Shown: one piece after another, positions 1-64,000 of the stretch
Layout of the letters: the number at the start of each line of letters is the position of its first letter
Position numbering within the stretch: position 1 is the stretch's first letter
Program-made: the position numbers and the translations under genes
Assembly: GCA_024137785.1 (NCBI GenBank)
Contig: JAHRHZ010000059.1
Span: 19,658,213-19,722,212 of the forward strand
Source of the DNA: Ginglymostoma cirratum
Lineage: Eukaryota
DNA length: 64,000 nt
Direction: 5' to 3'
The notes under the pieces: generated by a model
Seen by the model: the letters and a program-made list of their open reading frames with translations, nothing else
What the model was told of the DNA's origin: nothing
Database searches by the model: none

Positions 1-689
1 CTGTGAATTTACAGGGCTGCAATTCATTTTCACAAGTGAGGATGTGCCAGCATCATATTAAGACACGGCCATATCTTATTCCCAACAGAGAGCAAATGGT
101 GTCTGGTGGAATTCAGCACATGCTGATGAAATTATTGATATGCAAAAAAAAAGGCTTCCTTGTGTCTTTATTGTTGGCCTGGAGCCTTTAACCAACCTCC
201 ACTTGAATGCTATATGTCTTAGGGAGCATGCAGATTAGAAATCATCCTGTTTCACTGCATTAAATCACTGCAGGGTTTATCCTACCGTGGTCTTAACTCC
301 TCAGGAACTCTATGAATTTAGGGCCCTCATCCAATTAGATGAGTTGACCCTGGGGGTCAACAATTTACTAAGTGAAAAGTGTACAAACCCTGCAGAAATT
401 TGCAGACTTTCCAACCCAGGAAACTTTTTAACTTCATATGAAACCCTTTAAACTAAACGGATTAATAAAAATCGCAGAGAAAGATTGTTAAACACAATCC
501 AAAACAGTCTACTTACAATTAAGGCCAGTTAATTAACTCAAAGGCAAAGGTAAAAAAAAATCTTTCCCAGAACTCACGGGTTTGATATGCACACTCGAAC
601 ACACTGTGAGATCTTTCTCTGGGAGGGAAAAAAGCCAATAAAACATAAAATGAAAGTATTGGAACTCCAATTTCAAAGAATTACAAAAT

Positions 690-1250
690 CATAGGATCAT
701 ACAATACAGGCCATTGAGTCTGTAGCACCAAAAGTACATAACTACTAAAATACGTGACTACCAGTCCCACTATCCAGTGTTAGGCAATAACCTTGAATGT
801 TATGACACTTCAAGTGCTCATCCAAGTACTTTTTTAAAAATTGTGATGTTTCCCACCTCAACTACTCTCCCAGGGAGTGTGTTCCAGATCTCCACCACCC
901 TCTGGATGACAAAAACATTTCCCTCAAATCCCTTCTAAACCTGCTGCCTTTCACTTTAAAATGATGCCCTCTTGTTCTTGACCCATTTAGTAAGGGCAAC
1001 AACTATTTTCTACCCACTCTGTCCATCACCTACATAATCTTATACACCTCAATCAGGTCCTCCTTCGACCTTCTTTGCTCCAAAGAAAACAGCTTGAGCT
1101 TATCCAGCCTCTCTTCATCCCTGAAATGCTCCATCCCAGGCAATAACCGAGTGAATTTCCTCTGCAACCACATCCTTTCTATTGTGTGGTGACCAGAACT
1201 GCAGACAGTACTCCAGCTGTGGCCTCACTGAAGTCCTGTACAGCTCCTAA
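690..1250 (-). mobile_element. CR1/HER1 LINE 3' fragment
   Basis: GACCAGAACTGCAGACAGTACTCCAGCTGTGGCCT (reverse complement of the RPxLEYCVQFWSP motif). Confidence 0.75.
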
Positions 1251-1664
1251 ATAATCTGCTTTTATAACCTAGGCTATGTCTGATAAAACCAAGCATGCTG
1301 TGTGTTTTCTTAACTACTATATTGAGGCACACAAGACAGATCAGGCCAATATGCATCATTTACAAGTTTTTGTGCATGTTTACTTGCTCTGCTCTTCTGA
1401 CTGTCTCTTCCTACACTCTGATTCATTTTCTGCCTCTGATTCTCTCTGCCTGCCCTCAGGTTTTCTCCAAAGAGTTCTATGGACCTTGTAACACCTTGAT
1501 TCAAGATGACAGTAGCTGAAATGTGCTGCAATCCACCATGCTCAGGGATAACATCACCATCAATGGGAAGGTGTATGTACGTTTCCTATATGCTGGCATT
1601 ACTTCTCCCAGTGGAAAAAAACCCACTAGTCTCACTGAGGAACCTGAGTACTATCAAAGGTATC

Positions 1665-2017
1665 AGAGATAAAAGGTACTGCAGATGCTGGAGAATCCGA
1701 GATAACAAGCATGGGGCTGGATGAACACAGCAGGTCAAGCAGCATCATAGGAGCAGGAAAACTTGACGTTTCAGGCCTAAACCCTTCATCAGAAATGGGG
1801 GAGGGGAAGAGGGTTCTGAAATAAATAGGAAGAGAGGGGGAGGCGGATAGAGGATGGATAGAGGAGAGGATAGGTGGAGAGGAGGCAGACAAGTCGAAGA
1901 GGCGGGGATGGAGCCAGTAAAGGTGAGTGTAGGTGGGGGGGTAGGGAGCAGATAGGTCAGTCCAGGGAGGACGGACAGGTCAAGGGGGCGGGATGATGTT
2001 AGTAGATAGGAGAGGTA
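1665..2017 (-). mobile_element. Penelope-like element family A, 3' fragment (terminal repeat with hammerhead motif plus ~220 bp of upstream body)
   Basis: Minus strand reads ...CATTTCTGATGAAGGGTTTAGGCCTGAAACGTCAAGTTTTCCTGCTCC...CTGCAGTACCTTTTATCTCT. Near-identical to 6460-6591. The only copy that continues into a pyrimidine-rich body. Confidence 0.7.
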
Positions 2018-2354
2018 ACAACTTACAGCCGCTTCTTATCTTAAATTATTTTTTCTTTATTCATTCATGGGATGAGGGGCGTTGCTGGCTGGGCAGCATT
2101 TATTGCCCATCCCTAATTGCCCAGAGGGCAGTTAGGAGTCAACTACATTGCTATGGATCTGGAGTCACATGTAGGCCAGACCAGGTAAGGATGGCAGTCT
2201 CCTTCCCTAAAGGACATTAGTGAAACAGATAGGTTTTTCTGACAATTGACAATGGATTCACTGTCATCCATCTTCAATTGCATCCTTCTTCTCTCATAGA
2301 TAGTCCATGTTTCTGATCTCTCTTAATCTAGCTGTCTTTCAATGTCCCTTTTCT

Positions 2355-2530
2355 GTGTGTGTGTGAGTATGCACATGTTTACATGTATGTATGTCTGTAT
2401 GTATGTGCATGTGCACACGTGCATTTGTGTGTGCGTGCATGTGTGTGTTTGTGTGTGCGTGTGTGTTTGTGTGTGTGTGCGCATGTGTGTGTTTGTGTGT
2501 GTGTGTGCACGCGCGCGCGCATGCATGTAT
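2355..2530. repeat. Compound (TG)n/(CG)n alternating purine-pyrimidine microsatellite
   Basis: Seen directly. Confidence 0.95.
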
Positions 2531-3289
2531 GTTAGCTCTTAGAACCAGGTTGATGCTTATTCATGGCAAGAACCTACCTATGGAGAGTCTTTTAATATGG
2601 GGAGTCTGCAGATACCACATGGCTGATCTGGAATCTTATCCACTCTGATCGCCCAACCTCTGCTTTTCAGAAGGATTTGCAGATTGATTGTTCATCTGTT
2701 CGGTCATGTTATGACATGTCTTCTGTGGCTATCAAGTCTTGAGGTAACTTTGGCCCTGAAGTCTCATTGCACAACACCCCCTGATCTCTTTTCTACTGTA
2801 ACAGAAGCTCATTGTTATTTTTCTCTCCAGCTATATTTGTAACAGACTTCACCCATCACCTCTTCATGAACAGGTTAAGGAAGGAAGTCACCTCAAGAAA
2901 GATTGCAAGGCTCACCGATTACGTCACTAAGCAGATCCAAGATCTAAATTTCTTTTTAATAAAGTCCAAATTAAATGATATCAATTATGAGTGTAAATTT
3001 GTGGTGTGTCTGTAATTTGTGTGTTTTTTCTACATTTGTTTTTCACTTTGAACTGTAAGCTTCAGATAAAATTTATTCTCAGAGTATTTTGTATGAACAA
3101 ATGTAAAATTATATGACCCCCAACTTCTGGTTCAAAATTACCTTTATTAATTCACAGCAGTTTTCATTCACGTTGTTTTATTTCAAAAATGAATGTGATG
3201 CTTTCAGATACATAATGCTAACACCTGCAAATGATACAGCAACTGGCTGAACGTAAAGTGCAATGGCTGAAATCAATTTTCATTCTCAT

Positions 3290-4065
3290 AAATTCATTTT
3301 ATTATTTGTTTCTGGGATGCAGACAATGCTGGCCATGCCCCCAGTCCCTAATTGCTCTTGAGAGGGTGGTGGTGAGCTGCTTTCTTGAACAGCTGCAGTA
3401 ATTACACCTATAATGGTGATAGGGAGGGAGCTCCAGAATTCTGACCCAGCAACACTGGTGGGTCAGGTGAGGATGGTGAGTGCCTTGGAGGGGAACTTAC
3501 AGCAGGTGGTTTTCCCATGTATCTGTTGCCCGTGTCTATCTAGTTGGTAGAGATTGCGGGTTTAGAAGGTGCTGTTGAAGGAGCCTTGGTGAGTTGCTGC
3601 AATTTAATTTGTAGATGGGTGTATGCTGATGGCACTGAGCATGAGTGGTAGAGGAAATAAATGTTAAAGGTAGCGGATGGGATGCCAGTGAAGTAGGCCG
3701 CTTTGTGTTGAATGGTATCAAGCTTCTTGAGTGTCGTTGGTGCTGCACTCACCCAGGACAGTGGGGAGTATTCCATCACACTACTAGCTTTGACTTTGTC
3801 GATGGTGGACAGGCTGTAAGGAGTCAGGAGGTGAACCACTTAAGTATTCCCATCTTTTGATCCGCTTTTGCAGCCAATCATCTTGTATTGCAAATTCCTT
3901 TAGCGAGTATGGCTAGTTCCAGTTCATTTTCTGCTCAACTTAATAATAATTTCCACGATATTGGTAATGGTGGATTTAGCAATGGTAATGCTATTGAATG
4001 GCAAGGGAAAATTACTTGATTCTTTCCTGTTAGAGATGGTCATTGCACAGAACTTGTGTGTCACA
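3290..4065 (-). mobile_element. Non-LTR retrotransposon 3' fragment (CR1/L2 group; SINE-partner family)
   Basis: Minus-strand ORF remnant KVKASSVMEYSPLSWVSAAPTTLKKLDTIQHKAA typical of the post-RT region; homologous to 37225-39240 and 46630-47425. Confidence 0.75.
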
Positions 4066-6434
4066 ATAGAATTGTGAATCATTAAATACCAGTTAATTGA
4101 TATCTAGCTGTAGGTCTCACATTATCCTGTTTGACTGAACCAGTTCAACTGGCCCTTCCTATTGGATCCATTACATCTAGTGAAATCAACAGTTCAAATG
4201 CTTTCCAGTGACTGGCACTAGTTGAACTGGACTTCGTTTCCTCATTGTGAACTGTCTGAGCTGGTAGAAGGTTCAACAAGAGTTATGTCCTTTCTTCAAA
4301 GTCTCTACTTCCCACTTCCCTTTCTTGGTTTAATATTCTTAAATCTCAACACTAACAAAGCTGTTGGTAAGCCTGCTATTAGCTCCTTCTTTGATGGACT
4401 GTCCTTTCTTTTTCTCTTATGTCTCTGCAAAGCATCTGAAAATTGCTTTATATGCCAAAGCCACCATATTATTGCAAGTCCTCATTGCTACCGATCTAGA
4501 GCAGGCATGTCACACAGTACCAATAAATTTGTAGAGATAATTGAATAGTTGTGTTAAGACTTTGGAGAAAGATAAGAGGTTTCAACTGGATTTGGAGAAC
4601 TTGGGGCAGAGGGACAAAAATTGATAAATACCTTTTAATATATACATAACTGCACAGTTCTACACCCAGATGCAAATCCGGACTGCAGCTTAAATAAGTG
4701 TTGCTGTTATTCACAAGATGTTAGAGGAAGTATCTGATACAAGTCAATTTCGACTGAAGAGAATTGGATTTTGGGTTTATTCCCTACAAATTTAAGGCCT
4801 CTCTGATAATCAGGTTTATAAGGCTTAAAAAGGGTATGGAATTAAATGCAACGTTATTTATTCTACGTCAAGAAAAGCAATGCAACAAAAATAATGAGAA
4901 CATCTTCACCCCACCTGCACTGAAGGTGGAATTTGCGTCATTGATTGACCAGTCAACCGTAGACTTGGTAGGTATGTGATTGCACATTATTAAGGATGTT
5001 GAATCAGTCTGTGCAAAGTGATGGGGCTCTGTAGAACTAGAGAAACCCATTTTAATTGTAAAGCGAGGGAGCTTGGATATTCTGTTATTTTGTTTTCCTA
5101 AAGGAGGCAGCTTGTAGTGCACGGCTGCCAATTAAGATAGGAGTGGGATTTTACTCTTTACAATCTCTCAGAAAGGTGTTAGATGCATTCTTGAAAAATG
5201 GTGCGATCACACAAAGAGGTAGGAGATTATTCTACCTAACAGCTAATGGCTTTAGGATCTGTTCATTTATGCTAGATCATCTTTCAAAAATTGAAGAAGG
5301 GATCTTTGATAGAGAATTTTTGAATTGGTTATATGGATCTCTTCTTTAACCAGGAGATAGAAAGGACAGGGAAATGAAGGTAAGAGAAACAAGTTAAATG
5401 AGGCAAATGTTTGTTGGCCTGTTGGGGTATTCATTCTAAGTACACAAACCTCTGTGGTCAGAAATGAAGATCTGCGTACTTTCAGAAGTTTCAAAAGACT
5501 TATTAACTGGAACAGAGAGAAACGTAAGAGACCTGTATCCTTTTTTTAATTGTCTGCTGAGGGCATGGTAACCTGATCACTGTGGTGATGTAACAAAGTA
5601 TATGGAACATATTTGTCTGGTGTTTCTATGCAGCATATTTATTGTGAGGAGCAGAGATGTGTAATTCACGTATTCCTGATTATGGACATGATCTCTCTGG
5701 GACCTTGCACCTCCCTGCTGGTTCAGTGGGAATTTTAGAATAAGAAGACACTTGTGATTCAGTAAAGAGGCATGCATTTGAACTCTGTGATTAACAGGAT
5801 ACCCACACACGAGTTCCCGTGTAGATTGCCAGGATCTGCGTATTTGGCATTCTTGGTATCTTAGTGAGACTTACCTCACAATTTTTTTCCTATCTCACCA
5901 TTATTTTGTATTGGGAATGGTATCCAAGTTGGAGTACAACACATTCCCCGCCTAAATGATGTTATTAGAACATTTAACAAAGCATGAACCAAATATCATT
6001 ATGTAATCAGAACTTTGTTTGCTTTGATCTTGAATCAAGTTGAAATTATGTTTAGACTTGGCTCCAGAGCATTTGTATACGATAGTCGCATCATTTAAGT
6101 TACACTGGATTTGTTTTTCTCACAGTGAATGCATTTTTATAAAACGAGACTTTGTTTTAGCTCATGAGCTTAGCATATTAGAAATGGTTATGTTGTGAAT
6201 AACAAGTGTTCTTGAAGTGAATTGCAGGCTTGAAGGATTTTTGAGATGTTTCTGAAGTCATAGACTCTCTAAAATGGGCGAACACCACATTGTTGTCACC
6301 TATAACTCAACACACTACAAAACAGTTCCATCCACTGCCATTCGAGCTAGTGTGGTTAAATTCAAATCTGTTGGATCTTATTTAAGGTTACATACTTGAG
6401 TGCATCAGTTATATTCAGGGGACTGGTCTTTTCC

Positions 6435-6591
6435 GGGCCTAAACCCTTCATCAGAAATCATTTCTGATGAAGGGTTTAGGCCCGAAACGTCAAGTTTTCC
6501 TGCTCCTGTGATGCTGCTTGGCCTGCTGTGTTCATCCAGCCCCATGCTTGTTATCTCGGATTCTCCAGCATCTGCAGTACCTTTTATCTCT
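6435..6591 (+). mobile_element. Penelope-like family A insertion with inverted 5' arm and 14-bp TSD
   Basis: TSD GACTGGTCTTTTCC at 6421-6434 and 6592-6605. Perfect 24-bp inverted repeat 6435-6458 / 6460-6483. Confidence 0.8.
6461..6494 (+). ncRNA. Minimal hammerhead ribozyme motif (intact core), family A
   Basis: TTT-CTGATGA-A-GGGT[TTAG]GCCC-GAAAC-GTC^AAG: conserved CUGANGA and GAAA boxes, stem II, palindromic ACGU stem III, GUC triplet 6489-6491, short stem I UUU/AAG. Confidence 0.7.
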
Positions 6592-7520
6592 GACTGGTCT
6601 TTTCCTTTCCATTTCACAGTGACTTATTTAATTTACTCACAAGTCACAGCTTTATTTTTGCCTGTTTTTCTCCCTTAGTCCCCAGTCACATTGAAATATG
6701 GATCCTCGGCTATAACCGATCTTGCTGGTAACCCATTCAAATAACAACTGATCAGATGTGTACCCAGACCCTTGTTTTAAAACAAAGTCTGTTCTACGAA
6801 AATGCATTCACTGAGAAAACAGCACAAATCCATTGTGACTTAATGATGCAACTATCATATTCAAATGCTCAGTCTAAATGCAATTTCAGCTTTGTTCACG
6901 GAATTATACATTGTTAGCAGGGTCAGCATTTATGGCCCATCCCTAAATCCCCTTGAGGAGATGACATCGAGGAACTTTCTTATAGCTGAGTGATGTGCTA
7001 GACATTTTCAAAGAACAACCAAGAGGCATGCACGTTGACTGGAAGAGTGAAATGGAAGACAGACCAGGTCAGGATGGCAGACTTCCTTCCCCGAAGGATA
7101 TTATGATTTAACACTGCAGCAATTACCTTGCCATTCACTACTGGTACTAGGTATCCACAATGCCAGATTTATTTAGTTAACTGCATTTCAATTCCCAGCT
7201 GCTACTATAAGACTTGAATTTATGTTTCTGAATCATTAGTCCAGGAATATAACTACTATTTACTGTTCCCAGTGATTGGAGTGTTTTTATTTTACCACTG
7301 CAGGTACAAATCAAACTGAGATCCATTCAGTCTTACGTTCCACCTGAGCTCACTGCCTATGAACCAAGATTGCATCAATTACTAACTGAGAGAAATTATT
7401 CAGTGTGATACTCCAGTTCCTGCCCTGGCAGAGACCCACAAGTTCATCAAAGACCAGAGGCTGAACTTTGTAAAAAAAAATATATGTTCAAGGCAATTAA
7501 GTAAAAGGTATACAATAGAC

Positions 7521-7813
7521 TGGCACAGTGGCTCAGTGGTTAGCAGCCAGGGACCCAGGTTCAATTCCACCCTTGGGTGACTGTCCGTGTGGAGTTTGCA
7601 CATTCTCCCTGTGTCTGCGTGGGATTCTGCTGGATGCTCTGGTTTCCTCCCACATTCCAAAGATGTGCAGGCTAGGTGGATTGGCCATGCTAAATTGCCC
7701 CAAGTGTTCAGGGATGTGTAGATTAGGGGGATAGGTCTGGGTGGGATGCTCTGTGTGTCGGTATGGATTTGTTGGGCCGAAGGGCCTGTTTCCACACTGC
7801 AGGGATTCTGTGA
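7521..7813 (+). mobile_element. HE1-type V-SINE
   Basis: tRNA-like head (GTGGCTCAGTGG, GGTTCAATTCC), V-domain CCTCCCACA..CCAAAGATGTGCAGG..AGGTGGATTGGCCATGCTAAATTGCCC, CR1/HER1-type tail. Confidence 0.85.
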
Positions 7814-8261
7814 TAAGCTATTCATAAATGAGTGATTTTACAGATGTCAGGTCCACTTTCTGGCAGCGTCTAAGACTGACCTGTGCACTCTCACTCTCTC
7901 TGCCTCTCTCTCTTTTTCCCCATCTTTGTCATCTTGATCCTACTCCCGTGCAGCTTCTAGTTATTTCGTTGTAACACAGTCTAAAATTAATTTGTCTTAA
8001 ATTTGTCCTTTGCGAATCTGCCTACACCAAATGGACTTCAGCAGTTCAAGAGATAACGCATCACTTTTCCAAAATCAACTAGGAACAGGTAATAAATGCT
8101 GGTCAAGTCAGCAACATCCACAATCCCTTGAATTATTTTATTAAACATCATTTGGTTTGAGTGCCATCTAAGCTTCTAGTTTCAAATCCTGGTCTTTAAT
8201 TCAAAGTTTCACCACTCTGTTTTAGTGTTTTAGAAATAACAGCATTTCAGTCACTATCTCC

Positions 8262-8525
8262 ATGACTTTGGGAAATCCTAAAGCACTTTACAACCAATAA
8301 AGTCGTTCTTACCTGTAGTCACTGTTGTAATGTATGCAGCCAATTTACACACAGAAAACTCCCACAGAATAGCAATGTGCGAATAATCAGTTACCGTGTT
8401 TCGGGGATGTTGGTTAAGGGATAAATATTGAACAGGTCACTTACCTGATTTTGTTTGAAAAATGTCATTGGAGGATTATATCCATCCAAGGGGTTAGATA
8501 AAGTGTGGTCTTGTCAAGTCATCTA
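8262..8525 (-). mobile_element. DeuSINE-like SINE fragment
   Basis: GCAGCCAATTTACACACAGAAAACTCCCACA, GTTGGTTAAGGGATAAATATTG (reverse complement of the Deu-like body). Confidence 0.6.
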
Positions 8526-8551
8526 AAAATCAATATCTCCTACAGGTACAT

Positions 8552-8900
8552 GGGCAGTGCAGTAGCTCAGGGGTGAGCACTGCTGCCTCACAGCGCCAGG
8601 GACCTGGGTTCGCTTCCACCTTCGGGTGACTGTCTGTGTGGAGTTTCCAAGTTCTCCCCGTGTCTGTGTGGGTTTCTTTTGGATGCTCTGATTTCCTTCC
8701 ACAGTCCAAAGATGTGCAGGTTAGGTGGATTGGCCTTGCTAAATTGTCCCGATGCGTGTAGGCTAGAGGGGTTAGCCATGGGAAATGCAGGGTTACAGGG
8801 ATAGGGTGGGGGGAATGGATCTGGGTGGGATGCTCCTTAGAGGGTCAGTGTGACTCGATGGATCGAATGGCCTGCTTCCACACTGTAGAGATTGTATGAT
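8552..8900 (+). mobile_element. HE1-type V-SINE
   Basis: Same head, V-domain and tail. Confidence 0.85.
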
Positions 8901-10440
8901 ACAATGAAGTGCTGCAATGGGGTGGTGGCCTTGACTGTGTAATATCATGAAAGGTGCAGTATCAGTGTAATAAGATTGAGCATTGCATGATTTGCTCATT
9001 TCCCCTTACAGCGTGTCCTTGACTGTAATATAGAGATGGATTGGGACATTGGGAGACTTCCTGGCCACCTCCATAAATAGCTGCAATGCTCTGTAGTACA
9101 ATATGACCATTTTCTGCGAGATTCCCATGTTCATATTTTGGGGGGTGTAGGATGAGGATGGCTTTCCACTGGTTATTCATTGAATTCAGGGTCAGTTAGA
9201 TGGAATCCTGCCTCCAGCCCATTTTCAATGGGGGCATTGTGTGGACGCAATTTGCTGTCCAGGCCATAGGCTCCTACCTGTGCATAGCAGGGCTAAAAAG
9301 ATCTTGGAGTCGAGGGTGGAGAGGATGAACTATTTTGAATACGTATCAAATCTCCTGAGCTATAGAGTGAAATAAATCCATGCAAATCCTTGCATGATCA
9401 TTCAAATTTAAATCTATGCTTTCCTGCCATGGGAATGACAGCAAGTGAGCTGAACAAGGTGTTCCTGCCCCATTGAATGCTCAGTCCATTGTTTCCAATT
9501 CTAGACCATCCCAGCCAGTATAAAGCCCCGTCTCTGCTGAAGAAATATTGCTCCCCGTACTCTCATTACCTGCAGATGTCTCGGATGTTTGATATTGAAA
9601 GACTCTGGATGGGTAAATCCCACATTGGGATATCAGTGATGGAGTGACAGCTCTTCCCATACCTCGCCACCCACCAAGTTCAAATCATAAGACGCATGCA
9701 TCGAATATGGGCCAATCTGGAGTGAGAGTTGGCATAGTTTTAGTCTAAAGAGTGGTAAATTTAAAACAGGGATGAGGAACAATTACTCTTCTCAATGAAT
9801 TTGTGAAATTCACTAACCCAGAGTGCACTGGAGCAGAATAGCTTTAAGGAGTAGATATTTAATTAGCAATAGATTATGGAGAGCAGGCAGGAGAATGGAG
9901 TTGAGTCTGAGATGAGTTTAGCCATGATCCCTCTAAATGGCAGAGCAGGTTCAATGGGCAGGACTACCTACTCCTGTTCCTAGCTCTTAAATTCATCTGT
10001 TCAAATAGTGTTGAACTATCTGTTGACTTTGAGGGTTGCATTGCTAGATTGTGGAAAGCACTGCGGCCATAAAGCTGCAGACTGGCCACCCTCCATTAAT
10101 AGGATGGTGACACCTATTTCACCTCATTGCTGCACGTTACTGCTGCTTACAACTCTGCCCTAAATATGAATATTGTATTAAAGTATCTGTTTAAAACCCA
10201 TCGCAGGAATCAATTTGAAGTTGCCCATTTTGCTTTCCTTCTTTCATTGGTAGGGATGATTCCAGATCGATTTGTTGTGTGATCTGACTCATTAGTGCCA
10301 CATAACAACTCAAATCTGACCATGTGATACACTAATGAAGTGTACAACATCACAGGAAGTGATACAATGTCACATGATCTTGCTCTCGCTGTGACAGACT
10401 TTATGGCAAAGTGGAACAAGTGTAATAAACAGTCACATTT

Positions 10441-10475
10441 TCCTTGCCTAGTCTTGCCTTGCCTTGCCTTGCCTT
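10441..10475. repeat. (CCTTG)n pentamer run abutting an HE1 5' end
   Basis: Seen directly. Confidence 0.85.
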
Positions 10476-11432
10476 GGGGCAGCACCGTGGCTCAATGGTT
10501 AGCAGTGCTGCCTCACATAGCCAGGGACCTGAGCTCAATTCCACCTTCAGATGACTGTGCAGAGTTTGCACATTTTCCCTGTGTCTGTGTGGCTTTCCTC
10601 CAGTGCTCCAGTTTCCTCCCACAGCCCAAAGATGTGCAGGTTAGGGTGGATTGGCCATGCTAAATTGCCCATATTAAGGTGTGGAGCTGGATGAACACAG
10701 CAGGCCAAGCAGCATCAGAGGAGCAGGAAGGCTGACGTTTTGGGCCTAGACCCTTCTTCAGAAATGAAGGCTGGTCTTGGTTTGCAAGCTCATTGAGGAG
10801 CAAATATACCCAACGCTTTCCTTGCAGTTTAACACATGCTATCCCCAGTAGACTTCTTGTTATGCGTTGCACTATCAATTGGATTCCTGCTCAAAAGTGA
10901 TAGCCCATTCTTGTGAAAGTCGAATGGACCCAGTGTATTGGCCCTATTGGACGGCTTATGATTGTTCGCAAAATTGACTATAGAATCACTACAGTGTGGA
11001 AGCAGGCCATTCAGCCCATCAAGTCTACACAGACCCTCTAAGGAGCATCCCACCCAGACCCATACCCCATGTAACCCTGCATTTCCCATGGTTAATCCAC
11101 CTAGCCTCTACACCCTGGACAACATGGGCAATATAGTAGGAACTGCAGATTCAGAAATGAAGAAGGGTCTAGGCCCGAAACATCAGCCTTCCTGCTCCTC
11201 TGATGCTGCTTGGCCTGCTGTGTTCATCCAGCTCGATACCTTGTTCTCTCAGATTCTTCAGCATCTGCAGTTCCTACTATATTGCCCATGTTGTCCAGGG
11301 TGTACAGGCTAGGTGGATTAACCATGGGAAATGCAGGGTTACATGGGATATGGGTCTGGGTGGGATGCTCCTTAGAGGGTCTGTGTGGACAAGATGGGCT
11401 GAATGGCCTGCTTCCACACTGTAGTGATCCTA
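10476..11432 (+). mobile_element. HE1-type V-SINE split into 10476-10672 and 11281-11432
   Basis: The halves join seamlessly across the ATTGCCCAT duplication. Confidence 0.8.
10673..11280. mobile_element. Palindromic family A insertion splitting an HE1 SINE and containing an inverted duplication of its own flank
   Basis: TSD ATTGCCCAT at 10664-10672 and 11281-11289. Element arms ~10675-10766 (-) and ~11157-11280 (+). The interior 10768-11150 is the reverse complement of 11263-11536 plus an extra ~110 bp. Confidence 0.8.
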
Positions 11433-11795
11433 TAGTCAATTTTGCGAACAATCATAAGGGGATAGCATGTGTTAAACTGCAAGGAAAGCGTTGGGTGCAT
11501 TTGCTCCTCAATGAGCTTGCAAACCAAGAGCAGCCTCGACTCAGGTTGTCCAGCAATGCCTGTCTTCCATGTGAACGTTGACACTGCATTGGTATTTGAG
11601 AGTTGCACTTCACAGATTGGTCCTGAATTTGTCTCAACCACGCCAATCAAAATTAGTAATCGCCAGACTGTGCAACTTCACCAAATGCATAGTTTGCTGC
11701 AAAAATATCTTTTTTTGAACTAATTTGTATTAAAAAAAAACTTGTGGTTTTCCCAACCTATTTTTACTTGGATTGTCAGTGGTCATATGTCAATT

Positions 11796-12232
11796 GTAGC
11801 TCAGTGTAGCTTGTCTCTGAGTCATAAGGTTTTGAGTTGAAGTCCCAGGCTAAGGGCTGAGTGTACAAATCTCTGCTGATCCTTGAATACCTTACTTAAG
11901 GAGAGCTGTGCTGTTGGAGGTGCCTTCTGTCAGATGAGATGTTAAACTGAGGCCCTATCTACCATCCCAAATGGGTATAAAACAGCTCAAGGTGTTGTCA
12001 TGAAGGTGGAGCCTTCATATCCTTGGTGTCTTGACTAATATTTAACCCTCAACCAACAGATTATCTGGTTATTATCACACTGCTATTTATGGGAGCTTGC
12101 TGTGTGCAATTTGGCTGCTGCATTTCCTAAATTACTGTAATGATCATTCTTCTAAAGTACTTCATTGTCTGCACAACACTTTGGAACATTTTGTGGTCAC
12201 AAAAGGTGCCATACAAATGCAAGGTTCCTTTT
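11796..12232 (+). mobile_element. DeuSINE-like (SacSINE1/AmnSINE1-related) SINE
   Basis: Deu-domain-like GGAGGTGCC..CAGATGAGATGTTAAACTGAGGCCC, TGGGAGCTTGCTGTGTGCAATTTGGCTGC, L2-type tail GGTGCCATACAAATGCAAG. Confidence 0.7.
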
Positions 12233-12352
12233 TAATGTTAGCAAATAAACTGACTCTCATGAGTTTTACTCTTCACAATGCAGTAACTTAACTTGCTCAA
12301 GAGATGTTGACAATGGGAATGTTAATCATGCCTTTTTATTTTGGAATGTTTG

Positions 12353-12578
12353 TGTAGTGATCGTAACGAGGTCAGCCAGGTGGATCCACAGAATGTGAGT
12401 TCCCTGATTGGGGCTGTTAATCTGGTCCAATCAGAGAGCCCTGGCTGACAGATATAAACAGGAGCATAAGGTGTTCTGAGAGCTGGGTCTGAGGAAGCCA
12501 AACCAGTGTCAAGTACTGTGCACGTGTAAATAAAAGGTGACTTTGTGATGGGATGCCAGCCTCTGTGCTGTTATTTCA
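12353..12578 (+). mobile_element. Short solo LTR (~225 bp)
   Basis: TG...CA ends, 5-bp TSD GTTTG (12348-12352 / 12579-12583), internal CCAAT, GATATAAA and AATAAA; paralog at 25561-25786. Confidence 0.8.
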
Positions 12579-14029
12579 GTTTGCTGGCTCCAATGGTCTG
12601 ATAATATTTGCTGACTGCTCATGTGTACATACATGCCCATCCCTGAATTATGCATTCTGCGCAGACACATGCACATTGTAAAAGCGCATTTTTAAAGATT
12701 GCCCGAAACAATCTACTTTACTTAACCCATTTTACCAATGTATACTTACATTCAATTCTGTTTACATTTAGGTTTTTGTTAGCTACTTATCACTTGTTTC
12801 AAATATATTTGCGATTTATTGCTGCTAGTGCTTATACTCCTGGAAGTCAGTGGGCGAAGCCTAATTTAGTTCTTATTGGATGGGTTGTGAATATCCCTAC
12901 ATTTGTTGCCATCCTTAAATGCCCTTGAATTGACTTGCCAAGCCAGTTCAGACAGCAGTTAAGAGTCAACCACATTGCTGTGCATCTGGAGTTGGGTGTA
13001 GGGCAGACCCTTTAAGAGCGGCAGATTTCTTTCCCAAAATGGTAGACCACATGGATATTTTACAAAACAAAAACAAGCCATGGTTACCATCATTCAGACT
13101 AGCTTTACAATTCCAGATGTTATTACTTAAACTCCACCAGCTGTCACAATGGGTTTTAAATCTTTGTCAATATAGCATTAGCCTGGGACTCTGCATCACA
13201 AGTCCAGTGGCGTTGCCACGATACCATCATCTCCACTATTTGGTTTTATTTGACGATTGGATCTTAAAAGCAGTTTTGGAAGTGACTGAGCCCGACTTGC
13301 CTAATACATGTTTGCTTGTGTGTCTGTGAATACTTGTATACATCCAGTGAGGAAATAAATCTGAGTTCATGCAGTTGGAGTGGAATCCTTTCAAGGGGTG
13401 GAGACTAAACAGCAGTGAGTCAAATAAAACATACACTAGCTGAGAAATGAGGCAGACAGCAAAATTATACCCTGTAAAATACCTCTTATTGCACACAAGT
13501 GCATTAAGATTGCATTAAACTATATATAACCAACCTCAACTCATATTTAGCCACCTTCAAACATTGCTGTAAATAAACGAGCTGGAAAAAGCAGGAGGAC
13601 AAACCAATACCTTACATCTCAGTCATGATATAACAAGAGGGTCTATAGTAGACATCTGACAGTGATAAACACAGGAAATGTCAAAATTGTCATAAATAAT
13701 TACAAAATTGTTGATAAATTTTTCCAACCACATGCAACTAAGGGAAAAATTGAACAGAGATATCATATGTTAGTAGGGTTATCATTGGTGATTACTCTGA
13801 CTATAGTCAAAGCAAAAATGGAGAAGAAAGAAACAAACCCCATAAGCTTATGCAGACAGCTTCGATACTGAATATCCATCAGCTTTGGGAGGTGAATGTT
13901 GATAAGTAAAAGTTGACATTGATTTGTTTTGTCTCGTTGAGGTGGTATTACAGATCTCTGATTTTTTTTTTTGGAAAGAGCCTTTCGGCTCTCTTCCCTC
14001 CTGTTCTAAGTTGTCATTCTTCGTAGCTG

Positions 14030-14360
14030 CACAGTGGAGGTAATGGCCCAGTAGTATTAACACTGGACTTTTTATCCAGAAACTCAAGTAATGACAGGAG
14101 ACCTGGGTTTGAATCCTGCTATGGCAGGTGGTGGCATTTGAATTCAATAAACATTTGGAATTAGGAGTCTCATGATGACCATGAATTGATTGTTGGGAAA
14201 AACCCCTCCGGTTCACTAATGCCGCTTTAGAGAAGGAAAGTGCCTACATTTGACTCCAAGCCCACAGCAATGTAGGTGACTCTTAACTGTGGGTAAATAG
14301 GGGTAGACAATAAATGCTGGCCCAGCCAGCGATGCCCCCATTCCATGAATGAACAAAGAA
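14030..14360 (+). mobile_element. Third tRNA-derived SINE family (other copies ~2055-2270 -, 6915-7260 -, 12890-13235 -, 23015-23990 - split, 39785-40120 +)
   Basis: Head ACCTGGGTTTGAATCC, body GGTTCACTAATG..TTTAG.GAAGGAAA..TGACTCCA..CCACAGCAATGT..TGACTCTTAACTG, and tail CAATAAATGCTGGCCCAGCCAGCGATGCCC shared with the LINE at 3290-4065. Confidence 0.7.
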
Positions 14361-14524
14361 GTAACATTTGGTATCTCACATCTGCTCCACCATTTGCACA
14401 ATCTACATATCACTTGATATTTTTTAAGATTAATCTCTGTCATGCACAGACTCGATGATTGAGTCTCCCCAGCTCTTCAAGTTTGAGAATCGAAAATATT
14501 CACCACTTTTTCAATGACCTTTAG

Positions 14525-16570
14525 ATATAGGAGCAGAATTTGACCATTGAGTCTTCTCCACAACTCAATCAGGAGAGATACATTTCCCAACCCTGTTCTC
14601 CTGCTTCTTCCTGTAACCCTTGATCGCCTTACTAATTAATAACCCATCTACTTCTGTCTGAAGTGCACTCAGTGACTTGGCCTTCACAACGTTCTGTGGC
14701 AGTGAGTTCCACAGATTCATCAGCCTCTGGCTGAAGAAGTTCCTTCCCATCTTAGTCCTAAATGGCCTACCTCTTACACTGAAACTATGGTTCCTGGTTC
14801 TAGGCATCCACCTTGTCACACTCTGTAAAAATTTTGCATGAGTCAATGGAATTAACTTTCATTCTTCTATTCTGTACACAGACAAAACAACCAAAATACC
14901 AGAGGGCTGCTTTCTCATTAGAAAGAGACAACTGACTGGTGGCTTAATGTGAGGATCATAACACCTTAAGAAAGGGCAAGGTTGAGAAGGCAAGACCATC
15001 ATGATGGCCTCAGCTGTTACACGAATTGAACCCATACTGTTGACATCATTCTACGTTTCATATCAGATGCCCAGCTAACTGAGCCAATCAACTCCTTTAT
15101 GTGCAACAGCCTAGGTGTGGTATCATCATATCTCTGTACAATTGAAGTAAGCCCTCACTCCTGTACTCAAAATCTTTTGTGGTTAAGGTTAATGTACCAC
15201 TTAAATTCCTAATTGCTTGCCTGCCAGTTTTCAGTTGTGCATACACAAGATCACTCAGGTCTCTTTGATGTCAACTGTTCCCAATCGCTTACCATTTAAG
15301 AAACCCTTTGCATTTCTGTTTCTCATAAAAAAAGCAGATAACTTCACATTTTCCCATACTAAAGTCCACTTGCCATGCAGTTGACCACTCACTTAATCCC
15401 GTTGATTAAGTGCCTCTTTGCATCCTCCTCACAACTCACATTCCTACTTAGCTTTGTGTCATTGGCAAATTTGGAAATATTACATTTCGTCTTCATATTC
15501 AAGTCATTGATAGAGGTTGTAAGAGGTTGGTGTGGTAATCCTTGCAGCACCCCACTATTCACAGCCTTCCAACATGAGAATAATTCTTTTACTCTATTTC
15601 ATGTCATTTATCTGATCTTTCAATCAGCAAATTACCCTCAAATCCCATGTACTCACATATGGTTCATTAACCTCTTGCATGGGATTTTATCAAAAGCACT
15701 CTGAAAGTCCTAATACAACTTATCCTCTTGTTTCCTTTCTCGAGTTATACAGCTTATCTAGCTGCTTTCTAGCTAAACCCACAATGAAATTCTTTCAGTT
15801 TGTCAAACATTATTTCCTTCCCATAAGCTCACATTGATGCTGTCCAATCATACCATTATTTCCGATCACATAACTATCACATAGAACCTAATATTTTCTG
15901 ACCTAACGATGTCAGGCTAATAGGTTTATTGTTCCTAGTATTTTCCTCCTTTCTTTCTTAAGTAGTGGGTTTACATTCACCAACTTCCAAACTGCAGGAA
16001 TCATCCTAGAATCTGGTACTTTGGAAGATGACCGCCAACGCATCCATTATTTCTACACCACCTTTATCAACAACCTGGCATGTAGATCATCAGGTCCAAG
16101 AAATTAATTGGCCTTCAGACCCATTGAGTTCTCCGATACTACTTTTTTACGAATACTATTTTATTTCAGATCTCATTCCCATTAGTCTCCTAGTTTCCTA
16201 GTATCTCTGGGAGGAGTTTTTTTGTACCTTCTTCCAAGAAGATAAACACAAAGTTTTGTTCAGGTTCTCTGTCATTTTCTTAAAATTTCCTGTCCCTGCC
16301 TGTGAGGGATTCACATTTAACTTCCATATTTTTGTTTCCTTTTTGCATACGTACAAGAAAACATAACTGTCCCTTGTTTCTTAATAGCTCACTTTCATCT
16401 TCTACTTTCCTTCATTTATATCAGTTTCTTGGTCCTCCTTTGCAGAATTCTAAAATGCTCCCAGTCCCCAAGATTGCTACTATTTTGGCAACTTTTTAAG
16501 GCTCCTTCTTTGACCAATATAATCTTTAATTTCCCAAGGGTTAACCACAGTTAGATCACTTTTCTGGTTG
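14525..16570 (-). mobile_element. Decayed CR1 LINE fragments (14525-14810, ~15110-16570)
   Basis: RNFFSQRLMNLWNSLPQ motif; TTTGTGTCATTGGCAAATTT (reverse complement of KFANDTK). Confidence 0.7.
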
Positions 16571-18296
16571 GGTTTTTGTTCATGTAAACCTGCAAAGTTA
16601 CGCAGCTAAATGCAGAGATGTTCAGCAAGTCTCCACAGATAATTATCAGTTATGGTATTCAATTGATATTCTTCGTCTGCCTCCCTCTGACCTCTTCAGT
16701 GCGTCACCAATTATAACATCAATACTGACATTCCACAGTATGGAGTTTGCTTATACTGAGTTGATCAATCAACTCAGTACAAGCAAATTCCAAAGCATAG
16801 GACCTTCGTTCCCTGCAGTGCTCAACTCCATAATGAGTGGCACATATGCAACTTAGACGACAGATTGCATTTCTCATGACTAATTTTTAGTCTTGAAATC
16901 TTGCTGGTACAGAGTGCTGTTCACCTCCAAGAAGCAGAAATTGTATCAAACAGTGTGGCACTACAGTAGAACCAGATCCTGTTCTCCCTTGGCAAGCACT
17001 CTCAAGAGAAGCTCACGGGGTAGCACTTAGATGTGGGACATTTGGTGTTCTCTCATCTCAAGTAAGGCCATTCATACCAATGATAACACTCCTACCATTA
17101 TTCATGTGGTGACCAATTAAATCACCAAGAACCGCCACTCCATAATATCACGAATGTAAAATGCCAAATGGAGAAGAGATGGGGAAAGCAGTTGTTTCTT
17201 CTTTACCCTAAAAAAGGACAGCTTAGCTACAGCTCAAGTTAAAAGAAGGGCCAGGAAAACATTTTTCAAAGAGTTTTGTTGGCCTGTATTTTTCTTTACT
17301 GAGTATGCGTTTTACAACAGCTGCCTTGTGTTGGTCCTGTGCATTGAATTTGCAACATGCGTTTACACAGCAAGAAAGTCAACAGTTTTTTGTCTGTCCT
17401 GACACTTCTTACAAACATCAAGATTGATGTCTGCCCTTAGCTGACGGAAGCTGACAGAAAAATGCACAGTGTAGAGAGTTTTTGGTCATTTGTATACTTA
17501 AGCATGTTTAAATTTAGAGCATTGAGGTCACCAACTTTTCTCATGCAATTTCTCCTCTATGTCCCTACTTCAACAAACAAACAAAACTAAACCAAAGCAA
17601 TTCCCCAAGGTTTAAAGAGATGCCCACAATCTTTTGGGTGACTTGTATACTACGTTATCTCTCCGATACACTTAGGCCACTGTATTTCCTTCCTGTTAGC
17701 AGGAGGATGCTGTTTTATTTTTCCGTAGGTCATTTTTATTAACTGAGCAGTTGTCCAAAACAGAACTAGACAGCTTAATAAATCCAGCATGGAGATCCTG
17801 TATCCACCCAGACCGCAGAAACAACTCAAATCTGTGCACCCTCAGCAATTTCGATATGTGGTGGCCAGCTGTTGTTTGTTTTTTCAACTGCTACTGTAAA
17901 TCATATGCATTTTTGTTGGCTTTAACTGAATAATCAAAAGACACTCTTTTTAACGTATTCTGGCCACCTTATTGGGCAATATTTCCAGTGCACTTTTATC
18001 TGAGTGGCTCCCTTCCTATGTGTTATTCTTCCATGTCCTGTCCAACTGTCTCTCCCAAATTTTTCTCCCTGTCTTGTACCATCGCTGCAGTAGAGCGAAG
18101 AAGACCCTGTAACAATATTCTCCCATTGGTTCTCCATTCAGTGTTTTATGTGGGAATGTGGCATTGTAATTGGCATTTCTCAGTCTCTCTCAATGTTACT
18201 ATATGAGATGCTGTACTAACCCCAAGAGAAAATACTGGGACATAATTAAGCTTTGTAGACCAAATTCGGTTCATGTTGTCCTAAATCAGTCCTAGT

Positions 18297-19168
18297 TATT
18301 ATGGACCAGACCAGATCCCCTCAAACCATTTAAGAATGTAACCTAGACCCTACTTTTTTTCTTATTTTTAAAGGCAAATGTGAAGTGCCTGCTCCAGATG
18401 CAATGCGACTGGTCAAACTACTCAATGTTGGGCAAAACACAGTTTATTTAAACACTGTAGTTAAAATACAATCAAAGAAGGAGGAAGTTAAAATAACTCT
18501 ACTGGAAAATTTAACAGAGTAATAGATACAGTACAAATTACTGACTAAAAAACAAAAGAACTACAGATGCTGTAAATCAGGAACAAAAACAGAAGTTGCT
18601 GGAAAAGTTCAGCAGGTCTGGCAGCATCTGTGAAGAGAAAATCAGAGTTAACGTTTTGGGTCCAGTGACCCTTCCTCAGAACTTTTATCTGAGTGGACCT
18701 GAAACGTTAACTCTGATTTTCCCTTCACAGATGCTGCCAGACCTGCTGGGCTTTTCCAGCAACTTCTGTTTTTGTACCTATTACAAACTAACTATTCCAA
18801 CATAGTAACATCCCATACACACACCCCTTAGTAAAAAGGTTAATTCAGACTCAGACAGTCACATGCGGTTCTCCAATCCAGGAGGGGGAAAAAAATCAAC
18901 AGAAAATTCAGACAGAGTAGCATTCAGGAGATATTAACTGAAGCATCCAACTTTGTTGAGACTCCAAAAGCTTCCGACGCCACTGAGAAGCCAAAACCCG
19001 GAAATCCTGATTGGTGGGTGCTGGCCACACCCATTCAGGCTGCATTAAAAAAAAAACAAGGCCTCCCAAGCTGTTCACAATACTCCAGACTGCTCTGTGC
19101 CTCTATCTCTCAACTTCTCTTCAAAAGAAAAGGACAAAATAACCTCTTAAAGTGACAGCATTGCCACA
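18297..19168 (-). mobile_element. Solo LTR (~630 bp plus nested family B element)
   Basis: TSD TAGT (18293-18296 / 19169-19172); reverse-complement homology to 23164-23795. Confidence 0.7.
18546..18778. mobile_element. Palindromic Penelope-like family B insertion inside a solo LTR
   Basis: Arms ~18581-18664 and ~18694-18778 are reverse complements. Minus strand has AGTT-CTGAGGA-A-GGGTC[ACTG]GACCC-AAAAC-GTT-AACT (GAAA box mutated). Confidence 0.75.
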
Positions 19169-20069
19169 TAGTTTATGGCAGACAATGTTTTGGGCTACCT
19201 GAGGATAACACACTTTCAGAAAATATTATCACATGGGTGGAATGCTTATAAAAATTTAAGAAGTTGCCTTTAATAGTTTATTGAATAGTGTCGCATGTTT
19301 AATATGTCAGTACCGTGCAGTAATGACACCAGTTTCTTTATGTGTTTGAACTTCATTTACAATACTTTATACAATGTTTTAAAATATCTACTCCTCGCTT
19401 CAGCTCTGGTTTCCAGTTCTTTTGACAACTTTGATTACTTTTCTGAAGCTACATTCAGGCTTAACCAATCAAGTACGGTACGCATTAATAATAAATGGAT
19501 TCACATCTTCAAAAATAGAACAGCTGAACAATTGAATACTATGTGTGTCGCTCTCCTTCCTCCAGGTAACTAGGGGAAGGACATCAAGAAACACTGTTTT
19601 TCAAAGAAATGAAGATTGCAGCTATTACACCTTTCTGCTGAGAATTTTAGCTTTGAGAAATACTCAAGGGTTGGGGGCAGTACTGAAATGGGTAACAAAT
19701 GTCACTTATCCAGCCATGCCCATATCCTATAAGAGAAGTAACGCAAAAATAAATTACTGGACTGCATGTTCTGAAGGCTAGCAATCATTGTGAGATTGCC
19801 ACTCTACTTCTATATTTTTGTATTAGTTCTCAGCTCTGCATTTCAGGCAAACAATTCTGAACCTAGCTTCTGCAGTGATGGAAGGTACCTGAAACTCAAT
19901 ATTTCTCTCTCGATGCAGGATAAGTAGGGAAAGTCAAAGCATCCTGTCTTTTCCACACCAGTGGATGCTGTATTCTCTGCCTTGCACGTCCAGCTGCACA
20001 GCTAACTCCTGCACAAGAGTCAGGACATAAGATAAATGTGGGATTAGGGAGACGTTGATTAAGGAGCTT

Positions 20070-20345
20070 AGGTGCTTGATGGGTAGGATGCCAAGTAGGT
20101 AGAATATCAAGACACCAGATAAGTAGGTGCATCGTGGTTAGGCTGCCAGATGAGTAAGGTGCCAGGGGGCCCAGGAGGGCAGATTTTAAGGTGGGTTGGT
20201 GACATGTTGCCAGGAGGGTAGGGTATTAGGGGAACAGGAGAGTTGGGTTTCAGGTGCTTAGGGTGGTGGGTGCCAGGTAAATTGGGTGCCAGGTGAGTTG
20301 GGTGGCAGGTGAGTTGACCCAGTGAGTTGGATGGCAGGGTGTCAG
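20070..20345. repeat. Degenerate G-rich minisatellite (GGGTGCCAGGTGAGTT-like units)
   Basis: Recurrent GGTGCCAGG / GGTGAGTTG units. Confidence 0.65.
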
Positions 20346-20888
20346 TTAATTGATGGACTACTTAGAGTAGGTCAGAGTTGTAGATGGGAAGCAAGGTCTG
20401 GTCTAGCAAGGAGTGTGTCAGGTCCAGAGGGGATTGAGGAGTCAGGTCTGGATTTTTAGGGTGAGGGTTGCAAGGCACAACATGGGAGCTGGGAGCTCCA
20501 ATCTCTTTATGGAGCTTTATTGGAGGGTTCCTGATGCAGGGGCAAGTCCCCATTGGAATCTTCAATTTCCGGGGTAATTCACATGGAGTCTGCTGTGTCT
20601 GGAATTCCACATGGTTCCCGACACCCAGTTTATGCTGCTCTAATGCATATTGAGCCATCAGAATATCTGAACTGCTGTGATATGAAGATTGCAGCTCTCT
20701 GCACATTACTATTTGGAGGAGAACAAAAAAGAAAACTGAAAATAAACTTGTCTTTCGTTGCTGAAATACTTCCAATCTATGTAGAAATGTTCATTTGTAT
20801 AGCATGACCTCATGACCTCAGGACTCCACAAAATGCTTTAAAGCCAATGCATGAATCAGAACAACTTGATTTCTGGAGAAAACTAACA

Positions 20889-21187
20889 ATCGTAGAATCC
20901 CTCTGGCATGGAAGCAGGCAATTTGGCCCATCAAATCCACATCAACCCTCTGAAGAGCATCGCACTACCCCATGGCCAATCCACCTCGCCTGCACACTAT
21001 GGACAATTTAGCATGGCCAATCCACCTAACCTTCATATCTTTGGACTGCGGGAGGAAACCAGAGCACCCAGAAGAAACCCACATAGACACAGGGAGAAGG
21101 TGCAAACTCCACAGATGGTTGCCCAAGAGGGGAGTCAAACCCAGACCCCTGGTCCTGTGAGCCAGTATGCTAACCACTGAGCCACCT
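20889..21187 (-). mobile_element. HE1-type V-SINE inserted in an older DeuSINE-like copy
   Basis: Reverse complement of the HE1 motifs; DeuSINE-like remnants on both sides (~20785-20850, ~21205-21435). Confidence 0.8.
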
Positions 21188-23163
21188 TGTCACCTTGCTT
21201 GGTAAATTACCAAATTTGGTTTAGATATTGGATGAGAGGTAGATATTGGCCTAAGATTTTAAGGAGAAAGCCATATATTTTCTTCAAATACCATAATGTA
21301 TTTTATGTTTTATTTTATTTTCTGGTAGTTTACTGTTTCATGCCAAAGACAGTAGCTGTGTTGATGCTTCAGGGAATGGGATTTGACCCACAACTCTCTC
21401 ATTCAAAAGGTGAGAATATTAGCCACTGAGCCACAGCTAGTGTCAAACCACTTGGTGAGTGATAGGTGACGCCTAATCAAAGGAATGCGTAATTTCAAGA
21501 CGTGTTCCTATCATAGCAACCAAAAGCTGAATCTGGTGCTTGTTAAACTGGTTTCCCAGACCCATTCACAGAGCATTTAGACTGCTTGCTGCCGAATTAA
21601 GCACTAGTAAATATCTAGAATTCTGACCCTGAGTGTTTTTGTTTACAAATTAAAATAAATGCTCACATGTTCCTGTGTTTAAACTGCTTTTCAATTGAGC
21701 AGAAACAAGTTTAAAGATTAAATACATAAGAGAGCAGGTTTTAGACCCCTGAATGACCTCCGTTTTTGAAAAGTCAGCGATAACATTGTCTTTGACAGCT
21801 GCTGAATGCACGGGTTCCTTTCCTGGGATTTACCTGGCTCCATGTTTGAAATGAAGGTTGCTTGATCCCTGGGACAAATTTTGATATGTTAAAATAAAAA
21901 CGCCAACTGTGTGAATTTATGCAAACTGGATGATCAGCAATGAATAACGTCAACATGTGCCAAGATAAAGCCTCTGTGAATGTGCCCGCTTTCCCCCTTT
22001 CATTATCATTTCTCCGTGTGCGTGCGTACATGTGGCACAATCCCAGCATTGAGCCACGCAGCTTCCTACTCATTGGTAACTGGCATGATTTTATTACATG
22101 GAAAGCAGTTGTGAGAGGTCGCCGTCTTAATGAACAGTATGCTTTTGTCTATTATTTATATATATTACCTCGCTTCTGCCCCTCTTGGCATCGCCTTAAA
22201 AGGGGAAAGTGAGAGCACGTCTGCCAAGGTAGTTGTTTGATATCCCATCACTTTTCTTTGTTGATATAGAAACATGAAAGAAGACTTGGGCTAATCTTTG
22301 CAGGCAATGGATTCTTTGTCAATAAGCTGAGAATGCAGCCACTTCAAATAAAAGAAATCTTTTAATGCAGCTGCATAATAAATTTAATGAAGCAATCCTC
22401 CCGCAGAAACATTTGCAGCAAAAACACACAGTTCCTAATCCTTGCCCAACATTTGCTTGAAGAGAATCTCGACTAAAGTCTTGATAAACAAGTTCAATCA
22501 GGTCAAACTGGGACCATTGTAGAAATAATGTACTTTTTGGATTTCTTTTTCTCTTGTGACTGGGACATTTGTTCTCGTTCACCCTGGGGAGAATGCAGCG
22601 CTCAGTTGCACGACATTTTTTGAAGAATCCTATCTCAGGTAAAAATAAAAGGGAGAATGTTCTGACTGCAACGTTTCCCTTTAAAGGGTTAGCTGTTTGA
22701 TGTGGGCACTTTGATGTGTTTTTGGTACCATGTTTCTCTTGCCACAGACTCAGAGGTAAGTTGGTTCAGCTTTATTTTAATCAGATTTTATTTTTTGGGT
22801 TTTATAGCTTCAACGATGGTGACTTGCTTCACATAATCACTGGAGCTCCTGGCTTGGAAATTTGAAAATGAAAATGAAAGATCAAAGCTACCGCATTAAA
22901 GGCTCAACCCTGACTTTTGGACTATCCATTCGTCATTCTGTGCCGTTAACTTTTCATGCAATGGTATTAGATCTCTCCTTTTCCCAGTTCAGCCACTTTC
23001 TTTATTCTTTTTATAGGACATATGTGTCACTGGCAACCCAGCATTTGTGGCTTAACTTTAATATTCCTTGAAGTGAATGGTTTGCTGGACCATTTCAGAG
23101 GGTCGGTGTGAGTCAACCATGTGGATGTGGGTCTGGAGTCACATGTAGACCAGATCAGGCAAG

Positions 23164-23795
23164 TGTGAAAATATTACAGCTTTAAGAGGCGTCTTTGGAC
23201 CTTTTTTGTTTATGAAGAAAGCAGTTGAGACAGAGGTACCAAGCAATCTGTTCCAAACCTAATAAAGTAAATTGACCCTGGGATTTTTTTTAAAAGTTAA
23301 AACAATGCAAGCACCCTGAATGGTTGGGGTCAAGCTCCCACAAAACCAGGATGTTGTTTTAGTTTGAGCTTTCAGTATCAGCTGTTGCTGAGGTCTGGAA
23401 GCTGAACGTGAAAGCTCTTATTCCTCTCTCTTTTAAAGCTAAAGCTGGGGTTCTCTTCCTGCTACTAGAATCGCATGTGAGGCAATCTATTTTACTGAAT
23501 TTGCCTTTGCCCAGGGTATGTATTTGGGATGCTACTATGTTGGAAGAGTTACCTTTCAGTAGTTAACTAATCTATTATTCAGATAAATTTTACAAAAGAG
23601 GTGTTTTTTCATTTCTTTAATTTGCTGTATTTAAACTATAGTGCATGAATAAAGTATGTTTTGCTTCAAGACTGGTAGCCTAATCTAATTGAATCTGGAA
23701 TGCAACGCCTGACACTTGCCTTTAAAATAAGAAAAAGTTAGGGTCTAAGCTATCTTCTTAACATATTTTAAGGGAATTTGGTCTGGTCCTCAACA
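23164..23795 (+). mobile_element. Solo LTR inserted in a SINE
   Basis: TGT...ACA ends, internal AATAAA; the host SINE resumes on both sides. Confidence 0.7.
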
Positions 23796-24089
23796 ATAAG
23801 GCTGACAGATTTTCTTCCCTAAAGGACATTAGTGAAGCAGATGGGTTTTTAAAATAATCGACAATAACTGTCACATGGTCACCATAATTGAAATTTCAAC
23901 TTTTTATTATTGAATTTATATTGCCATTGTGGGAATTAAATGCATATCCCTAGAACAATAGCTAGTACAGACATATTACCACTATGTCATTTCTGGTGTA
24001 TTTCTGCCTAAAAGTACCTTATGTTGAAGTTAAAGCATTGTCCTTTTTCTAAAAGTCATTGTAGACTATCTGGTACTCTAGTCATTAAG

Positions 24090-24685
24090 TCTTGGAGTCA
24101 TGCAGTGTAGAAACAGACTCCATTAGTCCAAACAGTCCACGCCAACCAGAATGCCAAACTAAACTAGTCTCACTTGCCTGCACTTAGCCCATATCCCTCC
24201 AAACTTTTCCTATTTATGAATGTATCCAAACATCTTTTAAATGTTGTGACTGTACCTGCATCCATCACTTCCTCTGGATGTTCATTCTGCATGTGCACCA
24301 TTCTCTGTGTGAAAATATTGCCGCTCATGGTCCTTTTTAAATCTTTCTCCTCTCACCTTAAACATATGCCACTAATTTTGAAATCCCCCACCTTAGGAAA
24401 ATCATTTGCCTTATTTATGCCACTTATAATTTTATAACCTTCAGGAAGCTCACCCCTCAACCTCCTATGCTCCAATGAAAAAAGTCCCAGTCTTTCTTGT
24501 CTACTTTTATATCTTGAACCCTCCATTCCTGGCAACATCCTGGGAAATCTTTTCTGAATCCTCTCCAGTTTAATAATAACCTTCTTATAATAGGGCAACA
24601 AGAACTGCACATAGTACTCCAAAAGAGGCCTCACCAATGTCCAGTATAACCTCAACATGATGTCCCAACTCCTACACTCAAAGGC
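24090..24685 (-). mobile_element. CR1/HER1 LINE 3' fragment
   Basis: LYWTLVRPLLEYYVQFLLPYYKKVIIKLERIQKRFPRMLPG...LGLFSLEHRRLRGEL. Confidence 0.85.
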
Positions 24686-24694
24686 CTTCAAGCT

Positions 24695-24832
24695 GTTTCT
24701 GTGGAAGGGTCACCAGTCCCGAAATGTTAACTCCGATTTGTCCTCACAGATCCTCCCAGACCTGCTGAGCTTTACCAGCAAATTCTGTTTTTGTGTCTGT
24801 TTTACAGCATCTGCAGCTCTTTCGGTTTTGAT
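24695..24832 (+). mobile_element. Family B single arm with decayed hammerhead
   Basis: TTTCTGTGGAAGGGTCACCAGTCCCGAAATGTTAAC followed by CAGACCTGCTGAGCTTTACCAGCA and the tail. Confidence 0.7.
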
Positions 24833-25079
24833 TAAATATTTCATGGGGAGTCTTGCTCGGCTCTGTGACATAACTTTTATAACTTCCATCTGTAGGGCTA
24901 TTAAGCTGAAAACTGCCAGGGTACAGGCTAAACCCTGGGGACGAAAACGCTGGCTGAGGACAGGAAACAGCAGATGTTCATTCACAGCAGTTGCGTCAGG
25001 AATGCGAGAAAGCATTAAGTGAGATTTGTCAGGACTCAGAATGGTGATAACTACTCTTTCAAATCGAAAACTCAATCGA

Positions 25080-26120
25080 TTCCAAAGTGGTCAACTTTCA
25101 GCGATAGTTGCAACTTGCGCAGACGATCAAAATTGGAAGAGACAGCTCAGAAGTTACTTTGGACGTTGGACAACATACGCAAACAGCAAAGCAGTGTCAG
25201 ATGAAGTTTGATGCATAAGAGTGTGAAATGTAGCCGTTAGGAAGTGAAGATATCTGAGAGACATAGTGTTGAAATAGATGTCAAAAAACGGTCAATCCTA
25301 GCAGATTCTATATTAAACAAAAGTTACAGATATTCAACAGTAAAGAATTTACAGAGTTAAGGACAAGACATAAGGGTGTAGATCCAAGCAGTATAGCTCT
25401 TACAAGGAGCCAGCACGGGCAAAATGGAACAATGGCCTCTAATTTTCAATAATTTTAAAAGCATTCAACAAATGCAGAACAGCAGTCTTTAAATGCAATG
25501 AGATTTTGAACGACACAACTAAGAGTAGAATATAAAGGAGGCAATGACAAAGATTTGTAATGTATTGATTATAATGAGGTCAGCCAGGTGGTTGATTTCC
25601 CTGACTGGGGCTGTTAACTTGGGTCCAATCAGGGAGCTCTGGCTGACAGATATAAACAGGAGTGTCAAAGGTTCTGCTTACTCTGAGTGCTGGCTCTGTG
25701 GAAGCCAGACCAGTGTCAAGTACTGTATATGTGGTCAATAAAAGGTGACCTGATGTTGGGGTATCAGCCTCCAGGGAGTCATTTCATATAATGCTCTGTG
25801 TCAGATCACAATTGAATAATGTGTTCAATTCTGATCATCAGTTTTTTGGAAAGGAGAAGCATAAAATTGAACTTCAATGTTAAACATGTGACTCTGGAAA
25901 GACTGGGATAACTTGGACTCTTTAATCTTGAAAGGAGATATCTGATAGGTGTTCATAGTGTAAAGTATTTGAGATTTTCAAGGTTGTCAAAAATTGACAT
26001 AATAATTACTTATTAAACAGTGAGTATCTGAGGAGGTGACAGAACTCCAATTTATAAAAGATAACTATGAATTGGTATCAGAGAATTGTTCTTCAAAGAA
26101 AAGGTGAAAAATGGGTGACA
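25080..26120 (+). mobile_element. Very old CR1 RT remnant interrupted by a short LTR
   Basis: VATCADDQNW (FADDTKL-like), CAGATGAAGTTTGATG, and later GTGTTCAATTCTGATCA and TTGGACTCTTTAATCTTGAAAGGAG. Confidence 0.45.
25561..25786 (+). mobile_element. Short solo LTR, same family
   Basis: TG...CA ends, TSD TGTAA/TATAA, homologous over its full length to 12353-12578. Confidence 0.8.
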
Positions 26121-26302
26121 GTGAATTGAGTAGCCCTTTATAATACCTCGCTCAATGCTCTACTTCATTGAAGTCATTGGTTGAAGTGTGCAACTATTTC
26201 ACTGCTGCACATGTTTCCCCTTCCAAGACAACTATCCTCAAACAGTAGTCAACAGAAGGAATGAAGAACAGGCAGTTCAGAAACAATTAGAAGCCATACT
26301 GC

Positions 26303-26622
26303 AGAGCATGGTGGCTCAGTGGTTAGAACAGCTGCCTCAGAGCACCAGCAACCCAAAGGTGCCATTTCAGCCCTGGCTAACTGTCTGGGTGGATTTTACA
26401 CATTCTCCCTGTGTCTGTGTGAGGCTTCCCCCAACAATGCAAAGATGTGCATGTTAGGTGGATTGCCCATAGTATCCAGGAGCGTACTGGCGAGGTGGAT
26501 TAGCCATGGGAAATGCAGGGTTACAGGGGTAGGGCTGTGGGTCTGGTTGGGATGCTTTTTGGAGGGTTGCCATAGACTTGATGGACTAAATGACCTGCTT
26601 CCACATGTAGGGATTCCTATAA
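26303..26622 (+). mobile_element. HE1-type V-SINE
   Basis: GGTGGCTCAGTGGTTAG head, CAAAGATGTGCA, tail GCTTCCACATGTAGGGATTC. Confidence 0.8.
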
Positions 26623-27539
26623 TTCATCTGGACAGGTGATCTGCAGTACACCAAATTCTGTTGCCCATCACAATAGTCATGTATATCTCTCTTGAAAGAA
26701 CATGCATAGTAGAACCTAAACTTGCAGTGGTAAAGATTAGCTGTTATCATTTTGCTTCACATTTGCCGATTTTGCTGCTGTAATAGTGTCCTAACGCAAC
26801 ATCTTATGCCACCAAGAGAAAAATCAAAGTTGAGGTTGATTTCCCCAGAAATGCTAAAGCTATCACTGGTGTTCTGGAGGAACCTGGGATTCTTCTGGCT
26901 CCAGGTTTCTCTCTTGTGTTGCAGCCTCTCTCCATGCAAGAATTGCTCCCTTTCTCAGCCCACACTGTTATAATCAAGCACTGAAGAGGTGGTACCGTAC
27001 CCTAGAGAGTTTGCAGCGTACGCAGACTGGAAAATGCAAAAGTAAAAAGACACTTTAAAAAGTAGCGTCACTGGTCAGTGTGGTCCTCATTGTTGCCTTG
27101 CCAGCTGGTCTTCAGATATTGGGTAGTGGGCCCACTTGGCACCCACTGCAGTCCATTTGACAACATCGTGGAAATTCCAGCTTTGCGCCCGGCAGTAATG
27201 AAGCAATGATGATGTATATCCAAGTTAGGTTGGTCTCTGGCTTGGAGTATACTCAGAAGTGATGGCTGTTGTACATTTCGTATATTTCATTTTCCTCACA
27301 GCAGTGCAAAGATGGCATTACTTTCTGTGTGTGCAGTATATTTTACCCACAATGTTTTAACTCATCTCTGTGGCTGCTAATTGTCTGTGCTCATTCTCAC
27401 AGTTCAGCTTCTAATTGCTTCTCCAGTGCCTGGTTACTTTGATTTGTGCCAACTCTGAATCTTGGTCTATCAAGCACAGTGAGCAAGATCAGTGACCAGA
27501 CTCACATACACAGGAGAAATGAACACTGTTAACTGCCAC

Positions 27540-27744
27540 AAAAAGACAGAAATTGCTGGAAAAGCTCAGCAGGCCTGGCAGCATCTGTGGACAGAAATCA
27601 GTGTTAATGCTTCAGGTCAAGTGTTCTGAGGTCACTTGACCTGAAACGTTAACTCTGATTGCTGGCCAAAGATGCTGCCAGGCCTGCTGAGCTTTTCCAG
27701 CAATGTCTGTTTTCGTTTCTGATTTACAATTCTTTCAGTTTTAT
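27540..27744. mobile_element. Palindromic family B insertion
   Basis: Inverted arms ~27543-27623 and ~27633-27713. TSD ACTGTTAACTGCCAC (27525-27539) / ACTGTTACTTGCCAC (27745-27759). Confidence 0.75.
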
Positions 27745-28938
27745 ACTGTTACTTGCCACTTTTGTTCTTCTAGGCACTTGATCTTGCAAATTCATAAGGA
27801 GCTGTTGAATGACCGCTGTCGAATCACTGCAGTCTATCCTACAGATTCATGTACGCTGCGGACAGTGTGCCAATACTGGAGTGAGTGGGTGTTTAAGGAA
27901 TTCATTTCGCCACCAATCAAGTCATCCCAAATGCCGCAGATCCTTCTCGAATATTGTCACAGTTGCCTGTTTCCAACCAGGTAGTTTGTATTCAGGAGAT
28001 AATCCACTCCCACTTCAGAACATCTGACCTACCTCCAATCAGCTCTTGTAGCCATGTCTATGTATTGAACTTCTTTGATGTGAAGAAACAAAGTATACTG
28101 AGTCTACATCTGCACAAAAGTTTAGATCCTTACCTTGGCCAATCAGTTTTTGTTAAAAAAAAGAGACGGTCTTAGTTTCTCTCTCCCTTTTCTCTCTTAT
28201 CATCAGTTGCTCTGCCTGCAGCTGAAATTCCTGATTTTGTTTTCCTGTTTTTCGAAAAATAATAAAATGTGAACATTATGTGGTATTTCCTGCTATAGAG
28301 AAAGCAAACTTTACCTTCATTTCCATGCTTTGGAACCATTCCCTCTTTCAGTATTTCTCTCCTCTGTGATCTTATTCCTATGTTGCATAGAAAGGAGAGT
28401 AGGCCATTCAGCCCCTCAAGCCTTTTCCACCATTCACTGAGACCATTGGCCTAATTCCATAAACCTGCCTTTGGCCCTTATCCTTTTATAGCTTTGTTTT
28501 CAGACCAATTTTCACGCCACTCCCACCCTTTCAGTTCCAGAATTCCCAAACCAATGGAAGTTGTTATCTACTCTTCATTTTCTTATTAGTATCTTGAAGA
28601 TATTTTGAAGATGTAGGTATTACTCTTTGTCTGTTTTCATCTTCTATTACATTTCCCAGCATCTCTTCATCCTGGTGTTTTATCTTTTTGTCACTCTCTC
28701 CTTATGCCCTTTATTTTCTCTTCAATTTTCACTCCCTACATCTCTGTTACCCTTTCCTTGTATTGTTCTTCTGTCCAATTCTGCATTTCTTTCTCGCTTG
28801 CTGTCCCATAGCCTCTTGAGCGGCTGATCACTGCATGGTTATTTGCAATTTTGGAACAAAAATAGAACAGGACTGGATAAGAGTTCTGTAACTTGTACAG
28901 GGAATGCCATCAAGTAGGGGATCTACCTAAATACAGAA

Positions 28939-29153
28939 ACAAAATCAGAAGTTGTTGGGAAAACACAGCAGGTCTGGCAGCACTTGCGACAAAAAAATCA
29001 GAGTTAATGTTTCGGGTCCAGTGACCCTTCCTCAGAACTCAGTTCTGAGTTAACTTTGACTTTTTCTTCACAGATGCTGCCAGACCTGCTGAGCTTTTTC
29101 AGGAACTTCTGCCCTTGTTCCTGATTTACAGTATCCGCAGCTCTTTTGGTTTT
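28939..29153. mobile_element. Palindromic family B insertion
   Basis: TSD TACCTAAATACAGAA (28924-28938) / TACCTAACTACAGAA (29154-29168). Inverted arms. Confidence 0.75.
29001..29040 (-). ncRNA. Minimal hammerhead ribozyme motif, family B
   Basis: Minus strand GAGTT-CTGAGGA-A-GGGTC[ACTG]GACCC-GAAAC-ATT^AACTC: 5-bp stem I, 5-bp stem II. ACGT has decayed to ACAT. Confidence 0.65.
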
Positions 29154-29399
29154 TACCTAACTACAGAACTTGCCCTGCTCATCATCGTGCAGCTGAGATT
29201 AGGGTCTGATCAGATGTGGAGTTATGGATGTGAATCCAAGATTACAACTGAATGACAAGGCACATATAATAATGAATTCACCTCATTACAAATCTACATC
29301 ACCAAATTTAATGTATTCGAAATGATGGTGTAGTGAGCTGATCACCAGTGGAAGCTAAACTTAGCCTTGACTGATGGAAAAATAATACCTTCTAAACAA

Positions 29400-29587
29400 G
29401 AACAACTTCCAGATGCTGCAAATCTGAATGTAAAAGCAGCAAGTGCAGGAATTACTCAAAAGATCAGGCAGCATCTATAGAGAGGGAAAAATAACGTTTC
29501 AGGAGGTCATTGGAAATGCAATCAATCTGAAATGTATCTCTTTCCAAAGATCTTGTCTGCCCTCTTGAGTGTTCACAGCAATTCTGA
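29400..29587. mobile_element. Old, degenerate family B-like palindrome
   Basis: CAGATGCTGCAAATCTGAA...GGCAGCATCTATAGAGAG...AACGTTTCAG followed by a decayed inverted arm. Confidence 0.45.
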
Positions 29588-29849
29588 AGAATATATTCCT
29601 TTTCAGTTTGCCTTAACAAATGTGGGTTGACTCATTTTAGCTGCTTTTGAGTGATGCTCAGATCAGTGTATTATCAGGTTCAAATGAAACATTCTTGCAT
29701 CTGTTCTACAAATAGATATGCTGGTGCTGATAATGGGTGCTAAAATTGTTACATATTTTATCGTCCAACATAACCACGTACTATCATGTGCGGTTCACTT
29801 ATAATGCTCTAGTGCTCTGAGGCATACATTTGTGGATTTAACTCTGACT

Positions 29850-30210
29850 CTGGGCATATTGAGCACAAAATCCATGCTGACACAGCATTGCTGCACTGTA
29901 CCTCTAGGTGAAACGTGAAAACAAGGCCCTGAGTGTTTGTGAAAGTGGATAATAAGGGATTCCAGTATTTCAAAGAAGAGAAGGGGACTTGCCCTTCATG
30001 TCTTATCCAATGTTAATCCCTCAATCTATATGGCACGTATAGATGAACTGGTCATCAACAAATTGTTGTTTCCGGAAGTTTGCTAGATGCAAATTGGATG
30101 CTGAGTTTCCTGCTATAGGAAAGTAACAGCAATCTACTTCAAGAGTGCTTCATTTGGTGTAATATTCTTTGGGACCTCCTAAGGACATGAAAAATTCAAG
30201 CTTATGTGCA
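29850..30210 (+). mobile_element. DeuSINE-like SINE (decayed)
   Basis: AAGAAGAGAAGGGGAC...TTAATCCCTCAA...GCAAATTGGATGCTG. Confidence 0.55.
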
Positions 30211-30339
30211 ATTCATTGAATTGCGCGTGCGCGCACTCACAAACGCGCGCACACACACACACAGACACAACAAAATAAAGCAAACACACCAAGGAAACAG
30301 AGCATGTAACAACAATAATAAAAAGGCATCAAATCCTTG

Positions 30340-31170
30340 CTATAGGAAGGATCGTGTGAAAACTTGAAAAGTTCAGAAAAGATTTACAAGGATCTTGCCA
30401 TGGTTAGTGGGTTTGAGCTATTGGGAGAGGCTGTATAGGCTGGGGCTATTTTCCCTGGAGTGTCAGATGCCAAAGGATGACTTTATACAGGTTTATAAAA
30501 TCATGAGGGGCATGGCTAGAGTGAATAGGCCTTTTCCCTGTGGTACGGGAGTCCAAAATAGAAGGCATAGGTTTAAGGTGAAAAAATTAAAAAGGACCTA
30601 AGGGACAACTTGTTCACATAGAGGGTGGTGCAAATATGGAATGGGTAGTGAAAGCTGATATAATTACATTTAAAAGGCATCTGGATGGATATATAAATAG
30701 AAAGGATTTAGACGGATATGGGCCAAATGCTGGCACATGGGACTGGACTAATTAGGATAGCTGGTCGGCATGGATGAGTTGGACTGAAGGGTCTGTTTCC
30801 TTGCCGTACATGTCTATGACTCTGTTATATTACCAAAAAAAATCTAAACAAGACAAGACTGTTTTCTTTGGCAAAACAAGAAGACTGAGAGATAGGCACT
30901 CTTTAAGACATTTGATTCAGGATAGATGGAAGGAAAATATTTCCACTATTTAGGGCAGTCCATAAGTAGAAGCCATAATGATTTTTTTTACCCAAAGAGT
31001 GGCAAGAATGTGGAACTCATTAACAGAAGGAGGAATTGAGGTCAATAGCATAGATGCATTTTAGATAACACTGAAGAGTGAATGAAATGGAAGGATGTGC
31101 CGATAAGATCAGATAAAGAAGAGTGAATGGAGACTTGTGTGGAATATAAACAACTGGAATGGAATGGCTT
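30340..31170 (+). mobile_element. CR1/HER1 LINE 3' fragments (30340-30825 and an older 30870-31170)
   Basis: GLSYWERLYRLGLFSLECQMPKDDFIQVYKIMRG; tail CTATGACTCT. Confidence 0.8.
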
Positions 31171-31969
31171 AGTTTTGTATAAACACTGAACATCAATACA
31201 AGGGAAAGGACAGAATTCAGTCCAAATGATCAGCTTACTAAAGGCAACAAAGATAGCTTATTGTGGAGGTCTAGGCATCAGTTCAAGGCAAGGACATGGC
31301 CCTGATCACCATCCAAAAGTGCTTTATGCATAATGCGCAGACATGGGCCCTGTTTCTAGGACTGTGCACCTCCACTGCAAATTGGGGCAACAGAAGAGTT
31401 TCACTTCAAATGTTGGGCCTGTCTTTCCAATCCAGAGCCCGTCTGTACATAAGGAGTGATTTTCACCCAGTACTGGGCTGAACTGGGCTAAAAGCCAGCT
31501 GCCAGAACACGAGAGTTTCCTGCATGAGCCAGATTGATACGTTTCCTCATCGACTGTGTGTTCAGTGGAAGAATGGAGAGTGAGAGAGAAAAGGCACCCA
31601 CCCGACCCCCCACCTTGTTGCAACGTAATTGTGCTCAAGACAAATGGGCCAGCTAATGGAAGTCAAGTTGCTGAACAAAACTGTTCCTTTGCACCATCCA
31701 CTCTTGCGCTAGGGGTTAATTTTACTTCTGTGTGTCTTATGTACACACTCCATTAACCTCTGCTCTTTATCCTTGAGACCTTACTCTGCAGTAGCAGGAA
31801 ATCAGGGATGAAAGTGCATGTCAGTAATATGAATGCCTTTCTTTAATTGCTTTCTGCTGCAACTTTGGTTTGCTGCATGGCATATTGTGTTTACTTTCAG
31901 CCTGTTTTACACTTGCCAATTTATGCATCACCCTTTGAAAAGCATTACCTTTGAAGGTAACATGATGCC

Positions 31970-32395
31970 AAGCTTGGCTCAGTGGGTGCACACTAGCTTC
32001 TGAGTCAGGGGGTTATGGGGTCCAAGCCCCTCTCCAGAGCTCCAAGATTGCTAAAATATAGGTCTGCTGTATTCGCTTTTACCCCGGCCACAGTACTGCG
32101 GATGTGCTGAACTGTCCTTCTGAGGGTAGGTTAAATACAGTCCCCAACTGCATACAGCCTTACAGCATAGAAAGAGGCCATTGACCCCGCTGAGTCCATG
32201 CCAACTTTGGTTAGATGTAGGACCTGTTGAAAAATTGAAACATCCACATCAGGAAGTGAGTCTGAAGAGAAGTAGAGGAATTCTGTCTGTGCCCCTCTTC
32301 CTACTAAGACAGATTACTTGGTCAACTATCTCATGATGTTTGTGGGATCTCACTTTGCACAGTTGGCTGCCATGTTTCCCATATTGCCACATTGA
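31970..32395 (+). mobile_element. DeuSINE-like SINE (decayed, interrupted)
   Basis: Head TGGCTCAGTGG..CTGAGTCAG..; 3' part TTTGTGGGATCT..TTGGCTGCCATGTTTCC. Confidence 0.5.
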
Positions 32396-33229
32396 CTTTT
32401 TTTTCCTTCTTTCTTTCTTTCTTTGGTTGAGGCTTGTATTTTTTGCACATCCCTTGTTACCTTTAAAAAGCGAGCTGCCTTCTGAAACCTCTGTAGTCCA
32501 TGTGCCGCAAGTTCCTCCACAGAGCTGTTAGGCAGGTAACCTTTCAAAACTAATTATTAGTCGCAAAAACATTTTGGGACATTGAGGTCACGGAAGTTTA
32601 TACAGATCCAGGTCTGCCTCTTTACACAACAAAGACTACTCTCTCTCGATAGGCAATGTTTTGCACAAGTCTTGTTCTGCTTTTTGAGTGGTAAAGGTAG
32701 AAATTTGATTGGGAGGGCAGCTCTTAGGTCAGCCATGATCCTCTTGAATGGTGGGGCAGACTCGAGGGGCAACTCCTGTGCCTATTTCTTATGGTCTTAT
32801 GGGCTATGAAGCAACACACATCTTTTTACATTTGCCCTGATTGTTAAGTGTCACGTCCAGTATCCATGCATGGATGGGTGTGTTTTAATGAACTGATAAT
32901 GGTAGTTTTGTAACATTTGTCACCACTTCCAAATCTATAACTCTTGACATAATTTTGCCTGTCTGCAATCAACTTTGCTCAAGGCCAAACCCATAACAAA
33001 ATCTCAATTTACTCATCCTTTGGTCTATAAACTTTACCTCGCCTGCCACAATCCTTTCCTTTCTGGCCTTCTCTGAAACATTCACCCTCTTTCCCAAAAT
33101 GGCAGCGGTGGGATAGGCAGCATCCGGGCTCTTGAGGCTGGATCTCACTCATTCTGCCCGGTTTCCTTTATTTCTTCTTTTCTCTTTCCTTTTTCACTTT
33201 CAGTGTTTCTCACTTACCTCTGGAGGACG

Positions 33230-33290
33230 TGGCAACGGCCAAGGGTGGCAGCGGCCAAGGGTGGCAGCGGCCAAGGGTGGCAGCGGCTGG
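33230..33290. repeat. 16-bp tandem repeat TGGCAGCGGCCAAGGG (~3.7 copies) inside an unclassified GC-rich repeat (~33097-33613)
   Basis: Seen directly. Confidence 0.85.
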
Positions 33291-35155
33291 GGCTCAATGC
33301 GAGCCCAGATGGCAGCAGTGGCAACCGGTGGCAAAAAATGGCAGCAGCGACAGTTGGCCGCTATGCAGTGGCTAACCCTGCCATGCTTGGGGCGGATTTC
33401 AGCCCATCGCAGGGGACACCAAACCATCTTGGGGGACAGCCCAGCTCGGAGCATCTGTAGGCCCATGGCTTAAGAAAGAACTGCGGTGTTTGACAGTTTA
33501 ACGTTCTTCCTTTATCTTGCCACTTTTGTGGTAGTGCCAAACTTTTTAACTCATTTCTTTATTACTCCATTTCTGTAACTAAGATTTGTACCTCAGTACT
33601 TTATACTCGAGACGCCATGTTTCCCATATTGCCACAAGTTCACCTCCAGCACTTGACAAAAGGTGGCTGATCTGGGACATTAATTCCTTTCTGTCTCCAC
33701 AGATGCTACCTGGCCCGCTGAGGTGCTTTGCAGGATGTTAGAGAGATCTACAGCCCAGACAAAGGCCCTTCTGCCCATTGAACCCCCATTAGTCAGTAAC
33801 AACCACTGACCTACTCTAATCCCATTGATCTTTTTCTTTAATTTGTGACACTTTGATTCTGACACTCATCACATCAAGTGGAGAGACACTTCAATTCCCT
33901 ATGATTTTGACAGGCTCTGCCATTGTTCTGTCTCAGTACAGCTTTATTCTGCAGGCTCAGTAGCTCTTTGTTTTTTTTCTCTCTAATGGAGTTAGCAGAA
34001 ATCATTGCCTGAAAGAGATGAAAAAATAATGACAATTAGCTTACTGGAGGGATTAAAAAAAAAGACAGATGTTATGCCTTTGATTTGAAATCACAGCTCA
34101 TTTTGATTAAACTTGGAAACGTCCAACTCAGAGAAAGGGTTGTTGACCTGCAAGTTGTTGGTCAAAACTTGAGCACAATGTCCTCTTGGCCCTGCTGTTA
34201 GGTGAAAGGGCATTGAGAGGTTATTGTACACATCATGCATCATATCCAGTACTATGCTGTGTGTGGTCTTCGGAAACCAAAACCTAACATCTATTCAGTA
34301 ACATCTTGGCCGGGACTATTTGCGAAAGCTCTCTATGCCAGAGGGTGGAAAGAGGCAACATTCATGTACCGTACTCAAGACCTTACAGTTCATCTCACTG
34401 GTGCCAAGTTTCACATCCAAGTTGTCCCAATCCCACAATGCCTGACTGCTAAAGACGAAGATAATGTCAATCTACTTAACATGAAGCATCTGAGCAAAAG
34501 ATATATAAAATTACAGACTTGTTATGTATAAAAGCAGGCCATTCAGGCCATCATGTCTGTACTAGGTCTATTACTAAGTGCCAATCTCCTGCCTTTTCCA
34601 CATACTTAATTCATCATAACCACTACTTAAGTATTAAAGGGCATCCTCTTTAAACACACAGTGTTCACTATATTCTTATAGAGTCATAGACGAGAACAGA
34701 CCCTTCAGTTCAACTCGCACCTGCTGACCAGATGTCCGAAATAAATCTAGTCCCATTTGCCAGCATTTGGCCAATATACCTCTCACTTTAATATCTCACA
34801 GTGAATCTCCGTGGAAAGATCCTGGTAGCAGTCCCTTTCAGTGTATGACCAGTAATGATACACAGATTAGTATAATTGTTACTGAGCCGGATTGCCATTC
34901 CAAAGCAGGGATAGAAAGCTGACTGCATCAGCATTTGACATCAGACGGAACTATGTTGTTCAATGAACGACCAAGTTTCCAAACGGTTTAGTGGGTGTAG
35001 TATTGAGGCAACCGGAACAGAAATTTATCCTGAGTTAATGAGACTGGCAGGGAAACGATTTCCACGTCATTACTCTCAGAATCGAGGAAGTGAAGGGCCG
35101 GTAAGGATTTCTCAATCTGGTTGCTTTTCAATGATTAATATTGAAGCTGCTGCTT

Positions 35156-35482
35156 GGGTGGCATGGTGGCTCAGTGGTTAGCACAGCTATCTCACAGGTG
35201 CAAAGGTCCTAAGTTCAATCCCACCCTCAGGCAACTATCTGTGTGGAGTTTGCACATTCCTCCCTGTGTCTGTGTGGGTTTCCTCTGGGTGCTCCAGTTT
35301 CCTCCAAAAGTTGTGCAGGATAGGTGGATTGGCCGTGCTAAATTATCCATCATGTGCAGGTTAGCCATAGAAAATGAAGAGTTACAGGGATGGGGTGAAT
35401 CTGGGAGGGATGCTCTTCTGAGGGTCAGTGTGGACTTGATGGGCTGACTGGCCTGAACCCACGCTGTAGGGATTCTATTCTG
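35156..35482 (+). mobile_element. HE1-type V-SINE
   Basis: Same motifs. Confidence 0.8.
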
Positions 35483-35984
35483 TGAAAAGTGGATGGTATC
35501 TCAGGACACATTTGGGTCCTCCTTGCTGCCAATCATGGTCTAAGTTCAAACATGACCCACTGGTCATTTTTAGGAGGGGCTGGTGCACTGTTGGTGCCTG
35601 CAGAACCTAAAAAGTACACTTCAGAGATAAGAGTAATTTGTTTTTTAGAAGACCAATAAAAGTATCTATTGATTGTCCATATTCGATCCTGTATGTAGGT
35701 CGGTGCTGAGGATCTGACTATTGTGGAGAGGTTTGACCTCTGAGAGGTTCAGTTCAGATTAATAAAAAAATCTCTTTGAGGTTTGCCAATGAACTTTGGC
35801 AGTGCCAACCAAAAGAAGAGGGGCACCTAGGGATGTGGGTGTCCCTAGCTTGGCCAGCATTTAGTGCTCACCGTTAAATGCCCTTGAGATAGTGGGTAGC
35901 TGACCCATTAATCCTGCCACACCTCTGTGATGGTGGAAGCACAATGACTGAACAGTTCCGTATTCTGCTCCCCTTTCCATCTCC

Positions 35985-36975
35985 TATTGTGATTTCTCCG
36001 GCCCAAAACTTCATTATCTACTCTGTTCAGGCCTGTCATGGTTTTGAAATTCCTATCAAATTTCCTCTTAGCCTTCTCCTCTTCAAGGAAAAGTCCCAAC
36101 TTCTCCAATTTATCCTCACAACTGAAGTTTCTCAGCCATGGAACCGTTCACATAAACTCGCTCCTACGCATTCACATCCTTCCTATAGTGTAAACCCCAG
36201 AACTGTACACAACACTCCAGCTGAGGTTTAATTGGTGTCCAATGTAAGTTCAGCATAATCTCTCTGCTCTTGTACTCTAAATGAAACCTGGAATATTGAA
36301 TGCTTTTATTAACAGCTTGCTATGCCTGTCCTGTCACCTCTAAAGTCTTAATCACAAATGCATCCAGTCTCTCTGCTCCTGCACACACTTTAGAAAAGTA
36401 CGCTTTATTTGACATTTTCTCTCCACGTTCTTTGGACTGAAGGGTATTAGCTCATACTTCGCCACACTGAACATCATCTGCCATCTACGTGCCTATGCCA
36501 CCAACATGTCAATATCCTTTGCGAGCGTGATATTGCCCTCCCCATGCTTTTGAATTCTACGAAGTTTGTGACATCTCAAACTTTCAAGTTGTTTCCTGCA
36601 CACCAAAGTGCAGATCACTTACACACATATATACATCCGCAGCCTGAAAAATGCCTATTGATCATTACTGTCTGTTTCTGATCCTTCAACCAATTTGTAT
36701 TTATGTTATCACTTCCCCATTTATTCCATAACCAATAACTTTTCTCACAAACCTGTTGTGTAGCACAGCAACAAACCTCTTTCGAAAGTTCGGGTACACC
36801 ACATCGACAGCCTTGTCCTCATCAGCCCTCTCTTTTATGCCTTCAAAGAACTCCTGCAAATTAGGGAGACATCATTTTCCTTTAACAAATCCATGCTGAC
36901 TCTGCTGAATCAACCCACCTCTTTCCACTTTACTATTAATTCTATCCTATATAATTGTTTCTAGAAGTTTCCTGA
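35985..36975 (-). mobile_element. CR1 LINE fragment
   Basis: CCCAGAACTGTACACAACACTCCAGCTGAGG; MEKLGLFLEE. Confidence 0.7.
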
Positions 36976-37224
36976 TCAGCCTTCACTCTGTAAGATCTTC
37001 AATATGGAATAAGCTACAACAGAGTAGCTGGAAAATAGCCACAGCCAAAAGTCCTGTGCTTCAATGACAGTGATCATGGGGATCCTTTGGACATTGCATG
37101 ATGGTATAAATTAGCCGCTACAAAAACAGTTACATCTCATTCTGAAATTTAACTTCCAATGAAGCCAATAAGAAACATATAATGAGGAGTGGACCCTGTA
37201 TATTTAATGGAGATGGTGGCATAT

Positions 37225-39780
37225 TTTTATTCATTCACAGGATGTGGGTGTTGCTAAGTGGGTCAGCATTTATGTCCATTGTTAATTGCACTTGGGAATG
37301 TGTGATGGTGCAATGTTGTCCTGAGGCACAACAGTCACTGATGAGTAGGTCCACCGAGAATGTTACTTGGAAAGAAGTTCTGATATATGACCCAGTGACG
37401 TAAAGGAACATCAATACAGTTCCAAGGCAATGTGGTGAGTGGCTTAGAGGGGAACTTGCTGGTGTTGGTTCCCATATGAAACTCCTGCCTTTGTCCTTCT
37501 AGGTGATAGAAATCGAAGGTTTGGATTGTGCTGTCGAAGGAACATTGCTGAGTTGATGCAGTACGTCTCGTGAATGGTACATGCTACTGCCATAGCTTAT
37601 TGACTAATAAAAAATTATTAATTGTGTGTAGAAGATGGGGGTTGGGTGCCAGTCAAACAGGCTGATTTGTCTTGAATGGTTCGAGCTTCCTGAGTGTTGT
37701 TAGGGCTGCACTCATCCAAACAAATGAAGGGTATTCTATGATAGTACCGACCTATACATTTTAGGTACTGGACTCAGAATGTGAGTTACTTAGCACAGAA
37801 CCCCTGACCTTGGTGGTCCCATTCAATTTCCTGTCGATGGTAACCTTCAGGATGCTGGTAAGAGAGGATTCTGTGATGGCAATTCCATTAAATGCAAATA
37901 ATTGCTTCGTAGTAGGGAACTTAAAAATCAATAAAAAAAAAAGGGACATGAAACTTAAACTTTTTATGTCGGACTCATCAGGACTAGAACACAAGAAACC
38001 AGACAAGAAAAGGAATATCAATTTATACAGTATGACTATTTATATAACATTTGTACCAAATTTATCTTCTCATGCTTTATAAATTCACATTTTTTTTAAA
38101 GTTTGCATGCCGATGAGTGAAAAATTAAAGAAAATTGAAGGTCAAGGAGGGATGGTTGGATTCAGTCTTGTTTGAAATGGCCAGTGTGTAACATCTAGTG
38201 TGGCATGAATGTTGCTAGCCATATATCAACCTGAAAATTATCCACATCCTGTTGCACCGGCACATGGAATGCTTCACTATCTAAGGAGTCGCAAATGGTG
38301 CTGAACACTGTAACATCATCAGTGAACAATCCCACTTCTGACCTCAGAACGGGGGAAGGTCATTGACATAAGTGTGCGAACATTCAAACATAAAAACAGT
38401 GAACAGAATTAAGCTGCTTGGCCCTTTGAGCCAGCTCTGCATTCAATAAAATCAGAACTGATCTGATTTTGACTTCATTCTACATTTCTGTATTTTACTG
38501 ATAACCTTCATTCCTCTTGGTAATCTAGAACCCTTTCACCTCTACCTTAAAAATATTTAGAAATTCTACATCCACTGCCTTTTGAGGAAAGGAATTCTAA
38601 AGACTCTCAACCATCAGAGAGAAAACTCTCATCTTTGTCTTAAATTGGTGACCCATTGTTTTTAAATTATAATCTCTAATTCTAGATTGTCCCACAAGAG
38701 GAAACATTATTCTGACATCCATCTGGTCAAGTCCCCTCAGGATTTCAGGGTCAAGTAGCTGAAGATGGTTAGACCTAGGGCTACCCTGAGGAACTCACAA
38801 AGATATATATCCTGTGGCTGAGTTGATTGATCTCCAATAACTACGATGATCTTCATTTGTGCTAGGTATGACTCCAATCAGCAAAGGATTTTCTCATTGA
38901 ATCCAATTTTGACGCCAAACTGAATCTAATGCTGCCTTAATGTCAAGGACAGCAATCCTCTCTTATCCTGTATTAAGCCTTTTTTGTTCATGTTTGGAGC
39001 ATGGTTGTATGAAAATAAGGATTTATCTGGACCTGGCTGAACCTACACTGCACATCAATAAAAAGGTTAATGTTAAATAGGTACTGTTTGACAACACTAT
39101 TGACAACACCTTCTATCAATTTGCTGATAATTGAGAAGGGACTTGCTGGGCAATAATTGGTTGGGTTGGATTAGTCCTGATTTTTGTGGACAGGACATGG
39201 CTTGACAATTTTCCTTATTATCCAGTAAATGTCAGAGATCACTGGATTCACTCATTGCCTGGCTCTGGTGTGGTCTAATTATTACTGGCCACTTGTCAGC
39301 TCAAGCCTGTAATATTGTCCAGCTCTTGTTTCATTTGGATATGGACAACTTCAGTACCTGAGGAGTCATGAATGGTGCTGAACATTGTGCAATCGTTGGT
39401 GAACATCCCCACTTCTGACCTTATGATGGAAGGAAAGTCATTGATGAAACAGTTGAAGATGGTTAGGCCTAGGACACTATCCTGAGGAACTCTTGTGTTG
39501 ATGGCTTGGAGCTGAGATGACTGATCACCTACAACCACAACTGTCTTTCTTTGTGTTAGGTATAATTCTAACCAATGGAGCCTTTTGCCCCCATTCCCAT
39601 TGAATTCAGTTTTGCTAGAGCTCCTTGATGCCATGCTTAGGTAAATGCTGCATTGATATCATGAGCAGTCATTCTAACCTTGCCTCTGGAATTCAGCAGT
39701 TCTGACCACATTGCCTGTAATGAAGCCAGGAGTTGAGTGGTTCAAGTGGAATCCAAAGTGAGTATCAGTGAGCAAGCTAT
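37225..39780 (-). mobile_element. Same LINE family: two overlapping fragments (37225-39240, 39290-39780) with a nested CR1 piece (~38370-38750)
   Basis: RT motifs VPQDSVLGLTIFNCFINDFPSIIRSEVGMFTNDCT (PQGSVLGP / FADD-like) in ORF 39296-39634. Confidence 0.75.
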
Positions 39781-40329
39781 TAGGCATAGTGGTGGTGTGA
39801 CTGAATTAATAATCAAGAGGGGCCTAAGCTAATGGTTTGGGGTCATGGGTTCAAATTCCACCATGACAACTGATGGGATTTAAATTCAGTCCATAAATAT
39901 TTGGAATTAAAAGTTCATCTTTGGCATGGTAGCAACCATTTGCTATAAAAAAATCCTTTGGGGAAGGAAATCTGACATTTTTATCATATCTGACCCACAA
40001 GCAATATGATTGACTATTAACTGCCCCAGAAATGGCCAAGCAGCCATTCAGTTCAAGGGCAATGAGGGATGGGTGCCAATTTTTCACTTTTCCAGTAGTG
40101 CCCACACCTCATGGATGAATAAATATTTACATACAGCCATTATATGCAGTTGTGAAAAAGTGTTTTCTGAAATATTAATTAATGTCATCAACTGTGTATG
40201 CAACAGTTCAAGAAGGCAGCTCACCACCACCTTCTCAAGGGCAACTAGGGTTGGGCAATAAATGCTGGCCAGCCCAGCGACACCCAGGTCTCACAAATTT
40301 TAAAAAAAAATACAGCAGAGACATTACTT

Positions 40330-41560
40330 TCACATTTAATATTTTATTAGAAAAACGATGTAGTGCCAAATGATAGCTAATGTATATCTTGTATCTACAA
40401 GGGGGAACAAAACATGTCCTGGGATTTAAAGATCGATCAGCTTATTAGTTGTAGGGAAGACAATTAAATCCTTACTGAAAGAGAGAATCAACCAACATCT
40501 GGAGGTGAGAAATATAATAACAAATAATCAACATTGGTTTCAAAAGGAGAAATATGACTTAACCAGCTTTTTGGTTACCTGAAAGCCCAGTTCAATTCAA
40601 CCCACATGATATAGAGAAATGGCTGTGGGCAGAGAGGATTCTCCTAATTTCCATTAACTTCAGTTTTGCGAGGGCACCTTGACACCACTATCAGTTGCAT
40701 GTTACCTTAATATCAAGGGCAAGCACTCTCATCTCACCTCTTTAACATCATGATAAATTCAGAGAATATGATATCAGAGAATGAATCCCAAACGGATTAT
40801 CAATTGGGTTCAAGCATGACAGAAGACAGTTGAAGTAAAGAGTAAAGTTAAAATGCTGCAGATGTTGGAAACCTGAAGCAAACACAGAGAATTCTGAAGA
40901 AACTCAGCAGGTCTGGCAGCATCTATGGAGAGAGAAATGTTTCAAGTCTGGTGTGACACTTCTTCAGAAAACACAATTTCCAAATTAGTTGTGGATGAAA
41001 AATTGGGATAGATAGTCAAAAATGAGGAGCACTACAACAGAAGTACATTAGTTAATTTGCAGAGCAGCAAATAATTGACAAATTAAACATAACAGAGAAA
41101 TGTGAGGTATTGGACTTTGGTAAGAGGAATAGGGAAGGAAGTCACTTATTACTTGGAAAGTGCAAGTCTAGGTGTGGCACAAGGCATCTTGGAGGCAAAT
41201 ACAACAAAGCTAAAACTGAAAGTGGCACTAAAACTGGCACCATATGTCATAAACAATAAAATAAACCTTGCAGTGGGCTTTATTGACTGAAGGATTGAAT
41301 TGAAATGTAAGCATGTTATATTAAACCTGTTTCAAGACTTGGTTAACCTACATTTAGAGTACTATCTACCGTTTTGTTTGTTATATCATAGGATGGACAT
41401 TGAGGCACTGGAACGGGTACAGAGAAGATCTGCAAGGATAATGCCAGAAATCTGTGCATTACATAGTAGGAAATAATCAAAGCCTGTGTCTCTGCTCTCT
41501 CTGGAAAAAAGAAAGCTGAGGAGTGAACCAGTAGAGATATTTTAAGTTCTATAGAGATTG
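40330..41560 (+). mobile_element. Decayed CR1 LINE pieces
   Basis: AAATGTGAGGTATTGGACTTTGGTAAGAGGAAT, TTGGTTAACCTACATTTAGAGTAC. Confidence 0.5.
40850..40969 (-). mobile_element. Family B-like single arm
   Basis: GAAACTCAGCAGGTCTGGCAGCATCTATGGAGAG; minus strand TTCTGAAGAAGTGTC..GACTTGAAAC. Confidence 0.6.
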
Positions 41561-41964
41561 TTACGAGCACACAAGCCTTAGCTTTGTCTCCTAACAGTTC
41601 CTTCTTTTCTCTGACCAATTTTTCACGATGTCATCACAGCAGATGGTGTTTATTACATTCAATCAAATATTAACTCTTTCAGAACCATATTGAACAACTC
41701 CCGCCAAGTAATTTCCCCTCATAATTATTATATTAGTAAAAATATATTTATATATTTACATTTACCATTACCCCATCTGCCCCTTTATTTATAACTTTAC
41801 AAATTCAGACAACCTGCTTGTTCCACTATTCTCCCTGAATGTTTTCTCTTCAGAGATTGGTAAGTTTGTTGGGTAGAAGCTTGAACTGCCTTCCTGATGA
41901 CTTGAGGTCTGTCATTCTCTCTTGAACTGGAGGGCAATTTAATCTCTTGTATCTTTATTGCAGA

Positions 41965-42415
41965 GAATTTATGGAACGTTTGAATTATAAAGAAAGGCTG
42001 CACAGGCTGGGACTTTTTTCACTGGAGGGTACGAGGTTGAGAGGTGACCTTATGGAAGTTTATAAAATAATGACGGGTATCGATAGAGTTAAAGTAAGTT
42101 GTCTTTTCCCCAGGATTGGGAAATTTCAAGACTAGGGGGTACATTTTTAAGGTGAGAGGAGAGAGATTTTAAAAAGACATGAAGGGCAAATTTTATACAC
42201 AGAGGGTTGTTCATGTGTGGAATAAACTCCCTGAGGAAGTGGTGGATGTGGGTACAATTACAATGTTTAAAAGATATTTGGATAAGTACATGAATAGGAA
42301 AGGTTTGGAGGGATATGGGCTGGGAGCAGGCAGGTGGGATTAGTTTAGTTTGGGATTATGATCGGCATGAACTAGTTGGACCGAAGAGTCTGGTTCCGTG
42401 CTGTATGACTCTATG
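41965..42415 (+). mobile_element. CR1/HER1 LINE 3' fragment
   Basis: LNYKERLHRLGLFSLEGTRLRGDLMEVYKIMTGIDRV; tail GCTGTATGACTCTATG. Confidence 0.85.
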
Positions 42416-43029
42416 GTGAAGTTCCCTCCAAAACAAGTGACTTTGCTGTATATTGCACATTTGCATTTTGTTTCTTTTCTCAAAGGCATCTTCGATAGAC
42501 TTGTATGCACCAATCTTCAAATGTTTTCCGTCGATAGCAAAACTGAAGAGAGTTCAGATTCCATGTGGCGACAAAATTTGAGAAGCAGTACTAACAAAAA
42601 GACAGTAACTGAACTGCCTGCATTATTCAAGAGGATGTCTTCAACTCTTCATATTACTCAAACCTTTGATTTGTATCAATGGAATCTGGTTCTCATTCCA
42701 TCTGTCAGCCTGTATTGAAGTAGGCAGACATTACTTCAACATCTTGAATATTTCAGGCTTTCTCCTCCCCGCTCAGTGACTGAATTATTGGCAAAACCAA
42801 TTCGTTCATTCCTCAGTTGTATAACCTAGAAATCCATTCTTGCTTCATGTGATACCCTTTAGTTTTGTTATGGATGCTCCTTTGGAAAGTGGGGAGCTCA
42901 GCCATTTTACTTGAACTTGTGCCTTCCTAATCACCTCAGCCCCTATGGCAGATTTAAATTTGGAGTAGTTTTCTCATGGGAGGTTAAAATTAGAAATTGC
43001 TGACCCAATTCAGTTATAGATGTTTCATT

Positions 43030-43227
43030 TACAAGGTGTGGAGCTGGATGAACACAGCAGGCCAAACAGCATCATAGGAGCAGGAAAGAAAGCATTTCTG
43101 ATGAAGGGTCTAGGCCTGAAACGTCAAGCTTTCCTGCTCTTTTAATGCTGCTTGGCCTGCTGTGTTCATCCAGGTCCACACCTTGCTATCTCGGATTCTC
43201 CAGCATCTGCAGTACCTATTATCTATC
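43030..43227 (+). mobile_element. Palindromic family A insertion with 14-bp TSD and hammerhead motif
   Basis: TSD ATAGATGTTTCATT at 43016-43029 and 43228-43241. CTGATGAAGGGTCTAGGCCTGAAACGTC at 43098-43125. Short inverted arm 43031-43088. Confidence 0.8.
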
Positions 43228-43479
43228 ATAGATGTTTCATTGCCTGTTTATCACTATACATTCTCTTAAAAATGTAGGCAGTTCAGTTGCGGTCTCTTTG
43301 TTGGTAGTTCATCAAGTTTTGTTGCTACTTTGAAAGTGAGCCCCCTTCAGTGTTAATATCAATGGAAAAGTGTAGTCACAGCTTCCCATCTCATTTATGG
43401 TATGAAACACCCTTTCTATGTCAACGTAATTAACCTTAAAAGATTCTGTTATTTTTGGGTTTGAATCAATTAAGAGCTT

Positions 43480-43760
43480 ATGGAGCCCAGGAAAATATCT
43501 CGGCTTTTCAAGAGCTTTATTGATCCAGAGGTTGAAATAATTGTTGAAGGGTTTCACTACCTCTTTGAATTTGACTGATATTACATTTATCCATTGACAA
43601 GCTAACATAACTTGATATACGTTCAGTTGTGTACAGGATCTGTTTACTTGCTGTCTTCTGTCTTGCTGTCCAGTTCAGAACCAATTCTCTGCCTCAAGAA
43701 TTGTCTTCTCCAGGATGTCCAATTTTGTATTTAATTTGGACCATCTTTGAAGTGAAATCT
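43480..43760 (-). mobile_element. Decayed Gypsy-type gag N-terminal remnant
   Basis: Minus-strand frameshifted translation QNWTSWRRQFLRQRIGSELDSKTED..QVN..LYT..KFKEVVKPFNNYFNLWINKALEK resembles the Gypsy gag motif W..W..RF.R.R.AS.L....E..QVN.L.Y...F..YF....N...ERAKF. Confidence 0.45.
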
Positions 43761-46629
43761 TTCTGGTAATGTTATTTCTGAATCCATAGCTTCCCAATAT
43801 GATCAGATATTTTTCTTTTTTTTTTGTTTTTATTCTGCAGTAGTGGTGGTTCTCCTGTGTTTTATTATTACTTTGGAGCATTTTTCTGAGCTTTATGGCT
43901 GCAATGGAGCATTTCTCAGGCTTTGTGGTTTTAATTTAGGCTCTACCATACTTTGCAGGGATATTGTAAGTTTCCCTTTCCTATCTCACTGTAATTGAGA
44001 TTTTCCTGTCTTCAGAATCTCTGTAAGAGTCCTGCTCCCTTTTCTTTGTCTCCTGAAAAAAAATTGTGTTAAACCGAATCATATACTTCTTTAACTTAAC
44101 CAATGCTTATCTGCTTTACATGGCTTCGTTAGCAATTTCCCTGAGTTTCTCCTGCTGGAATATGTTCTCACAGTCCTCTTGATTTTATTTTATCACTCCT
44201 TCCGCATGGTGTTCATACACTATGATGACAGTGCTCCATCAGAGCTGCCACTTTCTATAAATTACTCTCAGCCTGACTTATTGCACCATTTAGGCTTTCC
44301 CTGTCACACAAGGATTTTTGGTTTTGACTCAAGCAATGCTCAACTTTCAATTGCTGGCTCAACAGAGACTCAGACATACTTTCCCAAACCACCACATCTT
44401 GGTAGCCTGCACCTACTGCTGTGGAGCTGCAGATTCCTTCTGTTCCAGTCCACCTCCTGTCAGGTCTGAAATGCTTCATGTCCGGTTCTCTGAAGTGCTC
44501 TTCTGTGTTGAATGTTGCCATGAGACTTGTGACATTTACTGTCATCAGCAAGTGAGAGTATTGGTTTCCCTTGAAGACCTCTCTTCATCCTCAGTATGTA
44601 TTTTCCCGGTGTCTTTTTTTTTAAACACGAAGCCCTGACTTTCAATTCCTTTTAGTTGGCACTATTTAGAAATAGCTCTGGTCACCACAGCCCAGTATGT
44701 TGCAGCAGGAGCCCACCATTGCCACCATGCCATGTGTGGTTTCCTTCAAGCCCAATGTGGTTTAATATGGAATGGGATATACACCTTTCTGGTCTAAGGA
44801 GAAGGATCTTGTTGAGTAAATAATATGAAGTCTATTGCATTACTGAAACTATTTGCAAATTATATAGATATGACCTTTATTAGTAGAGAGGCTGTTAGCC
44901 CCAGATCTGTCTCCTATAAACTCCCTTATCTGTGACCACATTGCCATAGCATCATCACAGTGCATGGTATTTATTGCACTGAATCGAGAGTTAACTCTGT
45001 CGGAGTCTTCCAGAATTGTGTAACAAGTTATTTATAGGCTGGAGTCTTTCAAAGTGCCTCCACTCTTGGATTGCTAGATGGTAGGAATTGACAAGGCTGG
45101 AGCCTGCAAACTTAAAAAGAATGGACACCTGGAGAAATTTCTGGGGGCCACTTGGCAATCATGGAGTTACATCAAGCATTGAGTCAACACCCTGAAGGAA
45201 GCAGAAAATGGAACAAAGTCGTCAGAGGAAAAAGATGAAGGGAAATAGAGAGCAATTACAAACAGTAAAAAATGGCAGCTGACATTTCTGAATTTTCCAC
45301 CTGTGGAGAGTTGCCGACAGCTTCACAGCTGGGAGTTAAAATTCCGCTTATGGACTAAAGCACTCTTTACCCTGCTTCAACAATGTGCCTCAGCCCAACC
45401 TCAGAAGAGCTCCCTCTACTGCCCCAGACATTTAGGGCTCTTCCAATGTATAAAGTATGATATCTTATTATGAGCATTCACAGCACTGAAACAGGCCAAT
45501 CAGTCCAATAGATTTATGTCAGAGTTTAAACTCCACATTGGCCTCCTCCTTTCTTATTTCATCTCGCATTATCAAAACGTCCATTTGGTGCCTTTCTAAC
45601 TTTGGAAAATGCAGTTGGATATTATCTGACTAACAACCTTGCTACTTTAAGACTCTCTGGTCATCTGGAACTGTGGCTGTGGAATGAAACTCATTATTAA
45701 ATGTGATTACATGAAGCTGTAAGTGTAGGTTAACTTAAAGTATGACACATTGACTGTGATGCCTCAATAAAAAGTGCTTAAAAGTTCATTTATTTCAATA
45801 ATATCATATTGGCCCTTGTTAATTGATCTGTAAAACAAAAACTATGCAATTGAATGACAAAAAAATCTACAAATGATCTATTACCCTTTAAGATACAATG
45901 TCAGCATGGACTTTCAGTGATGTATTGCCCACAAAACATCATTAGTTCTGAGGAATTTCTCAAGTAATTCTTTTTACATTGGTCAACACACCAAAATAGA
46001 TCTTACAATCATTACCCTTTTAGAAGCTCCAATTTTACTCCATATGAGAATTGTTAATATGCTAATGTAAAGCTGCATCTATATTGTTTAAGGTGAGTAG
46101 CTACAGAATTTACTCCAGTTAGGTTAACTATTGAACACACAGACTCTGTAATTTAAATGCTCAAGACTAAGACAGCTTTGAGCATGCTTACTCACAATTC
46201 TAGCCTAAACTGGTAGCCTCACATGTTTGAGGATGTGGGCATGACTATTCACACTCAAAACATTTAGAACAACACTTATTTTAAGGACTGACAGCATGTC
46301 TCTTGGATGAACAATGTACAAACAGTGCAAGACCTTGAAGGGATCACAGAGCATTTGGTAAACCTCATTTTCTGGTGAACTAGACTTGGAATCAATGCAC
46401 TTCCCACTGATATGTAACAGCCTCCCTACATACTTTCCCTCCAGAATCAGAGTTTAGACTAGATTGAGTTTAAACTTTCAAAACTCAGATTAATAGATTC
46501 TTGTTGGAGCGAGGATACTGACATATGGAACCAAGGTAGACAATTAATGTTAATGCACAGATTAACTGTAATCCAATTGAATGGCGAAGCATACTGGAAG
46601 GTTTTAATAGCAACACAACTGTTCCAATA

Positions 46630-47425
46630 CTTTTTTGAACTCATTGACAGGATGTGGGTATCACTGGCACAGCCAGTATTTCATGCCCATTTGTAATTGT
46701 CCTTGAGAAGGGCAGCCTTGAACCATTACAGCCCACATGGTGCCACAGCGCTGTTATGAGGGCAGTTCCAGGATTTCAATCCAGCAATGGTGAAAAACAA
46801 CAGTCTAACTTCAGGTCAAGATGGCTTATAGTTTGGAGGGGAACTTGCAGGTGGGGGTGTTTCCATGTATCTATTGCTCTTGTGCTAGTAAATGGTAGAG
46901 ATCGTCGGTTTGGAAAGTGCTGCCAAGAGATGCTAAGTGAGTTGCTGCATTGCATTTTGCTTATGGCACACACTGCTACTTCTGTGAGTCAGTGATGAAA
47001 GTTTAACATGGTGGATGGTCTGCTGATGATGTGGGCTGCTTTGTTCTGGATGGTGTCAAGCTTCTTCTTGTTGTTGGAGCTGCACCCATCCAGGCAGGTG
47101 AAGAGTCTACCATCGCACTCCTGACTTGTGTCTTGTAGATGGTGGACAGGCTTTGGGGAGTTAGGAGGTGAGTTATCAACTGTACAATTTCCAGCTCTGG
47201 GCTGTTCTTGTAGCCACAGTATGTACAAGGTTGAAGGATCCAGTTCAACCTCTGGTCAATGATGACCCCAAAGAAGTTAACACTGAGTTTTGACAATGGC
47301 AATATCATTCAAAGTCAAGCGGTAATGTTACATTCTCTCTTGTTGGATATGGTCGTGCATGTGGCATGAATATTATTTGCCTCTTATTATCCCAACCCTG
47401 AATGTCATCCGGGTTTTGCTCTCAT
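46630..47425 (-). mobile_element. Same LINE family 3' fragment
   Basis: HLLTPQSLSTIYKTQVRSAMVDSSPAWMGAAPTT in ORF 47003-47308. Confidence 0.75.
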
Positions 47426-49169
47426 AGACACAGGCTCAAGCTAAGCTGCCATTTTTATGTTGCTGGTAAAGTCACAGTGTAATTGTAACTTTAAAGTGTA
47501 GCATCTGAAATTTCACACCCACCCTGAGAAATGCATGAAGGTGGAATTTCTCTGTACCAATATCCAATAGAACTGACCCATTAGAATCCCAAAAACAGCT
47601 ACTTTTCATTACACTTGGTAGAGTACAAGTCTCTCTAGCAATTAGGTAGAAACACTCGAGTGAACTGAAGCGGAATAGCTCCAGAGGAGGACTGGAGTAA
47701 TGTTTCAACAGTGAGATGTAAAAAGCCCTGTTCAATTTAAGGGAATGAGAAAAAATGATAAGTGCAACAAATGAGAAATGGAAGTGAGGCTGAGGATTCT
47801 TGATTAGAAATGTAGAATCAAAGAATCATACAGTACAGAAGAAGCCCTTCAGCCCATTGAGTCTGCATCAACAAAAAACTACTTTAAATCTACACTCGAC
47901 TTACTTTCTAGCACTTGGCCCATAGCTTTGAATGTTATGATAGTTCAGGTTCACATCCTAGTCAGAATAAGATGGCCATTCAAAGCCAGCTGAGAGGAAT
48001 TATCAAAGGTGCTCAGGAGGAAAAACAGAAGAGGCAGTGACAGTAAATGGTATCCAATGAATTTCAAGACCACTCTTACAATGTTAGAGGAAGTTAAACA
48101 ATCTTACAAGGTTAACAAAAGTAAGTAACTTAACATCTAAGTGTCAGAACAACTGGGAGGCAACTGGTCACTCTCCATTCTAGTATTCGGTCAGGGTACC
48201 AAATTGCATAGTTTAGTTCCAATTAGGATCACCTTCTCACACATTCTGCAATTCCTTTAGCCCATTGAAGCTCTGGATCCATGTCCTGATTTCTTCCTTG
48301 CAGCTATCATTACCATCCAATCTTTCAATCCTAAAATATTCCATGAAAAGTGGCACTATTGGCTCAGTGATAACAGACTTGGGTTATAGCAGCTCGGCAG
48401 GATTTCATTGGAGGAGGTGCCTGGTTTCAGGTGAACAGTTAACTCAGGGGCATTTTGGCCTCTCACGGGGACAGAAAACATGCTATGCCACTAAGACTGG
48501 GGCATTCCCCTAATATTTACACAACCCCAAAGCAATTTTAAAAATTCTCATGCGGCAAGTGTAGAAATGTTCCTATTTGGTCTTTACTCGTGTCTTCTGG
48601 GTGATGCTAACTTTGTTGTGATGGCATGCAGCAACGCACTGTTGAATTCTCGCCAGCACTCTCACTATACCATTCCATCGTTTGATAAAAATATGAACCA
48701 CTTAACTGTAAAATAATATGATGACCCTGTACTGCTTCCTCCCCTCCCAATAAAACTGATTGAAGACAGCATATATGCATTATTTAGGGACTGGGAGTTG
48801 AAACTGAATGTTTTAACAATGTTGGTATTTCACTTAAAACTTAAATATATGGTAATAGTGGATGGTAGCATTAGTGCAATAATTATTTGGATTGATAAAG
48901 ATTTACTTTGATGATGTGTACAAAATTAGCTGAACTCTTTGAAGTGCTATTAAACCATATCAGCATATGATAACTGGTATGTGCTGGGAGCTGGTATCAG
49001 ATATCTCAAAGGATCTCTTTTTTTTCATTGCAGAAGGCACTTCTAACTACACTCCTTTACTCCCTGTGCTCAAAGTTGAATTCTCAATTCTACTAAAAAA
49101 TTCCTTTCCAAGCTTCCTAAATTGGAATTTTAGAAAGGCTTTACAAGTTCAGCTCTGGAGACTTGAGCC

Positions 49170-49545
49170 CCTGGTCTAGGCCAATGATGTAGCACCGAGG
49201 GAGTGCTACATTGTTGAACGAGTCAACTTTAGGGTGAGATGTCAAATCAAGGCCATTATGCATTCTTCGGTGTGTATAAAACATGCCATGCATTATCTGA
49301 AGAAGAACAGGGGAGTTCTTCAGTGTTGTGGCTGACGTCTAACCCTCAACACAAACAGTAGAATGACCTAATTAGTTATTTATCTCATTCTTGTGAGCAG
49401 GCCCAATTGTGTCACGTGTCACAAGTTGTGTGACACAATTTTACCATGGTAACAGTGACAACATTTCAAAAGTTCATTGGCTGCGAAGCAGATTGAGGTA
49501 TCCTGAAATCGTGTGAGACATGATATAAATGTAGGTTCTTCCTTT
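49170..49545 (+). mobile_element. DeuSINE-like SINE
   Basis: GAGGGAGTGCTACATTG..GTGAGATGTCAAATCAAGGCC..GAAGAAGAACAGGGGAGTTC..TTCATTGGCTG..ATATAAATGTAGG. Confidence 0.6.
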
Positions 49546-50800
49546 ACATGAATTAAGCACTAATGACTTTTTCTAAGTGTTTCAGTAATTAAAAGGCAAA
49601 AAGGTAATATTCCTGGCTGTAAGTGTAGAATTACCTAAAGAAATAATTTTGTCTGAAGAGTGAGTATGAATATTAAAGAGATATAACATGACCTTTTGCA
49701 CAAATCAATAGACATGAAAAGTGCACATGACAACATTTTTCATGAGTTGAATATTACTAAAACAGTTTATGAGCAATGAAAATTTTGTTAGCACAATCTG
49801 ATTCTTAACTCTAACAAATTTTGGTCTTCAAAAATAAATTATGTATCTGTTAATTTGTATGGTTATCAAAATAAGAGTGTAAAATACATTTTTGCTTTGG
49901 TAGGTAACCACATTACTGGATTTCAATTTCAGTTTATGTTCAGGAGCACCAATATTTCAGTCTTCTGACGCTGGAAGAAATGCAAAAGTTGACTCTGGCA
50001 CATCTAGTGGTGAAAATTTGTCATAATTCCTACCCACTTCCAAGGACAGCAGGAATTCCTAACAACACAGCGATTGTACCTGCAGCAGTTCAAGCAAGTG
50101 GCTCACCACCACCTTCTCAAGGGCTATTAGGGATGGGGAACAAATTATGGCTTTGCCAGTGACAGTCACATTGCATGCCAGCTTTTTTTTAATGCATCAA
50201 ATTAATTTACATTCTTTAAAATCTTTTTTTGAAGGAGACAAGAGTTCATACACAAACTGATTCTCTTTAACGTATCAACATTTTCCTTTATTTCATTCTG
50301 ATTGAGATACCTTGGTTTTGGAGTCAACAGACAAAAATGTTGAGGGAACTCGATAAGTTTGACGCCAATAGAAGAGAAGATCATCACCAGTGAATATAAT
50401 TTGAAAATGACACTCTTCAATTCTAGGGTATTAATACGTTTCTCTGTTGGCTGTAATGCTGAGCCATAAATATTGCAAAGCATCCAATTGTATTTCGACA
50501 TGTCTGCAAATATAGTTGAAGGATTTGAGCTGGCAAATATAGTTCAAAACATCTCATGGCTACTTAGCTAATAATTGTCTTAGTGGATGGTCTTTTATCT
50601 TCAATGAGACCCTTAATACCATGAACTTTTGTGCGAAAATTGATGTATTCCAAGTGACACCCCCAGGCATGTTGCATCACAAATAAGCTGTTTAATTTCA
50701 ATGTGCACATGCTTTTCAAACATTATGATGATGCAGGAGTGCATGTCTGTAGCCAAAGGTGAGACGCTTTTGTATTAAAGTGGCTTTGAATTTGATCACA

Positions 50801-51415
50801 GATAATAGGTACTGCAGATGCTGGAGAATCTGGGATAACAAGGTGTGGAGCTGGATGAACACAGCAGGCCAAGCAGCATCATAGGAGCAGGGAAGCTTGA
50901 CGTTTCGGGCCTAGACCCTTCATCNNNNNNNNNNNNNNNNNNNNNNNNNNNNNNNNNNNNNNNNNNNNNNNNNNNNNNNNNNNNNNNNNNNNNNNNNNNN
51001 NNNNNNNNNNNNNNNNNNNNNNNNNNNNNNNNNNNNNNNNNNNNNNNNNNNNNNNNNNNNNNNNNNNNNNNNNNNNNNNNNNNNNNNNNNNNNNNNNNNN
51101 NNNNNNNNNNNNNNNNNNNNNNNNNNNNNNNNNNNNNNNNNNNNNNNNNNNNNNNNNNNNNNNNNNNNNNNNNNNNNNNNNNNNNNNNNNNNNNNNNNNN
51201 NNNNNNNNNNNNNNNNNNNNNNNNNNNNNNNNNNNNNNNNNNNNNNNNNNNNNNNNNNNNNNNNNNNNNNNNNNNNNNNNNNNNNNNNNNNNNNNNNNNN
51301 NNNNNNNNNNNNNNNNNNNNNNNNGATGAAGGGTCTAGGCCCGAAACGTCAAGCTTCCCTGCTCCTATGATGCTGCTTGGCCTGCTGTGTTCATCCAGCT
51401 CCACACCTTGTTATC
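50801..51415. mobile_element. Young palindromic family A insertion spanning the assembly gap
   Basis: TSD TTGAATTTGATCACA at 50786-50800 and 51416-51430. Arms 50834-50924 and 51325-51415 are exact reverse complements. The left arm carries the extra tail 50801-50833. Confidence 0.8.
50925..51324. other. Assembly gap (400 N)
   Basis: Run of N. Confidence 1.
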
Positions 51416-52489
51416 TTGAATTTGATCACATATCCCTTCAGCATGATACACCCAACAGGTTTAAATTCATTTTTTCCCAATAAATATCCAGTGTTAAACT
51501 TCGTTTCAAGGTTCTTTTGTATTAATTTGTACTAAAATAAAAATATTAGGCTGCATAGTTTCATTGTAAACTTGAATTCCGAATTTAAGTCTATTGTATA
51601 GTGAAAGTGTTGTTGAAGCATTTTCAAACTGAGTGCTACAGTACAGCATTGTTGTCTAATGAGCTTAAATTTCAAAAATCACCTGTAGACCAGATTAAGG
51701 ATACCCTGTATCCTGCATAATCCTATACCTCACATACTACTGATTGTTTTTTACTGAGGCCTGGAAGGGTTGTACACTAAGTAGCTGTTTGCAAATCAAA
51801 ATTATTTCTTCACAAGTAATATAAAATATCATTTTAATTAGAGATTTGCTTTCATTTTTACATGGTTACCAGTAAATCTCCAAAAACTAAATTGCTGTTG
51901 TCAAATTTCTCCAAAGCAATTGAGTTGAAGTGGTGATCTAAATGGATAATATCCGGAAAATGCAATTTACAAACTAATAAAGCTGCTTCTGTGTTCTGGC
52001 TGGATTGAGTCTCACCTCCTGCGACTTGCATTATCAGCTCGATCTGTGACTGAGATCAGTGGAACAGTTCAAAGCAACAATAAAAGTAATCTGCACCATA
52101 ATAATTTTGATTAAAATTTGCTGTGTTGATCCTAGATAAGCAGCCTCTTAGCTGTCAGCATTTAGGGTTGTGATTTGTTGTCAAATTTAGACTTTACCTC
52201 TAGCATTTGGCAAAAAGACGGAGCAACAGCAGCTGTTGCAGCTTCAAGAAGTGGAGAGGCAAGATCTTGTTCCCCAGCTCCAACCATCACAGAATAAGAA
52301 GCTGCAAGTACCCAGTGTGAGGAATGTAGCACCAACTCAATCAGATGTAGGGGAGTGTTACGGTGGAGGAGGTTTCCCTTCCTGCTTGGAGAAACCAATG
52401 TTTGCTGGACTATGATGCCAACCAATGCCTTTCCCAAGGGGCCATATATCACACGTTTGCTTAGGCAATGGGTATAGTGGATTAATGAT

Positions 52490-52845
52490 GATGGAGGACA
52501 TTATTGCTGTGCCTGATCATCGCTGAAAGCCTCATTGCCTCTGTAGCCTCCTCCAGTCTGGAAAGTCTCTGAGAAACCTGTCCTCCTCTTAATCTTTTCC
52601 TTCTATTAATCACTGTTGACGACTGTGACTTTCACCTTAGGTTCTAGAATTCCCTCTCTCAACCTCTTCACCTCTCTTTTTTCCTTTGTGAAACTAACAT
52701 TTTTTTGATGAATCTGTTGGTTCTCAGTCAGAATGTCCCCTTCTTTGGTGTGGTGTCTGTTTTGATTTGCTTGTGCTTTCCAGAAGCATCTCATGATGTT
52801 TTACTGTGCTCAAAGTGCTATGTAAATACACAGTATTGTTGTTGG
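52490..52845 (+). mobile_element. L2-type LINE 3' end
   Basis: Tail TTTTACTGTGCTCAAAGTGCTATGTAAATAC..TTGTTGTTG, shared with DeuSINE-like tails. Confidence 0.5.
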
Positions 52846-52859
52846 ATGGTGAGGGACAC

Positions 52860-53297
52860 TCAGTCATAGAGACATATAGTACAGAAACAAAACCTTATGT
52901 CCAACTAGTCCATGCCTAACATAATTCCAAACTGAACGAGTCCCACCTGCCTGCTCCTGGCCCATATCCCTCCAAACCTTTCCTATTCATGTACTTGTCC
53001 AAATGTCTTTTAAACATTGTAATTGCACTCATATCTACTTCCACAGGAAGTTCATTCTGCACGGGAACCACCGTCTGTGTAGAAAAATTGTCCTCACGTC
53101 TTTTCCAAATCTCTCTCCTCTCACGTTAAAAGTGTGTCCCCCTAGTCTTGAAATCCCACATGCTAGGGAAAAGACAACTGCTATTAACTCTATCTATACT
53201 ACTCTAATTTAGAAATCGCCTTGAGGTTGCCTCTCAAACTCCCACATTCCAGTGAAAAAAGTCCCAACCTATCCAGCCATTCTTCATAACTTAAACC
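52860..53297 (-). mobile_element. CR1/HER1 LINE 3' fragment
   Basis: Reverse complement of the same subfamily as 41965-42415. Confidence 0.8.
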
Positions 53298-53321
53298 TTG
53301 CTACTGAACTTATACACACCA

Positions 53322-53395
53322 TGGCCTGCTGTGTTCCTCCAGCTCCACACTGTGTTATCTCTGACTCCAGCATCAGCAGTTCTTACTATCTCTGA
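53322..53395 (+). mobile_element. Family A variant terminal fragment
   Basis: GGCCTGCTGTGTTCCTCCAGCTCCACACTGTGTTATCTCTGACTCCAGCATCAGCAGTTCTTACT, nearly identical to 55034-55098. Confidence 0.65.
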
Positions 53396-54139
53396 GTTAT
53401 GTTATTATAACCATGCTCTTCCCCCTATATGCACTGGAGAACAATCAGGAAGGGGAATCATTTCCCATTTCTGGACACGCCACCTCAACACACTCCTAAA
53501 AGATGCAAGGTGAAATACCACATTTAAAGCACTACTGCCATTGACCGAACTATCATGGAAAATCTTTGTAGGAAGGTAGCAGCATAATATATCCCATTCC
53601 AAAGACCAAGATCAATTAAGAGAATTTCTGGAAAAAGGCTGAGTTTGATTTTCTAACTGGGTCCAATTTTAAAAGCCCAACTTTGAGTGTCAGGATTCAA
53701 TGTAGGTAGCAAAATATCTCTCTGCCCAAATAAACTCATGGAATTTTCGGAGGGTTTCTGATAGTTCCAATTCATCTCACTTACACAAGACCACAGTTTA
53801 ATCTCGGTGTGTTCAAACAAAAGGTGACAACCAGTCAGCCTGCTCTCCAGAGCGTTAACACTTCTCAAACAACATTTAACATCCCTGAACTGGTCTTTCC
53901 GAAAGGGCACACGATGCTGTCCCATCCGGCTAGATATGAAAACCACCTTGACCGCGCGTGGTCTTTTTTCTTTCAGTTTCAAACTTCGGTCCGGCGCTTT
54001 ACTCCTTTCTTTTTGCAAGGTACCTGGGATTGGCTTCGTGACCAGACCTGCTGGGGAGCAGAGGAGGGCGCGTTTGCCCATTCAATAAGCGTCTGATGCA
54101 AAAATGTTGCAAACTTGCAGCAGATCTGGCGGTATCCTT

Positions 54140-54260
54140 CTCCTGAAAGCTCCCAGACCTGAAACGTTAACTGTTTCTCTCTCCGCAGCAACTGTCTGAC
54201 CTGCTAAGCAGTTTTTGTGTTGTGTATATCTTAGGTTTCCAGCATCTGCAGTTTGGATTT
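54140..54260 (+). mobile_element. Family B-like single arm
   Basis: GACCTGAAACGTTAACTGTTTCTCTCTCC...GACCTGCT...TTTCCAGCATCTGCAG. Confidence 0.55.
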
Positions 54261-54879
54261 TAGACTTTCCTTTCTGTCTCTCTGTTTTCTCCGAGGAGAT
54301 CCCACTCTCTACCCACTCAATGAAGAAGCACTGGCGGCGGGCAAGCTGTCCAGGATATTTAAAACAAAAACTGAGAGCGGGACTAAACAAAGGTTTGACA
54401 AACGTTCTGGGGAGATTGACGGAAATTCGGATTAAGAATAAGGGCCAGTTTCTCCAGCCAGCTTTCTAAGCAAAAAATCAACAGGACAACTAAGAAAGTA
54501 CGGAAGAATAGAGAAATGAGGTATTTAAACTAAAACGGACAAGGGAAGAGGGGGAATCAGAACACACGTATCGTGTCGGTGTCTGGAATGAGATAGATCA
54601 GATAGTCGGGGGTGTGGGGTGGTGGGGGGGGATGGGGGGCGCATTTGGAGGTTAGGGCTGAATTGGGACCTATTGGATCTGTCACTCGGTGCAGAGGTGA
54701 GGTATGAATTAACAGGGCTATAAATAAGACTAATAAACAGCTCTATTAATCCTAATGCATGTTCTCTCTGGGCGCTCCCAGGAGATGTCTAATGCATACA
54801 TGTGTACAGAAATGATAACGAACGTCGTCTGAATTATAAAATGACCGGGTATTCACAACGTCAGAAATAAAACAAAGAT

Positions 54880-55160
54880 CGGAAATGCACACAGCAGAAT
54901 TTGTTGGAGAAACTCAGCAGGCCTCAACAAGGGTCACCGGACTTCAAACGTTAACTCAACTTTCTATCTCCAGAGACGCTGAAGAAGGGTCCCGACTCGA
55001 AACGTCAGTTTTCCTGCTCCTCTGATGCTTCCTGGCCTGCTGTGTTCCTCCAGCTCCGCACTGTGTTGTCTCAGACTCCAGCATCGGCAGTTCTTACTCG
55101 CCCTGCCGGACCTGCTTGAGTTTCTCCAGCAATTTCTGGTTGTGTGTAATCCACAGCATC
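54880..55160 (+). mobile_element. Family B palindromic element with a nested family A variant (54979-55098)
   Basis: B-type arms (GGAGAAACTCAGCAGG / CCTGCTTGAGTTTCTCC) are interrupted by CTGAAGAAGGGTCCCGACTCGAAACGTC (hammerhead core 54979-55006) and the A-type tail. Confidence 0.65.
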
Positions 55161-57689
55161 AGTCCGCCTTCCATCAGCATTATGGATTAGCGTGTATGTT
55201 ATGAATTTGGTGTGTGCATTAAGGATTGGCTTGTGTTTTATGGATTGACGTGTGTATTGTGGGTTCGGTGTCACACAGCGATTTCAAGCGCTCGGTGGGG
55301 TTTACATATTTGTCCAGACATTTGTGAACTGGACCTTGTTCAAAGTTCTGACTACTGGCGGTAAATGCATACCCCTTACCCCACTCGGATATCTGAGGAG
55401 TGCAGTTTTTTTTAAAGTAACAGTTCTCCAGTTCTGTCTGACGGAGAAACCCTATGACAGTATGTAGGAAGTTCTCTGTGTCACATACACAGCATCAGTC
55501 ACCCTGTTTACACTCTTAAACAGAACCTTTTTTTCTAAAAAAATACAAAAATCCACTGTGATGTAATGACGTTAGATGAAGATCGTCTCTCAAATGAATG
55601 AGTCACTTCATAGCTGTAAACATTCCCGATGCCAGCCACAATGCAGGAAGACGAAAGGGGAGTGAGTGAGAGAGAGAGAGAGAGAGAGAGCCCTTGCATG
55701 AGCGACTGTGAAGTCATTCACTCGGAAGAACTGACTTGCTGCAAGATGCTTTAAATCGGGCGCCCGGAGCCTCCTCTCGCGTTTTGTTTCACACATGCAA
55801 AGATTAACTTCTGGTCTCTCCGGGATTGCTCACTCAGTGAAATGATTCGCCTTTCCTTCCCGTTCGGCACTTTTTCATCAAATCCCGCTGACAGGAGCAG
55901 CCGGGTTTTGGGGTGCAGCAGCGTGGTCTAATGCAACATTCTCCATCAGGTAAAGGGGAGTGGGGAGCTCTGAAATTTCACTCATTTGATCATTTGAGTT
56001 GTTCAATTGCAGCGAGCCAATTGCTACTTTTGATTACAGGATGGAAGATTTATTTGATATACTTTCATTTACTCTTAACCTTTATTCTATCCCCAGTACA
56101 TCCTTCTTTCTCTGTTTCTTTATTTTCATTCAGTATACACATCTCTTTATCCCCTAATACACAGCCATGTCCCAGAATCGTTACTACATTTTCTCTTGTC
56201 ATACACTTGTTCTGCCGCCGGTTTTAAATTTCCTTCTCTCTCCCTCTTACACTTTATCTTGTTCTTACACTGCCTCTTCCCACTGTGCACGGCGTCACAC
56301 CTGTACGGTCTGTATTGTTTTTAAAACTTTTGTTTTCGGTATATTGATGGTTTAAAGTTGTAAATTGAAGTGGTTGTTGCGTGTGTGTGTGTTTGTCTCG
56401 GGGGGGAGGTGACGGGGGGGGGGGGTGAGTGTTGTTAGGGGGAGGAGGGAGCTGATTCCGATCTGTGCTGAGCCGAGTTTCAGGATGATTTTACTTTTCT
56501 CTCTCTCTCTCGCGTTCCGAGAGAGTTGTACAAAGAAGCCGTTGTAAAAGCAAGTCGGAAAATTCAACCCTCTGGCCTTTTGCTGTGTTGACCAGGAGTT
56601 GGCGCTCTGTGCTTTCTCTCTCTCTCTCTCTTTCTCTGTCGAACATATCAGACCCAATCTTGTTTCGTTCAGGGGGTGGGTGTGTGTGTCTCCGAGGTTG
56701 GGGGGGGGGGGGGGGGGCAAGAGATCCCAAAGCGGGTGGCAAGTGCTTTCCCGACATTGCATCCCTGAGTGACCTCTCTGCTTGAAATCCTGACTGATGG
56801 AACCAAACCAGAACAAAACAACCGAAGAAAATAAAAGTCTGAGCTAAACTCTCAGACTTTGGTCCTGTCACTGAAGTACTGAGGGGGAGCGCACCATTCT
56901 CCGACTCAATTTCCCGCCCCCCCCCCCCCCCCCATCCGCCCTTACCCTCTGGGGATGAATGGAACCTCGTATTGCGTGTGGATTTCTGAGAGCCCGGCCG
57001 TGTCTCTCCCAGCGTGAGTTCCCAATACCATCGCTGTAAGCGCCGAGATGATATCTCCGCATGAACAAGAGTAAATAAACCTCGCACGTACTGTAGAGGA
57101 GAAGTTCCTGATTTCTGGATCGCCTTAAGAAGTGTTCCTAGGATCTTTTAATTTGTGGGGGTTGGGGGGAGGTGGTGGCGGAATGGACAGAACTATAGTT
57201 CAGAATTCAATTAATTGCGATGACTTCTCCACCCCCCCCCCCCAACTCAGAGCTCGACTATCTTATCAACGGGATCTGGCCTTTAGAATGACCGACCCCA
57301 TTGATCGGTAGATTTGGTTTGGATAAACACCGGGGTCGGAAAGCGCGCTGGACTGGGCCAGTCTGGAGGGCGTTGGGGGGTGGGGGGTTGGTATCTATGT
57401 GTGAAAGGATATTTTAAAGAGGCGCGTGTGGTTAACAAAAAAAAGATGGCATTTATATTTTGCAGCACTGAGTTCCCATTTCTCTATCCCACCACCAAGC
57501 CTCCCCCCCCCCCCACACACACACACCAAAAAAAAGCATAAAATCACGCAAGGTCCAATTTGCTGCCCCGGCGTTAATCCTCTTCGCAGAGAAATGTTTT
57601 GTGCTATTCCACCCCCAACTCAAGTCAAAGATCCAAACTCTTGCTCTGGTCTCAATGTCGAGATTGTGACAGGAATCAATTATCGCATT

Positions 57690-57890
57690 TGATTGGCACC
57701 AAACGTCATTGACGTGACATCAGCCGGCAAGCAGAACGTATATATATAAAGCCCCTTTCAATTACTTATGCAACAGAAGCGGGAATCAGCGTTTTAAACA
57801 AAAATCTTGTTGAATATATATATATATATATAAACCCTTCACTCACCCTAGATTGTGTGTTTGTTGTGCGTGACTATATATATATGGGCC
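57690..57890 (+). promoter_or_regulatory. Candidate BMP2 core promoter
   Basis: Inverted CCAAT (GATTGG near 57692), ACGTCA/TGACGT CRE-like sites 57705-57716, and TATA-like runs near 57740-57749, 57813-57832 and 57876-57886, upstream of the CpG-rich exon. Confidence 0.5.
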
Positions 57891-58558
57891 ACTGTGTTAA
57901 GACATGATGGACTTTTCTATAGCGCTCATTGCCCAGGGCTTTGTGAGTAAACCGGACGATTTGCTTGGACTCCGTCGCCGTTTTCGTGTGTATTTTCGAC
58001 ACAGAGATCTGAAAGCAATGTTCTGACCCCCTCTTCGCCTGCTGTTGATGGGCGTGAAGGGCTGCACTGTCCTCTGGAGAGCTTCCCAACGCCCGGGCAA
58101 GGAAGGAAGAGTGCGAAAGTGTGGATTAAACAGCGAGCAAATGCGGGGCATAGGGAAGAGCGGAGAGGAGCTGGTTCGATTCCTGGTCCCTGGACAGGAA
58201 TAGCTCGGCGGAATCCCGCGGCGGTGCCAGACTCAGAAGGGATAAACCGAGGCGAGGGTCAGAGAAGGAACCGAATTCACCTCCTTCCTCCCACCAGCCC
58301 ACATCAACAACCCTCCCTCCCTTTTTCTGGATGTAAAAAAAAAGCAGCCGCGGTGAAGAAAGAAATAATCGCCTGAACTTTTCATCTCCCGCCTCTCAAA
58401 ACCAGATGTTCCGGCGCCTCGATTTGCGGGAGGGGGGGACCAGAGTGAACCGGGGACGGGGCTAGCGGAGGGCGGCAGCGCCCGCGGACCGAGTCGGACC
58501 TGCCCGCGTTTGAATGGACCGCTGCTTTCTCTGAGCGGGGCGCCTGTTCAAGGGAAAG
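57880..58558 (+). other. BMP2: Putative non-coding exon 1 (5'UTR) of BMP2; 5' end uncertain
   Basis: GC/CpG-rich segment ending in donor GGAAAG|GTAACG (GT at 58559-58560). Vertebrate BMP2 has a non-coding first exon spliced to an exon starting 7 nt before the ATG. Confidence 0.6.
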
Positions 58559-59510
58559 GTAACGCGGGCACAGGAACAAGTGTGTGTTTGTGAGAGAGAG
58601 AGAGAGAGAGTGAGTGCATTCTGCTACAGCCTAACCCAGGACTCAGGAAAGAGACAGAGCACCTGTACGTCTGCTGTCCTTCCAGACAACCCCCACCACT
58701 CCTCTCAACTGTCTGATGTGTCCCACTCCAGACAGATAAAGCAGCTCAGACAAACATAAACAAGGCGGCTCTCTCTCACACACACACGTGTGTGTGCATT
58801 TTTTTTTGGTCTCCCTTGCTTTATTTAATTCCTTAGTTTTCCTCCTAAGAAAATTATGTCATTCCACTTCTTGGTTGCTGACTCATTCAGAATTAAAGTT
58901 AGATTTTTTTTTAACTAGTCTGCTTCTATGTTTTTGTTTCACTCTTTACACACTGGAAGGAAAATCTTTTTTGTTTCAAATTTTACATCTTTCCACTCCT
59001 TAACCTTATGTCATTATATTGCTCTCCCTATTTTTGCCCCCTTAAGTCTCTGATCTGTGTGTGTTTGTGTGTGTGTGTGTTTTACTATTTGTGATCCCGT
59101 AATAAACCCCGTTTCTCTCTCTTCCCCCCCGTCTCAGAGACACGATGACCGCCGGTAGACGTTCTCTGATGGCGCTCTTGCTCTGTCAGGTTTTATTCGG
59201 AGGCTCGGCCGGACTCATCCCCGAGGTGGGCCGCAAGAGATTCGCCGAGCAGTACGCGAACTCGGCTCCCCCGCAGACTGAGGACCTGCTGCAGGAGTTC
59301 GAACTGCGGTTCCTCAACATGTTCGGCCTCCGGCGCCGCCCTCACCCCGCCAGGAACGCAGTCATCCCTCAGTACATGGTGGACCTGTACCGGCTGCACT
59401 CGGGCGAGGAAACCGAGCGGGGACAGGCGACTGACACCTGGGTGCTGTCCCAGTTCCCCGAGAGGTCGGCCAGTCACGCCAATACCGTCAGGAGTTTCCA
59501 CCATGAAGGT
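57950..59510. promoter_or_regulatory. CpG-island-like region over BMP2 exon 1 and the first coding exon
   Basis: CG dinucleotides are visibly frequent (57950-58570, 59140-59510) compared with the CpG-depleted upstream desert. Confidence 0.65.
59145..59508 (+). CDS. BMP2: BMP2 coding exon 1 (signal peptide and N-terminal prodomain)
   Basis: MTAGRRSLMALLLCQVLFGGSAGLIPEVGRKRFA...EFELRFLNMFGLRRRP...YMVDLYRLHSG...ANTVRSFHHE matches the BMP2 N-terminus. Polypyrimidine tract and AG at 59136-59137, 7 nt before the ATG. Phase-1 donor G|GTAAGG at 59508/59509. Confidence 0.96.
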
Positions 59511-59747
59511 AAGGGGGAGGAAAGGTGAGGCGACTCAGGTAGCCTCAGTGACACCTCACACACACATACACCAACAAAAAAAAGCCCCAAGCTCTCTCAG
59601 TCTGGGGGATAAGATCAAAACCTGTCACACAAATCATCCCTAGGCGACAACGTAGCCACATACAACACACAGGTAAACTTCAGCTCTATAGGTGCACAGC
59701 AGACAACTCCATGCACGCTCCTGTCCATAGATCTCGGCACGGATTCT

Positions 59748-60205
59748 GTTTATCCTTCACTGTTTTGTACATATAGTGTCAAGATTCTTGATCCTTCACC
59801 ATTATATGTATAGAGACAGGACTCTACCCTTCTCTGTGTTATATATATTTAGGATCAAGAGTCTTTATCATTCTGTATTCCATATATATAGAGTCAGGAG
59901 TCTTTATCCTTCTGTTTTATACATAGAGAGTCAGGACTCTTTGTTCTTCACTAATTTATATATATATTTAGGGTCAGGAATCTTTATCCTTCAGTATTAT
60001 ATGTATATATACATGTAAGGTCAGGAGTCTGTTTAGTCTTCCCTATTGTATATAGGGTCAGGGGTCTTTGTCCTTCTCTGTCATATGTATAGGATTAAGA
60101 GTCTTTATCCTTCACTATTTTCTATATATTTAGGGTCAAGAGTCTTTATCCTTCAGTATTTAATACGTACTTATAGGGTCAGGAGTATGTTTATCTTTCA
60201 CTATC
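59748..60205. repeat. Intronic minisatellite, ~30-38 bp unit (GGTCAGGAGTCTTTATCCTTC + TA-rich spacer), about 13 copies
   Basis: Seen directly in BMP2 intron 2. Confidence 0.9.
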
Positions 60206-60289
60206 TAGACAGCCTACCTATTCTTGGGGGGTGCCTGCTTGAAATCAAGATTGCACACTTGTACTATCCATCTCACCGATACTCTTTTG

Positions 60290-60382
60290 AAACAAAAAAC
60301 AGTGTTGGAGAAACTCAGCAGGTCTGGCAGTAACTGTGGACAGAGAAAGCAGGGTTGTTGTTCCGAGACCAGTGACTCTTCT
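60290..60382 (-). mobile_element. Family B-like fragment in BMP2 intron 2
   Basis: GGAGAAACTCAGCAGGTCTGGCAG...GTGGACAGAGAAA...CCAGTGACTCTTC. Confidence 0.55.
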
Positions 60383-62758
60383 TGCGTTCCCTGTGACTTG
60401 GTGACTGTGCTCTCACAGCTCGTTGAGCTTTAAGCGGGTACAAACTCCCTCATTCTCTCTCTCTGTCTTCCCACTGTTAATGTTAGACGTGTCTGCGGTA
60501 GGGTTTATTGTTTTGGGGTCGTGTGCCTCAGAAATGGAGGGGAGAAAAAACACCGTCTTTGCCAACTCAAATACATCGCGTGTTTTACAGCAGAATGGGA
60601 TACTTGGTAAATGATTGGCTTAATTTTGTTTTTGACGCGTACATTCCAGTCGATTAACCGTGCAATGTAAATGACCATAAATATTTGTCCCGAGGAGCTC
60701 CCGAGCCTTATCTTATCAGGGTTTCACTTCTTGTTTGCTGACAGACTTTTTACCTTGATTTTGCCGGAACCCTTCGTTTCAGGAGGAATGTCACATCTAT
60801 TTAGCAGAGATCACACAAACACACACATAGGTACCACGAATTTGATACTTTAAAATTCCCTCCCACCTACACGCACGCCGGAGAACGAATCCTTTGGTCG
60901 TTTCATGCAGATCTCTGAATTATTGATATTGAGTCCCTGCAGAATTTTAGCAATGCTGTAATTGCTATGAAGACCATATGGGGCGGGGTTGGCGTGTGTG
61001 TGGTTTTTTTTATGGGGGGCTGATGTTATCTATACACGTTTCCTCCACGAGGGTGGCGGGAGATGAGATCCTTAGCTAAGTGGATTAAATTTGATCCCCA
61101 AGTACTTTCATTCGGCTGTAGTGGGACCCAGATCTCGCGCCTGTTGGAGTGGTAACTCTCATCCATCTCGACGCGTACATCCCTGAATTCGGGTTATACG
61201 TGTCTTAAAAGTTTGCAAGGCTGTTACACATCAAATAGGATTCACACGCATGACTTTCTGCACGAGGATACGGAATCAGTATCTCTCCCCACCCCGCTAA
61301 AGAAAAACGACAGCCAGTCTTATTAAAGCACCGTGTTCAGAGAGGGAATTCTAATGCTGCGTCTGATGCCAATCTTCTATCTCTCGCTGTTTCGGTATCT
61401 ACGAGATCCTAAGGCCCGTAACGCTCCATGCAGACTCAGGAGCTGTTTTCCTTGTCTCATACCAAGTTTATTTAAAGTAACCCGGTTAAACCCTCGCACA
61501 CACACGACAGACACATACGCACACAAACTGCACACGCACACTGGCACTTCAATTTTATTTCAAACCTATTCAGATTCAGTTACAAACGCAGTTCATTGAC
61601 CCCACCCACCACATCCCAGCTGAAAACAAGCGTGAAACAGTGACCCTGTAAATTAAGCATGGGGTGGATAATCCTAGAACAAGGGCAAGTCCTGAAAAAG
61701 TTAGCGCTGTGTGTTCCCGGCTGTGTTAATACCCATGCAGCACACTTGAACAAATGCACAGATGGGCACATTGGCAGTGAGTTAAGCAATGCAGCGTGTT
61801 TAGAATGTGAATGGATCTATTTAAAATGTTGCTGCAGGGGCTAAACCATTGAAAGGTAATTACAGAATACGGTGCAATCTCTTGTATGAGCCAGCGAGTT
61901 TACAAGTGGCACCATGCTTTGGTCTAGATCAGTATTGTGCTGGTATTAGTCAGGAGAGTTGCACATGATTTAGTCAGAATGCATTGCCCACCTTCCCACC
62001 CAACCCCTTATAATTCTTTGCACCTTTGTGGCAAGTCAGTCTTGGGTTGTAAAGTATTAAATGCACCCTCCAAACAATTCAGCAAAGCTGAGTGAATGAA
62101 CACTGTTCATTTTTTGCAGGTTTTACAGAGGAATTCTTGGCTACTCAAATATCTCAGGTTATATTCCCCACACAGACCCATTTCTTGGAATGTGGTCATG
62201 TTCTGTCTGTGGTGAATGACACTGATGCAAAAGTAAGGAAATCAGTTAGATTACCAAGCATGAGACCAGTGGGGGCTCCCTGGTTATGTTTGCTATTCCC
62301 AATTGCTGAGGGTTAAAACCAAAAGTAAACTGATCATCTTAAATATCTTTTGTTTCCAATGCAAACCTGCCCTCAAACAATCACATGCAAATATCATTTC
62401 AAAGTCTACAGTGTGATGAAGTAAGGAAGTAGATTGTATTGTGTTTTGAACATAATCAGCTTAGTCAGGTTATTTACTTACAATCATTTCTCATATTAAA
62501 CGGTTCAGATATACCACAGTTTTAATGTATTATCAGTTATGACAGATTACTCGGGAGAAAATCATCTTTTATTGAAAGCGTCCAATGATGAGATTAGTAT
62601 TTAACATTTATGTTGATATTGTGGTTAATACATTTTGTAATCATTAACTCAAACATTGAGTAGTTGTGATTTATGTGTTACCATATGGTATCAGATTAGC
62701 CTCACCAGTGAGCTTTGCAATGTGGCTAGTGGTGATTCTGATGTCTTTCTCATTTTAG

Positions 62759-63603
62759 AACTACTGGAGAATTTGCCTGGAGCCAGGGGAGAGGTAGTCC
62801 GTCGTTTTTTCTTCAATTTAAACTCTATACCGAGGGAGGAGCTCATCACCTCGGCAGAACTGAGGATCTACCGCCAGCGGGAACAAGAAGCCTGCGCAAA
62901 CTCCAGCAGCGGTTACCATCGCATCAATGTTTATGAGATTCTCAAAGCAACGGGGTCCTCGTCCAGTGATCCCATTACCCGGTTGCTGGACACAAAGGTG
63001 GTGCATCACAATGTGAGCAAATGGGAGAGCTTTGATGTCAGCCCTTCTGTTATGAGATGGACTGCGCAGGGCCAGCCCAACCATGGGTTTATGGTGGAAG
63101 TCATTCACTTGGACAAAGAGTGCAGACATTCAAAGCGACATGTCAGGATCAGTCGGTCTTTGCATCAAGATGAAGAAAGCTGGCCTCAGATGAGGCCTTT
63201 ATTGGTGACGTTTAGCCACAATGGTAAAGGACACACTCTTGAGAAAAGAGTGAGGCGTCAGGTCAAACACAAGCCGAAGAAGAGGTCCAAGTCGAGCTGC
63301 AAGAGGCATCCCTTATACGTAGATTTCAGTGACGTGGGGTGGAATGACTGGATAGTGGCACCTCCAGGATATCATGCCTTTTACTGCCAAGGAGAGTGCC
63401 CTTTTCCACTAGCAGATCACTTAAACTCAACAAACCATGCCATTGTGCAGACATTGGTGAACTCAGTTAATGCAAACATTCCCAGGGCATGCTGTGTCCC
63501 CACGGACCTCAGTCCCATTTCAATGCTTTATCTTGATGAGTACGACAAAGTTGTATTAAAGAACTACCAAGATATGGTTGTGGAGGGTTGTGGATGTCGT
63601 TAA
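62759..63603 (+). CDS. BMP2: BMP2 coding exon 2 (rest of prodomain and TGF-beta cystine-knot mature ligand)
   Basis: Acceptor tctttctcattttAG at 62757-62758 is phase-compatible (G+AA = Glu). S2 site RISR 63145-63156, furin site RVRR 63247-63258. The mature peptide [31 protein letters not shown]...[11 protein letters not shown] is 114 aa, the BMP2 length. Total CDS 1209 nt = 402 aa plus stop. Confidence 0.97.
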
Positions 63604-63630
63604 AGCAGAAAAAGAAATTTATCACAAAAA

Positions 63631-63950
63631 ACTTGACACTTTACTATTTCCCAATGAAGACACTATTTATATAAAAATTAACAAAATAGAAACATCTATT
63701 TTGAAAATATATTTATGGTTACTTAAAAAGAAATTGGGAAAATAAATATTTTAATCAGAGAATTGTTCCTTTTAAATGATGTTTAATTGTATTTCAGATG
63801 TACATGTTTATACGGGTTTAACCCCCAACACATGAAGTATAATGGTCGAATTCCTATTTTGTATTTATTGCTATTGTAACCACTTTTTAGAAAATAGCTA
63901 ATTTGTATTTATATGTAATCAAAGATAAATATAGGGTTTGTACATAAATC
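63631..63950 (+). promoter_or_regulatory. BMP2 3'UTR ultra-conserved AU-rich element
   Basis: Blocks TTGACACTTT..TATTTCCCAATGAAGAC, CTATTTTGAAAATATATTTAT, AATATTTTAATCAGAGAATT, CACATGAAGTATAATGGTC, ATAGCTAATTTGTATTTATATGTAATCAAA and GGGTTTGTACATAA correspond to the mammalian BMP2 3'UTR as I recall it. Confidence 0.85.
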
Positions 63951-64000
63951 GCCAATCCACATCTGTCTGAAGTCTATATGCTTGAAAGAAAACTGCAATG

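Follow-up and report, generated by a model that had tools for sequence, protein, structure and literature searches.

Near one end of the window, by which we mean the whole 64,000-nucleotide stretch of Ginglymostoma cirratum DNA that was analysed, two segments (59106-59525 and 62641-63600) carry the TGF-beta propeptide and mature domains according to Pfam, and the best solved-structure matches of these segments are BMP2. All copies of a short repeat, family A, lie upstream of this BMP2-type gene, 4-57 kb from its start codon and in both orientations, and none falls within its coding span. BLAST and profile searches, for which the best background scores stayed below 8 bits in 10 shuffled windows per profile, recovered 7 loci of family A and, from the diverged families B, C and D, 10 homologous ones. 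With limits set by hand, these 17 loci in 63.6 kb correspond to one every 3.7 kb or so and cover ~4.7% of the bases. The original prediction had put the density of families A and B together at roughly one copy per 4-5 kb; the value obtained here counts all of families A-D, and arms with a complete visible core number only four. The features are listed below, with the insertion at 6435-6591 first and the family B loci last (TSD, target-site duplication).

6421..6434, forward strand: left TSD, 14 bp, identical to 6592-6605
6435..6458, reverse strand: short inverted arm, 24 nt, copying the unit in reverse from -4 (counted from C3) through helix II
6459..6591, forward strand: forward unit, pseudo-LTR-like, ~130 nt, beginning 5 nt before the ribozyme core
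6460..6495, forward strand: minimal type I hammerhead, a descriptor match to the consensus in the PMC4209133 supplement
6560..6591, forward strand: approximate 'tail', 30-40 nt, on forward arms and absent from long inverted arms
6592..6605, forward strand: right TSD, 14 bp, a perfect direct repeat of 6421-6434
1663..1797, reverse strand: family A unit with a complete core and a G10.1-U11.1 wobble from CpG decay
1798..2025, reverse strand: pyrimidine-rich stretch upstream of the 1663 copy, single copy in the window
10674..10767, reverse strand: family A inverted arm, tail-less, G12>A
11133..11280, forward strand: an internally deleted inverted stub (11133-11159), followed by a family A forward arm (11158-11280) that carries G16.2>A and whose C3 the junction has removed
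43032..43227, forward strand: family A head-to-head pair; its forward arm keeps the whole core, in which the 10.1-11.1 pair is G-U
50801..51415, unstranded: family A head-to-head pair spanning a 400-N gap, arms identical at 90/90 bases
53322..53395, forward strand: family A fragment, 5′-truncated, without ribozyme
54979..55098, forward strand: diverged copy of family A lying inside a related palindromic element; complete core, no helix I 5′ strand
18546..18779, unstranded: related family B pair, head to head, with G12>A, for comparison
24697..24832, forward strand: related family B solo unit, damaged core, for comparison
27531..27745, unstranded: related family B pair, head to head, with part of the core deleted, for comparison
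28928..29155, unstranded: family B head-to-head pair, G16.2>A, for comparison

Architecture of the insertions

The limits first given for the element at 6435, 6421..6605, are the outer edges of its two TSDs, and the insertion proper occupies 6435-6591. In the control for the TSD search, none of 150 random positions scored above 10. The short inverted arm (6435-6458) pairs as a perfect hairpin with 6460-6483, and the forward unit is identical to 1663-1797 on the reverse strand at 132 of 135 bases (98%).

Inverted arms arranged head to head were found at 4 of the 7 family A loci and at 3 of the 4 family B loci in this window. TSDs flank 4 of the 7 family A loci, with lengths of 14, 14, 15 and 9-13 bp; these include the 14-bp repeat around the 43032..43227 pair (43016-43029 / 43228-43241) and the 15-bp repeat around the 50801..51415 pair (50786-50800 / 51416-51430). 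A TSD of ~14 bp, with one mismatch, was also found at one family B locus (28928..29155), and none rose above background at 1663, 53322, 54979, 18546, 24697 and 27531. In the family A alignment, all 7 forward arms carry the tail to a common 3′ end and the 3 long inverted arms are without it: forward arms reach about +125 to +133 from C3, and long inverted arms stop at +87, +88 and +100. The arms of the family B pairs are likewise unequal in length. The 3′ ends of the family A units are not poly(A), and ARAGORN found no tRNA. The pyrimidine-rich stretch beside the 1663 copy (1798..2025) contains 47% C, a level reached by none of 2,526 sampled 228-nt windows, and is probably the element's own 3′ UTR.

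A minimal hammerhead motif in the repeats

The hammerhead pattern of the original prediction gave four exact matches, at 1765-1792 on the reverse strand and at 6464-6491, 43098-43125 and 54979-55006 on the forward strand, and eight matches when up to two mismatches were allowed, while 100 dinucleotide shuffles gave none. Six loci had been named as carrying the motif, and four of them are exact; at the 10673 locus the arm (10734-10761, reverse strand) fits the pattern with G12 changed to A, and at the 50801 locus the arm (50899-50926, reverse strand) is cut by the 400-N gap, which hides C3-U4. Two extra arms, at 11157-11184 and 51323-51350 on the forward strand, have two mismatches each. Similarly, a descriptor made from the published hammerhead consensus of Penelope-like elements (PLEs) picked out four arms in the window and nothing in 100 shuffles, which bears out the assignment to the minimal type I hammerheads of the PLE kind.

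In the copy at 6460..6495, the 5′ strand of helix I (6460-6463) is followed by CUGAUGA (6464-6470), an extra A (6471), helix II with 4 bp and a tetraloop (6472-6483), GAAA (6484-6487), the palindromic ACGU (6487-6490), C17 at 6491, where it had been placed before on a reading of the sequence, and the 3′ strand of helix I (6492-6495). As in PLE-type hammerheads, CUGANGA in family A is followed by one extra nucleotide and then by G10.1, and the 10.1-11.1 closing pair is G-C in 6 of 8 arms and G-U in 2. The GAAACGUC core is present in 6 of the 8 parsed family A arms, with the GAAA, the palindromic 15.1-16.1 and the N17 = H of the same type, and 96.9% of helix II cells are paired in the arm alignment; a complete visible core is found in only four family A arms. 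Helix I measures 4, 4, 3 and 2 bp in four arms, all within the published range of 2-5 bp, and 0 in those at 54979 and 11158; its pairs are weak (A-U or U-G), and its length is not readable in the two arms that border the 400-N gap.

Hammerhead searches with Infernal or RNAMotif had been suggested as a check; a search with Rfam at the gathering score gave no match of any kind in the whole 64-kb window. At E values up to 10, the region 6300-6700 returned 11 weak matches with no hammerhead among them; these sub-threshold matches, microRNA-type and other, were rejected as artefacts driven by the fold-back hairpin. The silence of Rfam is unsurprising because the motif is without helix III. A covariance model built from the 8 arms recovered those 8 by construction, and its search of the window found no additional complete copy.

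Families A and B differ at the free positions N7 (U, A or G) and N17 (C or U) and in loop II, with the core unchanged, and one helix I pair has gone from U-G to G-C, a real two-sided change. Covariation in stem II, which the original prediction had also proposed as a check, was not seen in this small sample of 8 sequences, in which none of the 4 helix II pairs has a two-sided change. Pairing over the alignment reached 90.6% of cells, and the covariation score was equalled in 7 of 500 shuffles, a result that in 8 sequences is explicable by relatedness alone; furthermore, 2 of the 4 two-sided cells come from the copy at 54979, whose upstream bases are not part of the element.

Probable Penelope-like identity and a proposed formation of the ends

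We interpret the repeats as terminal-repeat (pseudo-LTR, pLTR) pieces of an endonuclease-bearing Penelope-like retrotransposon, with a probability of about 85%. The PLE signatures present here are the head-to-head inverted arms, the one-sided tail of 30-40 nt, the variable TSDs of 9-15 bp and the lack of poly(A). Endonuclease-bearing PLEs characteristically show an inverted 5′-truncated copy, a 30-40-bp tail at one end and trouble in assembly (Craig et al., PMC8557442), and inverted pLTRs, TSDs of 8-10 bp, junction palindromes, head-to-head order and solo pLTRs have been described for PLEs (PMC3846280). The metazoan PLE hammerhead consensus, CUGANGAH-G..C-GAAAN-palindrome-NUH, includes the extra nucleotide (PMC4209133). 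A Penelope-like family had been proposed in the original prediction from the ribozyme; the inverted 5′ arms, the one-sided tail and the variable TSDs, which it did not use, also back this identity.

Many of the insertions are palindromic, as would be those of a MITE or another DNA-transposon derivative whose palindrome happens to mimic a ribozyme. This reading, a form of which had been set out beforehand as one that would overturn a PLE origin, is hardly credible: the arms are unequal, vary between copies and also occur singly, TSD lengths range from 9 to 15 bp, the hammerhead core is kept in two diverged families, and neither fixed terminal inverted repeats nor a fixed TSD length was found in the window.

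Since no search linked the defining RT/GIY-YIG protein to the repeats, their membership among the PLEs rests on the architecture together with the ribozyme. A six-frame scan of the window gave no PLE RT or GIY-YIG motifs, and Pfam found no PLE RT and no GIY-YIG domain in 55 stop-free segments of at least 100 aa; run on 8 and then on 55 segments, it returned only the TGF-beta domains and one weak RVT_1 match. The earlier statement that the window contains no RT or GIY-YIG ORF is correct for PLEs. The RVT_1 segment (39299-39658, reverse strand) lies 1.2 kb from the nearest related repeat and was rejected as the PLE parent, as it reads as a degraded LINE-type RT fragment. Protein searches with the unit translation in one reading frame, which count as weak negatives, gave no matches among 2 candidates, 512 and 1.84 billion representatives, and two scans of GTDB genomes gave 0 and 0 matches, which is uninformative because GTDB is prokaryotic.

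The repeats are apparently an undescribed PLE family of cartilaginous fishes; within the analysis, the shark host was read from the BMP2-type gene and a neighbouring SINE. No description of the family was found in the literature searched, no chondrichthyan was seen in the portion of the PMC4209133 alignment covered, and shark names turned up in neither of the two supplement files searched, out of three. PLEs occur in all vertebrate lineages (PMC4350176), and PLE-type hammerhead motifs number thousands per genome in coelacanth and Xenopus (PMC4209133); given this abundance, the finding of the ribozyme is itself expected.

In the mechanism that we propose, a PLE protein produced from some other genomic location would insert the pieces by target-primed reverse transcription. 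Nicks on both strands, 9-15 bp apart, would give rise to the TSD; one nick would prime at an outer site and yield the arm with a tail, and the other would prime at an inner site or at microhomology and yield the arm without one. Both cDNAs would extend back roughly as far as the ribozyme's 5′ edge, where they would be joined head to head, or one of them would be truncated. In PAc (Poseidon_Ac), both target strands are nicked and extended by the RT/GIY-YIG protein, the tail is bounded by two RT start sites inside the RNA, and the main template is uncleaved RNA (PMC11167929); nicking and internal priming are taken from that system and applied here by inference from the end positions and the TSDs. 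Selection would have preserved the hammerhead in the source elements; its probable task there is to trim multimeric transcripts or to part them, acting as a dimer or with help from protein. In the dispersed copies it would be a passenger under neutral decay.

Relative to C3, family A arms start at -5 (6459, 43093 and 10766) and -4 (6458), and family B arms at about -4, -4, -3 and -2, with flanks that diverge beyond. One arm of the 11133..11280 locus starts at -5 to -3, with a 2-nt overlap, and at 10767 the arm that starts at -5 abuts the 3′ flank of the same locus. An arm start at -5 to -1 was found in 7 of the 10 scorable family A and B insertions (P about 1e-5, using a hand-set chance of 0.1 per insertion); this count leaves out the gap locus and six diverged loci, one of which starts there, and becomes 8 of 16 when the diverged loci are included. 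Arms beginning at the cleavage site were also considered and were rejected, as only one arm (43087, at +33) starts nearby.

These positions bear on the view that the repeats are self-propagating, non-autonomous retrozymes, in which the ~130-nt unit is transcribed, cleaved as a dimer, circularised and reinserted, with cleavage occurring at copies such as these. Non-LTR retrozymes have been proposed to derive from PLE pseudo-LTRs and are present in the single chondrichthyan genome sampled (preprint 10.64898/2026.07.22.740005), short copies dominate the window, and those at 1663 and 6459 are 98% alike. However, the copies have one end on the upstream side of the core and the other ~100 nt beyond C17, and not at the cleavage site, the arm at 43087 being the single one to start near it; the window is without a head-to-tail tandem of ribozyme units, and neighbouring units are inverted. 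In the same preprint, only 1 of 9 predicted Xenopus retrozyme dimers was cleaved in vitro. We consider a retrozyme origin unlikely and retain the interpretation of the repeats as pLTR pieces.

The clustering of arm starts 1-5 nt upstream of the core suggests a fixed RNA 5′ end. It is conceivable, and we put it forward tentatively, that the ~130-nt units did not arise by random 5′ truncation but reproduce in full the initial portion of the Penelope transcript, with a start site 4-5 nt upstream of the core. Bases -6 to +1 of the 1663 copy fit the initiator consensus. The main rival explanation is that the clustered 5′ ends result from stalling of the RT at the C-rich tract. The Penelope start site lies within the pLTR (PMC2377424), and a start site at the ribozyme edge was not found in the portions of the PLE literature searched. 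If the units do begin at the start site, helix I would be built from the first bases of the RNA, and internal priming from both nicks would produce short 'strong-stop'-like cDNAs, joined head to head or template-jumping, which could explain the origin of pLTRs and of inverted pairs. If solo units keep an internal promoter, they could act as SINE-like masters for which no ribozyme cleavage is needed. These possibilities bear on the way in which tandem and inverted ends of PLEs are formed, and the clean TSDs, the two classes of 3′ ends and the clustered 5′ ends offer natural products for testing a two-nick, internal-initiation model.

State of the ribozyme and comparison with known systems

CpG sites account for all four core substitutions in family A arms, a count that leaves out bases truncated at junctions (two cases of C11.1>T and one each of G12>A and G16.2>A), in agreement with the CpG-type decay already pointed out in the original prediction. 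This decay does not spare catalytic positions, and G12, the hammerhead general base (PMC6155905), is among those hit. That every one of the four core changes is a CpG transition, including those at G12 and G16.2, speaks for neutral decay.

In the monomer of the 6464 copy, a predicted energy of -4.0 kcal/mol for the hammerhead fold compares with a minimum of -9.3 kcal/mol (5 above); in the dimer, the corresponding values are -6.3 and -28.8 kcal/mol (22 above). A read-through transcript of the 6435 insertion is predicted to form a hairpin of -44.5 kcal/mol over its entire 5′ half (z -10.5), and the predicted probability of helix I is at most 0.011 in all 8 folding contexts. The folding models omit core tertiary contacts, chaperones and protein help, and inactivity is not proven by these energies. 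In the predicted hairpin, the ribozyme of the 6435 copy is sequestered by its own inverted arm, and the folding models disfavour the active fold. Cleavage at these loci is doubtful and probably does not reach a useful extent. In Schistosoma, the monomer hammerhead did not cleave and multimers cleaved weakly (PMC4209133), the PAc hammerhead cleaved only with protein (PMC11167929), and two further sources agree that metazoan PLE hammerheads are weak in cleavage or need protein (PMC6765202 and PMC6155905).

With 17 related loci in 64 kb and one complete core ~4 kb upstream of the start codon, the copies might be thought to have been recruited as regulators of the BMP2-type gene that cleave transcripts of upstream or enhancer origin. 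We regard this as very unlikely, since the core closest to the gene is without helix I, the orientations are mixed, catalytic bases are CpG-decayed, and helix I has a predicted probability of at most 0.011 in every context. Furthermore, because PLEs are reported to be expanded in the whale shark (10.1101/443036), a high local density is to be expected and the proximity of the repeats to the BMP2-type gene needs no special cause; their position upstream of it is probably due to chance. In view of the CpG decay, the predicted sequestration of the 6435 copy and the location of all family A copies upstream, the proposal that working self-cleaving RNAs are scattered around a developmental gene was not upheld, and such PLE copies should not be read as gene-regulating ribozymes.

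One close likeness is to the metazoan PLE hammerheads (Cervera and de la Pena 2014, PMC4209133), which like family A have CUGANGA, an extra nucleotide between 9 and 10.1, a G10.1-C11.1 pair, GAAAC-GUC without loop III and a short helix I. They too occur mostly as solo copies, with some opposite-strand pairs 100-700 bp apart. Helix II is shorter here, with 4 bp in family A and 5 bp in family B, compared to 7-8 in Schistosoma (PMC4209133).

The Anolis element PAc (Frangieh et al. 2024, PMC11167929) shares with family A the GAAACGUC core, the extra nucleotide and a pyrimidine-rich stretch upstream. Its RT starts lie 111-118 nt into the ORF, whereas family A arms end at +87 to +100 and at +125 to +133 from C3. 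[quoted passage not shown]

Non-LTR retrozymes (Li et al. 2026, 10.64898/2026.07.22.740005) are likewise non-coding, carry a type I hammerhead, are related to PLE pLTRs and occur as dispersed monomers, but they are defined by head-to-tail tandems with at least two complete ribozymes, of which this window has none. The endonuclease-bearing Penelope elements of Adineta vaga and Drosophila virilis (PMC3846280, PMC2377424, PMC8557442) share with the present repeats the inverted pLTRs, junction palindromes, head-to-head order, TSDs and solo pLTRs; they also have an optional tail of 31-34 bp, and their pLTR houses the promoter and start site. Their pLTRs measure ~190-220 bp and usually flank an ORF, whereas the pairs described here have no ORF and begin at the ribozyme's 5′ edge.

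Family A copies nested in other elements

At 10660-11545, a tRNA-headed SINE, which we take to be HE1/V-SINE-like, is the host of an insertion of family A, the hammerhead-bearing repeat units read as terminal-repeat (pLTR) pieces of Penelope-like elements (PLEs). Between two pieces of the inserted element lies an inverted copy of approximately 370 nt of the insertion's own 3′ flank; the flank copies are identical at 262 of 271 positions, and the right copy lacks approximately 107 nt. Two origins are conceivable for the inverted copy: read-through RNA was copied back into the site it came from, or the polymerase jumped onto the far DNA end.

A related palindromic element at 54893-55162 holds a nested family A copy, joined via a short shared motif. 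This nesting fits the propensity of PLEs to insert into PLEs, as reported in PMC6765202.

The assembly gap and the surrounding features

Midway through a perfect head-to-head pair lies a 400-N gap (50925-51324), which is probably an assembly artefact caused by the palindrome. The GC dip to 0.298 at 50001-52000 is only apparent, because the 400 N bases there account for the value.

The other features annotated were as follows.

Other annotated features
7521-7815, 8552-8901, 20893-21194, 26301-26621 and 35157-35478: further interspersed repeats, SINE-like by eye, with 5-6 self-matches each
39299-39658, minus strand: remnant of a LINE-type reverse transcriptase, degraded, whose match to Pfam RVT_1 (E 0.00066) falls under the curated cut-off
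59106-63600, plus strand: BMP2-type gene, two coding exons
60288-60383, minus strand: decayed related repeat without the core, inside the intron of the BMP2-type gene

A splice-acceptor-like arrangement in families B, C and D

In the diverged relatives of family A, a pyrimidine tract and YAG lie immediately 5′ of an ATG, approximately 20 nt past the hammerhead cleavage site.

Copies with pyrimidine tract, YAG and ATG (families B, C and D)
18628, 27585, 29073, 29475, 33702, 40923 and related copies

Judged from sequence, this arrangement resembles a splice acceptor; unlike families B, C and D, family A has no AG before the ATG. Introns within the pLTR are known for PLEs.

Follow-up and report, generated by a model that had tools for sequence, protein, structure and literature searches.

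Ends of a Penelope-like retrotransposon family in Ginglymostoma cirratum carry a predicted minimal type I hammerhead whose stems were probably kept by selection in the source elements

A palindromic insert and its relatives in the window

The stretch of DNA analysed here, referred to throughout as the window, comprises 64,000 nucleotides of the Ginglymostoma cirratum assembly GCA_024137785.1 (contig JAHRHZ010000059.1, positions 19,658,213 to 19,722,212 of the forward strand). It contains a palindromic insert at 28931-29153 with TACCTAA on either side and, about 30 kb downstream, a TGF-beta family gene with two coding exons on the plus strand (59106-59528 and 62641-63603; Pfam TGFb_propeptide and TGF_beta). 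This gene (59106-63603) we take to be BMP2-like. The insert is made up of the following parts, the flanking repeat being called from the sequence:

28924 to 28930, unstranded: TACCTAA, left copy of a 7-bp repeat resembling a target-site duplication
28931 to 29039, minus: inverted arm, a tailless B-family Penelope end that begins at the A taken as the RNA start (29039) and stops at the first 3' end point
29036 to 29039, minus: AGTT, the 5' arm of stem I, which in long copies overlaps the Initiator-like TCAGTT
29029 to 29035, minus: hammerhead core CTGAGGA (C3 to A9), with an extra A at 29028
29014 to 29027, minus: stem II GGGTC/GACCC with loop ACTG
29006 to 29013, minus: GAAA-C-A-T-T (ACGT in the source), predicted cut between 29006 and 29005
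29002 to 29005, minus: stem I 3' arm, AACT
29040 to 29153, plus: direct arm, consisting of CAGTTCTGAG, a gap of 23 missing ribozyme nucleotides, the conserved block and a tail (about 29120-29154)
29154 to 29160, unstranded: TACCTAA, right copy of the 7-bp repeat

An earlier note on this DNA had described a second family of elements, B, differing in primary sequence from a family A and keeping the same ribozyme core. The minus strand does carry a hammerhead-like core (29035-29001, CTGAGGA A GGGTC ACTG GACCC GAAAC ATT AACTC), but the string quoted for the family has no exact match in the window; with up to three mismatches it matches twice (18645-18679 and 29001-29035, one mismatch each), and not at all in 100 shuffles. 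Where the quoted string has GAAAC-GTT, the copy at 28939 reads GAAAC-ATT, and in the copy at 18546 GAAAC has become AAAAC. The copy at 28939 has lost the dimer palindrome in the position of helix III (ACGT to ACAT) through a CpG-type change. The sequence GAGTT, proposed as a stem I arm, occurs at one of the eight sites listed for the family (28939), and its G is base 29040: C29040, which lies in the middle of the junction CTCAGAACT-C-AGTTCTGAG, gives the G when read on the opposite strand.

The eight sites were assigned to families by eye, B being called from downstream sequence. Four of them (18546, 24695, 27540 and 28939) belong to B, and each of these four copies carries a lesion. The other four do not: those near 40850 and 60290 look like decayed relatives of a GAGTC/GACTC type, and those near 54140 and 54880 are without the CTGAnGA half. 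The relatives in the window, with two family A copies for comparison, are:

1663 to 2010, minus: family A copy that includes terminal-repeat DNA upstream, core start 1792
6431 to 6593, plus: palindromic family A copy, core start 6464
18546 to 18779, minus: palindromic B copy, core 18679-18645, G12 changed to A
24695 to 24829, plus: single-arm B copy with a broken core, CTGTGGA
27540 to 27728, plus: palindromic B copy with a deletion within the core
40850 to 40970, minus: older, decayed relative of GAGTC/GACTC type with a 6-nt loop, assigned by eye
54150 to 54262, plus: older relative, 3' half only
54880 to 55160, plus: older B-like palindrome without a core, split by the insertion at 54979
54979 to 55097, plus: family C (A-like) copy, whose ACTC is a copy-level change from ACCC
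60289 to 60385, minus: decayed GAGTC-type relative, between the two exons of the TGF-beta family gene

At 54880-55160 the family C copy is thus nested in the older palindrome, with a short flanking duplication. One more decayed relative of the conserved block, absent from the earlier list, lies at 33640-33760 (plus strand), and at 11080-11330 an A-like copy at 11158 lies in the middle of a longer inverted repeat built from a different short repeat. A degenerate 39-bp tandem array occupies 59833-60140, in the intron of the TGF-beta family gene.

Both strands of the copy at 28931-29153 fold into one long hairpin (z -8.7 and -11.6), which engages both arms of stem I. Its unique flanks received zero reads in two RNA runs, and in the deeper of these 98% of the reads mapped to the element run on into other sequence. 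We saw no sign linking this copy to the TGF-beta family gene. The genomic copies of family B are likely to be inert.

Family B is the end of a Penelope-like retrotransposon

The 4.36-Gb genome holds 8,084 family B cores (counted allowing for CpG changes, otherwise exact), together with 58,668 cores of family A and 1,237 of family C. Family B is shown by its long copies to be the terminal-repeat end of a Penelope-like retrotransposon. The B end in copy L044 comes after the end of an open reading frame (ORF), and long copies found with this end run back through GIY-YIG-like and reverse transcriptase (RT)-like coding DNA with a YIDD motif. Pfam matched pieces of long copies to RVT_1 at E 9.5e-4 and to GIY-YIG at E 4.1e-3, neither of which reaches the curated cut-off; another piece, the third, matched nothing. 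The order of RT followed by a C-terminal GIY-YIG in one ORF is seen in the decayed copies L093, L095 and L069. A near full-length copy, L121, reads as inverted arm, ribozyme, tail, interrupted ORF, terminal repeat, ribozyme and tail, and is the one copy in which a ribozyme-bearing terminal repeat (pLTR) was found at both ends. The likely ATG of B lies about 175 nt past the core, beyond the tail. Family A ends come after the end of an ORF of their own, different from that of B. The label Poseidon, if applied to B, would be by resemblance only.

Most B copies are short and often palindromic, as would be expected of an independent non-autonomous element (SINE, MITE or retrozyme) that multiplies through a circular-RNA cycle driven by its ribozyme. 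This is largely refuted, and we regard it as very improbable indeed: the terminal repeat is present in 24 of 87 copies, the longest of which reach into the ORF, junctions vary from copy to copy, and a tandem array of the unit is absent from the window. The 87 copies, taken from the first 100 among the B-core matches listed, were chosen by the core alone.

Penelope coding DNA itself has received short B ends in two copies, L121 (reverse strand, about 3127, within the family's own ORF) and L174, and A and C ends lie inside other Penelope copies (L063, L222); such placements may reflect a target preference. In L121 and L122 a pyrimidine run ending in AG stands just before the likely ATG, and the match of L122 to L121 starts there, possibly marking the splice acceptor of a 5' UTR intron in this one copy pair. 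The idea that AACTGAGTT comes after a splice acceptor gave no matches and was rejected.

A predicted minimal type I hammerhead with a short stem I

By its sequence, the motif fits the minimal type I hammerhead of Cervera and De la Pena (PMC4209133). The CUGAnGA and GAAA core is present with an NUH triplet (GUU in the source), an extra base follows A9, and the G10.1-C11.1 pair is G-C in 28 and G.U in one of 29 aligned copies. In place of helix III all seven family representatives have the palindrome ACGU (ACAU in the copy at 28939). An Rfam scan of the window returned no hammerhead match at the gathering score. A 42-nt B fragment takes the two-stem fold at minimum energy; among the seven representatives the hammerhead fold is the minimum-energy one in B and G only, and not in A, C, D or F. 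The energy model places the double-hammerhead dimer 6-29 kcal/mol above the best co-fold in all seven families.

Stem I of B is short, comprising four base pairs (AGUU/AACU) followed by a C.C mismatch. The earlier reading of the source stem as GAGTT/AACTC does not hold, as C precedes AGTT in 46 of 47 long copies across all loci, and G in none. All 24 promoter-bearing copies of the 87-copy sample have C at this position, 5 nt before the core. Among 233 B arms 14 read GAGTT and 92 CAGTT, a count that leaves out 30 loci (L031-L060) from a GAGTT-biased pattern, a 770-match set selected for upstream letters. The fifth pair of stem I is unpaired in 23 of the 29 aligned copies. The G of GAGTT was also considered as a copied cap, a reading that the counts do not support: G is no commoner than A before AGTT (7 and 7 of 44 short copies).

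Stem I varies in strength between families, with strong variants in B, D and G and weak ones in A and C. It is broken in C by a U.C mismatch, and 12 of 35 A copies have an A.C end (AAGC). The youngest and most numerous families (A and C) have the weakest stem I. The 3' arm of A's stem I looks like that of C with one inserted A that restores pairing.

Covariation between families

The families were reported in the earlier note to differ in their stems while keeping an invariant core, which was taken to argue for selection on the RNA structure in the source elements. That conclusion is probably correct. Two of the three arguments offered for it do not stand: the fifth pair of stem I is an artefact of the inverted junction, and ACTC reflects decay of a single copy. 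The stems given for family A (TTT/AAG and GGGT/GCCC) are correct. The GGGT/ACTC at 54979, however, does not represent a source variant: among the genomic matches listed, ACCC stands in 97 of 100 and ACTC in 3 of 100. The paired changes that had been cited are mostly copy-level accidents.

Covariation between A and B is thin. The two families differ at stem I pair 3 (G-C to U.G), at stem II pair 4 (U-A to U.G) and in the loop, and the stem I comparison makes the pair 3 change look like the product of a 1-nt register shift, the 3' arm of A having gained a base compared with that of family C. Real support for selection on the fold comes instead from families D, F and G, which the earlier reading had not separated, and clear two-sided changes were found only with families other than A and B (GAGTC/GACTC, AGCT/AGCT and AGTC/GACT). 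To find these families, one side of a pair was specified in the search and the other read off. With GAGTC fixed there were 992 matches, of which the first 100 listed were counted by hand. Among those with loops of 5-6 nt, 31 of 32 carry the compensating GACTC, a change of stem II pair 2 from G-C to A-U, as against 1 of 54 B-type matches; the other 53 B-type matches with GAGTC keep GACCC, which is uncompensated decay. The remaining 14 are mixed, with GACTC in eight and GACCC in six. With the 3' arm GAC fixed (561 matches), six of eight family G copies combine a GACT 3' arm with C before the core, while the 11 copies of family F divide at that base into 5 with C and 6 with T; B point mutants stay uncompensated. 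Family D, the one found with GAGTC fixed, also has stem I AGCT/AGCT, a feature that the search had not selected for.

In an alignment of 29 copies balanced by family, 93.1% of cells pair, compared with 85.9% after shuffling (0 of 500 shuffles reached this value) and 12-50% when the arms are slid, these cell counts being inflated by relatedness. The four pairs with a two-sided change in the same alignment are not above shuffles (259 of 500), and RNAalifold recovered stem II only, and not stem I. A rough tree of the downstream block sets A, C, F and H apart from G, B and D with unsettled bootstrap support, and this split implies about three to four independent two-sided events.

So few events on a poorly resolved tree, a two-sided pair count no higher than in shuffles and the break of stem I in C speak for unselected pairing, with the covariation left over from common ancestry and some random substitutions in a short region that evolves slowly. 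B and D, however, keep eight of eight pairs with two two-sided changes, against 39% divergence in the neighbouring 38-nt block, and one-sided mutants occur only as scattered B copies. A crude neutral simulation of B versus D gave about 0.002-0.003, which is an underestimate because one of the B/D changes was searched for. We consider unselected pairing improbable, and conclude that selection probably maintained stems I and II in the active source elements.

Copy ends and a proposed mechanism

The 5' ends of B copies are bimodal. In the 87-copy sample, 63 copies stop within 7 nt of the core and the other 24 pass through a TATA-like box; in a sample anchored downstream (90 of the first 100 among the matches listed, 31 of which have no readable 5' core), 52 of the 59 copies whose core could be read stop no more than 7 nt from it. 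Ends upstream of the core were measured without gaps, as gapped extension over-extended many short copies by chance. The first base of short copies lies 0-7 nt ahead of the core, where there is a TATA/Initiator-like start, and 23 copies of the 90 start downstream of C3. Intermediate ends occur in one or two copies (L323 at about -22, L292 at about -11). In long copies a TATA-like box lies about 27 nt before an Initiator-like TCAGTT, and a similar spacing is found in families A, C, D, F and G. The 3' ends gather at two points some 38 nt from each other, with 33 and 47 of the 90 copies. An optional tail of 30-40 bp and an adjoining inverted, 5'-truncated copy are both present in the family, the inverted arm being flagged in 35 of 90.

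We infer from the genomic ends alone that the RNA would start at stem I. RNA reads on a long B and A pair gave no start or end site; reads of the polyA run came about equally from both strands and, across two RNA runs, mostly from other copies. The inserted templates were mostly uncut RNA, since the predicted cut site is the start of only 1 of 90 copies and the palindrome 3 nt before it the start of three.

These observations are consistent with a mechanism in which the promoter in the terminal repeat, with its TATA-like box and Initiator-like TCAGTT, would start RNA at the 5' arm of stem I, and the element's protein would begin reverse transcription internally, at a point either about 110 or about 145 nt downstream. 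Extension as far as the RNA 5' end would give the very common short copy, and a start in a downstream repeat would give the long copies reaching the ORF. Two cDNAs joined head to head would yield palindromes such as that at 28931-29153. Cutting by the ribozyme would require dimerisation through ACGU or assistance from the protein, as reported for the class, and copies would decay neutrally after insertion.

The overlap of the stem I 5' arm with a YCA-NYY element in all families examined allows another role for the fold, which might be kept for protein binding or as a promoter or packaging signal, with the 5' arm constrained as an Initiator and catalysis lapsed in most families. The weak stem I of A, the youngest and most numerous family, and the rarity of starts at the cut site are in keeping with this, as is the report by Frangieh et al. 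(2024, PMC11167929) that ribozyme mutants of the anole element had no effect on insertion in vitro. An Initiator leaves the matching changes in the 3' arm and in stem II unexplained, however, and the catalytic positions are fixed while N7 and N17 vary and the neighbouring block of B or D diverges by 24-47% from that of the other families; the anole ribozyme also cleaves when its own protein is present (same source). We consider such a non-catalytic role less likely than not.

A more speculative and rather unlikely reading is that the ribozyme occupies the first bases of the RNA, with stem I doubling as Initiator, so that cutting would remove the cap and act as a dimer-triggered brake; the prolific young families A and C would then have spread after stem I weakened, and a 1-nt insertion would later have partly restored it in A. 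In the literature covered, which includes few subscription journals, we found no paper placing a TATA/Initiator start at stem I of a Penelope-like element (PLE) hammerhead, and likewise none on sharks stating such a start.

As a whole, the preferred reading takes family B to be a Penelope-like end with a predicted minimal type I hammerhead, stems I and II having been selected in active sources, the genomic copies being inert, and RNA start and reverse transcription following the mechanism proposed above. We give it a probability of roughly 0.85.

Relation to known systems and significance

The class of PLE hammerheads, their predicted dimer mode and covariation within a genome were published in 2014 (Cervera and De la Pena, PMC4209133). 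The minimal hammerheads in the pLTRs of metazoan PLEs share with B the type I layout with a stem I of 4-5 bp, the extra base between 9 and 10.1, the G10.1-C11.1 pair, the palindromic 15.2-16.2 and the absence of loop 3, as well as the occurrence of several families per genome with compensatory changes and of mostly single, truncated copies. Stem II is 4-5 bp here versus 7-8 bp in Schistosoma, and the part of that paper covered here names no sharks and maps no 5' ends of copies.

Poseidon of Anolis carolinensis (PAc; PMC11167929) resembles B in having the ribozyme at the junction of repeat and ORF, two 3' end points with the tail between them (shown in PAc to be two internal RT start sites) and an uncut RNA template (in vitro in PAc), RNA ends at the cut site not being seen. 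The ORF of PAc starts within stem II, whereas that of B probably starts about 175 nt after the core. PLE insertions described by Craig et al. (2021, PMC8557442) share with B the 5' truncation, the adjoining inverted 5'-truncated copy and a 30-40 bp tail at one end; the new clades reported in that study mostly lack canonical hammerheads, unlike B. Non-LTR retrozymes (Li et al., bioRxiv 10.64898/2026.07.22.740005), reported also from one cartilaginous fish, are likewise hammerhead-bearing, non-coding derivatives of PLE repeats. They form tandem arrays, whereas B copies are single or inverted pieces: no tandem hammerhead units were found in the window, and the sampled copies were single or inverted.

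The analysis also illustrates that, in a reading of one window, inverted junctions and the decay of copies can mimic covariation. Family B adds a cartilaginous-fish-type example to a described class, its genomic 5' ends hint at a start site on stem I, and the natural series of stem variants could be used to test what Penelope hammerheads do.
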